A stretch of DNA of 64,000 nucleotides from a virus (taxonomy: Duplodnaviria; Caudoviricetes), in the IMG/VR virus record IMGVR_UViG_3300037423_000582, positions 3,716 to 67,715 of that record; one strand, given 5' to 3'. The notes below the pieces were generated by a model. That model was not told the DNA's origin. It did no database searches and saw only the letters and a program-made list of their open reading frames with translations. The number at the start of each line of letters is the position of its first letter. Positions within the stretch are counted from its first letter, which is position 1. The position numbers were made by a program, and so were the translations under genes. Of the stretch, positions 1 to 64,000 are shown one piece after another.

Positions 1-561
1 GGCAAGGTGATCAATGCCATCAACGCGGCGGCCGTGCGCACCAAGCTGCTGCAGATCGCGTCCGGCGCCGTGTATGAGCACAGCGAACAGTATCATCTCG
101 TCGACGCCGGCCGTTACGAGCTGGTGATGGATCTGGTCGAGGACCGTAAGCACTCGATCGTGTTCTTCCTGTGGCAGCACCAGCGCGATTTCATGGTGGC
201 CGAAGCCGAGAAGCGCGGCATCAAGTACTGCGTTATCGACGGCAAGACGCCGGTGAAGCAGCGCAATGAGATGGTCAAGGACTATCAGGCCGGCTTCTAT
301 CAGGTCCTGTTCGCGCACCCGGCCAGTGCTGCGCACGGCCTCACGCTCACGCGCGCCACCACGACGATCTGGCCATCACCGACCGACAACCTGGAGTGGT
401 TCGTGCAGGGGAACAAGCGCGCGTTCCGCAACGGCCAGAAACAGAAGACCGAGACGATCATCGTGCTGTCGGACGTCGCAGTCGAGCAGGCGGTCTACAA
501 GAACCTGATGGGCAAGGATGCGCGCATGGGCAACCTGCTCGACCTGTTCGCGGGGCTGTGA
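1..561 (+). CDS. SNF2/SF2-type helicase, C-terminal part (5' truncated by window edge)
   Basis: Frame open from base 1. HelicC-like motifs: VLFAHPASAAHGLTLT and F.QGNKRAFRNGQ. Confidence 0.85.
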   Translation, partial: GKVINAINAAAVRTKLLQIASGAVYEHSEQYHLVDAGRYELVMDLVEDRKHSIVFFLWQHQRDFMVAEAEKRGIKYCVIDGKTPVKQRNEMVKDYQAGFYQVLFAHPASAAHGLTLTRATTTIWPSPTDNLEWFVQGNKRAFRNGQKQKTETIIVLSDVAVEQAVYKNLMGKDARMGNLLDLFAGL

Positions 562-899
562 TGGCGATTTCAGGCAACCGCGCCCAGTTCGAGACTGCGC
601 TGCAGTCCGTGTGCATGGCACACCGGATGAATCGGGATGATTTCATCGAGGCGCAGCAGGATGTCATAACTGGCCACGTCATGCTGACGTTCAAGGCGCC
701 GGTGTTCAGCCCGGACATGGTCGTGCTCGCGAACAAGATCCACAGTCTACTGAACGACGAGTTCCGTGGTGAAGTCGCCCGCGCCGCCGCTCCTGCCTTG
801 TCGGCGGGCGCCGCCACGCTGGCCGATGCCATTCTCAATCCAAAGCTGAGGATCATTACGATTGACCCAGCGGCATACAACCTGAAGGAGTACCTATGA
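561..899 (+). CDS. hypothetical protein
   Basis: ATG overlaps the helicase TGA; stop overlaps the thyX start (ATGA). Confidence 0.6.
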   Translation: MAISGNRAQFETALQSVCMAHRMNRDDFIEAQQDVITGHVMLTFKAPVFSPDMVVLANKIHSLLNDEFRGEVARAAAPALSAGAATLADAILNPKLRIITIDPAAYNLKEYL

Positions 900-1696
900 C
901 CGAAACCTCCGCGAAGATCGTGCTGCATTCTGTCGCACATACTCACGATCACCCGCTCGTCACGATGCAGCTGGTTTATCCACGCTTCATCCACAGCGAG
1001 TTCATGACGCACCGCGTCTTCTCGCGCAATGCCATGTCCTCGCGTGCCGTGCCGGTGGCGAAGATGATCGAGCAGGTGCGCACCAATCCAGCCATGCCGA
1101 TCCACTGGGGCGCCAACCAGCCGGGCATGCAGGCGAATGGCGAGGTGAATGCCGAAGCCAAGCAAGACGCGCAGATTCTGTGGTATCAGGCTGCGAATAT
1201 CGCTGCCAATGTGGCCGAGGTCATGAGTCGCGACCTGGGCCTGCATAAACAGGTCGTGAACCGCATCCTGGAGCCGTACCAGTGGATGCACACGATCGTG
1301 ACCGCCACCGAGTGGGACAACTTCTTCTCGCTGCGCCTGGATGCGGCGGCCGAGCCGAACATGCGCCGGCTGGCTGAGGTCATGCGCGACGCGATCAAGG
1401 ATTCGAAAGCCGTCGAGCGTACCTTCCATGCGCCGTATGTCAGCGACGACGAGATGAAGCAGTTGAACCCCGAGCAGGCGGCGTTGGTGAGCGCGGCGCG
1501 CTGTGCCCGCGTGTCGTACCTGAATCATGACGGTACGGCGCCGAGCATCGAGAAGGACCTTGCACTGGCCGATACGCTACGCACTAGCCAGCACGCCAGT
1601 CCATTCGAGCATCAGGCATGGGCGCTCTCCGAAGCCTATTACCACTCGCGCAATTTCCGTGGCTGGGAACAGTTCCGCGAACGTATTACACTCTGA
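896..1696 (+). CDS. thyX: flavin-dependent thymidylate synthase
   Basis: ThyX motif HSEFMTHRVFSRNAMSSRAVP and C-terminal HASPFEH. Confidence 0.92.
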   Translation: MTETSAKIVLHSVAHTHDHPLVTMQLVYPRFIHSEFMTHRVFSRNAMSSRAVPVAKMIEQVRTNPAMPIHWGANQPGMQANGEVNAEAKQDAQILWYQAANIAANVAEVMSRDLGLHKQVVNRILEPYQWMHTIVTATEWDNFFSLRLDAAAEPNMRRLAEVMRDAIKDSKAVERTFHAPYVSDDEMKQLNPEQAALVSAARCARVSYLNHDGTAPSIEKDLALADTLRTSQHASPFEHQAWALSEAYYHSRNFRGWEQFRERITL

Positions 1697-1760
1697 AACT
1701 CCCGCGCCTAATCCTGGGCGCCGGTATGCCTCGCAACCGAAACGAAAGGAGATGTCCCAG

Positions 1761-3878
1761 ATGGGATGGTCCACCGCAACGAAGACTGCAGTACCCAAGC
1801 CCCGAGCAGCGCGTGATATCCGTGAAGTAGTCCGCGACACTGTTGCTCCAATCCGCAACAACACCCGCCTGCACAAGCCCGACTGGGACCGGCTGGTGAC
1901 GCTCGACTTCGAGACGTTCTACGACGCCGACTATACGCTGCGCAAGCTGTCGACGTCCGAGTACATTCGCGATGAACGCTTCCACGCGCAGATGGTGGGC
2001 CTCAAGATCGGCAAGAAGGCAGTCAAGGATGTTCCGGCCAATCGCATTGGCGAAGCACTGGGCGAGATCGACTGGTCGACGCATTCGCTGCTCGCGCACC
2101 ATACGAATTTCGATGGCTTCATCCTGTCGCAGAAGTATGGCGTCAAGCCATTGTTCTACTACGACACGCTGTCGATGGCGCGCGGCCTGCACAGCAACGA
2201 CATCTCGGCCAAGCTGGATGACGTTGCCCAGTACTACGGCGTCGGCAACAAGATCGCTGGCGTGCTGGATTCGGCCAAGGGCATTCGCGATCTGCCGCCG
2301 ACCCTGTACAAAGCAATGGCTGCGTACTGCAAGGAAGACGTGCGCCTCACGTTCGAGATCTTCAAGATGATGCTGGAGCGGTATCCGCATGACGAGATCG
2401 AGCACATCAACCTGACCTGTCGCCTGTTCTGCGATCCGATCCTGAAGGTCGATTTGCCGCTGGTCGAGAAGGAACTGGCGCGCGAGATCGCCTACAAGGA
2501 AGCGCTGCTGCTGTCCTCGCTCGGCACCGAGAAGCAGATCGAGAAGATGATCAAGACGGGCGTGCCGGCCGAGAAGGAGGAGTTGAAGAAGCTCAAGGAC
2601 AAGGGCATCCTGGAGCCGACGCCGCGCGATATCCTACTCACACGCGCGAAGATCGCCATCTCGCGCGACAAGGTGTTCGCCGACATGCTCGAAGCGAACG
2701 GTGTCGAGCCGCCGATGAAGATCTCGCCGGCCTATTTCAAGAGCCGCGACCCGGAAAAGAAATGGGCGTATGCGTTCGCCAAGACCGATCTCGCATTCAC
2801 GTCCCTGCAGGAGCACCCGTCGCAGAAGATACGCGACCTCGTCGAAATGCGCCTGTCGGTCAAGTCTACGACGAATGAGACGCGCGCCGGTCGTTTCCTG
2901 AAGGCCGGTGCGGGTGGTGCCGCGCTGCCGGTGTACCTGAACTATTACGGTGCGCATACCGGCCGCTGGTCGGGCGGCAACAAGATGAACATGCAGAACC
3001 TCAAGCGCGAGGACCCGGACGATCCCGAGAACACCGGCATCCTGCGCAAGTCGATCCTGGCGCCGAAGGGCCACAAAGTCGTGGTCGTCGACTCCGGACA
3101 GATCGAGGCGCGCGTGAATGCATGGCTGGCCGGACAGGAAGACCTGCTGGATGCATTCCGACTGGCCGACGCTGGCCGCGACCGCGACGCCTACTGTAAG
3201 TTCGCTGACAAGATCTACGGCCGGCGCATCGAGAAGAAGGACAAGCTGGAGCGCTTCGTCGGCAAGATCGCCGTGCTGGGCCTGGGCTACCAGATGGGCG
3301 CCAACAAGTTTCAGAACACGCTGGCGCTAGGTACGATGGGTCCGCCGGTGTTCTTCGAGGAAGCGCTGTGCAAGTCCATCGTGAACACGTACCGGCGCGA
3401 GAACTACAAGATCGCGCAGTTCTGGGACTTCTGCAGCAAGACCATCCTGCCGCAGATGGCGCGCGGCATCGAGGGCGAGTACAAGTGTCTGCGTTGGGAG
3501 AAGGACCGTATCTGGCTGCCGAACGGCATGGCGCTGAAGTATCCGAACCTGCGCTGCGAGCGCAACGAGGATACGGGCTGGGACGAGTGGAGCTATGACC
3601 GCAAGGGCGAGCGCGCCAAGATCTACGGCGGCCTGCTGACCGAGAACATCGTCCAGGCGCTGGCGCGGATTATCGTCGCCGACCAGATGCTCGTGATCGA
3701 CAAGATGGGCCACCGGGTCGTCACGACCACGCACGACGAGGTCGTGACCGTCGTGAAGAATGCGCGCGCCGAGAAGTGCTACAAGGACATGCTGCGCGTG
3801 ATGCGCACGCCGCCTGCGTGGTGCGCCGATATCCCGTTGAACTGCGAGGGTGGCTATGCCGATAATTACTCTAAATGA
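1761..3878 (+). CDS. family A DNA polymerase with N-terminal 3'-5' exonuclease
   Basis: ExoI TLDFETFY; motif A VVVDSGQIEARV; motif B RFVGKIAVLGLGYQMG; motif C TTHDEVV. Start chosen from AAAGGAG at 1745-1751. Confidence 0.93.
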   Translation: MGWSTATKTAVPKPRAARDIREVVRDTVAPIRNNTRLHKPDWDRLVTLDFETFYDADYTLRKLSTSEYIRDERFHAQMVGLKIGKKAVKDVPANRIGEALGEIDWSTHSLLAHHTNFDGFILSQKYGVKPLFYYDTLSMARGLHSNDISAKLDDVAQYYGVGNKIAGVLDSAKGIRDLPPTLYKAMAAYCKEDVRLTFEIFKMMLERYPHDEIEHINLTCRLFCDPILKVDLPLVEKELAREIAYKEALLLSSLGTEKQIEKMIKTGVPAEKEELKKLKDKGILEPTPRDILLTRAKIAISRDKVFADMLEANGVEPPMKISPAYFKSRDPEKKWAYAFAKTDLAFTSLQEHPSQKIRDLVEMRLSVKSTTNETRAGRFLKAGAGGAALPVYLNYYGAHTGRWSGGNKMNMQNLKREDPDDPENTGILRKSILAPKGHKVVVVDSGQIEARVNAWLAGQEDLLDAFRLADAGRDRDAYCKFADKIYGRRIEKKDKLERFVGKIAVLGLGYQMGANKFQNTLALGTMGPPVFFEEALCKSIVNTYRRENYKIAQFWDFCSKTILPQMARGIEGEYKCLRWEKDRIWLPNGMALKYPNLRCERNEDTGWDEWSYDRKGERAKIYGGLLTENIVQALARIIVADQMLVIDKMGHRVVTTTHDEVVTVVKNARAEKCYKDMLRVMRTPPAWCADIPLNCEGGYADNYSK

Positions 3879-4140
3879 CCTACTGAATGGCGGCGCACGC
3901 GGCCTGGGCATGCAGATCAAGGTCGCGCCCGAGAATCTGGCACGGCTGGCGGAACTGAAGCCCGGCGAGGCGTTCGACCTAACCTACGAGATTACCTGTC
4001 AGGATGCTGGTGCCGGTGCGTCGGCGCAGCTCCAGGTTCGCTTGAATGATCCTTCGGACTTGTTCGCGGGTCATTCGATCGTCGCCGTGCTGGGCAACCT
4101 GCTGGCGCAGATCGTCGAGGCGAGGCTCGGCAATGGATGA
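3856..4140 (+). CDS. hypothetical protein with C-terminal LLAQIVEARL motif
   Basis: ORF in operon context; start uncertain (3850/3856/3910). Confidence 0.55.
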   Translation: MPIITLNDLLNGGARGLGMQIKVAPENLARLAELKPGEAFDLTYEITCQDAGAGASAQLQVRLNDPSDLFAGHSIVAVLGNLLAQIVEARLGNG

Positions 4141-4423
4141 CCTGATCCTCGCCATCGAGCATCTGGTCCGTGCTGGCTATACGCTGCATATCGCGCCCAA
4201 CGACGAGCCGATCACGAATATCCGGCAAGTCGTGGTTTCCGCATACGGGCCGACTGGCTCATGTGGCGAGTTTGCATTGACCGTGCAGGAAGCGCTGAGC
4301 CGTGTCATCGCCAAGATCGCCGAGGTGCGGCTGAGTGACAATGTGCCGCCGAAGCCGATGACGCCAGAGGAGGTCGAGGCGTCACTGAAGCGTCTGGGCA
4401 TTCCCTCCCGTGGCTCGCCCTGA
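4133..4423 (+). CDS. hypothetical protein (contains VIAKIAEVRL)
   Basis: ATG overlaps the end of the upstream gene; GAGG SD-like sequence upstream. Confidence 0.6.
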   Translation: MDDLILAIEHLVRAGYTLHIAPNDEPITNIRQVVVSAYGPTGSCGEFALTVQEALSRVIAKIAEVRLSDNVPPKPMTPEEVEASLKRLGIPSRGSP

Positions 4424-4473
4424 CCAGTCCGTAAAACAAAGCTGTACATTTCATAAAAGAAAGGATTACAATC

Positions 4474-4887
4474 ATGCCCGCAGGCAGCAATCGTGTCGTC
4501 AAGAAGGGTCCGGCGCCCATCGGTCTCCAGATCGACGCGCTGTACAAGCTGAAGGAAGAATTGCGCGCGCATCAGGCCAAGGAGGAGGCGATCAAGCTGA
4601 AGATCGCCGACGCCGAGGAGAAGCTGATGGCGACGATGGAGGAGCAGGGCGTCGACAAGTCGACCGGCAAGTCCGCCACGGTATCGATCTCCGAGACCGT
4701 GACCGGCAACGTCACCGACTGGGACGTGTTCGGCGCCTACATCATCAAGACGAAGCAGATGCACCTGCTGCAGCGTCGTATCAGCGATCCGGCAATTCGC
4801 GAGCTGTTCGCGCTCAAGGGCACCATCCCTGGCGTCGAACCGTTCACGAAGAAGCGCCTGAACGTGCGCAAAGTCGCCGAGAAGTAA
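4474..4887 (+). CDS. conserved phage coiled-coil protein (Gp157/Gam-like, tentative)
   Basis: AAAGGA SD; coiled-coil N-terminus, then VTDWDVFGAYI...LLQRRIS...IPGVE, typical of genes beside phage SSB/recombinases. Confidence 0.6.
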   Translation: MPAGSNRVVKKGPAPIGLQIDALYKLKEELRAHQAKEEAIKLKIADAEEKLMATMEEQGVDKSTGKSATVSISETVTGNVTDWDVFGAYIIKTKQMHLLQRRISDPAIRELFALKGTIPGVEPFTKKRLNVRKVAEK

Positions 4888-4957
4888 TCTGCGACTCATC
4901 ACTCACCGCCGTGAGGCGTCGGTATAACTAAACCCGTTAAATCCACAAGGAAGAAAC

Positions 4958-5764
4958 ATGGCAACTCGCAAACCCGCAGCAGCTCCGGCCGCCAAGCCCG
5001 CCACCAAACCCGGCACCGCCGTCGCAGTCAAGGGCAAGGCATCCGGCGGCGCACTGGTGTCGATCAAGGACCAGATGGCCGCCGAACTGGCTGCGCTGGG
5101 CGACCGTACCGCACCGGCCGGCGGCGACAAGATCCAGCTGAAGAACGACAAGACGTTCAACCTGCCGGACGGCACCAAGGCGAACCAGCTGGAAGTCGTG
5201 ATCGTCGACTTCATCGCGACCAACAACTTCTACGAAGGCGCCTACGACAAGGACAACATCCAGCCGCCGGCCTGCTTCGCCATCGGCCAGGTCATCAGCC
5301 AGATGGTCCCGAGCGACAACTCGCCGGTGAAGCAGTCGGACGCCTGCGCCACCTGCCCGATGAACCAGTTTGGCTCGTCCGGCAACGGCAAGGCATGCAA
5401 GAACATGCGCCGCCTTGCCGTGCTGCCGGCCGATGCCGATGCCGACACGCCGCTGCTGGTCCTGGACGTGTCGCCGACCGGCCTGAAGTCGTTCGACGGC
5501 TATGTCAAGTCGGTCGCCGCGAAGTTCAACATGCTGCCGATCGGTGTCGTCACCACGATCACGATGGACCCGAACGCCGACTATCCGTCGCTGCGTTTCG
5601 GCGATCCGCAGCCGAACGAGAACATCGAAGCGCACTGGTCGCGCCGCACCGAGGCACTGGAGCGCATCACGCAGGAACCGGACGTGTCGAGCTATGCGAC
5701 TCCGCAGCCGCCCAAGGGCCGCGGTGCACCGGCGCGCAAGCCGGCCACCGCCGTACGTCGTTGA
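4958..5764 (+). CDS. putative ssDNA-binding/annealing protein with Cys cluster
   Basis: AAGGAAG SD; CF...CATCPMNQFGS..GKACKN.RRLA; low-complexity termini; position in the replication module. Confidence 0.6.
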   Translation: MATRKPAAAPAAKPATKPGTAVAVKGKASGGALVSIKDQMAAELAALGDRTAPAGGDKIQLKNDKTFNLPDGTKANQLEVVIVDFIATNNFYEGAYDKDNIQPPACFAIGQVISQMVPSDNSPVKQSDACATCPMNQFGSSGNGKACKNMRRLAVLPADADADTPLLVLDVSPTGLKSFDGYVKSVAAKFNMLPIGVVTTITMDPNADYPSLRFGDPQPNENIEAHWSRRTEALERITQEPDVSSYATPQPPKGRGAPARKPATAVRR

Positions 5765-5776
5765 TCGGGCGGTGTA

Positions 5777-6028
5777 ATGGAAAAGGTTCGTCAGTGGCAT
5801 GTGACCGAGGCGCTATCGTCAATGAGGCGTCTGCACGAACTCATTGACGAGCTGACCGAGGAAGAAGTACTGGCGGCGCTCGAATTGGAGTCGGGTTCGC
5901 AGCGTCGTTCCTCGATCGTGGACCGGCTTATCTCCCGAGCCGTACGGCTCAATGAACTCAAATACTCAAAACAACTGAAGGAAAAATATCATGGCACGTC
6001 AATCGTCGAAAATCCTGTCCGCCGCTGA
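5777..6028 (+). CDS. small helical hypothetical protein
   Basis: 83-aa ORF in operon order. Confidence 0.65.
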   Translation: MEKVRQWHVTEALSSMRRLHELIDELTEEEVLAALELESGSQRRSSIVDRLISRAVRLNELKYSKQLKEKYHGTSIVENPVRR

Positions 6029-6458
6029 CCAGAAGGCCGCTGCTGTCGCTAACAAGAGCGCGTTGAAAGAAGCTGCTTCGGCGCTCAAGGCCGCCGCATC
6101 GGCCCTGGCCGCGCACAAGAAGGAAGCCGACAAGACGCTGAAGTCGGGCGAGAAGGAAGAAATCGCGGCGAACAAGGCGGCGGCGAAGAAGCAGAAGGAG
6201 CTGGAGTCGGCCGTGGCCAAGGCCGAGAAGATGCTGGCCAAGGCGCCGAAGAACGAGCTGGGTGTCGCCAAGAACGCACTGAAAGCCGCCCAGGCCGACC
6301 TGAAGGTTCACATCAAGCAGGTCGCCGAGGATAACAAGGCCCGCACCAAGGCCGCCCGCGACGCCGCCAAGGCTGCTGCCGCCAAGGCGAAGGAGCTGGA
6401 CAAGGCGCACGCCATCGCTGCCAGAGTGCACGCCAAGTTGACGCCAGCCGCTGCATAA
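5991..6458 (+). CDS. Ala/Lys-rich histone-like or coiled-coil protein
   Basis: AAGGA SD; composition dominated by A and K; followed by a terminator. Confidence 0.7.
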   Translation: MARQSSKILSAADQKAAAVANKSALKEAASALKAAASALAAHKKEADKTLKSGEKEEIAANKAAAKKQKELESAVAKAEKMLAKAPKNELGVAKNALKAAQADLKVHIKQVAEDNKARTKAARDAAKAAAAKAKELDKAHAIAARVHAKLTPAAA

Positions 6459-6479
6459 GCACGCGCGCACATCGTCTGG

Positions 6480-6507
6480 ACCCTGCGTGCGCGCAGGGTT
6501 TATTTTC
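6480..6507 (+). terminator. intrinsic terminator
   Basis: Stem ACCCTGCG/CGCAGGGT, 4-nt loop, then TTATTTT. Confidence 0.7.
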
Positions 6508-6527
6508 GCTTGGAATAAAGGAAGGTC

Positions 6528-7082
6528 ATGCCGCCAAAGAAGGAAAAATTCGATCACGTGATGATCGACCTGGAAACGCTGGACACGCTCCCGCATGCCG
6601 TGATCCTGTCGATCGGCGCGGTGAAGTTCAACGAGAAGAACATCGACGACGCCGCGTTCTATCGCGTCATTACGATCCAGTCCAATCTCGATGAGCACCG
6701 CACCATCAGCCCCAGCACGCTGCGCTGGTGGCTCGACCAGGATGCCAAGGCCAAGGCCGTGTTCGACCACAAGGAGCAGGTCTCGCTGGGCGACGCGCTC
6801 GATGAACTGCGTGTCTGGGGCGGCTCGCCGCTCGAATGGGAGTGCATGAAGGTTTGGGGCAATGGCTCGGACTTCGACTGCTCCATGCTGGCGCATGCGT
6901 ACGGCCAGCAGGGCACGCCGTGGAAGTTCTGGAACACGCGCTGCTTCCGTACGGTCAAGTCGATGGAAGCTGCCCGCGCCGTGCCTAAGCCCGCCAATCC
7001 GGCCGCCCACAATGCGCTGGCCGACGCGCTCGCGCAAGCCCAGCACCTCCAGGCCATCTGGGCCGCCGGGATCGGCAAGTGA
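6528..7082 (+). CDS. DEDD 3'-5' exonuclease (Rv2179c/DUF5051-like)
   Basis: VMIDLETL...AVILSIGAV, WGNGSDFD, HNALADA. Confidence 0.85.
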   Translation: MPPKKEKFDHVMIDLETLDTLPHAVILSIGAVKFNEKNIDDAAFYRVITIQSNLDEHRTISPSTLRWWLDQDAKAKAVFDHKEQVSLGDALDELRVWGGSPLEWECMKVWGNGSDFDCSMLAHAYGQQGTPWKFWNTRCFRTVKSMEAARAVPKPANPAAHNALADALAQAQHLQAIWAAGIGK

Positions 7083-7213
7083 AGAACTTCCTGGCCGCCT
7101 TTGGCGCGTTCTGGCTGATGTTTATCCTGGCCGGCGCGCTGAAACTCGTCGAGTTCCGCGTGTACGCGGGCGAGGCTCCCATTCCCAAATATTTTTGCGA
7201 GGCAGATTCATGA
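7079..7213 (+). CDS. small membrane protein (44 aa)
   Basis: GTG start overlaps the upstream TGA; hydrophobic FLAAFGAFWLMFILAGAL; stop overlaps the next ATG. Confidence 0.5.
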   Translation: MKNFLAAFGAFWLMFILAGALKLVEFRVYAGEAPIPKYFCEADS

Positions 7214-7563
7214 CCGTCACCACCCATACCGACGTACAACAGACCCTGTCCGAGCGCGGTGAGCGCTATGGCTCATTCGAGTACCATGCCGCGATCGCAC
7301 AGGACCTGCAGGATGTGATGCGCAATGCGAATTACGGCAAAGGCTGGAACAATCTCGCTGCGGATCAACGCCAGGCGCTGACTGTCATCGCCGATAAGAT
7401 CGCGCGCATGCTCAATGGTGATCCGAACTACCGCGACAACTGGCATGACATCGTTGGTTATGCCAAGCTGGTCGATGACCGTATGGCGTGCGCTGAACTG
7501 GATGCGAAGGCCGAGGTATTGTTGGCGCAGCAGGTCAAGACCAGCGCCCGGCGCCGCGCATGA
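7210..7563 (+). CDS. DUF6378-like protein
   Basis: TLSERGERYG.F...ALTVIADKIARMLNGDPNYRDNWHDIVGYAKLV matches the recalled family pattern. Confidence 0.75.
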   Translation: MTVTTHTDVQQTLSERGERYGSFEYHAAIAQDLQDVMRNANYGKGWNNLAADQRQALTVIADKIARMLNGDPNYRDNWHDIVGYAKLVDDRMACAELDAKAEVLLAQQVKTSARRRA

Positions 7564-7976
7564 GCAAGCCCGAGACCACGTTCACGGCTGGCGTGCACAA
7601 GCACCTGCCGCCGGGCCGCGAAGACCCGTACTGGATGAAAAACAACAATCTGTACACGTCCGGCATCTGGGACGTGTGGTACTCCGGGCCGTTCCGCGAT
7701 CTGTGGGTCGAGTACAAGTTCATCGAGCTGCCCAAGCGCGACGATACGATGATCGATTTCGGTTTGTCCGAATTACAGAAGCAGTGGGGCCGCGACCGTG
7801 AACGTGAAGGCCGCAATCTCGCTGTGATCGTTGGTTGTAAAGAAGGTGGCGTGATCCTGCGTGGCCCGAGTGTGTGGGAACCTACGATGACTCGTGAACG
7901 CTTCGCAGGGCTACTTGTTTCGCGCAAGAACATCGCCCAGTGGATCATGGACTTCACCGTGACAGGCAACGTATGA
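7560..7976 (+). CDS. PD-(D/E)xK nuclease (VRR-NUC/resolvase-like)
   Basis: E near the N-terminus, SGIWDV...LWVEYK catalytic-type pattern. Confidence 0.75.
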   Translation: MSKPETTFTAGVHKHLPPGREDPYWMKNNNLYTSGIWDVWYSGPFRDLWVEYKFIELPKRDDTMIDFGLSELQKQWGRDREREGRNLAVIVGCKEGGVILRGPSVWEPTMTRERFAGLLVSRKNIAQWIMDFTVTGNV

Positions 7977-8146
7977 ACTTTCTCCCACTTTTCACCACGG
8001 CGCGGGTCGTGCGCTCGTCGTACCAGATCGTCTTGACGATCTGGTTGTTCTATCACCTCGTCAAGCGCATCAACGAGCGGCAGGGGCCACGGCACCGCAG
8101 CCCGCGCTATAGCGGTCGCGATGGCCGGTGGCTGGACGTCGGCTAG
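7973..8146 (+). CDS. small hypothetical protein, possible single TM
   Basis: ATGA overlap; hydrophobic IVLTIWLFYHLV. Confidence 0.45.
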   Translation: MNFLPLFTTARVVRSSYQIVLTIWLFYHLVKRINERQGPRHRSPRYSGRDGRWLDVG

Positions 8147-8147
8147 C

Positions 8148-8423
8148 ATGGCGCGGGCACGCAAGACCGGCGCGACGCCAAAGGATGACTGGACGCCACG
8201 CAACCAGGAGGATGCACTCGAACAGGGCTGGGGCGTGTTCGAGTGCATCGACGAGAAGACGCGCAAACTGTTCCTGATCCTTCAGGCGGAAGGCCCGCGC
8301 TTCGACAGTGACAACGATGCGCGCGCGTTCGTTAAGACCCAGTCGGAGCAGGGCGACGCGCTCGCGACCCGAGCCATGCGCGCGGTATTTCTCAGCATGG
8401 CCGGAAAGGCGAAGGCAAAATAA
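8148..8423 (+). CDS. hypothetical protein
   Basis: ORF abutting both neighbours. Confidence 0.6.
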   Translation: MARARKTGATPKDDWTPRNQEDALEQGWGVFECIDEKTRKLFLILQAEGPRFDSDNDARAFVKTQSEQGDALATRAMRAVFLSMAGKAKAK

Positions 8424-8744
8424 ATGACACTGACCAAAGAGCAGATCGAAGCGATTCACCGGAACAAACGCATCCAGCCCTACATCGCCCGCATGGGCCA
8501 GTCGGTCGGGTTCCTGTGGAACCAGCTGGGCATTGAAGCGCGCACCGCCGTGATGGACATGGTCGACGGCTCGCCGGGCCTGGATGAGAAAATCGTCGAG
8601 TGGGCGATCGAGTTCGACGAGGTGTGGGAAGCGCGCGGGAAGATCCTCAACAACGATCAAGTCGGCGACTTCATGGACCAGATCACGAACTTCACCGACG
8701 CCAAGATCAAGGCTCTCGTCGCCGAGGCGCGGCTTACACAATAA
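8424..8744 (+). CDS. hypothetical protein, paralog of the N-terminus of 8754-9470
   Basis: QLG...R.A.MD.VDGS.GL...WA.EF.E.W.AR shared with the next gene. Confidence 0.7.
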   Translation: MTLTKEQIEAIHRNKRIQPYIARMGQSVGFLWNQLGIEARTAVMDMVDGSPGLDEKIVEWAIEFDEVWEARGKILNNDQVGDFMDQITNFTDAKIKALVAEARLTQ

Positions 8745-8753
8745 AGGAATACC

Positions 8754-9470
8754 ATGAAAAAAGATCCGTTGTATGAGGTGATCTTCGACATCGCCTCGAA
8801 CCTGTCCGCGCATTTATACCAGCTCGGTGATGGCGAGCGCGATGCGCTGATGGATGCCGTCGATGGTTCGCGCGGCCTGTGCTTCAATCATGCCATTCCG
8901 TGGGCGAAGGAGTTCCAGGAGAAGTGGGCCGCGAGATCGGACGATGAGATCGACTACCTCATCGAGATTGACAGGTTTGTCTCCAACAAGGTCGCGGCGC
9001 TGCGTGAAGTAGCGCGCTGTGTCGTGTCGATCCAGGTCGTGCCGACGGTACAGCGTTCTGATGAAGTTGGAGCCCAGTTCGACGGGCCAGACGAACACAC
9101 GACGCATTGGTCCGTGTACGAGCGCAATGCCGATGGCACGGTGCGTTGGGTCGCGGACTTTGGCCGTAATGACGAAGCCCTGGCCATGCTGTTCGCCCAG
9201 GGACATGCTGAGCGACTGGGCGTATCGATCGAGGCGCAGCCGTGGAAGGTGCAGAAACAGGCCGAAATCATCATGAAGGAGGTGGCGCCGGCCGAGCGAT
9301 TTCATGTCGCATGCCGAATCGCCGTTGATGCACCAACTCCTCGCGATGCTGCGCTGAAGGCGCGCGAACTCCTGCTACAGCCAACTAACGCGGCCGTGTT
9401 CGATGTACATGACGAGCTTCGCGGTCCGATCCATCGCATCGATCTTTCGGAGACCAGCGATGGTAACTAA
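8754..9470 (+). CDS. multi-domain hypothetical protein
   Basis: AAGGA SD; N-terminal domain paralogous to 8424-8744. Confidence 0.7.
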   Translation: MKKDPLYEVIFDIASNLSAHLYQLGDGERDALMDAVDGSRGLCFNHAIPWAKEFQEKWAARSDDEIDYLIEIDRFVSNKVAALREVARCVVSIQVVPTVQRSDEVGAQFDGPDEHTTHWSVYERNADGTVRWVADFGRNDEALAMLFAQGHAERLGVSIEAQPWKVQKQAEIIMKEVAPAERFHVACRIAVDAPTPRDAALKARELLLQPTNAAVFDVHDELRGPIHRIDLSETSDGN

Positions 9471-9651
9471 GAAAATCAACGAGGCCAAGTTCACGGCCTG
9501 GACTACGACGGGCATGAAGATCGATATGACGGGGAATATCCCTGGCTGCGCGCTCGAACTGTTCGGCTATATTCACGGCGCGGGCAATCGTGAGAAGATC
9601 CTCAAGCTCATGCAGGAACGTCACGAAAAACTCAAGGAGCAGGGTGTATGA
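9460..9651 (+). CDS. hypothetical protein
   Basis: GGAG SD; overlaps both neighbours. Confidence 0.55.
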   Translation: MVTKKINEAKFTAWTTTGMKIDMTGNIPGCALELFGYIHGAGNREKILKLMQERHEKLKEQGV

Positions 9652-10097
9652 AGGGCACTCTCCAGCAGCGGTTCGAGGCGAAGATTTACAAGACCCAAAC
9701 CTGCTGGATATGGACTGGTGCACTAATTCCGAAAGGTTACGGGATGATTGGTAAAGACGGCGGGCGTGAACTCGCTCATCGCGTCGCGTATGAATTATTC
9801 ATCGGGCCGATCCCAGAAGGAATGTTCGTCTTACACCGTTGTGACAACCGGCGTTGCGTAAATCCGAAGCATTTGTTCCTTGGTACAAATACCGACAATA
9901 TGCAGGACATGATCGCAAAAGGTCGTGCTCGGCATATTCGCGGTGAAGAATGCAGTTTCGCCAAACTCAATGCCGAACTCGTGCGCAGTATCCGTATTGA
10001 TACACGTACCTGTGAAGCCATCGCTACAGAACTTGGCCTTAGCGCGACCACCGTGGAACGTGCTAGGAGCCGTAAAACATGGAGGCATATTCAATGA
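9648..10097 (+). CDS. HNH homing endonuclease with C-terminal HTH-like domain
   Basis: CWIWTG...GYG...AHRVAY...VLHRCDNRRCVNPKHLFLGTNTDNMQD; lower GC than its flanks. Confidence 0.9.
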   Translation: MKGTLQQRFEAKIYKTQTCWIWTGALIPKGYGMIGKDGGRELAHRVAYELFIGPIPEGMFVLHRCDNRRCVNPKHLFLGTNTDNMQDMIAKGRARHIRGEECSFAKLNAELVRSIRIDTRTCEAIATELGLSATTVERARSRKTWRHIQ

Positions 10098-11086
10098 GTA
10101 AAGAGTTTCGCCCTATGCTGGCCGGCACGCCGGACAGCAACGACGACATCAAGTTCCCTTGTCTGGCCAGCCCGAAGCTCGATGGCATCCGCGCGGCGAA
10201 CAAGAACGGCAAGCTGCTGTCGCGCTCGCTGAAGCTGATCCCGAACAAGCTGGTACAGAGCATCCTCAGCATGCCCGAGCTGCACGGCCTGGACGGCGAA
10301 CTGATCTGCGGTCCGGTGAACGATCCGAACGTCATGCAGAACACGTCGACTGTCGTGATGTCGATCGAGAAGCAGCAGCCGTTCGAGTTTCACGTGTTCG
10401 ATTTCTGGGACAGCACTGAAGGCAAGCGTGACCGCCTGATCCGAGCCGGCAGTGTGCTGCTGTCGATCCAGAAGCGGTGGCGCGACCTCGTCACCGTCCA
10501 GCGCCTGCTGGGTGCGCCGCGCGAGATCATGAGCCATCTTGAAAACTGTCCGCTGCGCTTGGTGCCACACAAGCTGATCGAGACGCTGGACGAGCTGGAA
10601 GCATTCGAGGCCGAGTGCCTGGAGGCCGGTTACGAGGGCGTGATGGTGTGCGCACCGGACGGCGCCTACAAGTACGGCCGCAGCACGGTGAAGGAAGGTG
10701 GGCTGCTCAAGCTGAAGCGCTTCTCGGATGCCGAGGCGATTGTCGTCGGCTTCGAGGAAGAAATGAAGAACGAGAATACCGCGCAGGTGAACGAGTTGGG
10801 CCGCACGAAGCGCAGCACGGCCAAGGCCGGTCTCACCGGCAAGGGCACGCTCGGCGCGTTCGTGTGCAAGCGTGTGTTCGTCAACGAGAAGGGCAAGTAC
10901 GTACTGTCCGACTACACCTTCAACATCGGCACCGGCATGACGGCCGAGTTTCGTGCCAGCGTGTGGGCGAACCGCGATGCGCACATGGGCGCCATCGTGA
11001 AGTTCAAGCACTTCGAGCATGGCGTCGTGGACGCGCCACGTCACCCGGTGTTCCTGGGCTTCCGTGCACCGGAAGATATGTCATGA
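10094..11086 (+). CDS. ATP-dependent DNA ligase
   Basis: Motif I SPKLDGIR, LDGEL, YEGVM, LLKLKRF, OB-fold tail RHPVFLGFR. Confidence 0.92.
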   Translation: MSKEFRPMLAGTPDSNDDIKFPCLASPKLDGIRAANKNGKLLSRSLKLIPNKLVQSILSMPELHGLDGELICGPVNDPNVMQNTSTVVMSIEKQQPFEFHVFDFWDSTEGKRDRLIRAGSVLLSIQKRWRDLVTVQRLLGAPREIMSHLENCPLRLVPHKLIETLDELEAFEAECLEAGYEGVMVCAPDGAYKYGRSTVKEGGLLKLKRFSDAEAIVVGFEEEMKNENTAQVNELGRTKRSTAKAGLTGKGTLGAFVCKRVFVNEKGKYVLSDYTFNIGTGMTAEFRASVWANRDAHMGAIVKFKHFEHGVVDAPRHPVFLGFRAPEDMS

Positions 11087-11508
11087 ATTCGAATGACGAG
11101 AACTTCGAATGGTACAAGTCCGGCGTGTATGTGGCACATGACTCTGCTGGTGTGCCCATGCTGGAGACCATGCAGAATTCAGCGCACGGTGCACGGGCGA
11201 GCTTGATTGGTCGGCTTCAATGCCGCTGGGAGCCACTGCGTGAGCAAGGGTACACAATCCAGGAATACGTGCCGGCCATCCCGGTCCTGACCGACGTGAT
11301 CAAGGTCGGCGATCAGGTGGCCGTGGCTACTGAGGCGCGCTGGTATTATCCGGCCGCTGGGGATGTCGCACCGCTGGGTGTTACTGTGCAGCTACTCACG
11401 CGCGGCGGTGTTGCCGTACGCGGCGTATGGAACGACCTGGGCGACTACATCGCATGGGCGCCGATGATCAAGCGCGACAAGGACCTGGAAGCGAGGTTAG
11501 GGCTATGA
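11083..11508 (+). CDS. hypothetical protein (two-part mosaic)
   Basis: ATGA overlap with the ligase stop. Confidence 0.6.
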   Translation: MNSNDENFEWYKSGVYVAHDSAGVPMLETMQNSAHGARASLIGRLQCRWEPLREQGYTIQEYVPAIPVLTDVIKVGDQVAVATEARWYYPAAGDVAPLGVTVQLLTRGGVAVRGVWNDLGDYIAWAPMIKRDKDLEARLGL

Positions 11509-11735
11509 GTACGACACCATTTCCTGCCGGGGCCGTTCCCGGCATCGTCGTAGAAGAACCGGCTGCGCCTGTCACGGCGCAGAGCAAACTTGATGAGGCC
11601 GTCGAGCTTATCATCCAGGCGCAGCGCTTCAACTCGAACATGCAGCGCAAGCACAAACTTGGCAGCGTCGAATGGCATGAGCATGAAGCCATCGACGACC
11701 GCCTGCACGATGCCCTCGCGGCGCTGGGGCAATGA
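11505..11735 (+). CDS. hypothetical protein
   Basis: GAGG SD; ATGA overlaps. Confidence 0.55.
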   Translation: MSTTPFPAGAVPGIVVEEPAAPVTAQSKLDEAVELIIQAQRFNSNMQRKHKLGSVEWHEHEAIDDRLHDALAALGQ

Positions 11736-12010
11736 TGAATCCGAGGCCCTATACCGTCCTGCTGCTGCGTCCGGACACTGACTGGGATGGCGTGCCGGCC
11801 GACTGGGTATTGCGCATGCACGTCGATGTGACTAGCGTTGACGCGACCGTCGTTAGGGAAGCGATCGAGGCTGCTATCTGGACGGCAGTTCGCAAATATT
11901 ACACAGGCCCTGATGGTGATCTGCTGGCTACGTTCGGCGACTTCGCCGTGCTCGCTGTCTTCCCCGGTCATGTGACCGATCTTTACGACCCTCGAAGGAG
12001 ATTGATTTGA
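11732..12010 (+). CDS. hypothetical protein
   Basis: ATGA overlap; 92-aa ORF. Confidence 0.6.
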   Translation: MMNPRPYTVLLLRPDTDWDGVPADWVLRMHVDVTSVDATVVREAIEAAIWTAVRKYYTGPDGDLLATFGDFAVLAVFPGHVTDLYDPRRRLI

Positions 12011-12612
12011 ACCTCACTGCTTACGTCCCGTTGGCCCTGCGTACCGAGAAGCAGCTACCCACTGTCGCCGCCCGGCTGTCGCATGCTGCACTGGGCCTAC
12101 TCACTGAAAACGGTGAGATCGTCACATCGGTCAAGCGCATTGTCATCTACAACAAACCGATGGATACGCCGGACGACAAGGGCAAGACTTTGCGCGATCA
12201 TATGGCCGAGGAAATCGGCGATGCGTTCTGGTATGTCGCCATCGCGACCGATGCGCTGATGCTCGATCCGGTATTGCTGCTGTACCCGTCGTCCGCCGAC
12301 AACGTGATCCGTCCGATCTCAGACCTGTCGTTCGAACTGGGTGGCTATGTTGGCCGGTTTGCCGATACCATTCGCTTTATGACGCACGGTATCGATGTCA
12401 CTCCGTTGTCGAATGAGCGCGTGATCCTGCGGAACTCACTGGCTAACATCGTGCGCATACTGAACCAGTTCTGCATCTCGCTGGAGATCGACCTGGGTAC
12501 CGTGCTGCAGGCGAACATCGACAAGCTGCGCGAGCGTTTCCCGAATGCGTACAGCGACGAAGCCGCGGAAGCCCGGCTTGACAAGGGCGGCCTGGACGCG
12601 CGCAACTCATGA
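12007..12612 (+). CDS. MazG-like NTP pyrophosphohydrolase
   Basis: LGLLTENGEI...MAEEIGDAFWYVA...ANIDKLRERFP; AAGGAG SD before a TTG start. Confidence 0.8.
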   Translation: MNLTAYVPLALRTEKQLPTVAARLSHAALGLLTENGEIVTSVKRIVIYNKPMDTPDDKGKTLRDHMAEEIGDAFWYVAIATDALMLDPVLLLYPSSADNVIRPISDLSFELGGYVGRFADTIRFMTHGIDVTPLSNERVILRNSLANIVRILNQFCISLEIDLGTVLQANIDKLRERFPNAYSDEAAEARLDKGGLDARNS

Positions 12613-12746
12613 TCCGCTGGCTGAAGTGGTGGCTCTGGGATTCGCGCCGGTGCAAGCATGAACCGGGTGAGTGGTACATGACCGATTACGGCATGGGCAA
12701 GGTGCGGTACTGTCGCAAATGTTTCCGCTGCATCGACCGCATCTAA
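12609..12746 (+). CDS. 45-aa Trp-rich, Cys/His metal-finger-like protein
   Basis: MIRWLKWWLWDSRRCKHEPG...YCRKCFRC; ATGA overlap. Confidence 0.5.
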   Translation: MIRWLKWWLWDSRRCKHEPGEWYMTDYGMGKVRYCRKCFRCIDRI

Positions 12747-12802
12747 GTCCTGGCTTCTTCATGCCGCGCGTGCGCGGCATCTGGAAACCGACTGGAGGAA
12801 AA

Positions 12803-13183
12803 ATGAACGAACAAGAGCAACCGGGTGCGCATCACCTGACGCCGGAGAACATCGCGGCGACCATCAAGGACCTGCGCGAGATCGAGGACGGCACCACGCT
12901 GTTTCCTGTCGAGAACCGCGACTGGTGCACCATGGCCGGCGTGCTGGCCCGGATCATCGAGCACCTCGCCCGCCGCGCAGAGCCGAGCGTAACCGAGCAG
13001 GTAGATGCCCGGCACGACAACTTGCGCGACAACATCGGGCAGGCCATTTCTGACTATATTGATGATTACACGGACGAAGTGGGTAATGTTTTAATCGTGT
13101 GCCGTGACGCGGATGAAATTGGTGCGTTGGTCGATAAAATCATGGCGTTGATCACCTCCAGCGCGGCACGGGAGAATCCATGA
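12803..13183 (+). CDS. hypothetical protein
   Basis: Strong SD GGAGG 6 nt before the ATG. Confidence 0.65.
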   Translation: MNEQEQPGAHHLTPENIAATIKDLREIEDGTTLFPVENRDWCTMAGVLARIIEHLARRAEPSVTEQVDARHDNLRDNIGQAISDYIDDYTDEVGNVLIVCRDADEIGALVDKIMALITSSAARENP

Positions 13184-13392
13184 CCTTCGAAAAAGCATCG
13201 TGGGCCGTTGGCCTGAACTTCGTGATCGGCGTGCTCGTGATGATCGCCATCGATGACGATGAACGGACCGTGTGGCGCTGGCTGATGCGGTGCCCGTATT
13301 TCCTACTGTTCGTGCTCGTGATGGAGTGCTGGCCGCTGCTGGTGCCGGCCATCCTGGTCAAGCGCCTCGTTGACGAGACGCACGGAGAATAA
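13180..13392 (+). CDS. small membrane protein (2 TM)
   Basis: Two hydrophobic stretches; ATGA overlap. Confidence 0.6.
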   Translation: MTFEKASWAVGLNFVIGVLVMIAIDDDERTVWRWLMRCPYFLLFVLVMECWPLLVPAILVKRLVDETHGE

Positions 13393-13445
13393 GGGCTCGT
13401 GCCGCGCGCCCGTCTCCAAGCGCGGCGAATCTACCAGGGAGTAAC

Positions 13446-14468
13446 ATGATCCATCCAACCGTTGGCCGCATCGTGTGGTACCGTCCGGACGAAGCAGATC
13501 TCAATGGCGGCGCCGAGCCGCCGATGCAGGTAGTTTTCGATGCAGATGGCCCGCAGCCACTGGCTGCGCAGATCGTCGCTGTGTATGGCCCGCGCATGGT
13601 GAGTGTGGTGCTGTACGATGCCGACGGCCGCCATTACGCGCGCACGAGCGTCATGCTGATGCAGGGCGACGCTGAAGACCCGCCAATGTCCGGCCGCTAC
13701 GTCGAATGGATGCCATACCAGCAGGGGCAGGCCAAGCGTCACGAGATCGGCAACACGGCCGGCAATATGATCAGCACGACGGCGGCCGCGTCGATCTCGC
13801 ACGGTGAATACCAGACCGAGATCGCGATCCAGGTGGCCGGTGCGACTGCGCCGCGCATTAAGCCCGAGGACGTGCTAGCCGCGATCGATAGCGAGACGTA
13901 CACCATCACGCCGTCTGGACGCACGACGATCTGCGAGTTGACGCTGACGAACGGCTTCACCGTGCGTGGCGAGTCGTCGGTCGTGAGCATGGAGAACTTC
14001 GACGAAGCCATCGGCCGCACCGAGGCGCGCAAGAAGGCGATCGACAAGGTGTGGGAGCTGGAAGGCTACCGCCTGATGCAGAAGCTGTATGAGCAGCGTA
14101 CGATGCCGGGCGATTCGGTCCGTGACGAGCGTGCCCGTATCGACCGGATCGCCCGCGTGTGCCACGAAGTGAACCGGGCCTACTGCGCCGCGCTGGGCGA
14201 CAATAGCCAGCCGGCATGGGACGATGCGCCGTCCTGGCAGCGCGAGTCGGTGCGCATGGGCGTCGACCTGCACCTGATGGGCGACTTCGGCCCGGAAGCC
14301 TCGCATCTGTCGTGGATGAACGAGAAGTACAACACTGGCTGGGTCTACGGCGAAGTGAAGGACCCGGAGAAGAAAGAGCATCCATGCCTCGTGCCGTTCG
14401 ACCAGTTGCCGAAGGAACAGCAGGCCAAGGATTATATTTTCCGCGCAGTCGTTCACGCACTGCGTTAA
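13446..14468 (+). CDS. three-domain fusion: unknown N-domain + phage gp49/66-family domain + RyR domain
   Basis: aa 1-98 PTVGRIVWY...EWMPYQ; aa 123-217 APRIKPED...TICELTLTNGFTVRGES...NFDEAIG...VWELEGY; aa 230-340 IARVCHEVNRAYC...SHLSW...GWVYG..KDPEKKEHPCLVPFDQLP.EQQAKD. Confidence 0.85.
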   Translation: MIHPTVGRIVWYRPDEADLNGGAEPPMQVVFDADGPQPLAAQIVAVYGPRMVSVVLYDADGRHYARTSVMLMQGDAEDPPMSGRYVEWMPYQQGQAKRHEIGNTAGNMISTTAAASISHGEYQTEIAIQVAGATAPRIKPEDVLAAIDSETYTITPSGRTTICELTLTNGFTVRGESSVVSMENFDEAIGRTEARKKAIDKVWELEGYRLMQKLYEQRTMPGDSVRDERARIDRIARVCHEVNRAYCAALGDNSQPAWDDAPSWQRESVRMGVDLHLMGDFGPEASHLSWMNEKYNTGWVYGEVKDPEKKEHPCLVPFDQLPKEQQAKDYIFRAVVHALR

Positions 14469-14473
14469 ACCGG

Positions 14474-14498
14474 GCCGGCCTTGCGCCGGCTTTCTTTT
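14474..14498 (+). terminator. intrinsic terminator
   Basis: GCCGGC-5-GCCGGC then TTTCTTTT, right after the stop at 14468. Confidence 0.7.
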
Positions 14499-14508
14499 GG
14501 AGCCTCTT

Positions 14509-14721
14509 ATGGCACGCTTTCAAATCGTCGTCGGCAACCTGGGCACGGTCATCGACACCGCGATCCACCTCCATGCCATCCGGTCGTTCAACGACTACAA
14601 GACCATGTCCATGATGGGCAAGGGTCGTGTCGGCGGCGAGTCGGTCACGATGTACGTGGACGGCGAGCCGGACCCGCACTTCACGTACGAGCCGCTGACC
14701 AACGAAGCCGACGGAGCATAA
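14509..14721 (+). CDS. hypothetical protein
   Basis: GGAG SD; followed by a terminator. Confidence 0.6.
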   Translation: MARFQIVVGNLGTVIDTAIHLHAIRSFNDYKTMSMMGKGRVGGESVTMYVDGEPDPHFTYEPLTNEADGA

Positions 14722-14728
14722 GAACGTA

Positions 14729-14752
14729 GAAAGCCGCTTAGACGCGGCTTTC
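14729..14752. terminator. probable bidirectional terminator at the end of the + block
   Basis: Inverted repeat GAAAGCCGC-6-GCGGCTTTC. Confidence 0.65.
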
Positions 14753-14909
14753 GCTATTCGCGAATCGCGAATTCAATTCCAGGGCCATGCCTATGCACAT
14801 GGGACGCAGAGTCCACAATTCTGTGGCCAATCCCAGTGCACAACGCACAATGCGCAATGCCCGCCCTCACGTGCACATGCCACGGCCGCCGGCGCCACCC
14901 ACACGCGGT

Positions 14910-15064
14910 CTTCCATTCTTCCTTCCATTCACTGGAAACCCTATTTATATACCTATTCTTCTATCCTTCTTATTTTTTCTATATAAATAATAGATAATAA
15001 TAGAAGAATAGAAGAAGATATATAAATCAAGCACTTAGCGCTTCCAATCGGCCCGAAACTTCCG
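14910..15064. repeat. AT-rich origin-like element, copy 1
   Basis: 12-bp IR CTATTCTTCTAT (14953)/ATAGAAGAATAG (15000); core TTTTCTATATAAATAA; several CTTCC(A/G); homologous to 48660-48884. Confidence 0.7.
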
Positions 15065-15069
15065 AAGGT

Positions 15070-18000
15070 TCAATCGACCGCATTCGTCGCCGCAGACGCA
15101 TTACCAGCCGCATCGAACAGCGCGTTGGCGGGCATCGCGTTCAGGGCGAAGGTCTTGAACTGCTCCGCGCCACCGACCGTGCGCGCCGCCTCGCCCAGCT
15201 GCTCGATCGTCGGGCCGACCAGCGCGCCCACGCCCAGCCCGCCGCGATACACGTCCTTGGCAGCATCCACGCCGAACTGGCCGACACCGAACAGGCCCGC
15301 GCGCTGCACTTCGTAGAACAGGTAGTCGGATGCGTCCCAGCCCTTTTTCCAGTCCGGCTGGTCGCCGCCACCGACCAGCATGCCCTTGATCGTGTCGGCC
15401 GCCAGCATGAAGGGCACGTAGCCTGCCAGCGCGTAGGCCGGGCCGATGTTGCCGAAGCGGACCTCGTTGGCCACGCGCTTGAGGATCGTTTCCTGGAACG
15501 AGTAGACGAACTGCTTCAGGTGCGCGAGCAGCGCGAAGTGCGGATCGTTCATCCATATGGGCTTGTGCGCCGCGTTCGGCCGCAGGATCGCGCCATCGAC
15601 CCACTTGTTGATCGCCAGCGTCATCTTGTCGGCCGCTGCCTGGGCCTTGTCCGGCGCCATGTCGGCCGCTTCGAACTCACGCGCGGTCATCAAGGGCTGG
15701 CCATTCTTCACGCGGATCTCGTTCGGCTTGAAACCCAGTTCGGCCAGCCACCGTGGCGAGTGCGTCGAGGCCGTGCCGTCAGCATGACGGGCCAAAAAGC
15801 CTACAGCGGCTTGGGTTGCTGCAACCCTCATCGACGTGTTGTACTGCTCCATCAGGTTGTACTTGAAGAACGTATCGTTCAGTTTGCGGCCCCACGTGCT
15901 GGTCATGCCCTGGCTGAAGCTGGTGCCGAGGTTGTGCATCAGGACGGCGTTGTCGATCACACCCAGCTGCGCGGCCAGATCGGTCCAGCTGTCGGACTTG
16001 GCGTCCTTCCTGAAGTTCTTCGGCATCTCGGCGAAGCCGCGCTTCATCGCCGCGAACGTGTCGCGCATGCTGCCGCCGCGAACCAAGATGCCCATCGGGT
16101 CGATCACCGACGAGAAGATCGCCAGCGGTAACAGGCGCAGGTTCTGGTACACGATCGCATTGCCGAACGCGCGGCGCAGTTTCGGGTCGATCGAATCGCC
16201 CAGCGTGCCGTCCACGCCCTGAAGATAATCAGAAGCCAGTTGCAGCTGGTCCTTCGTCGCCCCTTGCTTTTCCGCCTCGCTCATCAGCCTGTGCAGCTCG
16301 CTGCTGTCGTCCTTGAAGCGGCGTGCCCATTCGGCCCGGCGCGTAGCCTGGGTGATGTAGCTGTTCAGCGTCTCGTACAGGTTCTTGTTGAGGAAGGGCG
16401 CCGCGTCTCTGTGTTCGATGAACTGCAACACGCGCTCCTTGCTGCTCTGCATGCCGGGACGGATCGTCTCGACTTGCAGGTCCGAGCCATCGGTGCGCGT
16501 GAGCGTAGCGATCACCTGATCGACCGAGCCCTTGAACTGGCCGGTGCTCACGTACTTCTGCAGCATGTCGCGGAACTCGTCCTTGTTGCGCAGGATCGTG
16601 TTCGCGTCCCACACGCGCGGGAAGTAATCCTTGCCGAAGCCCAGCGGGGCGATGTCCACACCCGCGTCGCGCATATACAGGAACGAGTCGTCGAGCACCT
16701 TGCGGATTGAGGCCACGGCGCGACGCTCGGCCGGTGTAGCACCCTTCAGGCCACGCTGCAGCGACTCCAGCGCGTCGGACACAATACCCGCGTCATGCTG
16801 GCCCAGCTCGGTGCCGAGGCGGTTCATGAACTCGCCGCGCTTGGCGCGCGCCGCCGGCAGGTAGCCCGGATCGTCGCCATGCTCGCCATGCAGCGGCGCA
16901 TAGACCTTGTCGGCCAGTTTGCCCAGCGCGTCGACGCCGGTGCTGCGCAGGCGCGCGTCGCCGGTGGCGGCCACGGCCGTCGCCAGTTTGCCGAGCGGCG
17001 CCACCATGTCCTTGAACTTCTCGACGTGGGCATTGCTGCCCTCGGCGAGTACGCGGGCGACGGCGCTGCGGTTCCTCATTTCCTTGCCGTACTCGCCGCT
17101 GTGGAAGTACTGCATGATGTGCTCGGCGCGCGCGTCGTTGGTCCAGATCCCCAGCGTCTTCCTGAAGAAGTCCGCCACGTGGCCCAGGATGCCGTCTGGG
17201 CGTGGCTGCAGCTTGAGCTTGCCGGCTGCCCAGAACTGGAACATGTAGGCGGCGCGCTCGTGCGGGTCGTCCAGCTGCTTGAGCGCGTCCGGCTCGCCGG
17301 CCAGCAAGTCCTTGAGCTGCTTGACCACACGCGGGCTGCTCGCGGCCTTCTCCAGCGGATGCGCATCGTCCAGCAGGCCGGTGTCGTGCAGCTTGGCGAA
17401 GAACGCATGCAGCGCCTCGTGGTAGCCTACGCTCATCGGGTCCAGGCTGTGGGTCGACACGCGGATCACGTCGGCGTTCAGGCCGCGCACCGTGCGCGTC
17501 GGGTCGTTGAGGAATTCACCCGCGTGCAGCAGCTTGGCGAACTCGACGTCGACCGTCTTGCCCAATACCTTCTCGATATACTCCTTCACCGGCAAGCGCG
17601 CACCGCTCGTGGTCGAGTTCCCCGGATGCATGCGCTGCATGCTGTAGGCGATGTCAGGGTGCGCCTCGATCAGCTTTCCCAGGCGCTCGTTGGCCACCTC
17701 CAGCACGGCGCGCGCGGACGTGTCGTGTTGATGAGGAAGGAGAGCATCAACGGCACGTTGTAAGCCACGGGTATCGTCGCTCACCTTCATCGCGCGGATC
17801 ACGTCGTTCACGTCACCCTTGCCCACCACGCGGTTGACGAAGTTCGACTTCGGCTGCTCGGGCGTCAAGCTGCCGTACTTGCGGTACAGGTCGTTGATGG
17901 TGCTGCTCACGCTGGCGGTGTCCTTGTCCTTCACGATCGCCGCCAGCTCGGCTTGATCGCCGATGCGCATCTGGTCGATCACACCGAGCAGGTGCTGGAC

Positions 18001-21000
18001 CTTCTTGCCCAGCGCGCGCTGCACCGCGGACTTGCCGGCGGCGAGCGTCGCGGCGCGGCTGGAGATCGCGCCCTTGATCTCGGCTGGCAGGCGGCCGTCG
18101 AAATGCGTGTCCGGCTCGAAGTTATCGGCGTGCAGCAGGTTGCCTTCGGGCCCGGCTTCCATGTTGCGGCTCGCGGCGAAGCGGTTGCCCAGCGCGTCAC
18201 TGTGCTCGGCGGCGGCCAGATGGACCTGGGCGTCGGGCGCTATCTCGGTCGCGCCGCCCCAGCTGCCGCTCTCCATGCTGCGCAGGCTGGTGAAGTCGCC
18301 CTCGCTATCGCCGGCCTTGCGCACGGCATTCGACTTGTCGTGCAGCTCGCCGCCTTCACGCCGGCGTGCCAGCTGCTCCTCGGCGCGCTCGTAGTTCTTC
18401 ATCGCCTCGCTGTACTCGTGCTTCAGCACGTTCTCGCGCATCGACGGGGCGCGCAGCACGCGGCCGGTCTCGTCGCGCAGCGGGCCGCGCTTGTCGATCT
18501 CGGCCTTGAGCTTGTTGCTCACCGCGCCCAGGCGCTCGGCCGCCACGGCCAGCGCGTGCGAGCCGCCCGGCCGCTTCTTCATGCCGTCGACCAGCTCGTC
18601 GCCCGGATCGTTGTCGCGCAGTACGCGGCTGCTCAGCTTGGCATCGATGCTGCGCAGTTCCTCGGCGTCGCCCATCTTGACCGCCGCCTCGCGCGCGTCA
18701 TACAGGCCCTGCAGGCGGCGCATGCCCTCGTCGGGCTTCACGCTGCCGGCCTTCTGCACCTCGCCCCACGTGACCGGCTTGCCGTCGCGGTAGGCGATCA
18801 CGGTCTCGTCCGGCACATGCAGCGGCTCGTCCGTGCCCAGGTGGTCCGCCAGCGCGGCCAGCCCCTCGGAGAACTGGCGCTGCAGGCGGCGCATCGGGTT
18901 CACGTCGTGCTCGTCGCGCGCCAGCATGTGCTCGGGCGCGAACATCCTGGTCAGCTTGAGCGCGTCGATCTTGACGTTCTCGTTCTCGCCCACGCGCAGG
19001 TCAATGCGGCTGGGCGAGTCCGGGTACTTGTGGGTGTCGAGCTTGAGGCGGTCGACGTCGCGCCAGCCCAGCGCGCCATGGTTGGCGTCCTCGGCCAGCA
19101 CGGCCACGTGGTTGTCCGGGTCGCCCTTCGTCATCGCGCGCAGCTGCTCGTCGCTCATCAGGTTCTCGCGCGCGTACTGGCGCGCGGACACCGCGCGCAC
19201 GGCGCGATCCGGATAGTCGGCTTGCATCTTCTGCACAATACGCGCGTACGCCGACGCGTCGTTGCCGTACTTCTGGCGGTGCGCCGCGTCGGACAGCGTG
19301 AACGTTACCGGCTCGTCCTTGTTCGCGCTGTAGTAATCGCGGCGCGTGCCCAGATCGGACGTGATGCCGGCATCCTCGTGGTACGCGAGGCCGTCCTCGC
19401 CCGGCGGGGCGTATTCGATGTCGTCCGGGTTCAGTTCGTCGGGACTGGCGCGGCGCTCCTCGGCGTGCAGCGCGTCCTGTGCGCGCTCGGTCTCCAGGCC
19501 CAGCTTGGCGGTCTCCAGCAGGTCGTCGGTATGGTCGCCGAAGTGCTCGCGCAGCGCGGACTCGATCTGGCGGCTCATGGCGATGCGCTGCTCGGGCGTC
19601 TTACCGTCGAGCGTAGCGCCGGACACGTATTCCTGCAGGTGCTTGGCCATCTGGTCGATCTGGTCCGGCGTCGCGCTGGCCTTGAGTTTGTCCGGCAGCG
19701 CCTCGCGGATCTTGTCGGTCAGCTTGGCCTGCGTGCTCATGCTGCCGTCGAGCTTGTTCACGGCGCGGAAGTAGTTGTTCGTCGCGTCCTTGTCGGCGTC
19801 GCCCAGCACGCGCTCGTGCAGCTGGGTCAGCACGTTCGTGGTGTCGGCGCCGAACAGCTTCTGTAGGTGGCCCGCCACGTCCGGGTCGACCGTGCCGGTC
19901 TTCTGCATATGGTCCATCACGCGGCGCAGGCCGGTCGTCACGGACTGCAGCGCGGTGTCGTTCAGCTGCGGGAACTGCTTTCCGATGTGCGGCGCCACCA
20001 CGTCGGCGATCGCCCGGTCGGCGCCATCGGCCACCTCGGACTTGAGGGGAGTGCCTTCGCCCGTGTCCTCGGTGCGCTTCTTCGACGCGGCGTTGAAGAA
20101 GTCCTCGGTCAACTTGCCCAGCTTGGCCGTGCCCTCCTGGGCCAGCTTCACGCCCGCCACGATGGCCTGATTGGTGCGGTCGGACAGGTCGTTCGCGGCC
20201 TGGGCCAGCTTGGCGCGGTTTTCCTCGGACAGCGCGCCGTCCTTCATCAGCTCGTCGACCCAGCCCTTCGTCGTTTCGACGCGGGCGTCGTCCGCCGCGC
20301 GCAGCATCTCGCCCTGCTTCTCGGGCGGCGCGGCGCGCAGTGCGTCGACGTCGATCACGTCCTTGCCCGCCGCGATCTTCTCGGCCGCGTCGTCACCACG
20401 CACGAACGTGTTGCGGATGCGGTCGACGAGGGATGCCGGGGGCGCGGTGGGTGCCTCGGCAGTCGGCGCGGGTGCGGGTGCTTCTTCCTTTATCGGACGC
20501 CCGGCCGGTGCCTCGGCCTTGCCGTGCAGTGCGTGCCCCACGAGGCCGACGCCCGCGAACGGGACGCCCAGCGCGCCACCGGCCACGGCCGCATCCAGCA
20601 TGCGCGTGTCGTCATTACTGGTATCGCGGTTCGGGTTCAGGTGGTCCTCGGCCGTCGTACTGATCTTCTCGGCCGCTGCGCCCGCTAGCGCGTTGCCGCC
20701 GACGCCTTCGGCTAGGATGCCGGCCTTCGACGCGGCGCCGACGCCTGCACCCAGCAGCTTGCCGCCCATCAGTTGCGGCACGGCGTTCATGGCCAGCGCG
20801 CGGCCCGTACCTTCGAGCGCGGCGGTGCCCAGGCGGTCGACCGCGCTGTTGTTCGCCATCACGGCTGGGTCAGCCTGCTGGCGCTGCAGCGCGCCGCCGG
20901 TCTCGAACGGGGCGACCGCCGCGGTGCCCGCCAACAGCGGTGAGACCGCGCCCCTCGTCAGCGCGGCCGCGCCCGCCGCACCCAGTCCGAGGCCGACCAG

Positions 21001-21327
21001 TGGCACGGCTTGGCCGGCGAGGCCCGCCACGTAGCTGCCCGCGTTGCGCAGGCCCGTGGACAGGTCCGGCGCCTGCGTCACCTGCCGCCAGTCCGTCACG
21101 GCCGGCGCCTGCGTCGCCGCCAGTTCCTCGGCCGCCTTGGCCTGGGCGTACTGCTGCTGGGCGAAGTCCTGTGCGCCCAGCGCCTCGCTGACGCCGCCGG
21201 CCAGCGCGTGGAGCTGGCCACCGGCCGCCGTCATGCCTTGGCGCAGGCCGCGCGAAAAGCTGTTGCCACCTTCGTCTGCCACGGCCGGCGCGGCCGGGGT
21301 CATGAGTGCGTCGGTCAGGTTTCGCAT
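15070..21327 (-). CDS. giant internal virion (ejection) protein with a zincin-like HExxH motif
   Basis: About 2085-aa ORF ending the structural block; Gly/Ala hydrophobic N-terminus; YHEALH at 17407-17424 followed by ERAAYMF. Start 21330 or 21327. Confidence 0.75.
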   Translation of the reverse strand: MRNLTDALMTPAAPAVADEGGNSFSRGLRQGMTAAGGQLHALAGGVSEALGAQDFAQQQYAQAKAAEELAATQAPAVTDWRQVTQAPDLSTGLRNAGSYVAGLAGQAVPLVGLGLGAAGAAALTRGAVSPLLAGTAAVAPFETGGALQRQQADPAVMANNSAVDRLGTAALEGTGRALAMNAVPQLMGGKLLGAGVGAASKAGILAEGVGGNALAGAAAEKISTTAEDHLNPNRDTSNDDTRMLDAAVAGGALGVPFAGVGLVGHALHGKAEAPAGRPIKEEAPAPAPTAEAPTAPPASLVDRIRNTFVRGDDAAEKIAAGKDVIDVDALRAAPPEKQGEMLRAADDARVETTKGWVDELMKDGALSEENRAKLAQAANDLSDRTNQAIVAGVKLAQEGTAKLGKLTEDFFNAASKKRTEDTGEGTPLKSEVADGADRAIADVVAPHIGKQFPQLNDTALQSVTTGLRRVMDHMQKTGTVDPDVAGHLQKLFGADTTNVLTQLHERVLGDADKDATNNYFRAVNKLDGSMSTQAKLTDKIREALPDKLKASATPDQIDQMAKHLQEYVSGATLDGKTPEQRIAMSRQIESALREHFGDHTDDLLETAKLGLETERAQDALHAEERRASPDELNPDDIEYAPPGEDGLAYHEDAGITSDLGTRRDYYSANKDEPVTFTLSDAAHRQKYGNDASAYARIVQKMQADYPDRAVRAVSARQYARENLMSDEQLRAMTKGDPDNHVAVLAEDANHGALGWRDVDRLKLDTHKYPDSPSRIDLRVGENENVKIDALKLTRMFAPEHMLARDEHDVNPMRRLQRQFSEGLAALADHLGTDEPLHVPDETVIAYRDGKPVTWGEVQKAGSVKPDEGMRRLQGLYDAREAAVKMGDAEELRSIDAKLSSRVLRDNDPGDELVDGMKKRPGGSHALAVAAERLGAVSNKLKAEIDKRGPLRDETGRVLRAPSMRENVLKHEYSEAMKNYERAEEQLARRREGGELHDKSNAVRKAGDSEGDFTSLRSMESGSWGGATEIAPDAQVHLAAAEHSDALGNRFAASRNMEAGPEGNLLHADNFEPDTHFDGRLPAEIKGAISSRAATLAAGKSAVQRALGKKVQHLLGVIDQMRIGDQAELAAIVKDKDTASVSSTINDLYRKYGSLTPEQPKSNFVNRVVGKGDVNDVIRAMKVSDDTRGLQRAVDALLPHQHDTSARAVLEVANERLGKLIEAHPDIAYSMQRMHPGNSTTSGARLPVKEYIEKVLGKTVDVEFAKLLHAGEFLNDPTRTVRGLNADVIRVSTHSLDPMSVGYHEALHAFFAKLHDTGLLDDAHPLEKAASSPRVVKQLKDLLAGEPDALKQLDDPHERAAYMFQFWAAGKLKLQPRPDGILGHVADFFRKTLGIWTNDARAEHIMQYFHSGEYGKEMRNRSAVARVLAEGSNAHVEKFKDMVAPLGKLATAVAATGDARLRSTGVDALGKLADKVYAPLHGEHGDDPGYLPAARAKRGEFMNRLGTELGQHDAGIVSDALESLQRGLKGATPAERRAVASIRKVLDDSFLYMRDAGVDIAPLGFGKDYFPRVWDANTILRNKDEFRDMLQKYVSTGQFKGSVDQVIATLTRTDGSDLQVETIRPGMQSSKERVLQFIEHRDAAPFLNKNLYETLNSYITQATRRAEWARRFKDDSSELHRLMSEAEKQGATKDQLQLASDYLQGVDGTLGDSIDPKLRRAFGNAIVYQNLRLLPLAIFSSVIDPMGILVRGGSMRDTFAAMKRGFAEMPKNFRKDAKSDSWTDLAAQLGVIDNAVLMHNLGTSFSQGMTSTWGRKLNDTFFKYNLMEQYNTSMRVAATQAAVGFLARHADGTASTHSPRWLAELGFKPNEIRVKNGQPLMTAREFEAADMAPDKAQAAADKMTLAINKWVDGAILRPNAAHKPIWMNDPHFALLAHLKQFVYSFQETILKRVANEVRFGNIGPAYALAGYVPFMLAADTIKGMLVGGGDQPDWKKGWDASDYLFYEVQRAGLFGVGQFGVDAAKDVYRGGLGVGALVGPTIEQLGEAARTVGGAEQFKTFALNAMPANALFDAAGNASAATNAVD

Positions 21328-23291
21328 CACTGTGCCTTCAGGTTGTCATAGATGTCGGTCGGCTGGCCGCCGATGCGGTCGGCTCCCACTTTGTTCAGGT
21401 AGCGCGCCGGGATCACGCGGCCCTTCGCGGCGCCGCGTGGGATCACGTAGTCGCCCGAGCTGTTCTTCTGCAGGCCAATGAGGTCGTGCGGCATGACCTC
21501 GCCGATGACGTCGGGCTTCCACGGCAGGATGTTCGAGGCGTCGGCATTGACCTTGGAGGCCAGATCCGCACCAGCGATCAGACGCTCGCGATCCGGCTTG
21601 GACAGGTCCTTGATGCTGTCGACACCCAGCGCGGCGGCGCTGCGCTGGATGCCAACCAGCGCGGCGTTCTTGGCCGCCACGTCGACCTGCGGTGCGCCAT
21701 TCTTGTCGACGCCCGTGGTGAAGCGTGCAGTCAGCGCGTCGTCCAGGTGCTTCTCGGCCGCCTCACCCTGCGTGAACTGGTCGTTCGTCACGTTGCGCTG
21801 GTATTCGCGGTTGACGTTGCCCTGCTCGCGCATGGCATTGTACATGCCGAGCTGGTTCGTCGCGCGCTGGCCGGCGAGCGTGAAGTCCTGGCCACGCATC
21901 GTCACATTGGCTTGCTGGTCATTCTGGCGGTCGCCCGACTTGGTGCGGATCAGGTTGTCGCGCGCGTTGCTGGCAGCCTGGATCGCGGCCGGCGAACCGG
22001 ATCGCTCTGCGGCCTGCAGCTCGTCGGTCAGTCGCATTACGTCCGGGTCCTGCATGATGAGGTTCTGTGCGTGCTGGCGCGCTGCCTGCTCGCGGTAGGA
22101 CTGGTCGGCGGCTTCCAGCTGCGCAGTACGCTGGGCCATGTGCTGGTCGGTATAGCGCTGCAGGTCTGCCGATGCAGGCGCGGTGTTGGCCAGCACGCGG
22201 GTATCGCCCGGTCCCACGCGCATACCGACGCTGTCGGCGCCAACCTGCTTCATGCGATCGTTGAATGCGGCCACATCGGCTGGAACGATCGGTGCGACCG
22301 GCGTGGTCGCTGCGCCCGGCGCCTTCACGACCGGCGCGGTAGGCGCGGCCGGGTGCTCCCCTCTCCATTTTGCGGCAATCGTATCGAACGCCGTGGCATT
22401 CGGATTGAACCCGCGCTTACGCAGGCCGACGTCCGTATCCTCGAAATAATCTGGCGAGCCACCCAGCTTCTCATTCACCCAGTTGGCGCCGCGACGGATA
22501 CTGTCGGCCAGATGGTCGGCCGCCAAATCACCTGCCTGCTGGCCGAAGTAGGCGCCGGCTGCGCCGCCGGCGATCGTGCCTGCGACTGGTACGGCCGAAC
22601 CTGCAGTAGCACCAATCGAACCCAGCGTCAAACCGCCCACCGTACCGGCTGCACTGCGCATCGTGTCACGCGCGAACAACTGCGCCTTGAATGCAGCGTC
22701 ATCGTCGTAGTTACCTTTGAAAGCATCCCAGTGCGACACGAATGGCAAGGCGGCCATGATGCCATTGGCTGCACCGCTGCGAAGGGTCGGTAACTCGGCG
22801 CCCGTCGCGCGCACTGCCTTACCGGCTGCTCGCCCCCATGCTTCCGGCCCGGTCGGGCTGGAAGGTGGCGCACCGCTGCCGCCTGCACGGGCTGCATTGA
22901 ACGCGGCACGCTCGGCGCTCATACCGCCGGCCGGCACATTCGGGTTGGCGCCCACGCCCGGCGCGGGCTGGAACGGTGGCGGGTTCACGGTGCCTGCCGT
23001 GTGCACGTCGGACAGCGTCGGGATCGGCGGCTCGGGCTGGAACGGGCCGGCCACACCAGGACGGATCTCATCCGTCAGGGTCGGGATCGGTGGCTGCGGC
23101 GCCACGGGCGCGCGCATGGTGACTTGGGCGCGGTCGGCCAGCGACGGGTCGATCTGTGGCAGCGGCGTGGTGCCAGCGGCGGCAGCGGCGGGCTGGGGTG
23201 CGCCCACGCCCGGCATGCGCAGGCCGCGCGCGGCGGCCGTGACCTTGTCGACTGCCGTGCTGGCTGCGTTGCGGAGGGAGTTGAAGTCCAT
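21327..23291 (-). CDS. putative internal virion/ejection protein
   Basis: 654 aa; Pro-rich PPIPTL repeats; Gly-zipper GTVGGLTLGSIGATAG...AGGAAGAYFG; position before the giant gene. Confidence 0.6.
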   Translation of the reverse strand: MDFNSLRNAASTAVDKVTAAARGLRMPGVGAPQPAAAAAGTTPLPQIDPSLADRAQVTMRAPVAPQPPIPTLTDEIRPGVAGPFQPEPPIPTLSDVHTAGTVNPPPFQPAPGVGANPNVPAGGMSAERAAFNAARAGGSGAPPSSPTGPEAWGRAAGKAVRATGAELPTLRSGAANGIMAALPFVSHWDAFKGNYDDDAAFKAQLFARDTMRSAAGTVGGLTLGSIGATAGSAVPVAGTIAGGAAGAYFGQQAGDLAADHLADSIRRGANWVNEKLGGSPDYFEDTDVGLRKRGFNPNATAFDTIAAKWRGEHPAAPTAPVVKAPGAATTPVAPIVPADVAAFNDRMKQVGADSVGMRVGPGDTRVLANTAPASADLQRYTDQHMAQRTAQLEAADQSYREQAARQHAQNLIMQDPDVMRLTDELQAAERSGSPAAIQAASNARDNLIRTKSGDRQNDQQANVTMRGQDFTLAGQRATNQLGMYNAMREQGNVNREYQRNVTNDQFTQGEAAEKHLDDALTARFTTGVDKNGAPQVDVAAKNAALVGIQRSAAALGVDSIKDLSKPDRERLIAGADLASKVNADASNILPWKPDVIGEVMPHDLIGLQKNSSGDYVIPRGAAKGRVIPARYLNKVGADRIGGQPTDIYDNLKAQ

Positions 23292-23306
23292 GTCGTTCTC
23301 TCTTTA

Positions 23307-25289
23307 TCAGGCGGTGTGGCTGGTGCTGTCGGTGGTGGTATAGGTGTTGCTGATCGAGCCGGACTGGCTGTAGTTGAAAGCCACGTTGCGGCCATACGAG
23401 TTCGACAGGGTGGAAGACATCGACGCCGAGATCGAGCCGGTCAGGTTGACAGCGGACAGTGCGGAAGCGGCCATCTGCGCAGCTGTCTGGGAGCCGGCCT
23501 TGGTCGCCTCGATCAGCATGCCGGCCTTCTGTATCATGGCCGACAGGTTCGCCTGCGACGTCTGGATCAGGTTGTCGGCGACGGCACGCTGGTAGTTCAC
23601 CTCGGCGTTGTACGCACCGGTCTCGGCGCTCATGCGGCCGGTCTGCCCCTCGATCTGCGCGCTGTACAACTGGACCGTCTTGCCGAACACGTCGGCGGTC
23701 GAGTTCATGCGCGCCGCTTCCGCATCGTTCAGGGTCTTGAACACGTCCGAGCGCAGGCGGAACAGGTCCATCGGCACGTCGCGGCCGATCTTGATCTCCA
23801 TGTTCTTCGCCTCGACCTTGGCCTCGACCAGCGCGCGGAAGCCCTGCACCTGGGCGGCGTAGGCGTCGGACTGGGCGCGGAAGCCCTCGACCTTGGCCAC
23901 CTCGGCCTTCACGCGCGTGGCGTAGCCGTCGTACTCCGCGGCCTTGGCCTGCACGGTCTTGCCGTAGGCGTCGACCTGGGCACCGAACGCTTCGATCTGG
24001 GTCTTGTTGATCTGCGCCTGTGCGTTGGCGGCATCGACCTGCACGCGGTAGGTGTCGATCACGGTCTTGGCCGCCTCGACGCGCGCCTTGTAGATGTCGA
24101 TGTTCTGCTGGTTGAGCTGGCCGATCAGGGTCTGAGCCTGCACCTGCGTGCGGAAGTTCTCAAGCTTGGTCAGCTCGGCCTGGGTCGCGGCCTTCCACTG
24201 CTCGACCTTGGCAGCGTACGCCTGGATGTCGGCGACGTAGCGCTGCACGGTGGTCTGGTAGATCTGGATCGCCGTCTCCTGTGCGAAGCGCGCGGCATCG
24301 TATGCGCGCTGGGCGAGCTGGTTGGCGTAGGTGATCATGGTCGACTCGACCTTGAACGCCTCGTCGAATGCGAAGCGGCGGTTCTCCTGCTCCAGCTCGG
24401 CCTGCTTGATGGCGATGTCGCGGTTCGCCGTGCTGATCGCCGCCGCCGCATCCTGCGTGGCCTTGGCCAGTTCCTGTACCAGCATGCCGCTCGGCTTGGC
24501 GAAGCCGCGCCGCGCGAACACGTTCATGGCGTCCTTGGCGGCGCGGCCGGCGTTGATAGTCTCGCGCGAGCGGGCACGGTCCCAGATGGCCGCCTCGACG
24601 GTCGGGGTCAAGCCGGTACCGCCGTTGTTGACCATGTCGAGCAGGCGCGCACGCAGCGCGTCGAGCAGGCTGGAGGCATAGGTCGGCTCGACGAACGCGA
24701 ACGTGTTCCGGGCCGCGTCGGGCGTGCCCGGCAGGATCGGCGAGAAGTTCGGGATCGACAGCAGCGGCGTGTCCGGCACCGTGATGTTCAGCAGGGTCGG
24801 TACGGTCGGCAGCGTGACGGTCGGTGTTGCAGGAAGTGCAACAGTTCCCAGCGTCGGCGCGGCCGGCGCGGCGGTGCTGAGCGCGGCCGGCGCGGCGATG
24901 TCCAGGTTGATCGCTGGCAGGTTCGCCGTGAAGGTCGGCGCCGTGCCCACGTCCAGCGCGGCGATCGAGGCCATCGTCGGCTCGACAGGGGCCGCAGGAA
25001 CGACGTAGGTGAGGTTTGCGGGCACGGATGGGGCCGCAGGGGGCGCGAACGCGCCGATCGTCCTGGTGACGCCGGAAATGGCCCCGGAAACGCTCGGCAG
25101 GGTCGCCAGCGTCGTCGCATTGGTCTTGAGGCTGTCCAGCAGGGCGTTCGCCTTGTCGACGGCGTTGCTGGCGTAGTTCGTGGCGTTGGTCCAGCCGTTC
25201 GACACGAGGTCGCCCGCCCGCGAGCTGGAAGTCAGGTCTACGTTCGCGGGCGGGTCCGGATAGGACAGGGAGGTGATCGGCAGGGACAT
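23307..25289 (-). CDS. virion structural protein (Pro-rich N-terminus, long coiled coil)
   Basis: 660 aa; AAGGA SD; structural-block position. Confidence 0.6.
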   Translation of the reverse strand: MSLPITSLSYPDPPANVDLTSSSRAGDLVSNGWTNATNYASNAVDKANALLDSLKTNATTLATLPSVSGAISGVTRTIGAFAPPAAPSVPANLTYVVPAAPVEPTMASIAALDVGTAPTFTANLPAINLDIAAPAALSTAAPAAPTLGTVALPATPTVTLPTVPTLLNITVPDTPLLSIPNFSPILPGTPDAARNTFAFVEPTYASSLLDALRARLLDMVNNGGTGLTPTVEAAIWDRARSRETINAGRAAKDAMNVFARRGFAKPSGMLVQELAKATQDAAAAISTANRDIAIKQAELEQENRRFAFDEAFKVESTMITYANQLAQRAYDAARFAQETAIQIYQTTVQRYVADIQAYAAKVEQWKAATQAELTKLENFRTQVQAQTLIGQLNQQNIDIYKARVEAAKTVIDTYRVQVDAANAQAQINKTQIEAFGAQVDAYGKTVQAKAAEYDGYATRVKAEVAKVEGFRAQSDAYAAQVQGFRALVEAKVEAKNMEIKIGRDVPMDLFRLRSDVFKTLNDAEAARMNSTADVFGKTVQLYSAQIEGQTGRMSAETGAYNAEVNYQRAVADNLIQTSQANLSAMIQKAGMLIEATKAGSQTAAQMAASALSAVNLTGSISASMSSTLSNSYGRNVAFNYSQSGSISNTYTTTDSTSHTA

Positions 25290-25324
25290 GATGTTCCTTT
25301 ATCAGATGCAGCAGTTTAGAGTTT

Positions 25325-26500
25325 CTACCCGGAAAATACAAACGTCTGGGTCGTGACCACGTCCTGGGGCGGCTGCTCTGCCATCGCGGGCGTGACATGG
25401 ACGACGCAGAAGGGCACGGCATCATTCGGCGCGGCGCGGGCCAGCCCGACGTTGCCGCGCCACTGTTTGGTCTGCCCACTGATCGTGTAGCTGCCGTTCA
25501 GGCTCACCACGACCTTGCCGTCGGGCGAGGTCAGGCCCATCCGGGACGGCGCGGTGGCGTTTGACCAGTTCGTGTTCGCCTTGCCGTTCCAGCTGAAACC
25601 ACCGCCGGTGTTGAGGGTGCCCTTGACGGTGTTGCCATCACTGGTGACGGTGATCGCCTTGCTGGGGTAGGTGCCGCCCGAGGTATAGGACGGCAGCTGC
25701 GGCTGGTCGGTGCGGCTGGCCCATTTCGCCGCCCGTGTAACCCAGCCGATGGCCGGCGTCACGCCTGTGAACGGGTTGGTTAGCGCCGTGTTCGGGTTGC
25801 TGTCGTACTGCTCCAGGGAGCCGCACAGCACATGGCCATCGGGCGACATGCCGATGACCACGGCATTGCGGCGCTGGAGCGCCCAGTTGCCACCATTGTC
25901 CATCTGGGTATAGCCGTTGTAGTCGTCCCATACGAATGCGTCGCCGCCCTGCGTGCCGCCGCCGATGATCACGGATGGGCCGGTGGGCTTCAGGCCGCCG
26001 GGGATCGTCGTGTGCACCGAGATACTTACTGCCACGGAGGAACCAACAGTTACGAAGTCATGCATGGTGCCATCGACATCGACCGATGCGCCGCCGGTCG
26101 GCGTGGTGCTGGTTGACCACGTGGGCGACGGGACGTGCGCGGACGATGGCGCCGAACTCGGCTCGCGTGTCGTGACCGTGAGCCGTACGCTGCTCTTGAG
26201 CGTGATGGTGTCGGCCAGGGTGGCAAAACCCTTATAGTGCTGCACGCTGTCGGTGAGATCCTGCAGCGCGTCGCGCTCCTGTTGTGGGACGCTGGCCGGT
26301 ACGTCGATATGGATATCGTGGTGGCCGAACATGGACGACACGGTGATCGTGACGCCGTTCGGCAGGCCCACGCTGCGCGACAACACCTGCAGGTTGTTCA
26401 GCCGCATGGCCAGCAGCATCTGGTCCAGCAGGTTGCGCCCGATGCCGAGATAGTCGAAAGCGGCTTCGCGATCACCGCTGAACCGTTTACGCTCGGCCAT
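25325..26500 (-). CDS. putative tail-associated protein
   Basis: Start MAERKRF overlaps the upstream stop; Thr/Gly-rich beta-type C-terminal half. Confidence 0.55.
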   Translation of the reverse strand: MAERKRFSGDREAAFDYLGIGRNLLDQMLLAMRLNNLQVLSRSVGLPNGVTITVSSMFGHHDIHIDVPASVPQQERDALQDLTDSVQHYKGFATLADTITLKSSVRLTVTTREPSSAPSSAHVPSPTWSTSTTPTGGASVDVDGTMHDFVTVGSSVAVSISVHTTIPGGLKPTGPSVIIGGGTQGGDAFVWDDYNGYTQMDNGGNWALQRRNAVVIGMSPDGHVLCGSLEQYDSNPNTALTNPFTGVTPAIGWVTRAAKWASRTDQPQLPSYTSGGTYPSKAITVTSDGNTVKGTLNTGGGFSWNGKANTNWSNATAPSRMGLTSPDGKVVVSLNGSYTISGQTKQWRGNVGLARAAPNDAVPFCVVHVTPAMAEQPPQDVVTTQTFVFSG

Positions 26501-28178
26501 TGATGCGGCGCTCCAGCTTGATCGGCTTGGCGTCGACCGTGTCGAGCGTGAAGTCCGTGCCGTCGAGGTTGTTGATCGTGATCTGCCAGTAGCGGCCGGC
26601 GAGGCCCTTGCCGACCTTAACGCGCTGGGTGGCAAGGCCGGGCTGGCTCGACACCGGCAGCGGGTAGATCACGGCCTCGTTGTCGTCCGTGATGATGCGC
26701 ACGACCATGTCGGCCTGCGAGCGGTAGCCGACGAACAAGCGCTCCAGCACCTTGACGAACGACGAGCCGAAGTCCGTCGTGGGCAGTGTGAGCGTGGCAT
26801 TGATCGGCAGACCGTTGTCATCGTTGCCGACCAGTTCGAACAGGCCGTTGCTGTTGGCGCCCAGGTTGCGGTCGAACGCGCGCGTGAAGCTGTTATAGCC
26901 GTACTCGGTGAACGTCGTGAGGGTCAGGGTCTGGGTGTTCATCACGATGGCCGCCGGCACGCCGGATACGCCCACGAACTGGTTCGTCACCGGGTCGTAC
27001 ATGGCCGCGCCGGCCGGGCCGGTGTCGAAGGTGTAGCGCTCGCGCGTGAGGTTGTTCACGTCCAGGCTGGGCAGGCCGACGCACAGGCCGGCGCGGCTGA
27101 CCCACATCGGCAGGCGGCGCGCGCCGGTCGAGCCTTCCATGAACAGCGTGCCGTCGACGTAGGCCAGCGCACCCTGCACGACACCGTAGTCGCAGCGCTG
27201 CACGTACTTGAAGTCGTCGGGCGACTCGCCCAGCAGCACGCCGGTCGAGTTCGTGGTGCCGATGAAGAAGCCCGACGCGCCGGTGTCCTCGATTGGCGCC
27301 AGCATCGTGATCGGTCCGTCGAGCACGAGGTTGTTGCGCAGGTCGAACAGCTCGTAGGCGAACGGCTCGGACATGTACAGTGTGTCGCCCACGGCCACGT
27401 ACACGCGGCCCTTGTAGTAGGCCAGTAGTTGTCCGGCCGGCGGCGGCGTCATGAACTGGGTCTCCAGTGGCTCGTTCATCGCGGCAATAGCCGCAGCATT
27501 CGGCGTGAACGTGGCGCCGTCCACGACCGTGCCGACGTGGTACAGCACCTCGCTGTTGGGCGGCGTCATGTACACGCGCGTGTTCGTCACGGTGCCATCC
27601 GTGGAGGCTGGCACCGTGACGACGATGCCGCCCCCGGCCGCCACGTCGACAACTTGCGCGCCCGGCGCACCCGATTCCTGGCCGTCGGCGCGCAGGTACG
27701 TGGCCGTGACCAGATAGCGGCCCGGCACCAGATCGCCGCTCGTGGGCGTGACCAGCACGGGTGGCACGGCAATACCCCACGTGCGCATGGAGCTGGCCAG
27801 CACGGCGCCGGTGTCATGGCCATTGCTGAAGTAGACCTGACCACCCGCGCGCGTGTATGCCAGCGGCGCGCCCGACAGGCTGTTCGTCAGCAGCGTGGGC
27901 GTGAGGTTCGCGTCGAGGCTGTACAGCGACATGCCGGATGCCACGAACGCGCCGAAGGCATCGCCCCACAGTGAGTGCATGGCGCCGAGCAGGCGCAGCG
28001 TGGCGCCAGCGCGGCGGGAAGCAGCGCGGTCGTCGTCGAGCACGACATTGTTGGCCACGACCAGATCGGTGCGCGCGAGGCGTTCGGGCGTGGTGTCATT
28101 GCGCAGACCAGTGAATTCGGTGAACGTGGTGACGTCGCGGTCGGCACGCTGCTTGGGCTTGAAGTCGGTCGTGGTCAT
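26487..28178 (-). CDS. tail tubular/nozzle-like (beta-propeller) protein
   Basis: 563 aa beta-rich; C-terminal RVKVGKGLAGRYWQITI pattern typical of podophage tail stabilisation proteins. Confidence 0.6.
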   Translation of the reverse strand: MTTTDFKPKQRADRDVTTFTEFTGLRNDTTPERLARTDLVVANNVVLDDDRAASRRAGATLRLLGAMHSLWGDAFGAFVASGMSLYSLDANLTPTLLTNSLSGAPLAYTRAGGQVYFSNGHDTGAVLASSMRTWGIAVPPVLVTPTSGDLVPGRYLVTATYLRADGQESGAPGAQVVDVAAGGGIVVTVPASTDGTVTNTRVYMTPPNSEVLYHVGTVVDGATFTPNAAAIAAMNEPLETQFMTPPPAGQLLAYYKGRVYVAVGDTLYMSEPFAYELFDLRNNLVLDGPITMLAPIEDTGASGFFIGTTNSTGVLLGESPDDFKYVQRCDYGVVQGALAYVDGTLFMEGSTGARRLPMWVSRAGLCVGLPSLDVNNLTRERYTFDTGPAGAAMYDPVTNQFVGVSGVPAAIVMNTQTLTLTTFTEYGYNSFTRAFDRNLGANSNGLFELVGNDDNGLPINATLTLPTTDFGSSFVKVLERLFVGYRSQADMVVRIITDDNEAVIYPLPVSSQPGLATQRVKVGKGLAGRYWQITINNLDGTDFTLDTVDAKPIKLERRINGRA

Positions 28179-28310
28179 GTCGTCTTTTCGTGGGTGATTA
28201 ACGGTCGCGCCGCCACACGAGGGAGACGGCTCATGTGGCGGCACTGGTAGCAGGTTTTGCGCTTAGACACGAGAGCGCATGCGGCCCACCTGCGACTGGG
28301 GCCATCGCAT

Positions 28311-28826
28311 TCAATTTGTCAGCAGGCGGTCGGCCTGAATCACGGCTTGGCAGGCGGTCAGCTTTTCGACGATCCGGTTGTAGTCGGCGTATCGTCCAGC
28401 AAGTCGCGCTGCAACTGGTCCGGCGAGAGTTTCGTCTCCGGTACCAGCAGGTCCTCCGGTACCGGCTGCGGCACTGGGCACTTGGCCACCACAGGCGGCG
28501 GGATGATTGGTGCGGACGCGCAGCCTTGTAATGTCATTGCGCAGGTCAGTAATAACAGCATCAGCGCGGGCTTTGTCGATTTCATTGTTGGCCTTGTAGT
28601 TGTCGATGGCGTTGGTGATCGCAGCAGCCTGGTTTCGTTCGACGGTTTCGGCATGCGCCTCGGCATCGGATTTGGCCTTGTTTGCCTTGACGTAGGCGAT
28701 GTTGTAGTCCCTGGTCAGCTGCTGCAGCTCGTTGTCCATGTACTCATGCATGGCATAGGCGCCGAGGGCGGCAGCCAGTAGCAGCCCGAGGATGGCGCTT
28801 ACAAGGTCTTCGAGCATGGTCCTCAT
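28311..28826 (-). CDS. rz: i-spanin (Rz-like)
   Basis: N-terminal TM, coiled coil, LRVR and C-terminal LTACQAVI; follows the holin/endolysin genes. Confidence 0.85.
   Translation of the reverse strand: MRTMLEDLVSAILGLLLAAALGAYAMHEYMDNELQQLTRDYNIAYVKANKAKSDAEAHAETVERNQAAAITNAIDNYKANNEIDKARADAVITDLRNDITRLRVRTNHPAACGGQVPSAAAGTGGPAGTGDETLAGPVAARLAGRYADYNRIVEKLTACQAVIQADRLLTN
28358..28585 (-). CDS. rz1: o-spanin lipoprotein (Rz1-like) embedded in rz
   Basis: Signal peptide with lipobox LQGC; Pro-rich; nested in an alternative frame. Confidence 0.8.
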   Translation of the reverse strand: MKSTKPALMLLLLTCAMTLQGCASAPIIPPPVVAKCPVPQPVPEDLLVPETKLSPDQLQRDLLDDTPTTTGSSKS

Positions 28827-29167
28827 TTCATCTCCAGCGGATGCGTGGTCTTGAAGCGCAGGATGATGTTGGCGATCGCGATCACGCCGATCACGAACTG
28901 GTAATACTCGGCCGGGATGAATGGCTGCAGCGACGGCATGTTCTGCGCGAGGTAGGTGACGAAGTCCGGCAACTGCTGCAGGAATGCCAGCGCCAGCGTG
29001 TTGAACCACACGGTCTTGGACTTGAGCGCGCCGCGCAATTTGTCGAGGAATTCCTGGACCTTCGGCGGCATGCTTTCGCGGCGGGTATTGAGGAACCAGA
29101 ACGCCACGGTAATAGCGAAAGCGGCCAGTAGAAGCGACAGGAGGAAGTAGACGACTTGCGGTTTCAT
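28823..29167 (-). CDS. putative holin
   Basis: 114 aa, about 3 hydrophobic segments, LKSKTVWFN; lies between endolysin and Rz. Confidence 0.65.
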   Translation of the reverse strand: MKPQVVYFLLSLLLAAFAITVAFWFLNTRRESMPPKVQEFLDKLRGALKSKTVWFNTLALAFLQQLPDFVTYLAQNMPSLQPFIPAEYYQFVIGVIAIANIILRFKTTHPLEMK

Positions 29168-29688
29168 AGAAGTACCTTTCGGGCTCGGTCAAAGAATGCG
29201 ATGCGGTCGGAGAGATTGTTGTAGCCACCGTTGACACGTCGCGTCACGGCTTTCACATCACCGGTATCGGCGATCTCGTTGCAGCCATGCGAGCGCCAGA
29301 ACCAGCCGGCGCTCTGTGCGGCATATATCGGTAGCTCCAGCAGCTCCGGGTGGTCCAGCAGCGGCAGACCGAGCGCCTTGGCGCACGCGGCGTAGTTCGC
29401 GCGTCCCGTGACCTGGATGAGTCCGCGGCCCTTGAACCTCTGGCCGTCGCCCGGCATGGTATTGCCCAGATCAGCGCGGCCCTCGTAGCGTATGCCGGAT
29501 GCCAGCTCGGCCGTGTAGGTGAGCTGGATCGACTCGCAGGCGATCTGGGCCAGGAACTGCGCCGCGCGCATCGGTGTGTTGATGTCGAATTCGCTGAAGG
29601 CGTCATTGATCCCTCCGATGAATCCCTCGATGCGCCAGTGCGCGGCCTGCGGCATGATCTGCATCAGATCGGTGATGGTGACGATCAT
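29164..29688 (-). CDS. endolysin, glycoside hydrolase family 19
   Basis: FLAQIACES, FKGRGLIQVTGRANY, SAGWFW, VTRRVNGG. Confidence 0.9.
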   Translation of the reverse strand: MIVTITDLMQIMPQAAHWRIEGFIGGINDAFSEFDINTPMRAAQFLAQIACESIQLTYTAELASGIRYEGRADLGNTMPGDGQRFKGRGLIQVTGRANYAACAKALGLPLLDHPELLELPIYAAQSAGWFWRSHGCNEIADTGDVKAVTRRVNGGYNNLSDRIAFFDRARKVLL

Positions 29689-29960
29689 TTGTTTTTCCCG
29701 TTGATCAAGGCCCACAGGGAGACCAGGGCGCCCACACACATCACCGCCCACTTCAGTACGGCGCCGAGCCAGCCGAGGAACTTTATGCCGGCTTCCATCG
29801 TGCCGAACAGCTTCACGATGGTCTCGGTCAACTCGGTGTTCTTGTCGAGCTTGTACTCGAACGTATCCATGCGTGCTTCCAGTGCCGCGAGTGACCCGGT
29901 CGGAGGATTCAGATCGGACGACCGGCGGCAAGGACCGGTAGGTTTATTGTTCGTGTCCAT
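29685..29960 (-). CDS. membrane protein of the lysis cassette (holin/antiholin-like)
   Basis: Coiled-coil N-terminus plus C-terminal TM; overlaps the endolysin start. Confidence 0.6.
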   Translation of the reverse strand: MDTNNKPTGPCRRSSDLNPPTGSLAALEARMDTFEYKLDKNTELTETIVKLFGTMEAGIKFLGWLGAVLKWAVMCVGALVSLWALINGKNK

Positions 29961-29977
29961 ACGTTCTTTCTATCGGG

Positions 29978-32900
29978 TTAAACAACTTTTACGCGCACGT
30001 TCGCCCGTCCGTCTGCAAGGATGTTCTGCACGATACCGACGGCGCGCATGTACCATGCCAGGGTCATGTCGGCGGCCGGTACGAGCACGGCAGAGATGCC
30101 GCCGCTTTCGGTCGGCGTCGGCACGACGTACTGGCCCGGCGCGGCACCGATAACGTTGACCGGCACCTGACCGCAGTAGGCGATGCGGTCGACCTTCTGG
30201 CGCGCGGCTTCGAGCATGACCTCGAAGTCGGCCAGTGCGGCTTGATAGGCCGGCACGGTCACGGTGTCGAACGTGTGCCGTGCTGCCTGGACAGCAGCGT
30301 TATGCGCGGCCTGATCGTCCTCGTACTGGGCGCGCTGGGCTTTGATCTCGTCGGTGTCGTCCTCGTGCGGTTCCGTGATGACCGCATCAACGCCCGTGTA
30401 TTCAGGCGCCACGAACATCGGTTCGACCGGGCGCGTGGTGCCGAGAGCAGCCTCAGTGCCCCATACATCGCCACCGACGTATGCCGGGTCGGTCGATTTG
30501 ATCAGGAACGAGATCGCGTCGGCCCACTTGTCTGTCAGCTTGCCGTGACTATCCACGCCGATAATCTGGCCCTTGGCGAGCACGCCGCAACCGTCGGCCT
30601 TGGTCATGTACTCGGCGTAGTCGGCGCCGGATGCATTGATAGTGCCAGCTGCGTTGATAGACCGGCCGGTAGAAGTATTTCTGCCAATCCCTACGGCTGT
30701 TGCAGCAGCATTCCAGTTCTGGTCTGAACAGCCGTAAATGATCTGGGTGTTTTGCACTGTCGTCGGAGACCCGAATGCCGCAATGGTCGTACCTTGTGCA
30801 ACGCTCTTGTATAAGGTGTGGCATGACCCGCTCGTCGTGTTCACCAGCAGATTGCCGCTGCTATCAATGCGTGCACACTCGTTCACCGAGCGCACATTGG
30901 CGAGCGTGTCACCACCACTACTTGTGTAGAACACGATGTTGCCGTCTGAAGCCAATCCGCTTGTGGACGAGTTGCGCAGGAAATCGATACCGGCGATATA
31001 AGCCGGGTCGCGCACGTCGCGGTATGCTGCTCCCCAGATACCCCCTGCGATGTAGTTGTTCGTATTGGTGGTATTCCCTGTGCCGCGATTGTTGAGGGTG
31101 ATCACCGGTCCGTCTGTATTGCTGTCGGTACGCAGTTCGAGCAGTGTATTAGGGCCGCTGGTACTGAGTCCGAGCCTGCCGCTGCTGTTCACACGCAAAC
31201 GCTCGATGGGCGAACTATATGGATCGCCACCCGTCAGCAACGTGAATGCGTCGCTCGAATTCTTCCAGCTAAAGACCGTCGAGCCCGATGTATCCGGCAT
31301 GTGCGTCACGGCGTATTGCCCTGATGTACCCAGAACACCATGGATAGTCTTGCCGGCCACATGAAGTTTTGCGGATGGCGTCACGCCGATGCCGAGGTTG
31401 CCGCTGCCATCGAGGGTCATGTTCTGATTAACGGCGCCGCCAGCAGTGCGAGTGCCGAAATAGAGGCTACTCGATGGCGCCGCCGAAGTGTGCGTTGAAT
31501 CCGATCCCGCGCCGATATACGCCATGATCTTGTTGGTAGCCGAAATACTCGGCATGACGAACGAGACCGTGCCGATCGCACTGCTCGCACCCGTGCAGTT
31601 CGACGACATGATGGCGTGGGCCTGCGAGTTGGCCGCCGTATCGGTATTCAGGAGTTCAAGCACACGGGCCGAACCACCGTGCGTGTACTTGGACGGTGCA
31701 GTCTGGCCGAGACCGAAATTACCGTTGATGTCGAAACGGGCTTTTTCCCCCCATGCGCCACCGGCGTAGCTATAAAACTGGAGATTCCCCGCGCCAGCTT
31801 GAGCCAACCACGAATTGCTCGTCGTACCAGTATCTGTAAGCTGGATAGCTGCCCCTTGCCCGACACCTACGGCCGTACTCGTCCGCTGGATTTCGACATC
31901 AGGAGCCACGTTGGAGGAAGATTTGCCGACCAGGGCCAATGCCGCGTTGCTGGTCGTGTTGTTGATCGTCGCCTTTGCGGAGGATGTCGGCGCGGTAGCC
32001 CCTACCATGAAGTTGCCGCTGGTGTCGAAGCGGGCAATCTCGGTGCTGTTCATCCGGAAGGCGAGCGGCAGTAGTGTGCCGGTGCCCGACACTTTCGAGT
32101 TCAGGAAGCCAGCAGTGGCGTCCGCACCCGTCGACAGGTACGCACTGTTCGCCATGTCGGAGGCGTTGAATGCATTGACCTGCCCCGCCGTGCCCGTGCC
32201 ATTCGGCCGGATGGCCACGGACGTAAAACTATTCGCGACCGAAGTCCGGAAACTCACGCGGTTGGACAGCGTCGCGTCGGAGAAGTCGCCGATGATGTTC
32301 TTGCCCTGCGTGCCGAGCGTCAGGTCGCCCGTCGTCGACACATTGCCGGTAAAAGCTGCGCCGCTCAGGTTCGCTTTCAGGTCCAGCGCGGTCTGCGTCA
32401 ACGTACTGACCGGCTTGTCCGCGTCCGATGTGTTATTGACGTTGCCCAGGCCCACATCGGCCTTATTGCCGGACGTGGCCACGGCGGCCAAGCCCAGATT
32501 CGTCGCGGCGTTGGACTTCTGCGTCGTGGTCAAGCCCTGCGTGTTGATGTCGACGCGCAAACGATTGCCCAGCGCCGTCGTCACGGTCGTCGAGAAGTTC
32601 GCGTCGTTGCCCAGCGCGGCGGCCAGCTCGTTGAGCGTGTCAAGCGCGGCCGGCGAACTGGCAATGAGATCCGCCTTGGCCTGCGCCACGGCAGCCGTCA
32701 CGAATGCCGTGCTGGCCGCCGTCGTCGAGTTGTCGCCGGCCGAAGCCGTCGGCACGCTGATCGGCTGCGCAAACGACTGCCCGGCCGCGCCGAGCTGCGC
32801 CAGCGCGCCCAGCGAGCCGGCAGTGGCGCGGTGTGAGACCTGATCGCCCACGCCCCACGCGCGCGCCGTGGTACCTTCCTGGCCGCGCACGATGGTGAAG

Positions 32901-33109
32901 GTGTCGACCGAGCGTGCCGTGACCTTCACGACTTCGTGGTTGGCTTCAATACCGCCGATCAGCTGGAACAGCGTGATGAGGAAATAGTCGCCGCCCGACG
33001 GTGACGGGAACTTTGCGCCCGCGCCGGCTTGCACGGTGAGCGAAGTCGCCGTATTGGTGATCGCACTGGCCAGCGTGGAGAATGCGTTGTTCGCAAAGAG
33101 CTGCGTCAT
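29978..33109 (-). CDS. tail fibre with a C-terminal chaperone-like domain
   Basis: Anchor N-terminus; LDTLNELAAALGND; five R.D.SGN-type repeats; C-terminal ADYAEY...STDPAYVGGD.WG. Confidence 0.85.
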   Translation of the reverse strand: MTQLFANNAFSTLASAITNTATSLTVQAGAGAKFPSPSGGDYFLITLFQLIGGIEANHEVVKVTARSVDTFTIVRGQEGTTARAWGVGDQVSHRATAGSLGALAQLGAAGQSFAQPISVPTASAGDNSTTAASTAFVTAAVAQAKADLIASSPAALDTLNELAAALGNDANFSTTVTTALGNRLRVDINTQGLTTTQKSNAATNLGLAAVATSGNKADVGLGNVNNTSDADKPVSTLTQTALDLKANLSGAAFTGNVSTTGDLTLGTQGKNIIGDFSDATLSNRVSFRTSVANSFTSVAIRPNGTGTAGQVNAFNASDMANSAYLSTGADATAGFLNSKVSGTGTLLPLAFRMNSTEIARFDTSGNFMVGATAPTSSAKATINNTTSNAALALVGKSSSNVAPDVEIQRTSTAVGVGQGAAIQLTDTGTTSNSWLAQAGAGNLQFYSYAGGAWGEKARFDINGNFGLGQTAPSKYTHGGSARVLELLNTDTAANSQAHAIMSSNCTGASSAIGTVSFVMPSISATNKIMAYIGAGSDSTHTSAAPSSSLYFGTRTAGGAVNQNMTLDGSGNLGIGVTPSAKLHVAGKTIHGVLGTSGQYAVTHMPDTSGSTVFSWKNSSDAFTLLTGGDPYSSPIERLRVNSSGRLGLSTSGPNTLLELRTDSNTDGPVITLNNRGTGNTTNTNNYIAGGIWGAAYRDVRDPAYIAGIDFLRNSSTSGLASDGNIVFYTSSGGDTLANVRSVNECARIDSSGNLLVNTTSGSCHTLYKSVAQGTTIAAFGSPTTVQNTQIIYGCSDQNWNAAATAVGIGRNTSTGRSINAAGTINASGADYAEYMTKADGCGVLAKGQIIGVDSHGKLTDKWADAISFLIKSTDPAYVGGDVWGTEAALGTTRPVEPMFVAPEYTGVDAVITEPHEDDTDEIKAQRAQYEDDQAAHNAAVQAARHTFDTVTVPAYQAALADFEVMLEAARQKVDRIAYCGQVPVNVIGAAPGQYVVPTPTESGGISAVLVPAADMTLAWYMRAVGIVQNILADGRANVRVKVV

Positions 33110-33390
33110 TATTGTTCCTTCACTTTGATGGTGACTTCATCCTCGAACGTGACACCGTCGTTGGTCGTCACGACGAAGGTGAGTTTGTAGCTCACACCGT
33201 CGGTGCCGCCTGCAACGAAGAAGCGCACGCGCGGCGAGATGACAGTGATCTGGTCGACGACCAGTTCGGATGGCGGCGTGGTCTTGAGCGCGGCAGTCAT
33301 CACGAGGTCGTCGCTCGTGATCGCGTCGATGTAGTTGATCGTGTACGAGCGGCGTTCGCCGGGCTGCTTGGTCTTGGTCCCTAGTTTCAT
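33109..33390 (-). CDS. fibre-tail adaptor-like protein
   Basis: KQPGERRSYTINY...FFVAGGTDGVSYKLT pattern; adjacent to the fibre. Confidence 0.6.
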   Translation of the reverse strand: MKLGTKTKQPGERRSYTINYIDAITSDDLVMTAALKTTPPSELVVDQITVISPRVRFFVAGGTDGVSYKLTFVVTTNDGVTFEDEVTIKVKEQ

Positions 33391-34820
33391 GCGTAGCGCC
33401 TCATTTCAGTTTCCTCGAAGGGACGGTCGAATTCGGTGTCATCGGCAGGCCGGTACATCGTGTCGTCGGGCAGGTCGACCGCTTCGATATTGATGCGCGC
33501 GTTGACCTGCAGGTCGATGCTGACGCCCAGCACGCACGCAGCCATGATCTTCATGACCGGGTAGAGCGCGAAGTCGACCGACACGTCGAAGCTCGCGCTC
33601 GCTGGTCGCGTGACGGTAGTCGTCCCGTCGATCGCCGCACTGCCGGTGATGTCGGCCGCCGCCGGGCGCGTCGCCGTCGACAGCGCGACGAAGTCGGCCG
33701 TGACCGTGCCGTCGATCGTGGCAAGGCAGATGCGCGTCGGTGCCGCCTGCAGGTCCGTGCCCGGATCGATGAATTGCGCACTGCCGACCATCGTGTTGAT
33801 CGCGCCGGCTGCGATATCGATGTTGCCCTGCAGGTCGGCGGCAACCATGCGCATCGCCACGCCGGTCGCCGTCATGTCGGAACCAGGGTCGAGCGCGATG
33901 GCCGGCATCTGGGTCAGCGTTGGCGCCAGCGCCATGCCAGCGTCGCCGGCCATGAGCGCTGCGCCCGCGTGGGTCTGCAGCATCGCCAGTGCCATGCTGG
34001 CCGTGACCGTCAGGCTTGCCGCCGGCAGCACGTAGCGCACGCCCTCGACCGTGAACGAGATATCCGGACGGATGATCGAGGCTGGCACGGCCAGCGTGAT
34101 ACCGTCGGGCTCGACGTCCGCATAGCAGTCCATGAGCGCGTTGGTGCTCAGATGGACATAGGTCGGGACGATCGCGAAGCTGTCCTGCAGCTCGACGAAT
34201 GCCGCAGCTTGGCGCAGCACGATGCCCGAATCCGGTGTCGTGATGTCGACGCTGGGTACGAGGTCGGCAAACGCGTCGATATTATTGTTGATCTGGGCCT
34301 CGACGCGCACGGCAGCCGTGCCGATAACGGCTGCGGCAACGTTGCGCGTGACGAATGGCGCCAGCGCCACGTCGTCGTTGCCGACCATTGCAGCGGCGCC
34401 CGGCTGGATCTTCGTGGCCGAGGCATCGAGCGCCACGGTGCCGGTAATGCTGGCGTCGGCCAGGATGGATGCAGGGATCGCCAGCAGGTCGGCGTAGCAG
34501 TCCATCAGCACGGCGCACGGCACGATGCGGTACACCGCTGCGACGATCTCGGCGCCGCACACGAGGTCTGCCGACGCGGCCTGGATGAACGTGACGTTCG
34601 TCTGGAGCATGACGCCCAGAGCGACGTCGGCACTCGCTGCTTGCGTGTGGGTCGGCGTCGCGACGAACGTGGCCGTGCCGCTGTTCAGGCTGGCCGTGGG
34701 CAGGACGACCCTGGTCGCGACCGCGCCGACATCGACCGTGCAGGTGATGTCGGCCGATGCGGCGATCGGCAGTACGGGACTGCCGTTTAACGCCTCACCG
34801 TTGATCGCGTAGAAGTTCAT
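33387..34820 (-). CDS. repetitive beta-strand tail structural protein
   Basis: 477 aa with periodic PAAA/A.A.I repeats; N-terminus MNFYAING.ALN. Confidence 0.6.
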   Translation of the reverse strand: MNFYAINGEALNGSPVLPIAASADITCTVDVGAVATRVVLPTASLNSGTATFVATPTHTQAASADVALGVMLQTNVTFIQAASADLVCGAEIVAAVYRIVPCAVLMDCYADLLAIPASILADASITGTVALDASATKIQPGAAAMVGNDDVALAPFVTRNVAAAVIGTAAVRVEAQINNNIDAFADLVPSVDITTPDSGIVLRQAAAFVELQDSFAIVPTYVHLSTNALMDCYADVEPDGITLAVPASIIRPDISFTVEGVRYVLPAASLTVTASMALAMLQTHAGAALMAGDAGMALAPTLTQMPAIALDPGSDMTATGVAMRMVAADLQGNIDIAAGAINTMVGSAQFIDPGTDLQAAPTRICLATIDGTVTADFVALSTATRPAAADITGSAAIDGTTTVTRPASASFDVSVDFALYPVMKIMAACVLGVSIDLQVNARINIEAVDLPDDTMYRPADDTEFDRPFEETEMRRYA

Positions 34821-34833
34821 CTATCGCAGCCGA

Positions 34834-35259
34834 TTACGACAGGGTGATGGTCAGCGTACCGATACCGAACGACAGCACGTCACCCGGCTGCAGTGTCTTC
34901 GGCGAGGTCAGCGGCGCGTGATACAGCAGGTTGCCGCCGGTGGCCGCGTCGTACAGGCCGATCGCATTGATCGTAATCGCCGATGCGCCGTTGTTGGCCG
35001 CGAAGGTGATCGCCTTGGCGTTCGACGAGACGCCGGAAGCGGGCGCCGACCATCCGGTGTCGATCGTGCCGGTGCCGGCGGCGTTCACGCGCGCGTAGGC
35101 CGGCATGGCCGAGGTCTGCACCTCGTTGGCGGTGGTGTTGTCGTCGCCCGGATCGGATGTGCACATGGCGACGTACACGCCGGCTGGGACCGGCATGGCG
35201 ACGCCGCGCAGGGTCGTCTGCAGGATGTTCGTCTTGGTGTAGGTGGAGTACTTGGACAT
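34834..35259 (-). CDS. small tail-fibre-related structural protein
   Basis: YVAMCTSDPG...YARV...ITF...LYDAATGGNLLY...KTLQPGD pattern. Confidence 0.7.
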   Translation of the reverse strand: MSKYSTYTKTNILQTTLRGVAMPVPAGVYVAMCTSDPGDDNTTANEVQTSAMPAYARVNAAGTGTIDTGWSAPASGVSSNAKAITFAANNGASAITINAIGLYDAATGGNLLYHAPLTSPKTLQPGDVLSFGIGTLTITLS

Positions 35260-35274
35260 GGCGGTTCCTATGGA

Positions 35275-35715
35275 TTAAACAGGTTGAAGGGTGATCGTCC
35301 ACACCACGTCCATCGACGTCGTGGAGGACTTGGTCTGGACAGGGATGACGGTCCGCGCAAGTAGGGTGCCGTCGCTGAGGAACAGGCCCAGCTCGGTGAT
35401 ACTCGCGGTGCCCACGCCTTCGCCGAAGGTAGAAAAGGCCGAGATCGTCCCACCGGACGCCGTCAGGTTGCCGAGGTTATTCTCTGCAACCTCGGCGACT
35501 ACATCCTGGTCGCTGCTGCTAACCGGCTGTGAACTCGTGCCGATGCGCATACTCTTGATCGTCCGTGTCTCGTAGGGCGAGATGATCTTCGCTGCTAGGT
35601 ATATCAGCCCCAGATCGACGACCTTATTCGGCGTGTTGATGACCCGGACCAGACCCGTTTCACTGTCAGTCAACGTGATAGTCAGGTAGCCGGTGGCGCG
35701 GATATCCGTTTCCAT
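35275..35715 (-). CDS. small tail structural protein
   Basis: NKVVDLG...MRIGT...ITELGLF..GTLLAR...VVWTI pattern; lower GC. Confidence 0.6.
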   Translation of the reverse strand: METDIRATGYLTITLTDSETGLVRVINTPNKVVDLGLIYLAAKIISPYETRTIKSMRIGTSSQPVSSSDQDVVAEVAENNLGNLTASGGTISAFSTFGEGVGTASITELGLFLSDGTLLARTVIPVQTKSSTTSMDVVWTITLQPV

Positions 35716-36365
35716 CAGATGCCTCCATACGCCACGACGCGGATCTTGCCGCGCGCGCGATCCTGCTCGGCCTTTGCTTCCTTGCAGTAGGCACGGAATT
35801 CAGCCTCGAAGCGTTGCGACAGCTGCTCGTTGTGGGTGTCGGTGTCCTGGCGCGCATACGCGAGGTGCTTCATCCACATGAGCAGCGCGAAGTGGTGCTG
35901 CGAGTCGATTTCGAGCTGGGATTTCGTGGTGGTGATGTCGCGCAGCGGCAGGCGGTACACGGACAGCGTTGCTGTGTCGTTCAGCTGCGGCACGTCGAGC
36001 CAGCGCACGGTATGCTCGTCCATGCCCAGCACGACGGCGCGCACCGGACCCTGGACGTTGGTGAGGCGGATGCCGCGCGAGTCCAGGTCTTCGAGGTTCC
36101 AGATATCCAGCTTGGCGCCATCGGAGTCGCGCTGCGCGCGGCGAATCCGCAGGATGCGCTTATCGATGGCGGCGATCGGTTCCCCGGCCTCGATATCGAC
36201 GCTGCACAGATCGGACGACGAGTCGGCGATGCCGTTCGTCAGCCGGCAGAATTTTTTCTGGGCGTCGTCCGCATAGAGGGCGATCAGATCGTCGGACCAT
36301 AGGAACGGTGCGACTGAGTCATCGACGTCGGCGCGGAAGGCGTCCCTAAGTCCATACGAGTCCAT
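35715..36365 (-). CDS. head-tail adaptor-like protein
   Basis: FR.DV.D...P.LWSD...H..LL.WM.HLAY..QD pattern; position after the capsid genes. Confidence 0.65.
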   Translation of the reverse strand: MDSYGLRDAFRADVDDSVAPFLWSDDLIALYADDAQKKFCRLTNGIADSSSDLCSVDIEAGEPIAAIDKRILRIRRAQRDSDGAKLDIWNLEDLDSRGIRLTNVQGPVRAVVLGMDEHTVRWLDVPQLNDTATLSVYRLPLRDITTTKSQLEIDSQHHFALLMWMKHLAYARQDTDTHNEQLSQRFEAEFRAYCKEAKAEQDRARGKIRVVAYGGI

Positions 36366-36739
36366 TAGGCGTCCGGATTAGCGTGCAGTTGGCGGAACTC
36401 GGCCCACAACGTGTCGCGCTCCTTGGCGTCGACCGGGAAGCCGGTGATGTCCGCCAGGGAGCGGATGTGCGGCGAACCATTGCCGGTAAAGGCTTCGCGC
36501 TCATTCTTCTCGACCAGGACCGTGAACGCGGCAAAGATCATCTCCTTGCGCTCCTCGCCCGTCAGGACTGGTGCCTGCTTGACGACTTCTTCCTCGATTT
36601 CGTGCTCGGGCACGGCGCCGACGGCGATCACGTCGTTCCACATTTCCTTGGGTACGTGCGTCGGCTCGCCTTTCTTGAACTCGATCGCATGTCCGAGAAG
36701 ACTGGTGACGACTTTGTTACGGTTGAGGATGAATTTCAT
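36365..36739 (-). CDS. hypothetical virion-module protein (paralog A)
   Basis: GHAIEFKKGEPTHVPKEM...GAV. Confidence 0.7.
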   Translation of the reverse strand: MKFILNRNKVVTSLLGHAIEFKKGEPTHVPKEMWNDVIAVGAVPEHEIEEEVVKQAPVLTGEERKEMIFAAFTVLVEKNEREAFTGNGSPHIRSLADITGFPVDAKERDTLWAEFRQLHANPDA

Positions 36740-36790
36740 GGCGGGTGCTCCAGTGTCGGGTGCGCGGGCGCAGGCCCGCGCGGTGAGGGT

Positions 36791-37060
36791 TTAGGCAGCG
36801 GGTGCTTCGGGTGCAGGCGCTTCGGGTGCAGGCGCTTCGGGTGCAGGCGCTTCGGGTTCGGCGGCCAGCGAGGCGCGCAGCTCATCCAGGTCGACCTCGA
36901 CATGGGCCTGACCGACTTCGACGTCGTCCTTGATCTCGACGGCGCCGGCGGCCTCGACTTCGCGCACCATCTCCGGCGGTACGTGGGTCGGTTCGTCGGC
37001 GACAAAGGCGATCGCACCGAAACTCGTGGCGATCACGTCGGTGCGGGGCAGTTTGTGCAT
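36791..37060 (-). CDS. hypothetical virion-module protein (paralog B) with PEAPA tail
   Basis: AGGAG SD; GAIAFVADEPTHVPPEM...GAV. Confidence 0.65.
   Translation of the reverse strand: MHKLPRTDVIATSFGAIAFVADEPTHVPPEMVREVEAAGAVEIKDDVEVGQAHVEVDLDELRASLAAEPEAPAPEAPAPEAPAPEAPAA
36804..36857. repeat. 15-bp tandem repeat, about 3.6 copies
   Basis: GCTTCGGGTGCAGGC x3 plus a partial copy; encodes (PEAPA)n on the - strand. Confidence 0.9.
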
Positions 37061-37078
37061 GATGGCTCCTGTGCAGTT

Positions 37079-37105
37079 AGAACAAAGGGGCACGAAGCCC
37101 CTTTG
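37079..37105 (-). terminator. intrinsic terminator downstream of the capsid-associated gene
   Basis: CAAAGGGGC/GCCCCTTTG stem, TTCGT loop on -, then TTCT. Confidence 0.7.
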
Positions 37106-37129
37106 AAAGTCAGCGTGTTGTCGGCGCGA

Positions 37130-37564
37130 TTACTTCACGACGACTTCGGTCGCACGGCCGTCGATGATGTACTCGGCGCGGATGCTCACGGTGCCGGCGG
37201 CAGCATTGCCGTTCTGGTTGGCCAGCGTGATGCGCAGGTCTTCGCCGGTGCCCTTGTAGCCGGTCAGCGTCAGCGCAGTGCGGGCCGCGGCTTTCAGGTT
37301 CACCGCGTTGGCATAGCGCGTGGCGCTGCCGCTGTCGCCGATCGAGATCGTCGCGGTGCCGGTCTCGTCCGACGCGACTTCGACGGTGACGTCGCCGCCG
37401 ATCATGATGGCGCCGATCGGCAGCGGAATCGGCTCGAATACGCCGGCCGTAGCCTTGAAGTTGGTCAGAGCGCCGCTCGTGTCGATCATGGCATCGGCCA
37501 TCGTGAACTTGAACGACGCGACCTGCGGGTTCTGCGCGGAACGGGCAGCTTTCAGAGTGGTCAT
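37130..37564 (-). CDS. putative capsid decoration/cement protein
   Basis: 144-aa beta-type protein directly after the major capsid gene; AAGGA SD. Confidence 0.6.
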   Translation of the reverse strand: MTTLKAARSAQNPQVASFKFTMADAMIDTSGALTNFKATAGVFEPIPLPIGAIMIGGDVTVEVASDETGTATISIGDSGSATRYANAVNLKAAARTALTLTGYKGTGEDLRITLANQNGNAAAGTVSIRAEYIIDGRATEVVVK

Positions 37565-37633
37565 GTTTGCATTCCTTGAATGAGAGGGTTCAGCAGCTCG
37601 GGTGCAGGGCGGCTTGTGCCGCCCGTGTCACGC

Positions 37634-38743
37634 TTACTGCGCGACGTACACCGAGATGACGCCGAAGTCTTCGACGGAGCCGGCCTCGTAGATGCTCGAG
37701 AACTTCGGCTTCAGGAAGCCGAGGATCTTGCCGCATGCGATGGCCTGCTGGTTGCCGTAGTCGAACTCCTTCTCGATCCACTCCGGATTGCCGATGTCGG
37801 CCATGCCGAGCGCCTGGGCGCCGCAGAACAGCATCTGGCAGCCTTCCACCGTGCCGCTCGCGCCATACTTCGAGCCGGATGCAGCGGTGCGGGTATTCGG
37901 CACGTGGCGGAACTCGTGCAGGTACAGGCCGTCGACCTTGACCGTGCCGCCACTGAACAGCTTGTCGTTCTCGCCCTTCTGGACGGTGTGGCGCAGGTTC
38001 AGCATGTAGTCCGGGTCCAGCTTCAGCTTGGCCATGGCCTGCGGGGTCAGGAACACGTGGTAGCACTCCTCGCCACCTTCTTCCTTGACGCCACGGATGT
38101 AGCGGTCCTTGGCGTATGCCTTGAGCTGGACCAGCAGGTTCCAGGTCGGGGTGTCGGTCGCGACGACGGCGGACGATGCGCCGTTCGGGACCAGCGCCTT
38201 GTTGGTGCCGTCCCAGCGCAGGCGGCGGTTGGTCGACGGCGCAGCCACGTCGGCCGCGAATTCCAGGCTCGGCAGATCCGAACCGACGCGCAGGGCGCCG
38301 CCCGGATAGCGGCTGTACGACAGGCCGGCCAGCGTCAGGAACGCCAGCTGGTCGACGCGGTCGGCCAGCCAGTAGGCCAGCACGTCTTTCGAGTTGCCGC
38401 GGAATTCGACGATCGACTTCTGGTCGGCCATGCGGCCTTCGTGGCGGTTCGCATGACGCAGCTGGTCAATACGGATCACTTGGTCGAACGTCTGGATGCC
38501 TTCCTCGTTGCCTTCCAGCGTGCGGTCACCGGCAACGCCGTCGCCTTGCAGGTCGGCCAGCAGGGTGATCACGGCGCGGGCGCCCTTCTCGGATTTCTTC
38601 AGTTCGGTGATGTGCTGGATCAGCGAATTCGGGCCTTTGCCCAGGAAGCGGTTCACAAACGACATGTTACGGGCCTGTTTCCACAGGTCCATCGACCAGA
38701 TGGTCTTTTGTTCGTTCGTCAACTGCGAAAAATTGGTCAGCAT
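37634..38743 (-). CDS. major capsid protein (N4-gp56/DUF4043-like)
   Basis: LEGNEEG...IRIDQLRHA, FCGAQALG, EFDYGNQ...KILGFLKP; GAGGT SD. Confidence 0.88.
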   Translation of the reverse strand: MLTNFSQLTNEQKTIWSMDLWKQARNMSFVNRFLGKGPNSLIQHITELKKSEKGARAVITLLADLQGDGVAGDRTLEGNEEGIQTFDQVIRIDQLRHANRHEGRMADQKSIVEFRGNSKDVLAYWLADRVDQLAFLTLAGLSYSRYPGGALRVGSDLPSLEFAADVAAPSTNRRLRWDGTNKALVPNGASSAVVATDTPTWNLLVQLKAYAKDRYIRGVKEEGGEECYHVFLTPQAMAKLKLDPDYMLNLRHTVQKGENDKLFSGGTVKVDGLYLHEFRHVPNTRTAASGSKYGASGTVEGCQMLFCGAQALGMADIGNPEWIEKEFDYGNQQAIACGKILGFLKPKFSSIYEAGSVEDFGVISVYVAQ

Positions 38744-38877
38744 GAGCGCGTACCTCGTAGGGTTGGTCAAAATGGGATGGTGGTCTACTGCCTGTGCATC
38801 GCATCTCGTTGCGACCGGACGGGTACTGCCGGGTTACAGGAGTCTCGTCACCTGTTACGTGTGCGCAATATTGTCAC

Positions 38878-38906
38878 AAAAAAGTAGGTTGCGCAAGCGC
38901 AACCTA
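38878..38906 (-). terminator. intrinsic terminator between scaffold and capsid genes
   Basis: On -: TAGGTTGCG-CTTG-CGCAACCTA followed by CTTTTTT. Confidence 0.7.
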
Positions 38907-38922
38907 ATCGGGTAAGAAATTT

Positions 38923-38942
38923 CCTAGCCGCATGCGGCTAGG
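38923..38942. repeat. perfect 20-bp palindrome
   Basis: CCTAGCCGCATGCGGCTAGG, abutting the scaffold stop codon. Confidence 0.9.
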
Positions 38943-39935
38943 TCACAGCACATCGCCACGCAGGCGCGCGAGCGTTTCCTCGTTGAGCTTGGCGAACTTG
39001 TCCTGGTCCATCTTCATCACGTCCTCGGCCGAGACCGCGCCGCCGCCATGGCGGTCGCTGTCGGCGCCGACCTTGGCCGCCGATGGCGGGGTCTTGGTGG
39101 CGGCATCGACCGCTTTTGCCGTCGCCGCTTCCTTGCGCTCGGCGCCGGTGACAGCGGCCTTGTCCACGCGCGGCGTCACGCTGGTGGCCTGCTCCTGCTT
39201 CGCGGTCTGGGCCGGCATCAGCTTCTCGACCGCCTTCTGCAGCGCGGCGCTCGGGGTCATGCCCTTGCGCTGGTAGGTGTCCTTCAAGTCCATCACATCG
39301 GACACGGCTTCCTTGTCGAAGCTCTCGTGGTCCGGGTTCAGCTGCGGATAGGCCGCCTCCAGCCGCTCGACGACCGTGTTGTAGCGCACCGACTCGATCG
39401 CCTGTGCCGTCGCGGCCTGGGTGCGCATCTCGACCTTCAGGTCGCCGATCTCGCGCTCGGTGGCGCGGATCTCGCGCATGATCGCGGTGGCCTTGTCCAC
39501 CTCGCCATCGACCAGCGCCTTGTTGTACTCGGCTTCCTTGGCGGCGACTTTTTCTTCGAGCTTCGTGATGTCGGTGTTCGTCTTGACGACGGCCTGCCCC
39601 TCCTGGAACGCCTTGAGCTGCGCGGCCATCGCGTCGCGCTCGGCGCGGGTCTTGTCGAGCACGGCCTTGTGGCGGTCCAGCGGGATCATGGCCTTCTTGC
39701 CGTCCGCGCCGTCATCGGCCGCGCCGTCCTTGTCGTCGGTGGTGCCAGCCGCCTTGGCCGCCTCCTCGGCACGGATGCGCTCGGCCTCGGCCGCCGCGTC
39801 GGCTGCGGCCTGATCGTCGACGACCGGCGCGCCGGCCGCCAGTGTGTCGCCACGGTCGGCGCCCGCCGCGCTGCCGTCGCTGGCCTGATCCATCGGGATC
39901 GCGCGGGCGAGGAATTTATGCAGGTATCGGTTCAT
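38943..39935 (-). CDS. capsid scaffolding protein
   Basis: Acidic Ala-rich coiled coil, MIPLDRHK motif, C-terminal RLRGD; lies between portal and capsid. Confidence 0.75.
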   Translation of the reverse strand: MNRYLHKFLARAIPMDQASDGSAAGADRGDTLAAGAPVVDDQAAADAAAEAERIRAEEAAKAAGTTDDKDGAADDGADGKKAMIPLDRHKAVLDKTRAERDAMAAQLKAFQEGQAVVKTNTDITKLEEKVAAKEAEYNKALVDGEVDKATAIMREIRATEREIGDLKVEMRTQAATAQAIESVRYNTVVERLEAAYPQLNPDHESFDKEAVSDVMDLKDTYQRKGMTPSAALQKAVEKLMPAQTAKQEQATSVTPRVDKAAVTGAERKEAATAKAVDAATKTPPSAAKVGADSDRHGGGAVSAEDVMKMDQDKFAKLNEETLARLRGDVL

Positions 39936-39952
39936 GTCTTTTTTCTCCTAGT

Positions 39953-42085
39953 TCATTCGGTGGTTGCGGGTTCGTTGTCCTGCGCGGTCAGGGCGGCGAT
40001 GCGCTGCTGCTCGGCCTGCTGGGCTGCTTGCTGTTGCTTCAGTGCGGCATCCTGCGCGGCGGTCTGTTCCTTCAGCGCTGCATCGCGGTGGTCCATCTGC
40101 ACCTCGTGCTGGAACTGGCGCTCCTTCAGGTCGATCTCGTGCGCCGCCTTGGCCTCGTCGATGTGGGTGGTGTCGGCCTGGGCCTGCGGCTGCTCGATCG
40201 GCGTGGCGGCCTCCTTCTGGGCCTTCACGCCGATGGCGCCGGCATTGGCCTGATCCTTCAGGGCCTGGGCCTTGATGCGCTCAATCTCGGCCTGCACCTT
40301 GCGCACCTCCTCGCGCACGAGCTGCAGCTGGAGCTGAGCCTGCTCCTGCGCTTCGGGGCTCTGGGCGCGCGCCGCCATCTTCTGCAGGATCGCCTTCTTG
40401 TCCTGCAGGCGCGATGCCTCGATCAGCACCTCGTCCGGGATCATGACGCCCATTTCCTTCAGCGACACGGCCTGTTCGAACTGCGAGTCCTCGCTCGTGT
40501 CCTTGACCGGCACGCTGGTGACCACGACGTCGTACTCGCCGACCGTCAGGTCGTTGAGTATCGTGCCGTCGGCGCTCGGCTGGTTGACCGTGATGGCGTC
40601 GACCTGACCGCGCAGCTCGTCGCGCGTGAACGTGACCAGGCGCTCGTCGGTGTAGAAGCGCTGCACCAGGCTCAAGGTCGCGCGGGCCAGGAAGAAGTCG
40701 AAGCGGCCCAGGTTGTCGAGCGGCTTGACCATCGTGACCTGACCCGACTGCTTCTTTTCCTGGATCGCCTTGGCGGCCACGTCGGCGCGGTCCTGGCCCA
40801 CCATCGAGTCCGACACGTTCGAGATGCCCTTGATGTGCTCCTCGGCCTTGTAGCTCATCCGGTCCAGGCCCTGCGGCGTCTGGTTCGGCTGGATCTTGAC
40901 GATGTCCTTGTCCGGGTCGCCATTCACCTCGACCACGAGACCGGTACGCGCGCCGTTGGCTTCCAGCTCGTCCAGCGTCATGTTCGTCAGCGCACCCTGC
41001 TTGACCTTCCAGCCGCCGTTCGCGCTGGAATTGACGATGTGCAGCTCCTGGCTGGTCGTCTTGTTCAGCAGCTCCTGCGGGTCCAGCAGGTTCTCGACGA
41101 GGCCGATGGTGCGGCCGTGGCGGAAGTACGGGAAGTACGGCACCACGGTGAAGTGCTCGTAGGGCGACCAGTCGTCGTGCAGCTCGACGCAGTCGCAGAT
41201 CACGGTCCAGCGCAGCCGGCGCACGACCTGCGGCACCACGGCGAAGCCGAACTCCTTGACGATCAGCGCGATGCGGTCGCGGTCCCAGCCCTCCGGTACC
41301 GGGCGCTTGTCGCCGGTCCTCGGGTTGACGAAGAACTGCTGGCGGTCGAGCTTGCGGTACTGGCGCTCGATCAGGCGCAGCTGGCGCTGCACGCCGCCCA
41401 TGTCGACGATGTCCGAGTAGCCCGGCGTCGTGGTCAGGCCGAAGCGGTCGCGGTCCTCGGTGATCGAGTCGTAGCCGTACGGGAAATAGCTCTCGGTGCG
41501 CAGACGCAGCAGGTCGGCGTTGTCCTTGCCGTACAGGACCGCGATGTCGTCGGCGGTGAGCCACTTCGTCGTGAAGACCTCGCTCCACGTGTCCGGATCA
41601 CACTCCTCGCCGTCCGGGTCGATGACGACGTTCTTCGGGTTCAGGTTCGTGTACTTGACGTCGCCCTGCATCGAGCGGCTGTAGTCCATGCGCACGTCGA
41701 GGAAGCCGCGGCTGGTGATCACGCCGTCGTCGAATACCTGACTGCGCAGCCAGTTGAGCTGGTTCTGGTCGCTGATCTGCTTGAACACCTTGTTCAGCGC
41801 CTGCGCAGTCTCGTCGAACTGCGGCGAGCGCGGGCGGAAGCTGATCTCGGCGCGGTTCTTGATCTGCTCGCCCATGACGGAGCCGATGGTGGGCAGGATC
41901 TTGTTGATGGTCAGGGCCGGGCGGCGCTCGCCGCGCAGCTTCTGCAGGTCGCGCGGGTCCCACTGGTCGCCCGCGAAGAAGCGCTCGCAGCGGTCGGCCT
42001 TGCGCATGAACTGCGTGTGTCCGTTGTCGCGGCAGAACTGGTAGCGGGACCAGATTTTGTACGCCAGATTGGCATTGATGGGCAC
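39953..42085 (-). CDS. portal protein (P22-like)
   Basis: F.AGDQW...RPALTINKI, HFTVVPYF, GLVENLLDPQ..LNK, VGEYDVVV; C-terminal Gln-rich coil. Confidence 0.88.
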   Translation of the reverse strand: MPINANLAYKIWSRYQFCRDNGHTQFMRKADRCERFFAGDQWDPRDLQKLRGERRPALTINKILPTIGSVMGEQIKNRAEISFRPRSPQFDETAQALNKVFKQISDQNQLNWLRSQVFDDGVITSRGFLDVRMDYSRSMQGDVKYTNLNPKNVVIDPDGEECDPDTWSEVFTTKWLTADDIAVLYGKDNADLLRLRTESYFPYGYDSITEDRDRFGLTTTPGYSDIVDMGGVQRQLRLIERQYRKLDRQQFFVNPRTGDKRPVPEGWDRDRIALIVKEFGFAVVPQVVRRLRWTVICDCVELHDDWSPYEHFTVVPYFPYFRHGRTIGLVENLLDPQELLNKTTSQELHIVNSSANGGWKVKQGALTNMTLDELEANGARTGLVVEVNGDPDKDIVKIQPNQTPQGLDRMSYKAEEHIKGISNVSDSMVGQDRADVAAKAIQEKKQSGQVTMVKPLDNLGRFDFFLARATLSLVQRFYTDERLVTFTRDELRGQVDAITVNQPSADGTILNDLTVGEYDVVVTSVPVKDTSEDSQFEQAVSLKEMGVMIPDEVLIEASRLQDKKAILQKMAARAQSPEAQEQAQLQLQLVREEVRKVQAEIERIKAQALKDQANAGAIGVKAQKEAATPIEQPQAQADTTHIDEAKAAHEIDLKERQFQHEVQMDHRDAALKEQTAAQDAALKQQQAAQQAEQQRIAALTAQDNEPATTE

Positions 42086-42094
42086 GTTAACTCC

Positions 42095-42583
42095 TTACGG
42101 CGACGGAACGAGGTCGCGAATTGCCTTCTTGATTATTTTCCACTGCTCGGTCGTGGGCTGGTCGGAGATGAGTTGGGCTGCGGCGATGAGGAGCTGCAGC
42201 GGTGCAGGCTGGACGGCGCCGTGCACACAGTCGGCGTCGTGCCCGAACGTGGCCGGCTGGTCGCAGTGGCAGGCTGCGGCGATGTCGTGGCGCAGTTGCA
42301 GCTTGTGGGCGTTTGCGTCGTTAAGCGCGATGTGCGGGTTGAATGCCGTGTCACCCTTCGGCTCGTACGGCCGGAGACTCACGGTGCCGCCGTCGATGAT
42401 GCGGCCGGTGGGTGTAGACGGCAGTGCTGCGACAAGCGCATTCGGCACGGCGCGCGTGCCGAACAGCGCCTGCAGGTCCGGTATGCCCGCGAACTGGATG
42501 GCTTCGCCGTGCAGCGGGCAGTGCGGGTCGTCGCCGGTGAGGTGGCAGGTGCAGAGATCTTCCAGGTTCGGGTCCATGTTCAT
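42095..42583 (-). CDS. hypothetical Cys/His-rich protein between terL and portal
   Basis: ATGA overlap with the terL stop; CTCH...HCPLHG and CHCD...HDADCVHG. Confidence 0.55.
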   Translation of the reverse strand: MNMDPNLEDLCTCHLTGDDPHCPLHGEAIQFAGIPDLQALFGTRAVPNALVAALPSTPTGRIIDGGTVSLRPYEPKGDTAFNPHIALNDANAHKLQLRHDIAAACHCDQPATFGHDADCVHGAVQPAPLQLLIAAAQLISDQPTTEQWKIIKKAIRDLVPSP

Positions 42584-44211
42584 GCGCTCATGTGGGTTGC
42601 GTTCGTGACCATCGTCTTGAGACGGTCCTTCCAGGATTTCTCGGCGCCGCGCCGTACCTTATGCGGCGCGCTGCGGCCCATCGCCACCTGCGCCACCCAG
42701 GCGCACGAGTCGACGCGGTCGTCGTGCACGCCGGCCGGGAAGCGCAGCATCTCGTTGCGGCAGTCCTCGTACCAGTCGCCGGCTTGCGCGAAGCTGACCA
42801 TGCCGGCCTGCATGCGGCCCTTGAGCGGGCTGGCGCGCACCTCCTTGTCGGTCAGCGGCGGCAGCACCTGGATGCGCGGGAAGAAGTTCCGGGCCCGGCA
42901 TGCCTTCTTGAAGGTGCTCTCCATCGTCTTCCAGATCTGGCCATCCTCGACGCCGATGATCATGCTCGGGTGGTACCACTTCTGCGCCTGGTCGAGCATG
43001 GCATTGACGATCACGTCGATGTCGTTCGTCTTCAGGCGGATCTGGTCGGCGAAATGCAGTATGTCGTTCTCGTCCAGGAGGCCCACGGTGCCGACGGTGA
43101 AGTCGTTCTGCTTCTTGATGCCGATCGCGAAGTCCCACGCGGTCTGCACCACGTAGTTCTTCAGGTATGGAATCGGCCCGCGCCGGAACATGTCCTTCGA
43201 GAAGAACGCACCATCGTCCGGCACCGGGTTCTGCTGGAACAGCGCGGACCAGTGGCGCGGCGCGATCGTGCTCTTGATGCGGCGCAGCTTCTTCAGGTCG
43301 TAGCGCTCCGGGTGCAGGGCGTCGCCCTTGGCACGGAGAAAACGCAGCTCCTGGGTCGAGATGCCGAGCTTGGCCGCTTCGAGCAGGATGTCGACCTGAT
43401 CCCTGGCCTCGGTGTCGACGCGCACGATCTCGTCGGTCTCGACATTCAGGAACTCCGCGGCTTCCGCGATCGCCGGGTACTTGATGATCTCGAAGTTGTC
43501 GATGTCCTCGTCGCCCGCGCCGGCCTGCATGGCCTGCTGGATGCGCCCGGCGAGGTCATCGTCATGCCACCACGTCTGGATGACGAGCACACCGGCGCCG
43601 GGGGCCAAGCGGGTGTAGGCGGTGGAGCCGTACCAGTCCCAGATCGATTCACGCGTCACGGCGCTGTCGGCTTCCTCGGAGTTCTTGATCGGGTCGTCGA
43701 TGATCAGGACGTGCGCGCCCTTGCCGGTGATACCGCCGCCGACGCCGGCCGCCACATAGCCGCCGGTGTGGCCCTGCACGGTCCACTCCTCGGTCGAGCG
43801 GTTGTTCGGGTCCAGGCGCGTGTCGAACACGGTCTCGTAGGCCGGGTCGTCGATGATCTGCTTGATCTTCTTCGAGAAGCCCATCGCGAGGCTGATGTTG
43901 TACGAGCAGGCGATGATCTCGTGGTCGGGAAAGCGCCCCAGGTGCCACGGCGGGAACATCTTCGATGCCAGCTCGCTCTTGCCGTGCCGGGGCGGCATGA
44001 GCAGCATCAACCGGGGCGACAAGCCTTTCGCGACATCTTCCGAGAAGCGCTCCAGCCGGCGGCAGATGTCCTCGTGCACCCACCCTGCACTGTACTTCGG
44101 GTTCATGCGCTGCACGAACGGCAGCAGGCGGCGCTTGCTGAGTTGGCGGCTGGCGATCTCGCGCAGCGCGTCCTGCTTCGTGACCGGCTTGGCCGTGGCG
44201 ATCTGGCTCAT
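42580..44211 (-). CDS. terL: terminase large subunit
   Basis: MPPRHGKSEL (Walker A), LIIDDPIK (Walker B), WDFA...NDFTVG and HDDRVD nuclease motifs. Alternative start 44268. Confidence 0.92.
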   Translation of the reverse strand: MSQIATAKPVTKQDALREIASRQLSKRRLLPFVQRMNPKYSAGWVHEDICRRLERFSEDVAKGLSPRLMLLMPPRHGKSELASKMFPPWHLGRFPDHEIIACSYNISLAMGFSKKIKQIIDDPAYETVFDTRLDPNNRSTEEWTVQGHTGGYVAAGVGGGITGKGAHVLIIDDPIKNSEEADSAVTRESIWDWYGSTAYTRLAPGAGVLVIQTWWHDDDLAGRIQQAMQAGAGDEDIDNFEIIKYPAIAEAAEFLNVETDEIVRVDTEARDQVDILLEAAKLGISTQELRFLRAKGDALHPERYDLKKLRRIKSTIAPRHWSALFQQNPVPDDGAFFSKDMFRRGPIPYLKNYVVQTAWDFAIGIKKQNDFTVGTVGLLDENDILHFADQIRLKTNDIDVIVNAMLDQAQKWYHPSMIIGVEDGQIWKTMESTFKKACRARNFFPRIQVLPPLTDKEVRASPLKGRMQAGMVSFAQAGDWYEDCRNEMLRFPAGVHDDRVDSCAWVAQVAMGRSAPHKVRRGAEKSWKDRLKTMVTNATHMSA

Positions 44212-44236
44212 AGTTCGACGAGCCTCGGCAGGATGA

Positions 44237-44917
44237 TCATGGCTCATACCCCAGTTGTGCGGTGTCATCGGACACCTCGTTCATGTCCACGTCGATGATC
44301 TCCGCACCAGCCTCGCCCTTGATCAGCGCGAGCAGCTGGGCATCGCTCAATCGCTCGACCTTCTGCGTGATGGTGCCATTCACGTTCACGTTCACGTCGA
44401 CCTTCCTGGGCTCGTAATACCCGCACATCTTGCCGATCTCGCGCCACGCACCAGTCATGGCGGTCGGGTCGGCCTGCAGGCGCGCCATCTCGGCCGCCTC
44501 CAGGAAGCCGTCCATGACCTTCTTGCGGGTCATCTGGCAGGCTTCCTCGTAGAGCTTCTTCTCGCGCTCGTACACCTCGATCACCAGCGGGTCCTTGGCC
44601 AGCCGGTAGGCGTACGTGCCGCCGTCGCTGTAGCCGGCGCGGGCCGACGCTGTCAGGATCGATTCGCCGGCCGCCCAGTGGCGCACGAACATCGCCTGCA
44701 TCTCGGTGAGCTTGCGCTTGGGCGATTTGATGGCCTGGGTGCGGGCTGTGGTGGCGTCGACCGCCATCGCCTTGAGCTGGGCAAAGCGCTTCTCCTGGTC
44801 GGCTGCCTTGGCCTTGACGTTGGACGCCTTGAGCGGCGTCCTGGGTATCTTGGGTGCCAGGGTGCGGTCGTGGGGCTTCGGACCGGGCTTTTTCTTGGTC
44901 GCGGTTACGGTCGCCAT
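44237..44917 (-). CDS. terS: terminase small subunit
   Basis: LTEMQAMFV...ASARAGYS HTH-like pattern; directly upstream of terL. Confidence 0.75.
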   Translation of the reverse strand: MATVTATKKKPGPKPHDRTLAPKIPRTPLKASNVKAKAADQEKRFAQLKAMAVDATTARTQAIKSPKRKLTEMQAMFVRHWAAGESILTASARAGYSDGGTYAYRLAKDPLVIEVYEREKKLYEEACQMTRKKVMDGFLEAAEMARLQADPTAMTGAWREIGKMCGYYEPRKVDVNVNVNGTITQKVERLSDAQLLALIKGEAGAEIIDVDMNEVSDDTAQLGYEP

Positions 44918-45038
44918 TCTGAAGGTGAAGGTGGATTGTGGAATAGCGTCGAATCCTATCTTACTGCCGGGAAATTGTCGAGAAAATTGTGACGTGATCG
45001 GTGTTGCGTACAGGGATACGGGGTACTTCGGGCGAGTT

Positions 45039-45180
45039 CAATTGTGAAAAATTTTGTGAAATTTTTCTACAGAATTTTCATAAGATTTTTTCGTGCTTTC
45101 GGTCGTGGGAGCCTCCCTTCCCCGCTCGGCGCCCGAAGTACCCCACTTCGGATTCGCCTCACCCAGAGCGGAGGAAGGGG
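45039..45180. promoter_or_regulatory. divergent control region with A/T tracts and a nested hairpin
   Basis: AT-rich 45039-45092 with TTGTGAAA x2; hairpin CCGAAGT/ACTTCGG inside a 13-bp outer stem (45115-45179). Confidence 0.45.
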
Positions 45181-45227
45181 ACCCAAAAGCGCCGCACCCT
45201 GCGTGACGCGCAGCGTCTCCTCATGCA

Positions 45228-45257
45228 GCAGCGACAAACACCGCGTCGCTGCGTCGT
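45228..45257 (+). repeat. 30-nt hairpin repeat, copy 1
   Basis: GCAGCGAC-AAACACCGC-GTCGCTGC-GTCGT. Confidence 0.8.
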
Positions 45258-45294
45258 GGCGCTTTGTGCGTCAACCACAGAACAGGAGGCCACC

Positions 45295-45507
45295 ATGGCA
45301 CGCATCACGAAGGCAGAGCTTGAGCAACAGGTCGCAGCGCTGCAAGCACAGGTCGAAGAACTCAAGGCGCAGTTGGCGCGCGAGGCAATGCGCCCAGCAC
45401 CGCGCCCGGCGTACACCGCACCCGCGTGGCAACAGCAGCGTGCGCAGCAGATGGCGGCAGCGCGCGAACTGGCGATGCGCATCGGCCGCAGCGTGAAGGT
45501 GTCGTAG
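45295..45507 (+). CDS. small coiled-coil early protein
   Basis: AGGAGG SD; first gene of the + block. Confidence 0.7.
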   Translation: MARITKAELEQQVAALQAQVEELKAQLAREAMRPAPRPAYTAPAWQQQRAQQMAAARELAMRIGRSVKVS

Positions 45508-45521
45508 CACGAAGCACACAT

Positions 45522-45551
45522 GCAGCGACGAACACCACGTCGCTGCGTCGT
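45522..45551 (+). repeat. 30-nt hairpin repeat, copy 2
   Basis: GCAGCGAC-GAACACCAC-GTCGCTGC-GTCGT (2 mismatches to copy 1). Confidence 0.8.
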
Positions 45552-45610
45552 AGTTCCAACCATGAAGCCGAGCATGGTGCTCGGCTCATCAACTCGAAAG
45601 GAAACACATC

Positions 45611-46162
45611 ATGGCAACCAAGGCACAACTCGCACAAGCACAGAAAGACATCGCAGCACAACGCGCTAAGCGTGGGGAGAACACGGCACGTGCGGCCACG
45701 CATGCACGCAAGGTGCAGCCGGAAGTCCAGCATGCAGACGTCGAGGCTGATGCCGAGATCGCTGCGTTCATGGCGTCGCTGCCCAGCCCCGGCCGCGTGG
45801 TCGTCGGCATGATCCTCGGCATCGTGGCCGCTGGCACCGTGGGCTACGGCATCGGCATGCTCATGAGCTACGCGCTCGCGGGCATCGCAACGCTGACCGG
45901 CAGCGCAGCGCTCGCATTCATGCTCAGCGTGCTGGTCTGGGTGATCGGCATATACGCATCGTGGAAGATCGGCGGCTATGTCGGCAGCAAGGTGTTCGGC
46001 AGCGTCGTGCTGCCCGACGGCTTGGTCAGCAAATGCTGCGCATCGCTGTCGCTTGGTTTCGGCGGCATGAAGGATGTGGTCGTTGAAAAAGCGAACGACA
46101 TCGGCGCAGTGCAGCGCATGCGCGACTTCACCGGCGCGTTCACGAAGCCGGTGGCAGCATGA
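45611..46162 (+). CDS. membrane protein (2 TM)
   Basis: AAAGGA SD; two long hydrophobic Gly/Ala segments. Confidence 0.7.
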   Translation: MATKAQLAQAQKDIAAQRAKRGENTARAATHARKVQPEVQHADVEADAEIAAFMASLPSPGRVVVGMILGIVAAGTVGYGIGMLMSYALAGIATLTGSAALAFMLSVLVWVIGIYASWKIGGYVGSKVFGSVVLPDGLVSKCCASLSLGFGGMKDVVVEKANDIGAVQRMRDFTGAFTKPVAA

Positions 46163-46356
46163 ACGGCCCCATCGCAGCATTTCTTCAGCACGCGCTGGAT
46201 ACCGGTATGAGCATCGAAGATGCAGCGCTCGGTGTTGTTAACGCGATCGATGCGGAAGCCGCGATCAAGTGCGAGCAGCATGTGCGAGACCGTGCCGAAT
46301 ACACCGGCGAAGCGCAGCGCGAGCGCGAAGCATTCCTTGAGGAGTGCTACTCATGA
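46159..46356 (+). CDS. hypothetical protein
   Basis: ATGA overlap. Confidence 0.5.
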   Translation: MNGPIAAFLQHALDTGMSIEDAALGVVNAIDAEAAIKCEQHVRDRAEYTGEAQREREAFLEECYS

Positions 46357-46450
46357 CTCCGCGCATGCAGGCTCGGATGGCGATCACGCTGACGAAGCAC
46401 AACGCGCACGTTCTCGCGTACTACGCGCATCAACGCATGGCGAGGCACAC

Positions 46451-46738
46451 ATGATCATCGAATCCGGCGTCGTCGTGGCGCTGGGTTTGATCTTCATCTT
46501 CATCAAACTCAGCTGGCGTTGGCGACTGCGCATGCTCGGTTTTCCAGTGACGTTGGACATCGGAACCTTCGTGTTTTTGAACTGGCTCCACTCGGGCACC
46601 TTTTCTGGATTAATGGTCGCCGCAGTCGGTGCGTTGGTGTGCTCAGCACTCATCTCAATCGGCCGCAAAATGTTCGGCTACATCGAACGTGGCAAGTACA
46701 TCGCAGGTCGTATCAATGTGTACGACCGCATCAAATGA
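46451..46738 (+). CDS. membrane protein (about 3 TM)
   Basis: GAGG SD; hydrophobic throughout. Confidence 0.7.
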   Translation: MIIESGVVVALGLIFIFIKLSWRWRLRMLGFPVTLDIGTFVFLNWLHSGTFSGLMVAAVGALVCSALISIGRKMFGYIERGKYIAGRINVYDRIK

Positions 46739-46769
46739 TTTATATCGTTTATACCGTTTAGGAGTTCAA

Positions 46770-47003
46770 ATGAACCTCATCACCGAGGACAAACTGGAGC
46801 GGCACGTCGCAGCACAGCGTGATGCGTTCGACACAGCGATGCGCAATGCGCAAGAAAATATTCGCTGGCTCAAACACATGAACACTACGGCATCAGCTGT
46901 GCTGTACTCGCAAGACGCAGCGCAGTACTACCGCAACGCATCTATACATCTCGTCGCAATGGCCGACGCTATCGATGCCTTCAACAAGGAGCAAACGAAA
47001 TGA
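46770..47003 (+). CDS. hypothetical protein
   Basis: AGGAG SD. Confidence 0.65.
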   Translation: MNLITEDKLERHVAAQRDAFDTAMRNAQENIRWLKHMNTTASAVLYSQDAAQYYRNASIHLVAMADAIDAFNKEQTK

Positions 47004-47149
47004 GCATCGTCCAACCGAAGCGCACGGTTCGCATGAACGCCGCGCAGTATCTTGAACTGCTGCGCGCGAGGATCGAACAGCGTCGCGTCGACATCGTCAT
47101 GCTGTACACGCCGATGAATGCACATGTCCTGCGCGTGCGGGTGCACTAG
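47000..47149 (+). CDS. small hypothetical protein (49 aa)
   Basis: AAGGAG SD; ATGA overlap; the next ATG follows the TAG directly. Confidence 0.55.
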   Translation: MSIVQPKRTVRMNAAQYLELLRARIEQRRVDIVMLYTPMNAHVLRVRVH

Positions 47150-47341
47150 ATGAGCACCGACACATGGGACACATCGGAATTCTCGGTCAACGAAATTCTG
47201 TACATGGGCCACGAGCCGCTGGTGTACATCGTCGAGCACACGATCGGCGATGCACTGGCTGACCCGTTCGAATTGATCGCACGCCTCGAAGAAGAATTCG
47301 GGCAGCCGATCATCAAGCATAGGAGGCAGGAACCGATGTAG
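47150..47341 (+). CDS. small acidic hypothetical protein
   Basis: Abuts the upstream stop. Confidence 0.5.
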   Translation: MSTDTWDTSEFSVNEILYMGHEPLVYIVEHTIGDALADPFELIARLEEEFGQPIIKHRRQEPM

Positions 47342-47576
47342 CCGCATCACGTCTTCACCAGCACACGCTGGCGTAGAAGCGCCACGACATGCGCATGGGT
47401 TCGAACTTGCCCGAGGGTTTGCGGAGTACCCACCCGCGACAACCCGAAGACGGCGCACGCGAATTCTATCCATCCGCCAACCATCAGTGCACATGCTGCG
47501 GCATGGCTCAATGCACGCCGGACGCTGTACCCGGCACCAGTCCACTAATCGATCGAATTTTTCCAGGAGCTTCGCC

Positions 47577-48575
47577 ATGCAATCCATCACCACCATCCAC
47601 CACAACCTGCCGCTCAACGTTTCGAAGCAGATCGTCAAGTCGATCATCGGCTCCCTCAACGCAACCGCAATCGCCTATGCACGTGGCCATCTCCGTTACA
47701 ACGCAGTCGAGAACATCGCTGATCGCAAAGATGCAGACAACGTCCCGACCATCGACGACTACAACGACGCACAGAACGCAGTCGATGAAGCGAACTTCCG
47801 CAACACCACTGTCGCAGACGGCATGGGATTCGAGGTCCAGATGCAGTCCGGTGAACTGGCCGAGAATTTCATGCGTCTGCGGAATTACTTCGCAGCGTTC
47901 CTCGCACAGCATCAAGCCACACAGAACGATGTGCCGCTGTCGATCGCGGAAACCGTGAAGTTCCAGCTCACGCGTCCTGCGCAAAGCAACGACGACATGA
48001 TCGAAGCACTCGCAGCCGCGGTCGACATCGATCCTGAGATGCTGAAGGCTGCGCAGCTGAAGATGGTCACCGATGACACGGCCGACCTGAAGACCAACGC
48101 AGGCAAGGTCATCACCTATCTCGAAACATTCGAGACCTACGCCAAGGATGAAGCGGGCAAGATGGTGCCAGTGTGCGACGAAGACGAGATCTCGATCGAA
48201 TCAATGTTCGACACACTGCCTGCACATGTGCAGTACAAGCTGATGTCCGCAGCGATTCGCGCACACGACAAGGCAGTGCAGAAGGCATTGATGGCTCTAC
48301 TGCGTGGCAAGCTCGATGCGGCTGGCGACAGCAAGATGCTGAAGGCGAACCGTGAATCGCTGGTCGCATGGCTGACCACATTCAGCAAGGTCAAGCGCGT
48401 GCAGCTCGACGCATACCTCGAACGTGGTGGCGTGCTGCCGGAACTCGAAGACCGTACGATTGTGGGCGCAGCGCCGATCGTCACGAGCACAAGCGAAGCA
48501 GCGCCGACGCCGCAAGCGCCAACAACGAAAGGCTCGATGCGTCGCGCACCGCGCCCGGAAGAAGCAGCGAAGTAA
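47577..48575 (+). CDS. helical hypothetical protein (332 aa)
   Basis: AGGAG SD; strong terminator downstream. Confidence 0.75.
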   Translation: MQSITTIHHNLPLNVSKQIVKSIIGSLNATAIAYARGHLRYNAVENIADRKDADNVPTIDDYNDAQNAVDEANFRNTTVADGMGFEVQMQSGELAENFMRLRNYFAAFLAQHQATQNDVPLSIAETVKFQLTRPAQSNDDMIEALAAAVDIDPEMLKAAQLKMVTDDTADLKTNAGKVITYLETFETYAKDEAGKMVPVCDEDEISIESMFDTLPAHVQYKLMSAAIRAHDKAVQKALMALLRGKLDAAGDSKMLKANRESLVAWLTTFSKVKRVQLDAYLERGGVLPELEDRTIVGAAPIVTSTSEAAPTPQAPTTKGSMRRAPRPEEAAK

Positions 48576-48583
48576 AGCACACA

Positions 48584-48628
48584 CGCAGCACTGGCGTCTC
48601 ATACACGAGGCGCTGGTGCTGCGTTTTT
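48584..48628 (+). terminator. long intrinsic terminator
   Basis: 17-bp stem (with G-T pairs) CGCAGCACTGGCGTCTC/GAGGCGCTGGTGCTGCG then TTTTT. Confidence 0.8.
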
Positions 48629-48659
48629 CGCTTTGGCCAGGGGCCTTACGGACTGCAGC

Positions 48660-48884
48660 ACGCACACGAGCACTTTCGACCGCCTTCCAAACTTCGACTT
48701 CCGATCGCAACAAACTCTATATATAACTCTTTTTTTATACCTTCTTTTCTTCTATTTTCTATATAAATAAATAAATATTGGAAGAATAGAAGAATAGAGA
48801 AAAAGGTAGGAAAATCAAATACTTAGGTCTTCCAATCCCCTTCCAAAATCGGCCATTTTCGTGAAAAAGGCCCATTTTGGAAGG
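48660..48884. repeat. AT-rich origin-like element, copy 2 (upstream of primase-helicase)
   Basis: TTTTCTATATAAATAA (48755), GAAGAATAGAAGAA (48781), AAATCAA..ACTTAG..CTTCCAATC (48812); six CTTCC(A/G)/TGGAAG; IR 48839-48849/48874-48884. Confidence 0.75.
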
Positions 48885-49006
48885 GAAAGGTGTCTGTAAA
48901 GATTCTTGGATTTTACAATTGCACTATGGAAGGCGCCCTCGGAAATCGCTATGATGACTCGGCTGTGCGCCCACCACAACACTACAAGAACAGGACCGAT
49001 CTCCCT

Positions 49007-51406
49007 ATGAAAATCGTGTTTTTGGAGGCCCCGATGCCTCTCACAAAAACGTATGTGCGCCGCCCTGACGGCAGCATCGAGAAGCACCCCTATCCGAACG
49101 CATACGAATTTACATCGATCGAGGAGCCCTGCAAGGATCTGAAGGATTTCGAGATTCTGCTTAAAAAACATGCAGCCTTGGGGCACACATTGCTCAAGGG
49201 CGAGGTGTCCCGGCCACTGGTGCGTGAGTCAAGGAAGGGCAGCACGGACAGCAACGGGCAGACCGAGTGGATCGTGCTGGACCTGGACGGACTGCCGAAC
49301 ATCTCCAACGTCGAGCAGTTCCTCACGGCCGTTGGTCTCGACAACGTCTCGTACGTGGTGCAGTACTCTGCAAGCTACGGCATCGAGAATCACGACCTGC
49401 GCGCCCATGTCTTCATGCAGCTGGCCAAGCCCATGGCGGCGCCACTGCTGAAGCAGTGGCTCATCGACCTGAACCACAAGGTCAGCATGCTGCGCGACGC
49501 GATGACGCTGACGAAGACGGCCAACTCGATCTCGTGGGCGCTGGACATCACCGCCTGCCAGAACGACAAGCTGATCTACATCGCACCGCCATTGCTGAAG
49601 GGCGGCATCAAGGACCCGATGGCGAGGAAGCCCCGCATCGTGTACGTCGGCAAACCAGCCGCCAAGCTCATGATGCCAGCACAGATTCCATCGACCGAAA
49701 CCAACAAGGTCAAGACCGACAAGCGCATCAACGAGCTGCGTGAATCGGCCGGCATCCCGGCCCGCAAGTTCACATACAAGATGCTGGGCTCCACGCAGAT
49801 CATGGTCAAGCCCGACAGCGCCACGATCAGCGAGGTCAAGATCGACCGCGGCTTCGTGTACTTCAACCTGAACGGCGGGGATTCGTGGGCCTACTACCAC
49901 CCGGAGAACAACCCGGACTTCATCTTCAATTTCAAGGGCGAGCCGACCTATCTCACCAAGGAGCTGCTGCCCGAGTACTGGGAACAAATCACGCAGCAAT
50001 CGGTCAAGACGACGAGTGGCGGTGTCACCTATCTCACCTTCCTCGACCGGATCACCAGCACCTACTATCGCGGCACTTACGACGCCGGCACCGATGCGCT
50101 GGAAATCAACGCGGCCAAGAACGAGACCCAGGTCCGCCACTTCGCCAAGCAACACGGCGTCCCACTCGGCGACTTCATTCCCGAGTGGGACTTGATCTTC
50201 GACCCGCATGCAGCACCCGGCACGCCGCGCGTCGACATCGCCAGCCGCACGGTCAACCTGTACGAAGCCACCCGCTTCATGAAGGCTGGCAAGCCGAAGC
50301 GTGTCACCACGATGCCGGCGATGATCTCGAAGGTCATCCAGCACGCGCTCGGCGGCGACCCCAAGGTGGTCGACCACTTCATCAACTGGCTGGCCTGCAT
50401 CCTGCAGTTCAAACAGCGCACGCTCACCGCCTGGGTCCTGCATGGCACCGAGGGCACGGGCAAAGGTACGATCATGCACAAGATCATCCGTCCACTGCTG
50501 GGCGAGAAGCACACGGTCATGCGCCACATGGACGAGCTGAACGAGCACTTCAACCACTGGATGGAGAACAAGTTCGTGATCTTCATCGACGAGATCGAGG
50601 CCAAGGCGCTGAACAACGAGCGCGGTGTCGCGGCCAAGCTGCGCAACTTCATCTCCGAGCCGACCATCCCGATCCGCGCCATGCACCAGGGCTCGCGCGA
50701 CGTGGCCAACTTCGGCAACTGGATCTTCGGCTCGAACATGCCCGAGCCGATTGTCATCACAGCGCGCGACCGGCGCTACAATATCGGCGGCTTCCAGTCG
50801 CAGCGCCTCGTGATGGGCGAGAAGGAAATGACGAAGATCGAGAACGAGCTGCAGTCATTCCACGACTTCCTGATGACGTACCGGGCCGACGTCGCTCGTG
50901 CCGCCACGATCCTCGACACCGAGGACCGCCGCACCCTGATCGGCATTTCCGAGACCAGCATCGACGTGGCCGTCTCGCGTGTGCTGTCCGGCGACCTGGA
51001 GTTCTTCGTCGACCAGATGCCGAACGACGACAGCTACAAGCGCAACGCGCTCAAAGCCAGCAAGGTCGCCGACTACCAGGAGGTTCTCCTTCGCCTGATC
51101 GACCGCACGAAGGCCGCGCCGGCCACGCATCCGGGTGCCTGCAATATCTCGCGCGACGAGCTGGCCGTCCTGTTCGGCTACACGGTGGGCAACCTGCCGG
51201 ACACGCCGAACAAGTTCACGTCGATGCTCAAGCACCACCGCATCCACATGACCAAGGTCTGGGTCGACAGCCGCGCGGTCCAGGGCATCAGGACCACATG
51301 GCAGGGCGACGTGCAGGTGTTCGACGACCTGCGCGCCATCGTTGAACCGCCGGCAGTGCAACCCAAGAAAGGCGCACTGCGCGCGGTACAGGGAGGAAGG
51401 AAGTGA
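49007..51406 (+). CDS. primase-polymerase (AEP-like) fused to an SF3 helicase (DUF5906/D5-like)
   Basis: WIVLDLDG, SASYG...RAHVF; Walker A HGTEGTGKG, Walker B IFIDEI, WIFGSN. Alternative start 48890. Confidence 0.85.
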   Translation: MKIVFLEAPMPLTKTYVRRPDGSIEKHPYPNAYEFTSIEEPCKDLKDFEILLKKHAALGHTLLKGEVSRPLVRESRKGSTDSNGQTEWIVLDLDGLPNISNVEQFLTAVGLDNVSYVVQYSASYGIENHDLRAHVFMQLAKPMAAPLLKQWLIDLNHKVSMLRDAMTLTKTANSISWALDITACQNDKLIYIAPPLLKGGIKDPMARKPRIVYVGKPAAKLMMPAQIPSTETNKVKTDKRINELRESAGIPARKFTYKMLGSTQIMVKPDSATISEVKIDRGFVYFNLNGGDSWAYYHPENNPDFIFNFKGEPTYLTKELLPEYWEQITQQSVKTTSGGVTYLTFLDRITSTYYRGTYDAGTDALEINAAKNETQVRHFAKQHGVPLGDFIPEWDLIFDPHAAPGTPRVDIASRTVNLYEATRFMKAGKPKRVTTMPAMISKVIQHALGGDPKVVDHFINWLACILQFKQRTLTAWVLHGTEGTGKGTIMHKIIRPLLGEKHTVMRHMDELNEHFNHWMENKFVIFIDEIEAKALNNERGVAAKLRNFISEPTIPIRAMHQGSRDVANFGNWIFGSNMPEPIVITARDRRYNIGGFQSQRLVMGEKEMTKIENELQSFHDFLMTYRADVARAATILDTEDRRTLIGISETSIDVAVSRVLSGDLEFFVDQMPNDDSYKRNALKASKVADYQEVLLRLIDRTKAAPATHPGACNISRDELAVLFGYTVGNLPDTPNKFTSMLKHHRIHMTKVWVDSRAVQGIRTTWQGDVQVFDDLRAIVEPPAVQPKKGALRAVQGGRK

Positions 51407-51666
51407 GCCAAGCACTCAACACCATCTTCACCCGCGTTATCCGTACCGATCTGCACCGTCACCAGTGCAATCTGGCCGATGCCACGGACCGGCACGATGA
51501 AGTCGCCCAGCGCCGCGCCGAGAAAGGCATCGCGCTGTGGACGTCGAAGCTGCTCTGCCCGCATGCGTGTGTACAGCACAAACGCCTGCGCGTGAATGGC
51601 TTCGACAAACACGCATACAAGTGCATCGCCTGCAAGGCATACACGCTTTCAGACAAGGAGCTATGA
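51403..51666 (+). CDS. small Zn-ribbon-like protein
   Basis: CPHAC...CIAC; GTGA overlap. Confidence 0.6.
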   Translation: MSQALNTIFTRVIRTDLHRHQCNLADATDRHDEVAQRRAEKGIALWTSKLLCPHACVQHKRLRVNGFDKHAYKCIACKAYTLSDKEL

Positions 51667-52166
51667 ACATGACCGGCCTCGCCGACCTGCCTGCCGAATT
51701 TATCGACGGTCGCGGTATCCGAAAGCCGCTACCGCCAGAAGGCTTTGATGACTTTCGCCTGCAGCTGCTGGTCTCGGCCAGCGTCGGCAAGCTCATCAGC
51801 GAGATCGAGCACGCCTACCTGACCAGCGAGGAGATCCGTACGTTGTACCGGACGTTCGACATGACCGAGGAACACAACCGCCCGGTGCAGCGTGCGCTGC
51901 GCCTGGAGATCGCCAGCTCGCGCAAGTACACGCGCTTTCGCTTCCCGAATTGCCCGCAGCTCAAGGCATCCATTCACTGGATTCTCACACGTCATTTGTG
52001 TGAGACAGTCGGACGGGATCACCTGCTCGATATGCACTGCACGATCACGGTCCCGTGCCTGGGCCGGGTGAACAACACGATGGAATGGAGAGAACATGAA
52101 ACGCCTCACAAGCAATCAGGTGATCCTGCTGCTGGCAACGTATCGCGGCACGCAGAACCTCGATAG
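51663..52166 (+). CDS. hypothetical protein
   Basis: AAGGAG SD; ATGA overlap. Confidence 0.55.
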   Translation: MNMTGLADLPAEFIDGRGIRKPLPPEGFDDFRLQLLVSASVGKLISEIEHAYLTSEEIRTLYRTFDMTEEHNRPVQRALRLEIASSRKYTRFRFPNCPQLKASIHWILTRHLCETVGRDHLLDMHCTITVPCLGRVNNTMEWREHETPHKQSGDPAAGNVSRHAEPR

Positions 52167-52560
52167 CAGTATCGGCACGCGTGACCGGGATATTCAGCGG
52201 CTTGTCGAGCTGGGCCTGCTGGAGAACACGCTCGAGCATGAGCTGACCACAGCCGGCTATGACCGTGTCCAGCGCATCCTGAGCGACGAGCCGCTGCCGA
52301 CGCCACCCAGGCTGCCGCCGGTTTCGGAGCAGCATCGTGCGCACCTGAAGGAACTGCTGCGCCTGATCCGGCGCCAGGATCATCCTGCATTCCTGCGTCG
52401 ACTCTTTGAGCTGCGGCGCGAGTATGCCGATCGCGGAATCGACTTCATGTACTTCCTGCGCGCCTCGGACCCGGAGATGGACAGGATCATCAGCGAGATA
52501 AACATCGAGGTGCGGGCCGAGGAAGCCCAGGCCCAACAACAGGACAAGGACACACCATGA
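52096..52560 (+). CDS. hypothetical protein with a winged-helix-like N-terminus
   Basis: GGAG SD; LVELGLL...ELTTAG pattern. Confidence 0.55.
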   Translation: MKRLTSNQVILLLATYRGTQNLDSSIGTRDRDIQRLVELGLLENTLEHELTTAGYDRVQRILSDEPLPTPPRLPPVSEQHRAHLKELLRLIRRQDHPAFLRRLFELRREYADRGIDFMYFLRASDPEMDRIISEINIEVRAEEAQAQQQDKDTP

Positions 52561-53054
52561 TCACCCAAGAAAAATCGCAGCGCCTGCTGCAGCTTGTCGA
52601 AGCTTACCGCGCAGCCGCGGTGGACGAGTCCTGGAAGGGCAGTGGCAGTCCGCTTGACATCCAGATGTGCGAACAGGATCTGGCCAACGCCAAGAACGAT
52701 CTGGACGCATTCATCGCCTCGATCACGGCGAACCGTGACACGATCCACCTGCCGCAGAACATGCGTCAGGCCCGCGCGATGCTCGCCGTGGCCAGCATGT
52801 TCCTGCAGGAGCATGGGCCGAAAAAGCCGCGCAGCGAAAGGGCCCTGCCGCCCGATCCGGATGACCAGAACGATGCGCGTGCCGGCTGGGCAGGTCAGGT
52901 CCTTGATCGCTTCCAGATCATCACCGGCGCCGATTCCAGCGACGCCCTATCCGACCTGCTGGCCGATCTCATGCACTGGTGCGACCGCAACAACCAGGGC
53001 TTTGATACCGAGCTGCAGCGTGCACGCGGCCACTACGAGGAAGAAACGAAATGA
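52557..53054 (+). CDS. two-domain helical hypothetical protein
   Basis: AAGGA SD; C-terminal N.ARA.WA...DLLADLMHW...HYEEE. Confidence 0.65.
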   Translation: MITQEKSQRLLQLVEAYRAAAVDESWKGSGSPLDIQMCEQDLANAKNDLDAFIASITANRDTIHLPQNMRQARAMLAVASMFLQEHGPKKPRSERALPPDPDDQNDARAGWAGQVLDRFQIITGADSSDALSDLLADLMHWCDRNNQGFDTELQRARGHYEEETK

Positions 53055-53383
53055 GTATCGAAGAACAAGGTCAGGACCAGCTCCAAGACGTCATCAAGAC
53101 GCCGCAACGGCTGGCATACGAGGACGCGCAACGTCAGATGGAGGAACGTCTCAACCTTGTACATGGGATGGCCGAGCAGCTGGTCCAGCGCGCCGCTGAA
53201 GCCGGCGTCGTGCTGACGATTGAGACGGTCCCGATCGCCGGCAAGCTGCCGGTAATGGGCCAGTCGGCCTATCGCATCGAGGCGCGTACCGGGCGCGAGG
53301 TGTACCAGTTCCTGGATGCGCTGGAAAAGGCGGCGATCGCGTCGGAGCAGCCTGCCGAACCGGAAAGTGCACCAAACGAGTGA
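53051..53383 (+). CDS. hypothetical protein
   Basis: GAGGA SD; ATGA overlap. Confidence 0.6.
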   Translation: MSIEEQGQDQLQDVIKTPQRLAYEDAQRQMEERLNLVHGMAEQLVQRAAEAGVVLTIETVPIAGKLPVMGQSAYRIEARTGREVYQFLDALEKAAIASEQPAEPESAPNE

Positions 53384-53407
53384 GCCAGTCGCGCCATAAT
53401 CACGGTA

Positions 53408-53448
53408 TTGACAATTTTTGCTGAGCACAGTAGTTGCCGTTATATAAT
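53408..53448 (+). promoter_or_regulatory. possible sigma70-type promoter of the esterase cassette
   Basis: TTGACA (53408) and TATAAT (53443) are both present but 29 nt apart; TTGCTG (53418) gives a 19-nt spacer. Confidence 0.3.
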
Positions 53449-53478
53449 TTCCTGCAGGTATTCACAAAGGAGGAAGTC

Positions 53479-53757
53479 ATGGCAACTACTACGCTTATGC
53501 AGAACCAGACCAGTACCGGCCCCGGCAACTGGGTCACCATTAACCCGGCCTTGGCCCGTACTATCCAGGCCGTCATCACCGGCTCGGCATCGGTCGATAT
53601 TGAGGTGTCGAACGACGGCGTGAATGCCGTCAAGGTCCAGACCGGCATCACTGCATCAGGCGGCTACGTCGACAACGATCCGTGGCAGTACGTCCGTGCC
53701 AATGTGACGAGCCTGTCGTCGGGCGCCGTGTCGGTCATCATGGGGACGGCGCAATGA
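53479..53757 (+). CDS. small beta-sandwich, probable virion accessory protein
   Basis: AAGGAGG SD; DIEVSNDG...WQYVRANVT pattern. Confidence 0.65.
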   Translation: MATTTLMQNQTSTGPGNWVTINPALARTIQAVITGSASVDIEVSNDGVNAVKVQTGITASGGYVDNDPWQYVRANVTSLSSGAVSVIMGTAQ

Positions 53758-53942
53758 AGGCCGCAGGACTGAAGATCCCCGGCGCGCTGGTTCCAGGCAC
53801 TCTGCGCATCCTCACCGACTCCTCCGGCGCCATCACAGGGTTGATGGGACCGGACGGCAAGCAGTTCTTGGTCGTGTCGTCGTCCGCTCCAAGCAATTCG
53901 GACGGTCGTCCAGACGGTACGATCTATATCCAGACGGCGTAA
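53754..53942 (+). CDS. small fibre-like protein
   Basis: Ends SSSAPSNSDGRPDGTIYIQT, a fibre-type motif. Confidence 0.55.
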   Translation: MKAAGLKIPGALVPGTLRILTDSSGAITGLMGPDGKQFLVVSSSAPSNSDGRPDGTIYIQTA

Positions 53943-53945
53943 ATC

Positions 53946-54137
53946 ATGGGTATCAAGACAAAAAAAGGCGGTGCTTACTCCAGCATCGTGGGCCTATCCG
54001 TCAAGAAATCAGGCACCTACGTTGCTGTCCAGGGGGCATTTGTAAAAGTGGGCGGCGTGTACCAATCCATTACTCCCACTGCCGCTGGCTTCCACTTCGT
54101 CACGCAACGAAACGGCAGCAATTTCGTATTCGCCTAA
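53946..54137 (+). CDS. small fibre-like protein, in frame with the upstream ORF
   Basis: K.KKGG.Y / VKKSGTY / VKVGGVY triple repeat. Confidence 0.55.
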   Translation: MGIKTKKGGAYSSIVGLSVKKSGTYVAVQGAFVKVGGVYQSITPTAAGFHFVTQRNGSNFVFA

Positions 54138-54149
54138 TAAGGGATTTCC

Positions 54150-56405
54150 ATGCCTAATTTGAACATGACCTCGGCAACGTATGCCGCCAGCGCGACTTCG
54201 GGCTTTGGCCAAGCCCTGACTGGTGGCTACGGGGCCACGGCCACTACCGACGTTGTAACACTGGGTTCCAGCTTCTGCGTCGAAGCTCTTGCCAGCATGA
54301 GCGCGGTTCCGGCCGCTATCAAGATCGTCGCTGCCCAATACAAAGCATTCACGCTAGGCGTGAATACTTCCGGCTATCCATATGCCACCTATGGGTTTGG
54401 CAATACGCAGGTGACGCTGACCGGCTCCTCCAGCATCTGCGATGGCACCGAACGCTGGCTGACCCTGGAGGTGGACGTCAATGGCGGCGGTAAGCTTTAC
54501 GTCGGTGCGACGGGCGGCGGTGCGGCCACGCTGGTGGCGTCGAGCACAGTCACGCCCCAGCAGGCCGGGGTGACGTATGTGATCGCGGTGGGTGCATCGG
54601 GTGTCGCCATGGACGTCGGCAGCTTCCGTAGTTCCGGCTCGACCACGAACGACTGGACCTCGGGCACGATTTCCGAAGTGGCTCTGTGGCAGGCGGTCCG
54701 TACCGTTTCCGGCGTTTACACCCCGCCGACTGCGCCTTATGCCGGGACCGAGCAAGACCTCAAGGCACTGTGGCACCTTGACGGCAATGGCACCGACAGC
54801 AAGTCGGCAAACGGTGCCACAGCAACCGGCTACACAGTGAGCTGTCCGACCGTCCTGGGCTATAACGTCGCCAACCAGATCAGTGTCATCGCGAACGGCT
54901 ATCTGGCTTCGCCTGTCGTCGTCACACTGACGGGCTCGGGCGGCTCGGGAACCGTTAGCGGTACCGCCACACTTCCTGCCGGCGCCCCGGTGCGGCAACA
55001 CATCACTTACACGCCGACTTCATCGGTCGGTTCGCGCAAGCTGACGTTCACGAACAATGGCGGGCTGGCCAACCCCGCCGTGCGCGATGCCTTCGCCATC
55101 AGTGGCGGTCGCATCGTAGCCAACAACGCGAATATCATCTACAGCCCGTATAACTGGCTGGTGGACACGAACGGCGCGAAAACGGTCAATGCAGGTGCGT
55201 ACTTCCGTACGATTTTCAACGGCACCTATGCAGAGCTGGAGTTCGACACTTCGAACAACGCCGGTCCGCTGCCGATGATTGCCTATAGCCTGGATGGCGG
55301 TCTCTGGGTACGCAAACGCATCGCGTCCTCAGTGACGATCGACATCGATCCGGCGAACTGCGCTGCGAATCACAGCCTGGTGGTGATTGTGGATGCGATG
55401 ACGCAGCAGGCAGCAGGTCTCAACCGCTGGTCCGGCACGCAGCAGGCCGGCGTCATCTTTAAGGCGATCAAGGTTTCCGGCTCGACCTCGTTGCGACTGC
55501 CCCAGCGCCGCGACAAAAATGCCATTCTGTATGGCGATTCAATTTCCGAAGGCATCAACGTTATCAGCTTTGCGCAAAGCAATGCGGTTCAGGATGACAT
55601 CGTTTGCAATAGCTCGACAAGCACCTGGGCATACGAGCTGGGCGTGCGTCTGAATGCCGAAATCGGTATCGTCGCTTTTGGTTCGCAAGGCTATACGGTC
55701 GGGGGTTCGCTTGGCGTACCGAATCTCGCCAGTGCGTATAGCTTCATGTGGAGCGGCCAAGCGCGAGACTTTTCCACTTACCCGATCGATTATGCGATCA
55801 TTTGCCACGGGACGAATGACGGCAGCGCCAACACTCAGGCCAACGGCCTGACAGTCGTCAACGCGCTGCTCGCTTCAAGTTCGAAGGCCATGGTCTTCGT
55901 ATTCCGGCCCTACGGTAGCGGCCCGGCTGGACTGCAGGCTGCCAACTTGCAAGCGATTGTTTCGGGCTGCAACGACCCGACGCGCGTACGCTATATCGAC
56001 ACCAACGGCGTCTGGAGTACTGCCGACTCCTTCGATTCGACCCATCCGGTCGCGTTCGCGCACATGGGCCTCATCATGCCAAAGGCCCTGACCCTGACGA
56101 TGAATCGAGGTGTCAGGGCGGCCCGCACGGTGACGTCGACCGTGGTCGATGCGACCGGTACGCCGCGCGCCAACTTGACCGGCCTGAAATGGACTTATTT
56201 CGACAAGCCGAATCCAAGCGCTTTCGATACCATCACGGACAGCGGAAGCGGCGCGACTACGGATGCAAACGGCGTCCTCACTCTCACGGTCAACTCTGTC
56301 CAAGGCGCGGGTGCGACCGGCTTCTTGGTGCTGTCGGACAGCGACGGCACGACGACACAAAGTCCGGCAGCGAAGGCGTTCAGTGCGCCTGTAACCCTAT
56401 CGTGA
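54150..56405 (+). CDS. LamG + Ig-like + SGNH (CE2-like) esterase protein
   Basis: LamG-like GTISEVALW...LWHLDG; SGNH blocks YGDSISEG, GSQG, HGTND, DSTHP; lower GC. Confidence 0.8.
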   Translation: MPNLNMTSATYAASATSGFGQALTGGYGATATTDVVTLGSSFCVEALASMSAVPAAIKIVAAQYKAFTLGVNTSGYPYATYGFGNTQVTLTGSSSICDGTERWLTLEVDVNGGGKLYVGATGGGAATLVASSTVTPQQAGVTYVIAVGASGVAMDVGSFRSSGSTTNDWTSGTISEVALWQAVRTVSGVYTPPTAPYAGTEQDLKALWHLDGNGTDSKSANGATATGYTVSCPTVLGYNVANQISVIANGYLASPVVVTLTGSGGSGTVSGTATLPAGAPVRQHITYTPTSSVGSRKLTFTNNGGLANPAVRDAFAISGGRIVANNANIIYSPYNWLVDTNGAKTVNAGAYFRTIFNGTYAELEFDTSNNAGPLPMIAYSLDGGLWVRKRIASSVTIDIDPANCAANHSLVVIVDAMTQQAAGLNRWSGTQQAGVIFKAIKVSGSTSLRLPQRRDKNAILYGDSISEGINVISFAQSNAVQDDIVCNSSTSTWAYELGVRLNAEIGIVAFGSQGYTVGGSLGVPNLASAYSFMWSGQARDFSTYPIDYAIICHGTNDGSANTQANGLTVVNALLASSSKAMVFVFRPYGSGPAGLQAANLQAIVSGCNDPTRVRYIDTNGVWSTADSFDSTHPVAFAHMGLIMPKALTLTMNRGVRAARTVTSTVVDATGTPRANLTGLKWTYFDKPNPSAFDTITDSGSGATTDANGVLTLTVNSVQGAGATGFLVLSDSDGTTTQSPAAKAFSAPVTLS

Positions 56406-56429
56406 CCCGGCTCGGAACAGCCGCCATCC

Positions 56430-56453
56430 AAGGCCGCCTTCGGGCGGCTTTTT
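56430..56453 (+). terminator. intrinsic terminator
   Basis: GGCCGCC-TTCG-GGCGGCT-TTTT. Confidence 0.85.
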
Positions 56454-56470
56454 CACAAGGCCAAAAAGAC

Positions 56471-56674
56471 ATGAGCGCAATCATCAAGCAATTCGGAGAC
56501 TGGGCTGTTGAACTCGCACCGGACAACGTCCCGCACACGGTCCCGGTGAACGACTTCGGCGAGCACTTCTGGGACGAATGCCCATGCCATCCGAAGCTAC
56601 TGGATGGCATGTGCGTACACAACAGCTATGACGGCCGCGAGGCGTTCGAGACCGGACGCCGCCAGCCGTCATGA
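56471..56674 (+). CDS. small His/Cys-rich phage protein
   Basis: HTVPVND..EH...CPCHP...VHNSYDGRE. Confidence 0.65.
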   Translation: MSAIIKQFGDWAVELAPDNVPHTVPVNDFGEHFWDECPCHPKLLDGMCVHNSYDGREAFETGRRQPS

Positions 56675-57072
56675 AAGGAACCAAGATGGGCTACGACATT
56701 CCGGTCTTCACGAAGCAGCCGCCGGCCAGCCCAGCCGACAAGCCGATCACGGCCCGTGAACTGAAGCGCGCCATCAAAGGCGACAGGATGACGCCGGAAC
56801 AGGTGGATGACGAAGTCAAGATCGTCGCCGGCCATCTGGCATTCCACCGCACGCGGCGGGCCCGGCTCGAACAGGAGCTGCGCGACCTGACGCGCATGTA
56901 CCGCAAGCGCCTGGACGAGATCGGCGAGGACATCGGCCAGACGCAGCAGACCATCGATGAACTCACCGTAATCCGCGCGCGGCTCTACGACCGCCGCAAC
57001 TACAACAGAAAGAAGGAACATGGACGAGAGCATCCGCCTGAAGATCCCGAAGCCACCCGAGGAAAAGAATGA
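56671..57072 (+). CDS. coiled-coil hypothetical protein
   Basis: ATGA overlap; start may be 56686. Confidence 0.6.
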   Translation: MKGTKMGYDIPVFTKQPPASPADKPITARELKRAIKGDRMTPEQVDDEVKIVAGHLAFHRTRRARLEQELRDLTRMYRKRLDEIGEDIGQTQQTIDELTVIRARLYDRRNYNRKKEHGREHPPEDPEATRGKE

Positions 57073-57190
57073 ACCGAAGAAGGCCGGGTCTGGTGTACCG
57101 GCTACGCCTGTGCCCAGAACTACGGGCAAGAAGTCGACGAAGTCGACGAAATCGACGAAGCCACCGAAGCGCTGGCAGGTGATGATATGA
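57020..57190 (+). CDS. small Lys/Pro-rich protein (tentative)
   Basis: AAGGA SD; (KST)3 repeat; stop overlaps the next ATG; alternative frames are also open. Confidence 0.35.
   Translation: MDESIRLKIPKPPEEKNEPKKAGSGVPATPVPRTTGKKSTKSTKSTKPPKRWQVMI
57131..57160. repeat. 9-bp tandem repeat x3
   Basis: AAGTCGACG AAGTCGACG AAATCGACG. Confidence 0.8.
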
Positions 57191-57444
57191 AGCCCAGGAC
57201 TGCAACCGGTAGTGCGATCCGCCGCGCGTACCGCGAGGGCCGGCAGGCGCCGCCCGGCACGCTCAACCCGTACTTTGACGGGTCGTTGCGGGAACACTGG
57301 TCACGCGGCCATCGTGACCGCTGGTTATTCGGCATGGATGCCGATGGCACGCACAAGGCCCGCGGCCTCTTGGCCGCCAAATTGCTGATCGCCATCGGCG
57401 CATCAGCTATTATTTACAGCTTCATCAACGCGCTCGGCGCATAA
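57187..57444 (+). CDS. small protein with a C-terminal TM
   Basis: AYREG...NPY...W..G ribosome-modulation-factor-like N-terminal pattern (tentative) plus a hydrophobic tail. Confidence 0.55.
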   Translation: MKPRTATGSAIRRAYREGRQAPPGTLNPYFDGSLREHWSRGHRDRWLFGMDADGTHKARGLLAAKLLIAIGASAIIYSFINALGA

Positions 57445-57464
57445 CATTGAATAGAAAGCACGAC

Positions 57465-58046
57465 ATGAGCAATTCGCAAAATCCCGCAGCTATCCTCGCC
57501 GCCCTGTTATCGGGTCTGTCCAATGGGAACGTCCGGGTCGTCGACCTGGAACTGGACCCGAGCCGCAGTTTCGACGAGCAGTTCGGCGAAATCGAGGCGC
57601 GCATTGCAGCCGCCGAGAAGGAAGCCGCCGAGCATCGTGAAGTCTGCAGCACATGCCGCGAGCTGTACGAGGCGACGCAGAAAAGGGCAGCAGCAGCCCA
57701 GGCGGATGAGGATAGAGTCGATGAGCGCGCCGCCGGTTTCAACCCGGCGCCGAATGCAGCCTACGGCATCGGCGATTTCAATGCGGAGTTGATGAAGAAA
57801 GCCGTGGAAGGTGCATCGCTGAAGGGTGCCGATACCAAGCCAGTGTTCCACGAGATCGGCTTCATGGCTTTCCTGCGCGGCAAGCCGATCCTCCAGTCGT
57901 TCCGTACCGATCGCGCCGACGTCGAGAAGGCATACCACGCCTTCGTGAACGATCCGACGGTCGTCCTGATCAACGGCATGATGGGTATCGATGTGCGCGT
58001 GGAAGCCAAGTACATCGAAATCCGCCCGGTCTACGACAAGCGCTAA
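57465..58046 (+). CDS. hypothetical protein ending VEAKYIEIRP
   Basis: GAAAG SD-like sequence; CxxC inside a coiled region. Confidence 0.6.
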   Translation: MSNSQNPAAILAALLSGLSNGNVRVVDLELDPSRSFDEQFGEIEARIAAAEKEAAEHREVCSTCRELYEATQKRAAAAQADEDRVDERAAGFNPAPNAAYGIGDFNAELMKKAVEGASLKGADTKPVFHEIGFMAFLRGKPILQSFRTDRADVEKAYHAFVNDPTVVLINGMMGIDVRVEAKYIEIRPVYDKR

Positions 58047-58093
58047 TCCACCATCTGCGGCCGCGTGCCTTCGGCACCGGCCAGGAGCATCCC

Positions 58094-58405
58094 ATGTCAC
58101 CTGTCATCCAGCGCGCCTCGAAAGCCGAGGCCGACGATTTCCCGCGCACCGACTGGTTCGGGCCCGAGACCAAGCCCACGGTGCCGGGCGAATACGAGGC
58201 CCGCACCGGCGGTGGGCATGTCTTCCGCCGCAAATGGACCGAAAAAGGCTGGATCAACTCGATCACCGGCCTCGTGTCGAACGCACCGCTCGACTGGCGC
58301 GGCGTGCAGCCATACAGCGTGACAATCGCGCTGTATCCGATGACGCTGCGCGGCCTGCTGCACGTACCGAACGATACCGCATCGCTTTCACGACCTACTC
58401 AATAA
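58094..58405 (+). CDS. hypothetical protein
   Basis: AGGAG SD; WF.PE.KP..PG.Y...W...GW...WRG pattern common in small phage proteins. Confidence 0.65.
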   Translation: MSPVIQRASKAEADDFPRTDWFGPETKPTVPGEYEARTGGGHVFRRKWTEKGWINSITGLVSNAPLDWRGVQPYSVTIALYPMTLRGLLHVPNDTASLSRPTQ

Positions 58406-58415
58406 GGAGAACACC

Positions 58416-59591
58416 ATGGCCCAAGACACCACACCCGCAGCATCCGGCATCACCGCCGCCCATCTCACCCCGGTCCAGGTACGCAGCGCGCTGGAGACCT
58501 TGATCGAACTCAAGCGTCCCGGCTTCGTCTGGGGCCCGCCTGGGATTGGCAAGTCGGACCTGATCGCCGACATCGCCAAGAAGCGCGGCATGGAGCTGCG
58601 CGACGTGCGCCTGAACCTGATGGACCCGACCGACATCAAGGGCTTCCCGGTGCCGAACGTCGAACACGGCCACATGGAGTGGCTACCGGCCGACTTCCTG
58701 CCGCACATGGAGATCGAGCGCGAAGTCCTGGTCGACAAGGATGGCCAAGTCGTCGTCGAGAACGAGGATGGCAAGCTGGTGTATGAAGACGGTGCGCCGT
58801 ATAAGCTTAAGGGTGCGCCGAAGTCCGAGATTCGCAAGGTGCCGAACGACTCGCAGGGCATCTTGTTCCTCGACGAGCTGAACCAGGCGCCGCCGATGGT
58901 GCAGGCCGCTGCCTACCAGCTGCTGCTGACCCGCAAGGTCGGCGGCTACACGCTGCCGGATGGCTGGGCCATGTTGGGCGCTGGCAACCGCGAGACTGAC
59001 CGTTCGAACGCGCAGCGCATGCCGGCCGCGCTGGCTCTGCGCCTCGTGCACATCGACATGATGCCGAGCGTCGATGATTGGTGTGCTTGGGCGCTGGAGA
59101 ATGCTGAGCAGGTGCCGGTCGAACTGCTGTCGTTCATCCGCTTCAAGTCGGACCTGCTGCACAAGTTCGACCCGAGCCGCCGTGTGTCGCCAAACCCGCG
59201 CTCGTGGGTGTTCTGCGGTCAGCTGACGAACGCCGGTCTCGATCCGGAAATTCGTCTCGCCATGATGCAGGGCACCGTCGGCGCGGCCGAGGCGTCCGAG
59301 TACGTGGCCTACCTGGGTATGTGGCAGGACTTGCCGAGCGTCGAGCAGGTGAAGCTCGATCCGGACGGCACGCCGGTCCCGGCCAATATTTCGGCCAAGT
59401 TCGGCATCATCGGCTCGCTGGCCCGTGCCAACACGAAGGATATCTATCCGCGCCTGAAGAAGTACATCGACCGTATGGATGCCGAGTGGCAGATCCTGTT
59501 CCACAAGGACGCGTTGGCGTACAACCGCGACTTCACTGGTACGCGCGAGTGGCAGCAGTTCGCCGTGAAGCACTCGCACTTGCTGGCATAA
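58416..59591 (+). CDS. MoxR-like AAA+ ATPase
   Basis: WGPPGIGKS, DVRLN, GILFLDELNQA, AGNR, ALALRL, NPRSW. Confidence 0.9.
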   Translation: MAQDTTPAASGITAAHLTPVQVRSALETLIELKRPGFVWGPPGIGKSDLIADIAKKRGMELRDVRLNLMDPTDIKGFPVPNVEHGHMEWLPADFLPHMEIEREVLVDKDGQVVVENEDGKLVYEDGAPYKLKGAPKSEIRKVPNDSQGILFLDELNQAPPMVQAAAYQLLLTRKVGGYTLPDGWAMLGAGNRETDRSNAQRMPAALALRLVHIDMMPSVDDWCAWALENAEQVPVELLSFIRFKSDLLHKFDPSRRVSPNPRSWVFCGQLTNAGLDPEIRLAMMQGTVGAAEASEYVAYLGMWQDLPSVEQVKLDPDGTPVPANISAKFGIIGSLARANTKDIYPRLKKYIDRMDAEWQILFHKDALAYNRDFTGTREWQQFAVKHSHLLA

Positions 59592-59594
59592 GCC

Positions 59595-60113
59595 ATGGAA
59601 GCGCCGAACGCCGACGCGACCTGGACCACGGCCGACGGCCGGGCACTGGTGATCAAGTGGATGGACAGTCAGCACATCGCCAATTCGATCAATATGGTCA
59701 TCCGCAAGAACAATCTGAAGAAAGTCGATGCGTCGATCATGCTGGAGCTGAGTGGCGTCGATCCGCACAAGGCGGGTCACCGAGCCTTTGCATTCATGGG
59801 CCAGGAGCTGCGCGACCGCGGGCTGTTCAGGTGGGGTTCGGAGCTGCCAACGATGGCGCCGCAGCTCGAACGCCCGGACATGCGCGAGTCGTTCGAGCAG
59901 TTGTGCCTGATCCGGGCACTGATCGATACCGGTAAGTCTTGGCCGGGCACCACGTCGTTTTATGATGCGATGAGCTGCATCCGCTATCAGTTCGAATCGG
60001 CGATCGTCAATCTCGAGAACTGCGTTCGCCGGCAGGGATTTGGATACGCGATCGCGAACGAAATTCTGGCGAAGTACATCGAGTACCGGCTGGCACCACG
60101 GGTGAACCCATGA
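59595..60113 (+). CDS. hypothetical protein, RL-motif C-terminus
   Basis: Ends ILAKYIEYRLAPRVNP. Confidence 0.65.
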   Translation: MEAPNADATWTTADGRALVIKWMDSQHIANSINMVIRKNNLKKVDASIMLELSGVDPHKAGHRAFAFMGQELRDRGLFRWGSELPTMAPQLERPDMRESFEQLCLIRALIDTGKSWPGTTSFYDAMSCIRYQFESAIVNLENCVRRQGFGYAIANEILAKYIEYRLAPRVNP

Positions 60114-60361
60114 CGCGCGAGTTGCCGTCCTGTCCGGTCGTCGAGAACGAAGTACAGGCCATCGCGCTCGGCAAGGCGCTGGCCAAGGTGCTGCACTTCG
60201 ACGAGCTGTGGGTGCTGAAGGTCTTTCGCGGCACCGTCAATACCTACCAGACCGGGCCCGAAGTTCTGAACAACGAGCTGCAGTCGATGTGGGCCGACGG
60301 GCTAACCGGGGATGAGCGCGAGCGCATCCTGGCCGAGTATGTCCTCGCGAGGCTGACATGA
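60110..60361 (+). CDS. hypothetical protein, RL-motif C-terminus
   Basis: Ends ILAEYVLARLT. Confidence 0.65.
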   Translation: MTRELPSCPVVENEVQAIALGKALAKVLHFDELWVLKVFRGTVNTYQTGPEVLNNELQSMWADGLTGDERERILAEYVLARLT

Positions 60362-60570
60362 GCACACCACCGGAGCTGACCAGCAGGGAAGCGAAGCAGG
60401 ATCTTCTCACGGCCGTAATGGATATGACCGGCGTCGTACTTCTGGAACTTAACAGCCTGAATATCAATGCGGCGAACCACTGGCTGGTTCATAAATGGGA
60501 CATCTACTTCACGCCCGAGCAGCAGGAAGCAATCCTCGTCGAATTTACGATGCGGAGGTTGACGAAATGA
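60358..60570 (+). CDS. hypothetical protein, RL-motif C-terminus
   Basis: Ends ILVEFTMRRLTK. Confidence 0.65.
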   Translation: MSTPPELTSREAKQDLLTAVMDMTGVVLLELNSLNINAANHWLVHKWDIYFTPEQQEAILVEFTMRRLTK

Positions 60571-60606
60571 GGGCGCCGTACCGTCTAACAAAATAAAGGA
60601 GTTGTG

Positions 60607-61467
60607 ATGAGCGCACTACAAGAAAAAGCAATGCTGGTCGGCCTGTCGATCAGCGCCTGGACCGCCAGCAAGAAGGACAACAAGGCCAGCGAATCCGCCA
60701 AGGCACAGGCTGGGGCGAAATCGTCGGCCGGCTGGTTCAACAAGCGGCTGGTCGATCCGGCCGCATTGCAGCCGATCAGTAAGCTGGAGGGCCGCATCCG
60801 CGACTTCCACTATCGCTATACGCTGCCGTGGTCCGACAATGGCGACCGTGTGTTGCCCGGTGCCGCGTACATGGACTACATGGACGGCCTGCGCAAGCTG
60901 AAAACCGAGTTCGAGAACGAGGTGGCGAAGTTCGTCGCCGATTACCCCCAGCTCGTACAGAACGCGCGCGAGATCCTGGGCGCCATGTACGACCCGAGGG
61001 ATTACCCGACGGCCGAATCGATCGCTGCGCGCTTCTCGGTCAACACGACATTCTCGACCGTGCCGGACGCCGCGGACTTCCGCGTCGACGTGGGCGACGA
61101 GGCGGTCGCGGCGATCAAGCAGAATATCGAGCAGAATGTCCAGCAGCGCCTGCACGGCGCCACACGCGAGTGCTGGGATCGGCTGCACGAGGTTGTGGGC
61201 GCGATGGTGATTCGCCTCGCCGATGATCAGGCCGTGTTCCGCGATAGTCTCGTCGAGAACATCGAGACACTGGTGCGCATCCTGCCCAAGTTGAACATCA
61301 CGAACGACCCGAAGCTCAACGCGGTGATGGCCAAGATCCGCGATTGGCTGATCGTTTCGCCCAACAGCCTGCGTGCGTCGCTCGATTTGCGCCGCAAGAC
61401 GGCCGACAAGGCTGCGGAAATCCTGGCGGAGATCGGCCCATGGATTACGCCGACGACGACGCCGTAA
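60607..61467 (+). CDS. DUF3150-like protein
   Basis: SAWTASKKD...KRLVDP...TLPW.D.G.RVLP...FV.DYP...RF.V pattern; typical neighbour of MoxR/DUF2201 genes. Confidence 0.7.
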   Translation: MSALQEKAMLVGLSISAWTASKKDNKASESAKAQAGAKSSAGWFNKRLVDPAALQPISKLEGRIRDFHYRYTLPWSDNGDRVLPGAAYMDYMDGLRKLKTEFENEVAKFVADYPQLVQNAREILGAMYDPRDYPTAESIAARFSVNTTFSTVPDAADFRVDVGDEAVAAIKQNIEQNVQQRLHGATRECWDRLHEVVGAMVIRLADDQAVFRDSLVENIETLVRILPKLNITNDPKLNAVMAKIRDWLIVSPNSLRASLDLRRKTADKAAEILAEIGPWITPTTTP

Positions 61468-61748
61468 GGCGTTATGAGATGTGGGAGATGGCGCTGATCG
61501 CACTGCACGGTGATGCCGATTCGACGATAGAAGCAACCGGTACTCTGGGCTGGGTGCATCTCGGAACGCTGCTTGGCGATTCGTCGATCACGCGCATGAA
61601 GCGCGAGGCGCTGATCAACGCGGCACGGATCGAAGGCGACGCACATCTTCCACGCATCCAGAAGGCGTTTCCGGGTATCGACATCGTGCCGCTGGTTCAG
61701 GCGTTGCGCGTGAAGTTCGTCGAGATACGGCTGAGAGTCACGCGATGA
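61440..61748 (+). CDS. hypothetical protein, RL-motif C-terminus
   Basis: GGAG SD; ends LRVKFVEIRLRVTR. Confidence 0.6.
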   Translation: MDYADDDAVRRYEMWEMALIALHGDADSTIEATGTLGWVHLGTLLGDSSITRMKREALINAARIEGDAHLPRIQKAFPGIDIVPLVQALRVKFVEIRLRVTR

Positions 61749-61960
61749 TTCCGGACAGCGAGGAGGTGCACGAGATCGCGCTGGCCATGTCGAATGCCGC
61801 GCTACACATGCGCGACTCTGACGTGGTGCAGTTCTACTCTCTGCATGGTATCGACGGCCTGTGGCACCTTGCAATCGACATCGTGGAGCAAGGTCCGCAG
61901 AATAATATGGAGCGTCGTATCATCGCCGAGGCCATGGTCCGGCGCCTGGAAAGGAAATAA
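61745..61960 (+). CDS. hypothetical protein, RL-motif C-terminus
   Basis: Ends IIAEAMVRRLERK. Confidence 0.6.
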   Translation: MIPDSEEVHEIALAMSNAALHMRDSDVVQFYSLHGIDGLWHLAIDIVEQGPQNNMERRIIAEAMVRRLERK

Positions 61961-62205
61961 TGGACAAGGAGATGAAGATCGTCGTGAAGGCCGCGATCAA
62001 GCGCGGGTGGAAGCTGGTCACGGGTGGCAGGCATTACGTGCTGAAGCACCCGACCGGCATCAAGGTCCAGGTATCGATGTCGCCGTCGGACAAGAACGCC
62101 CATCGGCAGCTGGAGCGCCGGCTGCGCTACAGGGAAAAGGAAATCGCAAATGCCCACTGTGAGGGAAATGCTGCTGGCGGTCCGTGCCGATCAAGCTGCG
62201 TATGA
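61960..62205 (+). CDS. HicA-like (dsRBD-fold) protein
   Basis: RGWKLVTGGRHYVLKHPTG..VQVSMSPSD; AAGGA SD. Confidence 0.65.
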   Translation: MDKEMKIVVKAAIKRGWKLVTGGRHYVLKHPTGIKVQVSMSPSDKNAHRQLERRLRYREKEIANAHCEGNAAGGPCRSSCV

Positions 62206-62425
62206 TGCGTGGCGCACGGCGATCGAATACCTGGCATTCGGTGTCGACCAGGATATGCTCCTGCCTGAGTGCATCATCGATGCGATCAGCGACGAGGTGG
62301 ACGGCACACCCGCGCTTCTGTACGGGTCGCGTGCCGCGACGCTCGCAACGCTGTATATGCTCGGCTATGGCAAGTACCGCGACATCGTCACGGCGAAGAT
62401 GGTCGAGATGAGGTTGATGCCATGA
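62150..62425 (+). CDS. hypothetical protein, RL-motif C-terminus
   Basis: AAGGA SD; ends VTAKMVEMRLMP. Confidence 0.6.
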   Translation: MPTVREMLLAVRADQAAYDAWRTAIEYLAFGVDQDMLLPECIIDAISDEVDGTPALLYGSRAATLATLYMLGYGKYRDIVTAKMVEMRLMP

Positions 62426-62790
62426 ACTTAGCGGATAAATGGCGGGCGATCATCGCTGCGAAGAAGCAGGGCGGCGAGATCACCTACAACGGTGACAAGG
62501 TCTATGTCGGTGGCCGCTGCGTGTATTCGCCGGACGCAGTCGAAGACCAGGAGCTGTTCACCGACGACGAGGAGACGCGGCTATGGGCCTATGCCAGCGC
62601 GCTCGACGAACTGGCCGAGGAGAACCCGTGCTACCACTCGAATTACAACCTGTGGCAGCACTGGAACAAGCGGATGCGGCTGTGGTGGATCGGCGTGATC
62701 GAGAAGCAGGCCCAGGATGGCAAACAGACGATCGGCGTGGACGTGGTCTTGCGTGCGGTCGAGATACGACTTTCAAGGAGCAGGGAATGA
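62422..62790 (+). CDS. hypothetical protein, RL-motif C-terminus
   Basis: Ends VVLRAVEIRLSRSRE. Confidence 0.6.
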   Translation: MNLADKWRAIIAAKKQGGEITYNGDKVYVGGRCVYSPDAVEDQELFTDDEETRLWAYASALDELAEENPCYHSNYNLWQHWNKRMRLWWIGVIEKQAQDGKQTIGVDVVLRAVEIRLSRSRE

Positions 62791-62951
62791 GAACCTTCCC
62801 CAATGGAATATACATCGGTCGGTATAAGGGAGTGAACTTCTACACTACCGGTGGCACCATCCAATGTCTGTTCGGATGGATGCCGATGGAGTTCAGTTCG
62901 ATCCATGCGTTTAAATGTGCCGTTACTCGGCGTGAAAAAGAAGAGGACTGA
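62787..62951 (+). CDS. small hypothetical protein
   Basis: AAGGAG SD; ATGA overlap; lower GC. Confidence 0.5.
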   Translation: MRTFPNGIYIGRYKGVNFYTTGGTIQCLFGWMPMEFSSIHAFKCAVTRREKEED

Positions 62952-62952
62952 C

Positions 62953-63186
62953 ATGAACAAGCCAGTAGTTCAAGCGCCGTGCCCGCGGTGCGGTACGCTC
63001 CATACACGCAGCGAGTACAAACCCCACATCGAGAAAGGGCGAACAGTGCTCGGTCCACATGACGTGAAATGTTCGTGCGGTCTGGAGCTGCGTTGGCGCG
63101 TCCCGCTGTTCAAACAAACCGAGTCTGGCTATGTACTCGGTTTGCTGCGATTCGACGAGACGCCCTTTTTCGAGGATACGAAATGA
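62953..63186 (+). CDS. small Zn-ribbon protein
   Basis: CPRCG...CSCG; GAGGA SD. Confidence 0.6.
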   Translation: MNKPVVQAPCPRCGTLHTRSEYKPHIEKGRTVLGPHDVKCSCGLELRWRVPLFKQTESGYVLGLLRFDETPFFEDTK

Positions 63187-64000
63187 ACAAGCAGGCATAC
63201 GACAAGATCACCAAGGCGCGCACGACGCTGCTCATCGACCAGCCATTCTTCGGCACGCTAGCGATGCGCCTGGAACTGGTGCAGGACCCAAGCATCCAGA
63301 CGCTGAATGTCGATGGAAAGACGATGCGCTATAACCCGGACTTCCTCAACGCGCTGCCGAACGACGTCGCTGCGTCGGCCGTGGCGCACGAGGTCATGCA
63401 CTGCGTGCTGGAGCACTGTGGCGCGTCTGGGCGCGGGATCAGCCTGAATCCGGAAAAGTGGAACTGGGCCTGCGACTATGTCGTGAACGACATGCTGGTG
63501 CAGTCCGGCTTCAAGCTGGGCGAAGGCTGGCTGCACGACACGCAGTATCGCGGCAAGACGGCCGAGCAGATCTATTCCATGATCCCGGACCCGCCGCCCG
63601 GCAGTGGTGGCGCGCCGAAGCCGAACCAGCCAGGACCGCTCGACAAGGTCTTGCCCGGCCCGACTGACCCTGCCATGCAGCAGGCCCAGGCCGCCGACTG
63701 GCATGTCGCCGCGCAGCAGGCCGCTGCAGCCGCTAAGGCGGCCGGCCAGCTGCACGAATCGATGGAGCAGTTCATCGAGAAGGCCAGCCGTAACAAGGTC
63801 GACTGGCGCGAGCAGCTGCGCCTGTTCGTGATGAACGCCGCGAAGAACGACTATTCGTGGCAGCGCCTGAATCGCAAGATGCAGGCGGCCGGCTATTTCC
63901 TGCCGGGCCTGTACAGCGAGGAGATGGGGCCGATCTTCATCGCGTCCGACGAGTCCGGTTCCGTGAGCCAGAAGGTCGTCGAGGCGTTCGCCGCCGAGAT
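63183..64000 (+). CDS. DUF2201 metallopeptidase-like + vWA protein (3' truncated)
   Basis: PFFG.LAMRL, VDG, HEVMH (HExxH), WNWACDYVVN, VDWREQL, MIDAS-like SDESGS. Confidence 0.88.
   Translation, partial: MNKQAYDKITKARTTLLIDQPFFGTLAMRLELVQDPSIQTLNVDGKTMRYNPDFLNALPNDVAASAVAHEVMHCVLEHCGASGRGISLNPEKWNWACDYVVNDMLVQSGFKLGEGWLHDTQYRGKTAEQIYSMIPDPPPGSGGAPKPNQPGPLDKVLPGPTDPAMQQAQAADWHVAAQQAAAAAKAAGQLHESMEQFIEKASRNKVDWREQLRLFVMNAAKNDYSWQRLNRKMQAAGYFLPGLYSEEMGPIFIASDESGSVSQKVVEAFAAE

Follow-up and report, generated by a model that had tools for sequence, protein, structure and literature searches.

A three-module phage protein linking Acb4-family and RyR Repeat12-like domains to an uncharacterised N-terminal barrel

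A 340-amino-acid open reading frame on the plus strand of a phage genome (positions 13446–14468) encodes three separately folded modules joined by flexible linkers: an N-terminal small β-barrel (the N module), an Acb4-family domain and a RyR Repeat12-like domain. It is likely, in our judgement, that the product is a modular counter-defence protein that soaks up host immune second messengers, with each of the three modules contributing; no function has been measured. Phage sponges decide whether the CBASS and Thoeris systems work, and to our knowledge only about eight phage sponge families have been characterised so far. In the proposed mechanism, the Acb4 module would form a tetramer sequestering CBASS cyclic dinucleotides of the 3'3'-cGAMP, cUA or cAA type. 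The RyR module would form a dimer that sequesters 3'cADPR and 2'cADPR, the signals of Thoeris, and most probably leaves them intact. The N barrel, probably acting as a ring-shaped homo-oligomer, would be an independent third module neutralising a further immune signal or component that neither Acb4 nor RyR covers. All ligand binding, all oligomeric states and any role for the N barrel are inferred.

Gene, module layout and genomic setting

The window, meaning the whole 64,000-nt stretch analysed, belongs to a complete 67,715-bp IMG/VR virus genome with direct terminal repeats. The features of the locus are as follows.

13436–13441, plus strand: Shine-Dalgarno sequence AGGGAG, 4 nt upstream of the ATG, read from the sequence
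13446–13751, plus strand: N-terminal module, aa 1–102; five-stranded small β-barrel (Tudor/SH3-like) with a C-terminal helix; motifs PTxGRxVWY and EWMPYQxGQA
13752–13799, plus strand: linker 1, aa 103–118; Ala/Ser/Thr-rich and disordered, with pLDDT below 50 at aa 103–111
13800–14102, plus strand: Acb4-family domain, aa 119–219; PF13876 (Phage_gp49_66); predicted cyclic-dinucleotide sponge
14103–14114, plus strand: linker 2, aa 220–223; pLDDT dips to 73–82 around aa 211–230
14115–14468, plus strand: RyR Repeat12-like domain, aa 224–340 plus stop codon; PF02026 (RyDEP / RyR Tad); predicted 3'cADPR/2'cADPR sponge
14472–14502, plus strand: terminator-like GC-rich hairpin (8 pairs, 6 of them G-C) followed by TCTTTT; consensus scan only

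We take the ATG at 13446 as the real start because relatives share the N-terminal MI.PT.GR.VWY residues. The database gene call (P0001, 331 aa) begins about nine codons downstream, inside this conserved start. The fusion gene is genuine: full-length relatives with all three modules (P0002, P0005, P0006, P0009, P0011, P0040, P0046 and P0066) were recovered at 40–80% identity, with E-values from 1e-72 to 1e-180. The first-pass annotation had credited the gene with its own Shine-Dalgarno sequence and its own terminator. The former stands; the hairpin with its T run at 14472–14492, 3' of the gene, is plausible as a terminator but not proven, and the scan as a whole found three terminators where 2.0 were expected from shuffled sequence, a total not above chance.

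The full-length AlphaFold2 model, built with 60 relatives, reached a mean pLDDT of 91 and resolved confident units at aa 1–102, 119–219 and 224–340, with lower pLDDT again at about aa 219–226. These units agree to within a few residues with the three modules (aa 1–98, 123–217 and 230–340) originally delimited from the sequence. The pTM of the model is only 0.46, and we therefore infer no fixed packing between the domains. Linker 2 coincides with the point at which similarity ends for two relatives, P0003 and P0004. Pfam found no match in the first 120 residues.

The fusion gene closes a rightward module as its last large gene; the same module encodes a DNA polymerase, an ATP-dependent ligase and also a MazG-like pyrophosphatase. 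A leftward structural module faces the fusion gene, beginning with the gene for a 2,086-aa virion protein. No Pfam family was matched by the small ORFs neighbouring the fusion gene in the window, and megablast with the locus gave no match among cultured phages. The gene comes last in a module devoted to replication and nucleotide metabolism, ligase and MazG-like pyrophosphatase included, a position that would also suit a protein with no part in counter-defence, whose domains serve another nucleotide-related role in phage replication. We find this scarcely credible: anti-defence activity has been demonstrated experimentally for both the Acb4 and RyR families, ligand residues are kept in the fusion protein (five of ten in the Acb4 module), and relatives carry Sequestin, another proven sponge, at the same position.

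The Acb4 and RyR modules

The middle module matches PF13876 at aa 138–214 (E 2.4e-23; 82.8 bits against a cut-off of 27) over profile positions 1–82 of 82. It was stated in the first-pass annotation that the N4 gp49/Sf6 gp66 family corresponds to Acb4, and the literature confirms this: PF13876 is the Acb4 sponge family (PMC11722364). Its SPO1 member is a tetrameric 3'3'-cGAMP sponge (PDB 9E4W), and 3'3'-cGAMP was bound by all eight of eight diverse homologues, several of which carry unexplained extensions (PMC11722364). The module is linked to 9E4W by phmmer (E 1e-5), and Foldseek placed its model on that structure with an rmsd of 1.2 Å over 63 columns (35% identity, probability 1.00), the α-β-β-β-α core superimposing on SPO1 Acb4. 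The HMM match and this superposition together uphold the assignment of the middle module.

Five of the ten residues that contact 3'3'-cGAMP in SPO1 Acb4 are kept: K36 as R159, F48 as F171, V56 as V179, F62 as F185 and I66 as I189. N63, a backbone contact, corresponds to D186. The guanine-reading E49 is replaced by T172, and the phosphate contacts Y57, T70 and K81 by V180, E193 and E204, respectively. Ligand preference may therefore differ from that of SPO1 Acb4. Membership of the Acb4 family is solid for the middle module; it does not imply the exact ligand set.

The C-terminal module matches PF02026 at aa 283–329 (E 5e-11; 43.1 bits against a cut-off of 27.4) and RyDEP (PDB 35TM) across aa 233–336 (phmmer, E 1.8e-10), and its fold matches RyR Repeat12 structures in Foldseek. 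It shares 54% identity with gp68 of Pectobacterium phage CB1 (E 5e-44). All six ligand residues mutated in gp68 are present, with H129/W132, K147/H154 and K170/D171 corresponding to H287/W290, K305/H312 and K328/D329. On every one of these points the RyR assignment held up. Published work describes phage PF02026 proteins as the anti-Thoeris family RyDEP (PMC13232231). The RyDEP of phage DyoEdafos opens both 2'cADPR and 3'cADPR, acting as an inverting glycosidase (PDB 35TM). Among other homologues, none of eight cleaved the signals despite conserved residues and six bound them; the two characterised in detail are nanomolar sponges, and conservation of the H/D dyad was no predictor of catalysis (PMC13232231). 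CB1 gp68, termed "RyR Tad", is a dimeric sponge that binds 3'cADPR with a Kd of 43 nM and blocks type I Thoeris (10.64898/2026.06.04.730250). The statement that phage RyR-domain proteins cleave gcADPR signals is thus correct for the founding RyDEP and fails for the eight other homologues tested (PMC13232231).

Could the present module nevertheless be a glycosidase that cleaves gcADPR? RyDEP residues H75, W78, H100 and D117 are invariant in our alignment, the dyad H75/D117 appearing as H287/D329, and we still think such an activity very unlikely. Cleavage was confined to the DyoEdafos enzyme among the proteins tested, identity is 54% to the sponge gp68 and only about 34% to RyDEP, and no NARP1 NAD+-salvage genes flank the fusion gene. 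Furthermore, Q54, a residue mutated in RyDEP, aligns with V269. Five other aligned relatives, which are untested, have Ala there, and the alignment is less certain at this position. Because Q54 is absent, and because the nearest characterised relative is a sponge, we read the RyR module as a sponge rather than an enzyme. Sequestration of gcADPR is accordingly predicted as more likely than cleavage, a question that residues alone cannot settle.

The N-terminal barrel and its partners

The N module is modelled confidently, at a pLDDT of 91.7, as a small barrel of five strands with a helix after it. It has no Pfam model, and its only PHROGs match is phrog_2293, of unknown function. A family profile built from 62 sequences found nothing below E 0.86 among all PDB sequences, Foldseek gave no match at E ≤ 0.001 against either the PDB or BFVD, and a wide VIA search of the PDB returned generic Tudor/PWWP/KOW barrels with Z no higher than 5.9. 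The protein Atlas held no informative relative. No sequence link was found to a solved member of Tad1, Tad2, Acb2, Lockin, Sequestin, TadIV-1 or Tad3. Lockin is likewise β-rich and unannotated; sequence and fold searches of the PDB show no link to it, and it is not excluded. A missing fold match does not in itself exclude a family for the N domain. A precomputed PF24729 assignment exists for three N-family proteins and was not reproduced in the two that we rescanned (P0274 and P0287).

The family is large. An exhaustive HMMER search yielded at least 2,093 representative clusters at E ≤ 1e-3, and IMG/VR holds at least 551 loci. Most members are standalone proteins of about 95 aa, many falling between about 90 and 125 aa: 61 of the 150 best representatives are no longer than 125 aa, and 66 of the 80 best viral loci encode standalone proteins of 81–128 aa. 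By tblastn, the domain occurs in only three records from two cultured phages (PA8 gp15 and Xanthomonas phage Sopo). A polar and aromatic motif, R8, W11, Q73, W88, Y91, Q92 and Q95, is strictly conserved.

It had been proposed from the single fusion that the N domain is a candidate anti-defence module by guilt of association. That inference is now much stronger, as the association recurs with four different sponge families, both in fusions and between neighbouring genes, and the N domain ranks as a strong candidate; the function remains untested. Of 55 long N-family representatives, nine carry Sequestin, six Tad2 and five Acb4. Among the best 120 N-family proteins of at least 220 aa, 90 contain a sponge domain (Acb4 in 74, Tad2 in 7, RyR in 7 and Sequestin in 5, three of the proteins carrying two such domains). 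Some proteins join N to RyR, one of them from a Pseudoduganella prophage; whatever the partner, the N domain sits at the N terminus of the fusion.

The neighbourhoods of N genes were searched with HMMs built for the four sponge domains. At 24 of the 80 best IMG/VR loci, Acb4, Tad2, Sequestin or RyR was fused to the N domain or encoded within 4 kb, a count obtained without a random-gene control. For scale, a query for Acb4 plus RyR matched only about 2% of cultured phage records. All 33 sponge domains found at N loci lie on the strand of the N gene, 22 of them within 400 nt. At two loci (L053 and L073), N, Acb4 and RyR are encoded side by side in three separate reading frames, arranged as they are in the fusion. 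In PA8 and Sopo the N gene lies near terminase and portal genes, and a role as a component of the virion module was considered. This was rejected, as the 80 viral loci (150 flanking ORFs) show no fixed synteny. Neighbours include terminase, portal, endolysin, integrase, HNH and polymerase genes, and this heterogeneity therefore fits a mobile accessory gene instead of a virion component.

Co-folded as four copies, the N domain formed a head-to-tail ring in the model, with an ipSAE of 0.68; the best of the three controls scored 0.02. The runs agreed in at least 95% of contacts, with partner pLDDT of at least 80. The score is the model's own confidence and not a measurement. In calibration, the mark was reached by 20 of 30 proteins solved as one-chain pairs and by 1 of 23 whose solved structures are single chains. 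These counts hold only roughly, since the calibration was run with two copies and alignments of its own, unlike the four-copy N job. Within these bounds, the modelling supports self-association of the N domain as a homo-oligomer.

Two further observations tell against the proposed reading of the N domain. The family is acidic, with a median pI of 5.6, whereas sponges usually carry basic pockets, and the modelled interface shows no significant concentration of conserved positions (10 of 25, p = 0.17).

The predicted self-association and the invariably N-terminal position in fusions would also be expected of a barrel without a target of its own, which instead assembles or stabilises the protein, giving the sponges attached to it a higher oligomeric order or avidity. 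There is a precedent: in CB1 gp68, the N-terminal β domain mediates dimerisation through a domain-swapped interface, and no action of this domain on type I Thoeris could be detected (10.64898/2026.06.04.730250). We consider such a purely structural role unlikely, if worth keeping in view. Most N-family members stand alone (the 66 of 80 viral loci and 61 of 150 representatives above), N genes often lie as separate genes beside sponge genes, where scaffolding in cis is impossible, and the strictly conserved residues resemble a binding site more than a packing surface. Nor is the gp68 N-terminal domain detectably related to the N barrel; identity of the two was rejected at the sequence level (hhalign probability 0.2). 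The inactivity of that domain, unrelated as it is, remains an observation against N-domain activity.

A second alternative has the N domain inhibiting a protein, such as a defence sensor or effector, or countering guards of the Panoptes type, which respond to the loss of decoy nucleotides to sponges. Acb4-containing proteins do trigger Panoptes (10.64898/2026.06.04.730250), and Acb4 is the preferred partner of the N domain, in 74 of the best 120 long forms and at 18 of the 24 sponge-linked loci. In addition, Tad3–Tad8 establish direct binding to ThsB or ThsA as a mechanism open to phage anti-Thoeris proteins (PMC13728456), and Tudor/SH3-like barrels are classic peptide-binding folds. The fold match of the N domain is, however, weak and generic, direct evidence is absent, and the domain also pairs with Sequestin, Tad2 and RyR in the absence of Acb4, partners not reported as Panoptes triggers. 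Inhibition of a protein is, in our estimate, quite unlikely.

We propose, tentatively and with slightly more doubt than belief, that the N barrel (PTxGRxVWY ... EWMPYQxGQA) founds a new and widespread phage counter-defence family with a target beyond those of Acb4 and the gcADPR sponges. Candidate targets could be His-ADPR, cyclic trinucleotides, Pycsar cCMP/cUMP or cOA; alternatively, the barrel could protect phages that carry sponges from Panoptes-type guards.

Module exchange and comparison with known sponges

Proteins combining Acb4 and RyR alone number in the hundreds, with Vi01-like Salmonella phages and Vibrio phages among their carriers. The best 120 of 496 matches are mostly forms of about 196–250 aa with both Pfam domains. 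The combination of Acb4 with RyR is itself already known and ordinary; what is new is the three-module form with a sponge-associated barrel.

Syntenic relatives retain N and Acb4 at about 80% identity, with RyR replaced exactly after Acb4 by Sequestin (P0004) or by an unknown module (P0003). P0003 and P0004 are 86% identical to each other up to residue 213 and unrelated beyond it. P0002 (N+Acb4+RyR) and P0003 (N+Acb4+unknown) occupy the same syntenic position, in the order ligase, MazG-like gene, small genes, fusion gene and one small ORF, after which the P0002 contig continues to a large reverse-strand virion gene. The third module of P0003 has no PHROG or PDB match. Judged by these alignments, the third position in one phage lineage has held RyR, Sequestin or an unknown domain, and N and Acb4 have stayed. 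RyR and Sequestin both trap 3'cADPR, which makes the swap look like one equivalent part traded for another. A further inference from it, and no more than that, is that the N domain deals with something other than cyclic dinucleotides and 3'cADPR. The locus offers a test case in which three modules sit in one protein and relatives naturally exchange the third for an equivalent sponge. If the N domain is active, it would represent a new counter-defence family and a handle on more of them. Other N-family fusions end in unannotated sequence, as P0003 does in its third module, and on that reading these C-terminal parts would count as additional new modules.

Compared with SPO1 Acb4, the fusion protein shares the Pfam family, the core fold and the stacking and hydrophobic residues F48, F62, I66 and V56. 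It differs in not conserving E49, Y57, T70 and K81 and in having its Acb4 domain placed between two other modules. CB1 gp68, which is homologue H7 of the RyDEP paper, likewise joins a RyR Repeat12-like domain to an extra N-terminal small β domain of unknown function. It has only two domains in 183 aa, lacks Acb4, and its N-terminal domain is not detectably related to ours. Mycobacteriophage DyoEdafos RyDEP (gp78) belongs to the same Pfam family as the RyR module, with H75, W78, H100 and D117 conserved. It is a single-domain glycosidase encoded inside a NARP1 NAD+-salvage operon, at about 34% identity, and the fusion protein has Val in place of its Q54.

Fusion of anti-signal modules, described in the first-pass annotation as frequent, is documented for Tad2-Acb4 and Sequestin-Acb4 (10.1101/2025.07.12.664507) and for Ab09 gp59 (10.64898/2026.06.04.730250). 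Activity against both systems has been shown for Pm86 (10.1101/2025.07.12.664507) and Ab09 gp59 (10.64898/2026.06.04.730250). The RyDEP homologues H6 and H8 are Acb4-RyR fusions of which only the RyR parts were cloned, Acb4 going unmentioned in the main text (PMC13232231). Tad2-Acb4 of Pasteurella phage Pm86, Sequestin-Acb4 of Pseudomonas phages YH6 and Ab09 (gp59) and the Acb4-RyR proteins H6 and H8 all place CBASS and Thoeris sponges in one polypeptide, as here. The present protein differs from these two-domain fusions by adding a third, uncharacterised N-terminal module.

The closest parallel for the N family is Sequestin (PF21825), which was discovered through its fusion to Tad2 and Acb4 (10.1101/2025.07.12.664507). 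Sequestin is an all-helical dimer with a Pfam model, whereas the N domain is a β-barrel without one and, we infer, would therefore escape a Pfam-based fusion search of that kind. The N family is likewise small in domain size, mostly standalone and recurrently fused to sponges, and its pattern of fusions and neighbours matches the one that led to Sequestin.

Separate reading frames for the three modules

The modules joined in the 340-aa fusion protein (N domain, Acb4 and RyR) were also found as separate reading frames at other loci. Two of these loci carry all three frames side by side.

L053:3998-5066, one strand, N, Acb4 and RyR as three adjacent reading frames
L073:3980-5122, one strand, N, Acb4 and RyR as three adjacent reading frames

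Frame order at both matched the module order of the fusion protein. At a third locus, L022, Acb4 came first and was followed by N and RyR. These arrangements are evidence that genes of this set have fused or split.

Unassigned modules in N-family proteins

The third module of P0003, a syntenic relative, was examined for known families.

L089:5640-6050, P0003 aa 214–350, a 137-aa domain in place of the RyR module

No match to this domain was found in Pfam, PHROG or PDB. By the same fusion logic as applied to the N domain, it is another candidate anti-signal module. Among the 120 best long proteins of the N family, 27 have a C-terminal part that lacks a Pfam domain (P0224, P0271, P0281 and P0323 are among the long proteins listed), and in others at least 100 aa separated the N domain from Acb4 (P0379). 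Both kinds of stretch possibly represent further unrecognised modules.

Small ORFs flanking the fusion gene

Small ORFs were observed on both sides of the fusion gene.

11083-13392, (+), run of small ORFs separating the ligase from the fusion gene
12007-12612, MazG-like pyrophosphatase
14497-14721, (+), 74-aa ORF with its own GGAG, just 3' of the terminator-like hairpin

ORFs in the upstream run measured 141, 77, 92, 45, 126 and 70 aa; the 45-aa product is Cys-rich and zinc-ribbon-like, the 70-aa product is hydrophobic, and no Pfam family was found for the small ORFs of this run. The 74-aa ORF gave no family match. Fusion genes of relatives also precede ORFs of comparable size (L090:6058-6267 and L089:6214-6399). 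Separately, G+C content was 65–70% across 16000-28000 (the large virion protein gene and its neighbours) compared with ~60% in the remaining genome.

A possible N-like protein in DyoEdafos and the N domain of PA8 gp15

An N-domain HMM built in this analysis gave a weak match (E 2.4e-4) at L001:18843-19106, in the gene 114 region of mycobacteriophage DyoEdafos. The second-best fold match was the BFVD protein A0A5J6TH43 (70 aa, neighbouring accession, TM 0.75 on target). This RyDEP-encoding phage may carry a distant N-like protein. The N domain occurs in Pseudomonas phage PA8.

L091:2995-3801, PA8 gp15, N domain followed by ~165 aa of unknown sequence

The gp15 gene lies after the genes for terminase and a 773-aa protein, within the head-gene region, a genomic context unlike that of the fusion gene studied here.

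What the first reader, a model, noticed from the sequence alone, without database searches (positions are those of the whole stretch)
57999..62772. Seven unrelated small proteins in the MoxR/vWA cluster share one C-terminal decapeptide: a candidate tagging system
Seen: aligned on a near-terminal RL are ILAKYIEYRL (60063), ILAEYVLARL (60326), ILVEFTMRRL (60532), LRVKFVEIRL (61704), IIAEAMVRRL (61919), VTAKMVEMRL (62387) and VVLRAVEIRL (62743), plus the near-match VEAKYIEIRP (57999). In the seven RL copies the motif sits 1-6 residues from the stop, and the rest of each protein shows no similarity I can see. Arg codons vary (CGG, AGG, CGC, CGA), which points to selection on the peptide rather than on a DNA repeat. 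The genes are interleaved with a MoxR AAA+, DUF3150 and a HExxH-vWA protein. Established: MoxR ATPases use vWA partners as adaptors to engage clients, and AAA+ machines often read terminal tags. Inference: a phage-encoded machine plus a variable array of tagged clients or adaptors (for remodelling, processing, virion loading or membrane docking). I know of no description of this.
Basis: partly seen in the sequence, partly recalled or inferred. Interest (0 to 1): 0.82.

Follow-up and report, generated by a model that had tools for sequence, protein, structure and literature searches.

The report
Shared end-helix on phage small proteins
Seven small early proteins of an uncultured 67.7-kb phage really do end in the same Arg-Leu helix, but it is the last helix of folded, fast-duplicating little proteins that live inside a MoxR/DUF3150/vWA gene cassette, not a loose tag, and what they do is still unknown.

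Summary
The motif is real. All seven RL decapeptides sit at the stated coordinates, 1-6 residues before a stop. A leave-out scoring matrix places them among the top nine of 486 window ORFs, each well above the best decoy. Orthologues in about 20 related phages and prophages keep the motif.

Three corrections:
- b83 and c70 are paralogues, so there are six sequence families, not seven unrelated proteins.
- The near-match at 57999 is not a member.
- Arg codon choice is shaped by the next gene's Shine-Dalgarno site (AGG 37% at the motif against 6% background). More than half of the Arg codons are still CGN, so selection acts on the peptide.

AlphaFold2 models of two families put the motif in the last helix of a confident four-helix domain (pLDDT above 93), so it is not a disordered tail. 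Families b/c and g expand as tandem arrays of up to 7 and 5 copies. In 16 related loci, 104 of 109 motif-bearing ORFs lie between MoxR and DUF2201. About 60 more distant MoxR/DUF3150/DUF2201 cassettes have none.

Best reading: a clade-specific, rapidly diverging array of small helical proteins tied to the cassette. The constant end-helix is a structural or contact element. An AAA+-read tag is not supported. Other agents in this scan noted similar small-paralogue arrays in such cassettes on other DNA.

The parts
58416..59591 (+). MoxR-type AAA+ ATPase (391 aa), first gene of the cassette
   Evidence: PHROG 1297 'ATPase' at E 5.9e-82. Pfam AAA_5 scores 21.9 bits against a cut-off of 22.
59595..60113 (+). 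a172: 172-aa protein, family 'a'. RL core ILAKYIEYRL at 60063-60092, tail APRVNP.
   Evidence: Twelve orthologues end in ..KF.EYRL. No Pfam or PHROG family.
60110..60361 (+). b83: 83-aa acidic protein, family 'b/c'. RL core ILAEYVLARL at 60326-60355, tail T. The AGG Arg codon forms the GAGG Shine-Dalgarno site of c70.
   Evidence: AlphaFold2 pLDDT 94.5 with four helices; the motif is helix 67-82. Absent from the closest relative L003.
60358..60570 (+). c70: 70-aa acidic protein, paralogue of b83. RL core ILVEFTMRRL at 60532-60561, tail TK.
   Evidence: Iterated HMM links b83 and c70. Alignment A2.
60604..61467 (+). DUF3150 protein (287 aa)
   Evidence: Pfam PF11348, 38.3 bits against a cut-off of 24.9. 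163 homologues.
61440..61748 (+). d102: about 102-aa protein, family 'd'. Its start overlaps the end of DUF3150. RL core LRVKFVEIRL at 61704-61733, tail RVTR.
   Evidence: Ten relatives end in ..R[VL]R....RL.
61745..61960 (+). e71: 71-aa acidic protein, family 'e'. RL core IIAEAMVRRL at 61919-61948, tail ERK. The tail carries the next gene's Shine-Dalgarno site.
61960..62205 (+). HicA-like 81-aa basic protein inside the array. No RL end, so not part of the motif set.
   Evidence: Pfam HicA_toxin scores 22.6 bits against a cut-off of 27. PHROG 2053 at E 1.4e-6.
62150..62425 (+). f91: 91-aa acidic protein, family 'f'. RL core VTAKMVEMRL at 62387-62416, tail MP.
   Evidence: The conserved N-terminus MP[ST]..E fixes the start codon.
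62422..62790 (+). g122: 122-aa acidic protein, family 'g', the most widespread family. RL core VVLRAVEIRL at 62743-62772, tail SRSRE. The tail carries the AAGGAG Shine-Dalgarno site.
   Evidence: AlphaFold2 pLDDT 88.7; residues 48-121 form four helices with pLDDT above 95, and the motif is helix 104-121.
62851..63186 (+). z111: Cys-rich ORF (zinc-ribbon-like) between g and DUF2201. No RL end. Absent from L003.
63183..64000 (+). DUF2201_N (HExxH) + DUF2201 (vWA-like) protein. The gene is cut by the window and record end and continues at record bases 6-443.
   Evidence: The full-length L003 orthologue hits PF13203 at E 1.5e-42 and PF09967 at E 1.4e-22. HExxH and DxSGS..T..D are invariant in alignment A4. 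The gene's continuation is seen in L091.
Rejected as a member.
   Evidence: Its orthologues end in [IV][RK]PV[FY]. hhalign against all RL families gives E 0.3-0.8.

Best explanation
The RL decapeptide is the C-terminal end of the last helix of small (about 65-125 aa), mostly acidic, all-alpha early proteins. They form a clade-specific, fast-evolving gene array embedded in the MoxR-DUF3150-DUF2201(vWA) cassette of a group of roughly 66-70-kb phages of Burkholderiales-type hosts.

Shown:
- The motif is under protein-level selection and is strictly terminal.
- In two families it is helix 4 of a confidently predicted four-helix domain.
- Families multiply by tandem duplication. They diverge faster than the cassette enzymes and come and go between close relatives.
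- The 1-6-residue tail after RL, and often the Arg and Leu codons themselves, are dual-coded with the ribosome-binding site and overlapping start of the next gene.

Inferred:
- The families descend from one or a few founder genes inside the cassette. They have diverged beyond sequence recognition except for the end-helix.
- That helix is retained because its broad hydrophobic face, with the invariant Arg in the middle followed by Leu/Met, is a constant structural or contact element. Most likely it is the surface through which each paralogue meets a common partner, plausibly a component of the cassette.
- The variable first three helices give each paralogue its own specificity, for host takeover or counter-defence.

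It is not a loose degron-like tag.
For: - Motif significance and C-terminal specificity. In + strand ORFs of the clade, 124 matrix hits have tails of 8 residues or fewer, against 9 in minus-strand decoys; the commonest tail is 2 residues. The leave-out matrix separates the seven from all decoys.
- Conservation in orthologues.
- Structured helix. b83 has pLDDT 94.5 with helices 14-28, 34-40, 50-63 and 67-82. g has helices 48-67, 69-80, 83-98 and 104-121 with pLDDT above 95.
- Tandem paralogy. The b/c family reaches 30 members, with 7 adjacent copies in L090 and 3-4 in L083-L087. The g family has 5 adjacent copies in L010.
- Fast evolution. Between the window and L003, DUF3150 is 96% identical, DUF2201 92% and MoxR 89%. 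The RL genes are 66-87% identical, and b83 is missing from L003.
- Confinement to the cassette: 104 of 109. Four of the most divergent b/c representatives looked up: two lie between a Pfam-annotated AAA ATPase and DUF3150, one follows an unannotated 350-aa gene of ATPase size, and one contig is too short to tell.
- Single RL/RM-ended ORFs sit inside distant cassettes: L015, L017, L019, and L101 with a score of 17.2.
- Dual coding with the Shine-Dalgarno site: AGG 37% against 6% background, TTG enriched, and 83 of 120 gene ends overlap the next start.
- All 15 profile pairs among the six families align end to end at E 5e-4 to 0.13. Pairs with the control family h give E 0.3-0.8.
Against: - Homology between families is not demonstrable. 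With the last 10 residues removed, no pair aligns. b/c against g gives 2% probability over 15 columns. The profile search of 1.84 billion proteins with b/c drew in no recognisable member of another RL family among the 36 representatives fetched.
- I could not superpose the two models, so 'same fold' rests only on a similar order of helices.
- No partner has been identified.
- The cassette works without RL proteins in most phages.
- Two weaker RL-like ends lie outside the cassette in this genome, at 3850-4140 and 8424-8744.
Confidence: 0.5

Rival explanations
1. First reader's model. The decapeptide is a portable terminal tag. Unrelated client or adaptor proteins use it to be recognised, and then remodelled, processed or loaded, by the MoxR AAA+/vWA/DUF3150 machine.
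For: - Strict confinement of the tagged genes to the cassette.
- No detectable similarity between families outside the helix.
- RL/RM-ended small ORFs in distant cassettes.
- From general knowledge: MoxR ATPases work through vWA adaptors, and some AAA+ enzymes pull on C-terminal tails.
Against: - The motif is a high-confidence helix packed into a four-helix domain, not a free end.
- Its distance from the terminus varies from 0 to 8 residues.
- The residues after it are dictated by the next gene's ribosome-binding site.
- About 60 cassettes lack any such protein.
- Tandem duplication explains the co-location.
- From general knowledge: vWA MIDAS sites bind carboxylates, not Arg.
Confidence: 0.1
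2. Pure ancestry with no shared partner. All RL proteins are diverged copies of one small helical protein. The end-helix is simply the slowest-evolving core helix. The cassette location reflects only where the duplicates landed.
For: - Tandem arrays, similar sizes and a similar order of helices.
- In a helical-wheel reading of the matrix (my inference), the Arg sits in the middle of the hydrophobic arc, as a buried structural residue would.
- The distribution is clade-specific.
Against: - Six or more families keep the same Arg-Leu while everything else has changed. That is more constraint than a generic core helix usually shows.
- The flanks also hold many small genes, yet duplicates almost never sit there.
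- RL-type ORFs recur in cassettes of distant lineages.
Confidence: 0.27
3. The motif is a by-product of gene-junction constraints: Shine-Dalgarno and overlapping-start codons read in the upstream frame.
For: - AGG is enriched sixfold at the Arg, and TTG at the Leu.
- Tails of 1-2 residues place the Arg codon 5-8 nt before the next ATG.
- 83 of 120 gene ends overlap the next start.
Against: - 54% of the Arg codons are CGN.
- With tails of 3 residues or more the Shine-Dalgarno site lies in the tail, yet Arg is still kept.
- Eight further positions upstream are conserved with helical periodicity.
- Overlapping small genes in about 60 other DUF3150 loci show no such motif.
Confidence: 0.03
4. The conserved end acts as a nascent peptide in the ribosome exit tunnel. 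It would modulate termination and so couple translation to the overlapping downstream start.
For: - The motif sits a short and fairly narrow distance (mostly 1-3 residues) from the stop.
- Most junctions are ATGA-type overlaps.
Against: - The distance varies from 1 to 6 residues within this one genome.
- The helix is part of a confident fold.
- No known arrest motif resembles it (general knowledge).
- Gene c70 has the motif, but the next real gene starts 34 nt downstream.
Confidence: 0.03

Closest known systems
MoxR AAA+ / vWA chaperone pairs (RavA-ViaA, CbbQ-CbbO, NorQ-NorD, CobS-CobT); named from general knowledge
   Same: The cassette has a MoxR-type ATPase (PHROG 1297, AAA_5) and a vWA-like protein with an intact DxSGS..T..D motif.
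   Different: - A DUF3150 protein and an HExxH domain are part of this cassette.
- None of the known pairs is described with an array of small proteins that share an end-helix.
- No client of this cassette is known.
IncC plasmid hde genes vcrx089-vcrx090 (AAA_5 + CbbQ_C ATPase plus an unknown protein), shown to counter type I restriction on entry into a new host (PMC7498323)
   Same: A mobile-element MoxR-class ATPase operon expressed early in a new host. It gives a tested precedent for a counter-defence role.
   Different: - Homology of the window's ATPase to Vcrx089 was not shown here. tblastn against plasmids found Burkholderiales and other replicons, but not IncC.
- No small RL proteins are reported there.
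Shared short terminal peptides on unrelated phage proteins (T4 capsid-targeting sequence on internal proteins; T4 clamp-binding C-terminal peptides); recalled, not tested
   Same: Several otherwise dissimilar phage proteins carry one short terminal sequence that addresses them to a common partner.
   Different: Those peptides are unstructured extensions at a fixed end. Here the motif is the last helix of the fold, and its families behave as tandem paralogues.
RbcX (Rubisco assembly chaperone, four-helix bundle)
   Same: The five best structural matches of the g model's helical domain are RbcX entries: Z 5.6-6.8, rmsd 3.2-3.5 Å, 68-72 residues aligned.
   Different: - The Z scores are below the level expected by chance for helical bundles.
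- Sequence identity is 3-11%.
- Foldseek found nothing.
- This is a resemblance only.
Arrays of divergent small paralogues in MoxR/DUF3150/DUF2201 loci noted elsewhere in this scan (e1-5849796, e1-5897218)
   Same: Nine or ten diverged small proteins threaded through the same kind of cassette in prophages. Follow-up agents judged the link to the cassette real and the function unknown.
   Different: - Those are described as basic proteins. The ones here are acidic, pI 4.4-5.9.
- I could not compare the sequences, so whether they carry the RL helix is unknown.

Membership tests
MoxR-class AAA+ ATPase (Pfam AAA_5 / PHROG 1297) | Match to the family profile over the AAA+ core | tested here: met
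   PHROG 1297 at E 5.9e-82 over residues 15-390. Pfam AAA_5 scores 21.9 bits, just under the cut-off of 22.
DUF3150 (PF11348) | Score above Pfam's gathering threshold | tested here: met
   38.3 bits against a cut-off of 24.9.
DUF2201_N metallopeptidase-like + DUF2201 vWA-like | Both Pfam domains present, plus an HExxH motif and a MIDAS-like DxSxS..T..D motif | tested here: met
   L003 orthologue (92% identical to the window's partial gene): PF13203 at E 1.5e-42 and PF09967 at E 1.4e-22. H69, E70, H73, D256, S258, S260, T316 and D340 are invariant in 21 sequences.
Terminal recognition tag or degron of an AAA+ machine (ssrA-like) | An unstructured peptide at the very terminus, at a fixed distance from the end | tested here: not met
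   The motif is a helix with pLDDT 93-98 inside a four-helix domain. It is followed by 0-8 variable residues.
Terminal recognition tag or degron of an AAA+ machine (ssrA-like) | Physical recognition by the ATPase or its adaptor | not testable with these tools
One paralogous superfamily of 'RL-helix' proteins | Detectable homology over the whole domain between members | tested here: inconclusive
   - Met within b/c (30 members) and within g (22 members).
- Between families only the last 15-35 columns align, at E 5e-4 to 0.13 and probability of 30% or less.
- Both families that were modelled show four helices in the same order, but the models could not be superposed.
HicA toxin (PF07927), for the 81-aa gene at 61960-62205 | Score above Pfam's gathering threshold | tested here: inconclusive
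   22.6 bits against a cut-off of 27. PHROG 2053 at E 1.4e-6 and PHROG 353 'toxin' at E 0.005.
RbcX fold, for the g122 helical domain | Structural match well above the background for helical bundles | tested here: inconclusive
   The best match is Z 6.8. The tool's own guidance puts chance level for helical bundles at up to about 13.

The most novel reading that the evidence does not exclude
The RL helix is the constant docking element of a diversifying array of small adaptor or client proteins that plug into the MoxR-DUF3150-vWA machine. Each paralogue's variable helices would recognise a different host target. The cassette plus array would then work as a programmable remodelling or counter-defence device, comparable in logic to substrate-receptor families of ubiquitin ligases. 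This would also give the first handle on what the widespread phage and plasmid MoxR/DUF3150/vWA triad does.
Probability: 0.2. Interest if true: 0.8.

Novelty: new variant of a known kind. Interest (0 to 1): 0.55.

Why it matters
The MoxR/DUF3150/HExxH-vWA triad is common in phages, plasmids and integrative elements, yet it has no established mechanism. One related ATPase operon has been shown to counter restriction (PMC7498323).

In this phage clade the triad is threaded with six or more families of small proteins. None has a Pfam or PHROG family. All keep one Arg-Leu end-helix while everything else diverges.

If the helix is a common contact surface, these proteins are the first candidate partners of the triad. 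The invariant Arg-Leu then gives a clean point-mutation test.

The case is also a clear example of dual coding. The conserved Arg, and often the Leu, double as the next gene's ribosome-binding site, with a measurable codon bias.

Tried and rejected
- Pfam and PHROGs on all small proteins: no family. Only noise-level hits (TERT_thumb, HTH_OrfB_IS605).
- blastn of the region against the phage and plasmid collections: nothing useful.
- tblastn of DUF3150 against cultured phages: only three cyanophage records at 31% identity. The clade therefore has no cultured representative there.
- First genome-contig scan with a single protein: no relatives.
- Foldseek against the PDB for both models: nothing at E 0.001 or better.
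- VIA wide search: b83 best Z 4.8 (CARD-like or HAD-cap bundles); g best Z 6.8 (RbcX). Both are below the noise level for helical bundles.
- ESM Atlas: no usable hit.
- PDB sequence profiles: nothing.
- hhalign between families with the motif removed: nothing. A single phmmer link between a b/c member and a g member (E 4e-4 in a set of 120) was too weak to use.
- Two long repeat proteins among the b/c profile hits (P0192, P0202) match only a 'T.EQKE.I' helix that is repeated in HTH-like units. I regard them as spurious.
- 57999 as an eighth copy: rejected.
- Shine-Dalgarno by-product as the sole cause: rejected.
- A test for similarity upstream of the decapeptide gave a weak positive (p 0.007 and 3e-5). 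It is confounded because g orthologues sit in both sets.
- Literature searches for DUF3150 and DUF2201 found no functional study.

Full report
**Context.** The window is bases 3716-67715 of a 67,715-bp virus record flagged as having direct terminal repeats. It encodes a DNA polymerase, ligase, primase, large terminase and tail fibre. The region in question is a + strand run of tightly packed early genes:
- MoxR-type ATPase, 58416-59591
- a172, b83, c70
- DUF3150, 60604-61467
- d102, e71, a HicA-like gene, f91, g122
- a Cys-rich ORF
- an HExxH + vWA-like DUF2201 protein, 63183 onward

- A loose regex for the decapeptide hits nine places in all six frames of the 64 kb. Eight lie at 57999-62743 on the + strand, each 1-6 residues before a stop. 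The ninth is a chance hit in a tiny ORF.
- I trained a 14-residue scoring matrix only on relatives, leaving out the window and its nearest relative. It gives the seven proteins 10.4-26.1. The best minus-strand decoy ORF in the window scores 6.5.
- Across the related loci, 124 above-threshold matches in + strand ORFs lie within 8 residues of the C-terminus, against 9 in decoys. Matches further inside proteins are as frequent as in decoys (97 against 99). The tail after RL is most often 2 residues.

**Relatives.** The DUF3150 protein has many homologues on contigs of 60-70 kb. I fetched 80 DUF3150 loci from IMG/VR, eight more from metagenome assemblies and twelve from bacterial genomes.
- A clade with DUF3150 at 42% identity or more keeps the synteny MoxR, small genes, DUF3150, small genes, DUF2201, PDDEXK, SNF2. 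It includes prophage-like loci in Herminiimonas sp. CN and a Janthinobacterium MAG.
- Each locus in this clade carries 2-9 small ORFs that end in the same helix.
- Loci with more distant DUF3150 have the three cassette genes, usually directly adjacent, and motif counts at decoy level.

**How many families?** Iterated HMM searches in the ORF set of the clade give these families: a (12 members), b/c (30), d (10), e (7), f (8) and g (22). No minus-strand decoy was recruited.
- The near-match at 57999 belongs to a seventh family whose orthologues end in [IV][RK]PV[FY]. I reject it as a member.
- Between families, profile-profile comparison aligns only the C-terminal 15-35 columns, always end to end, at E 5e-4 to 0.13. 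With the last ten residues removed nothing aligns. The control family h gives E 0.3-0.8.
- Clustering of all 120 motif-bearing ORFs with the motif removed gives 49 groups, many of them singletons. The clade as a whole therefore holds well over ten sequence families.
- A b/c profile run against 1.84 billion representative proteins finds only 75 clusters. Apart from two long repeat proteins that I regard as spurious (P0192, P0202), they are 56-102 aa and the match runs to the C-terminus. Nearly all of the 36 fetched end in ..RL plus 0-3 residues.

**Protein-level or DNA-level?** Both, in layers.
- The tail after RL encodes the Shine-Dalgarno site and the overlapping start of the next gene. Examples are GAA AGG AAA TAA TG after e71 and TCA AGG AGC AGG GAA TGA after g122.
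- 83 of 120 such gene ends overlap the next start codon.
- At the conserved Arg, AGG makes up 37% of codons against 6% in the rest of the same proteins. It is 43% when the tail is 1-2 residues, which puts the codon 5-8 nt before the next ATG. It is about 10% when the tail is longer. TTG is enriched at the Leu.
- Even so, 54% of the Arg codons are CGN. Arg is kept when the Shine-Dalgarno site lies elsewhere. Eight further upstream positions are conserved: -8 I/V/L, -6 A/V/T, -5 E/K/R/Q, -4 and -3 hydrophobic.
- The peptide is therefore what is selected, and codon choice is tuned to the neighbour's ribosome-binding site.

**Structure.** AlphaFold2 with the family alignments gives confident models.
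- b83: pLDDT 94.5, pTM 0.83, helices 14-28, 34-40, 50-63 and 67-82.
- g122: pLDDT 88.7. A short N-terminal helix/beta unit is followed by helices 48-67, 69-80, 83-98 and 104-121, with pLDDT above 95.
- In both, the motif is the last of four helices and is as confident as the core. On a helical wheel (my inference) the hydrophobic positions span about 200 degrees with the Arg at the centre. This looks like a packed or interface helix, not a free tail.
- No solved fold matches convincingly. The g domain's five top hits are RbcX at Z 5.6-6.8, below the noise level for helical bundles.

**Evolutionary behaviour.**
- The b/c family occurs as 2-4 adjacent copies in most relatives and 7 in L090. The g family has 5 adjacent copies in L010.
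- Between the window and its nearest relative L003, DUF3150 is 96% identical, DUF2201 92% and MoxR 89%. The RL genes are 66-87% identical. b83 and the Cys-rich ORF are absent from L003.
- The window's RL proteins are acidic, pI 4.4-5.9, except a172.

**Link to the cassette.**
- In 16 related loci, 104 of 109 motif-bearing ORFs lie between the start of MoxR and the end of DUF2201. That is 1.17 per kb against 0.04 per kb in flanks that are also full of small genes.
- I looked up four of the most divergent b/c representatives independently. Two sit between a Pfam-annotated AAA ATPase gene and DUF3150. One follows an unannotated 350-aa gene of ATPase size. One contig is too short to tell.
- Single RL/RM-ended small ORFs also occur inside cassettes of distant lineages: L015, L017, L019 (a low-GC phage, 38% DUF3150 identity) and L101 (a Desulfobacterales MAG, 35% identity, score 17.2).
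- Conversely, most cassettes have none. The dependence, if any, runs from the RL proteins to the cassette and not the other way.
- In this genome, two weaker RL-like ends (3850-4140 and 8424-8744) lie in the replication block. Another note of this scan, e1-5912004, also saw them.

**Interpretation.** The data fit best a founder small helical protein inside the cassette that multiplied by tandem duplication and diverged rapidly. The terminal helix would be kept as a constant structural or contact element. A shared partner, plausibly a cassette component, is a reasonable but untested inference. The tag idea in its strict form (a free terminal peptide read by the AAA+ ring) is not supported.

The only tested function for a related kind of operon is anti-restriction by the IncC genes vcrx089-090 (PMC7498323). 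I could not show that the window's ATPase is a homologue.

**Prior notes in this scan.** Two other agents described nine- and ten-member arrays of divergent small paralogues in MoxR/DUF3150/DUF2201 loci on other DNA (e1-5849796, e1-5897218). I treat these as leads that agree with the paralogue-array reading. I could not compare their sequences with these.

**Verdict.** This is a real, conserved and so far undescribed feature. The tag mechanism is unlikely. A cassette-linked, fast-evolving small-protein array with a constant end-helix is the best current description. Interest is moderate. It would be high if docking to the triad were shown.

Noticed in passing
window 61960-62205: An 81-aa basic HicA-like gene (Pfam 22.6 bits against a cut-off of 27; PHROG 2053 at E 1e-6) sits inside the RL array. 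Its 3' end overlaps the start of f91 by 56 nt. No obvious HicB partner is present. It occurs in L003 but not in most relatives.
   Followed up: partly
window 63183-64000 and L091 (record bases 6-443): The DUF2201 gene runs off the end of the record and continues at its start. The same residues are encoded at both ends. The record's 'direct terminal repeat' therefore lies inside a gene. It looks like a circular or permuted assembly overlap rather than true physical genome ends.
   Followed up: partly
window 3850-4140 and 8424-8744: Two further small ORFs in the replication block end in weaker RL helices: ..LLAQIVEARLGNG and ..IKALVAEARLTQ. Their leave-out matrix scores are 8.9 and 11.5, against a best decoy of 6.5.
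   Followed up: partly
L010 7831-8855; L090 50-1676: Striking tandem arrays. Five adjacent 63-74-aa g-family paralogues lie between DUF3150 and DUF2201 in L010. Seven adjacent 72-85-aa b/c-family paralogues lie upstream of DUF3150 in L090.
   Followed up: yes
L005-L012 and L093 small ORFs: Many RL proteins of this sub-clade share a longer signature, A-x-x-G-[DNL]-[PE]-x-A-x-E-L..., just before the terminal helix. It is reminiscent of the helix A/helix B junction of Sel1-like repeats. No Pfam match supports this.
   Followed up: partly
window 60567-60596: After c70, the ATGA overlap with a perfect GGAGG in front opens only a 9-codon ORF (MRAPYRLTK). The next real gene, DUF3150, starts 34 nt further on at a GTG. 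This may be a remnant of a lost downstream paralogue.
   Followed up: no
window 58416-59591: The MoxR ATPase (391 aa) carries an insertion of about 50 residues, roughly residues 95-150, compared with the 336-350-aa versions in L011, L012 and L019. The length of the insertion varies among relatives.
   Followed up: no
L092 (Herminiimonas sp. CN, NZ_AVCC01000001.1) and L093 (Janthinobacterium MAG): Relatives of this phage clade lie on contigs of Oxalobacteraceae genomes, with 4 and about 6 RL-ended genes in the cassette. This suggests Burkholderiales hosts and offers a cultured strain in which to test the genes.
   Followed up: partly
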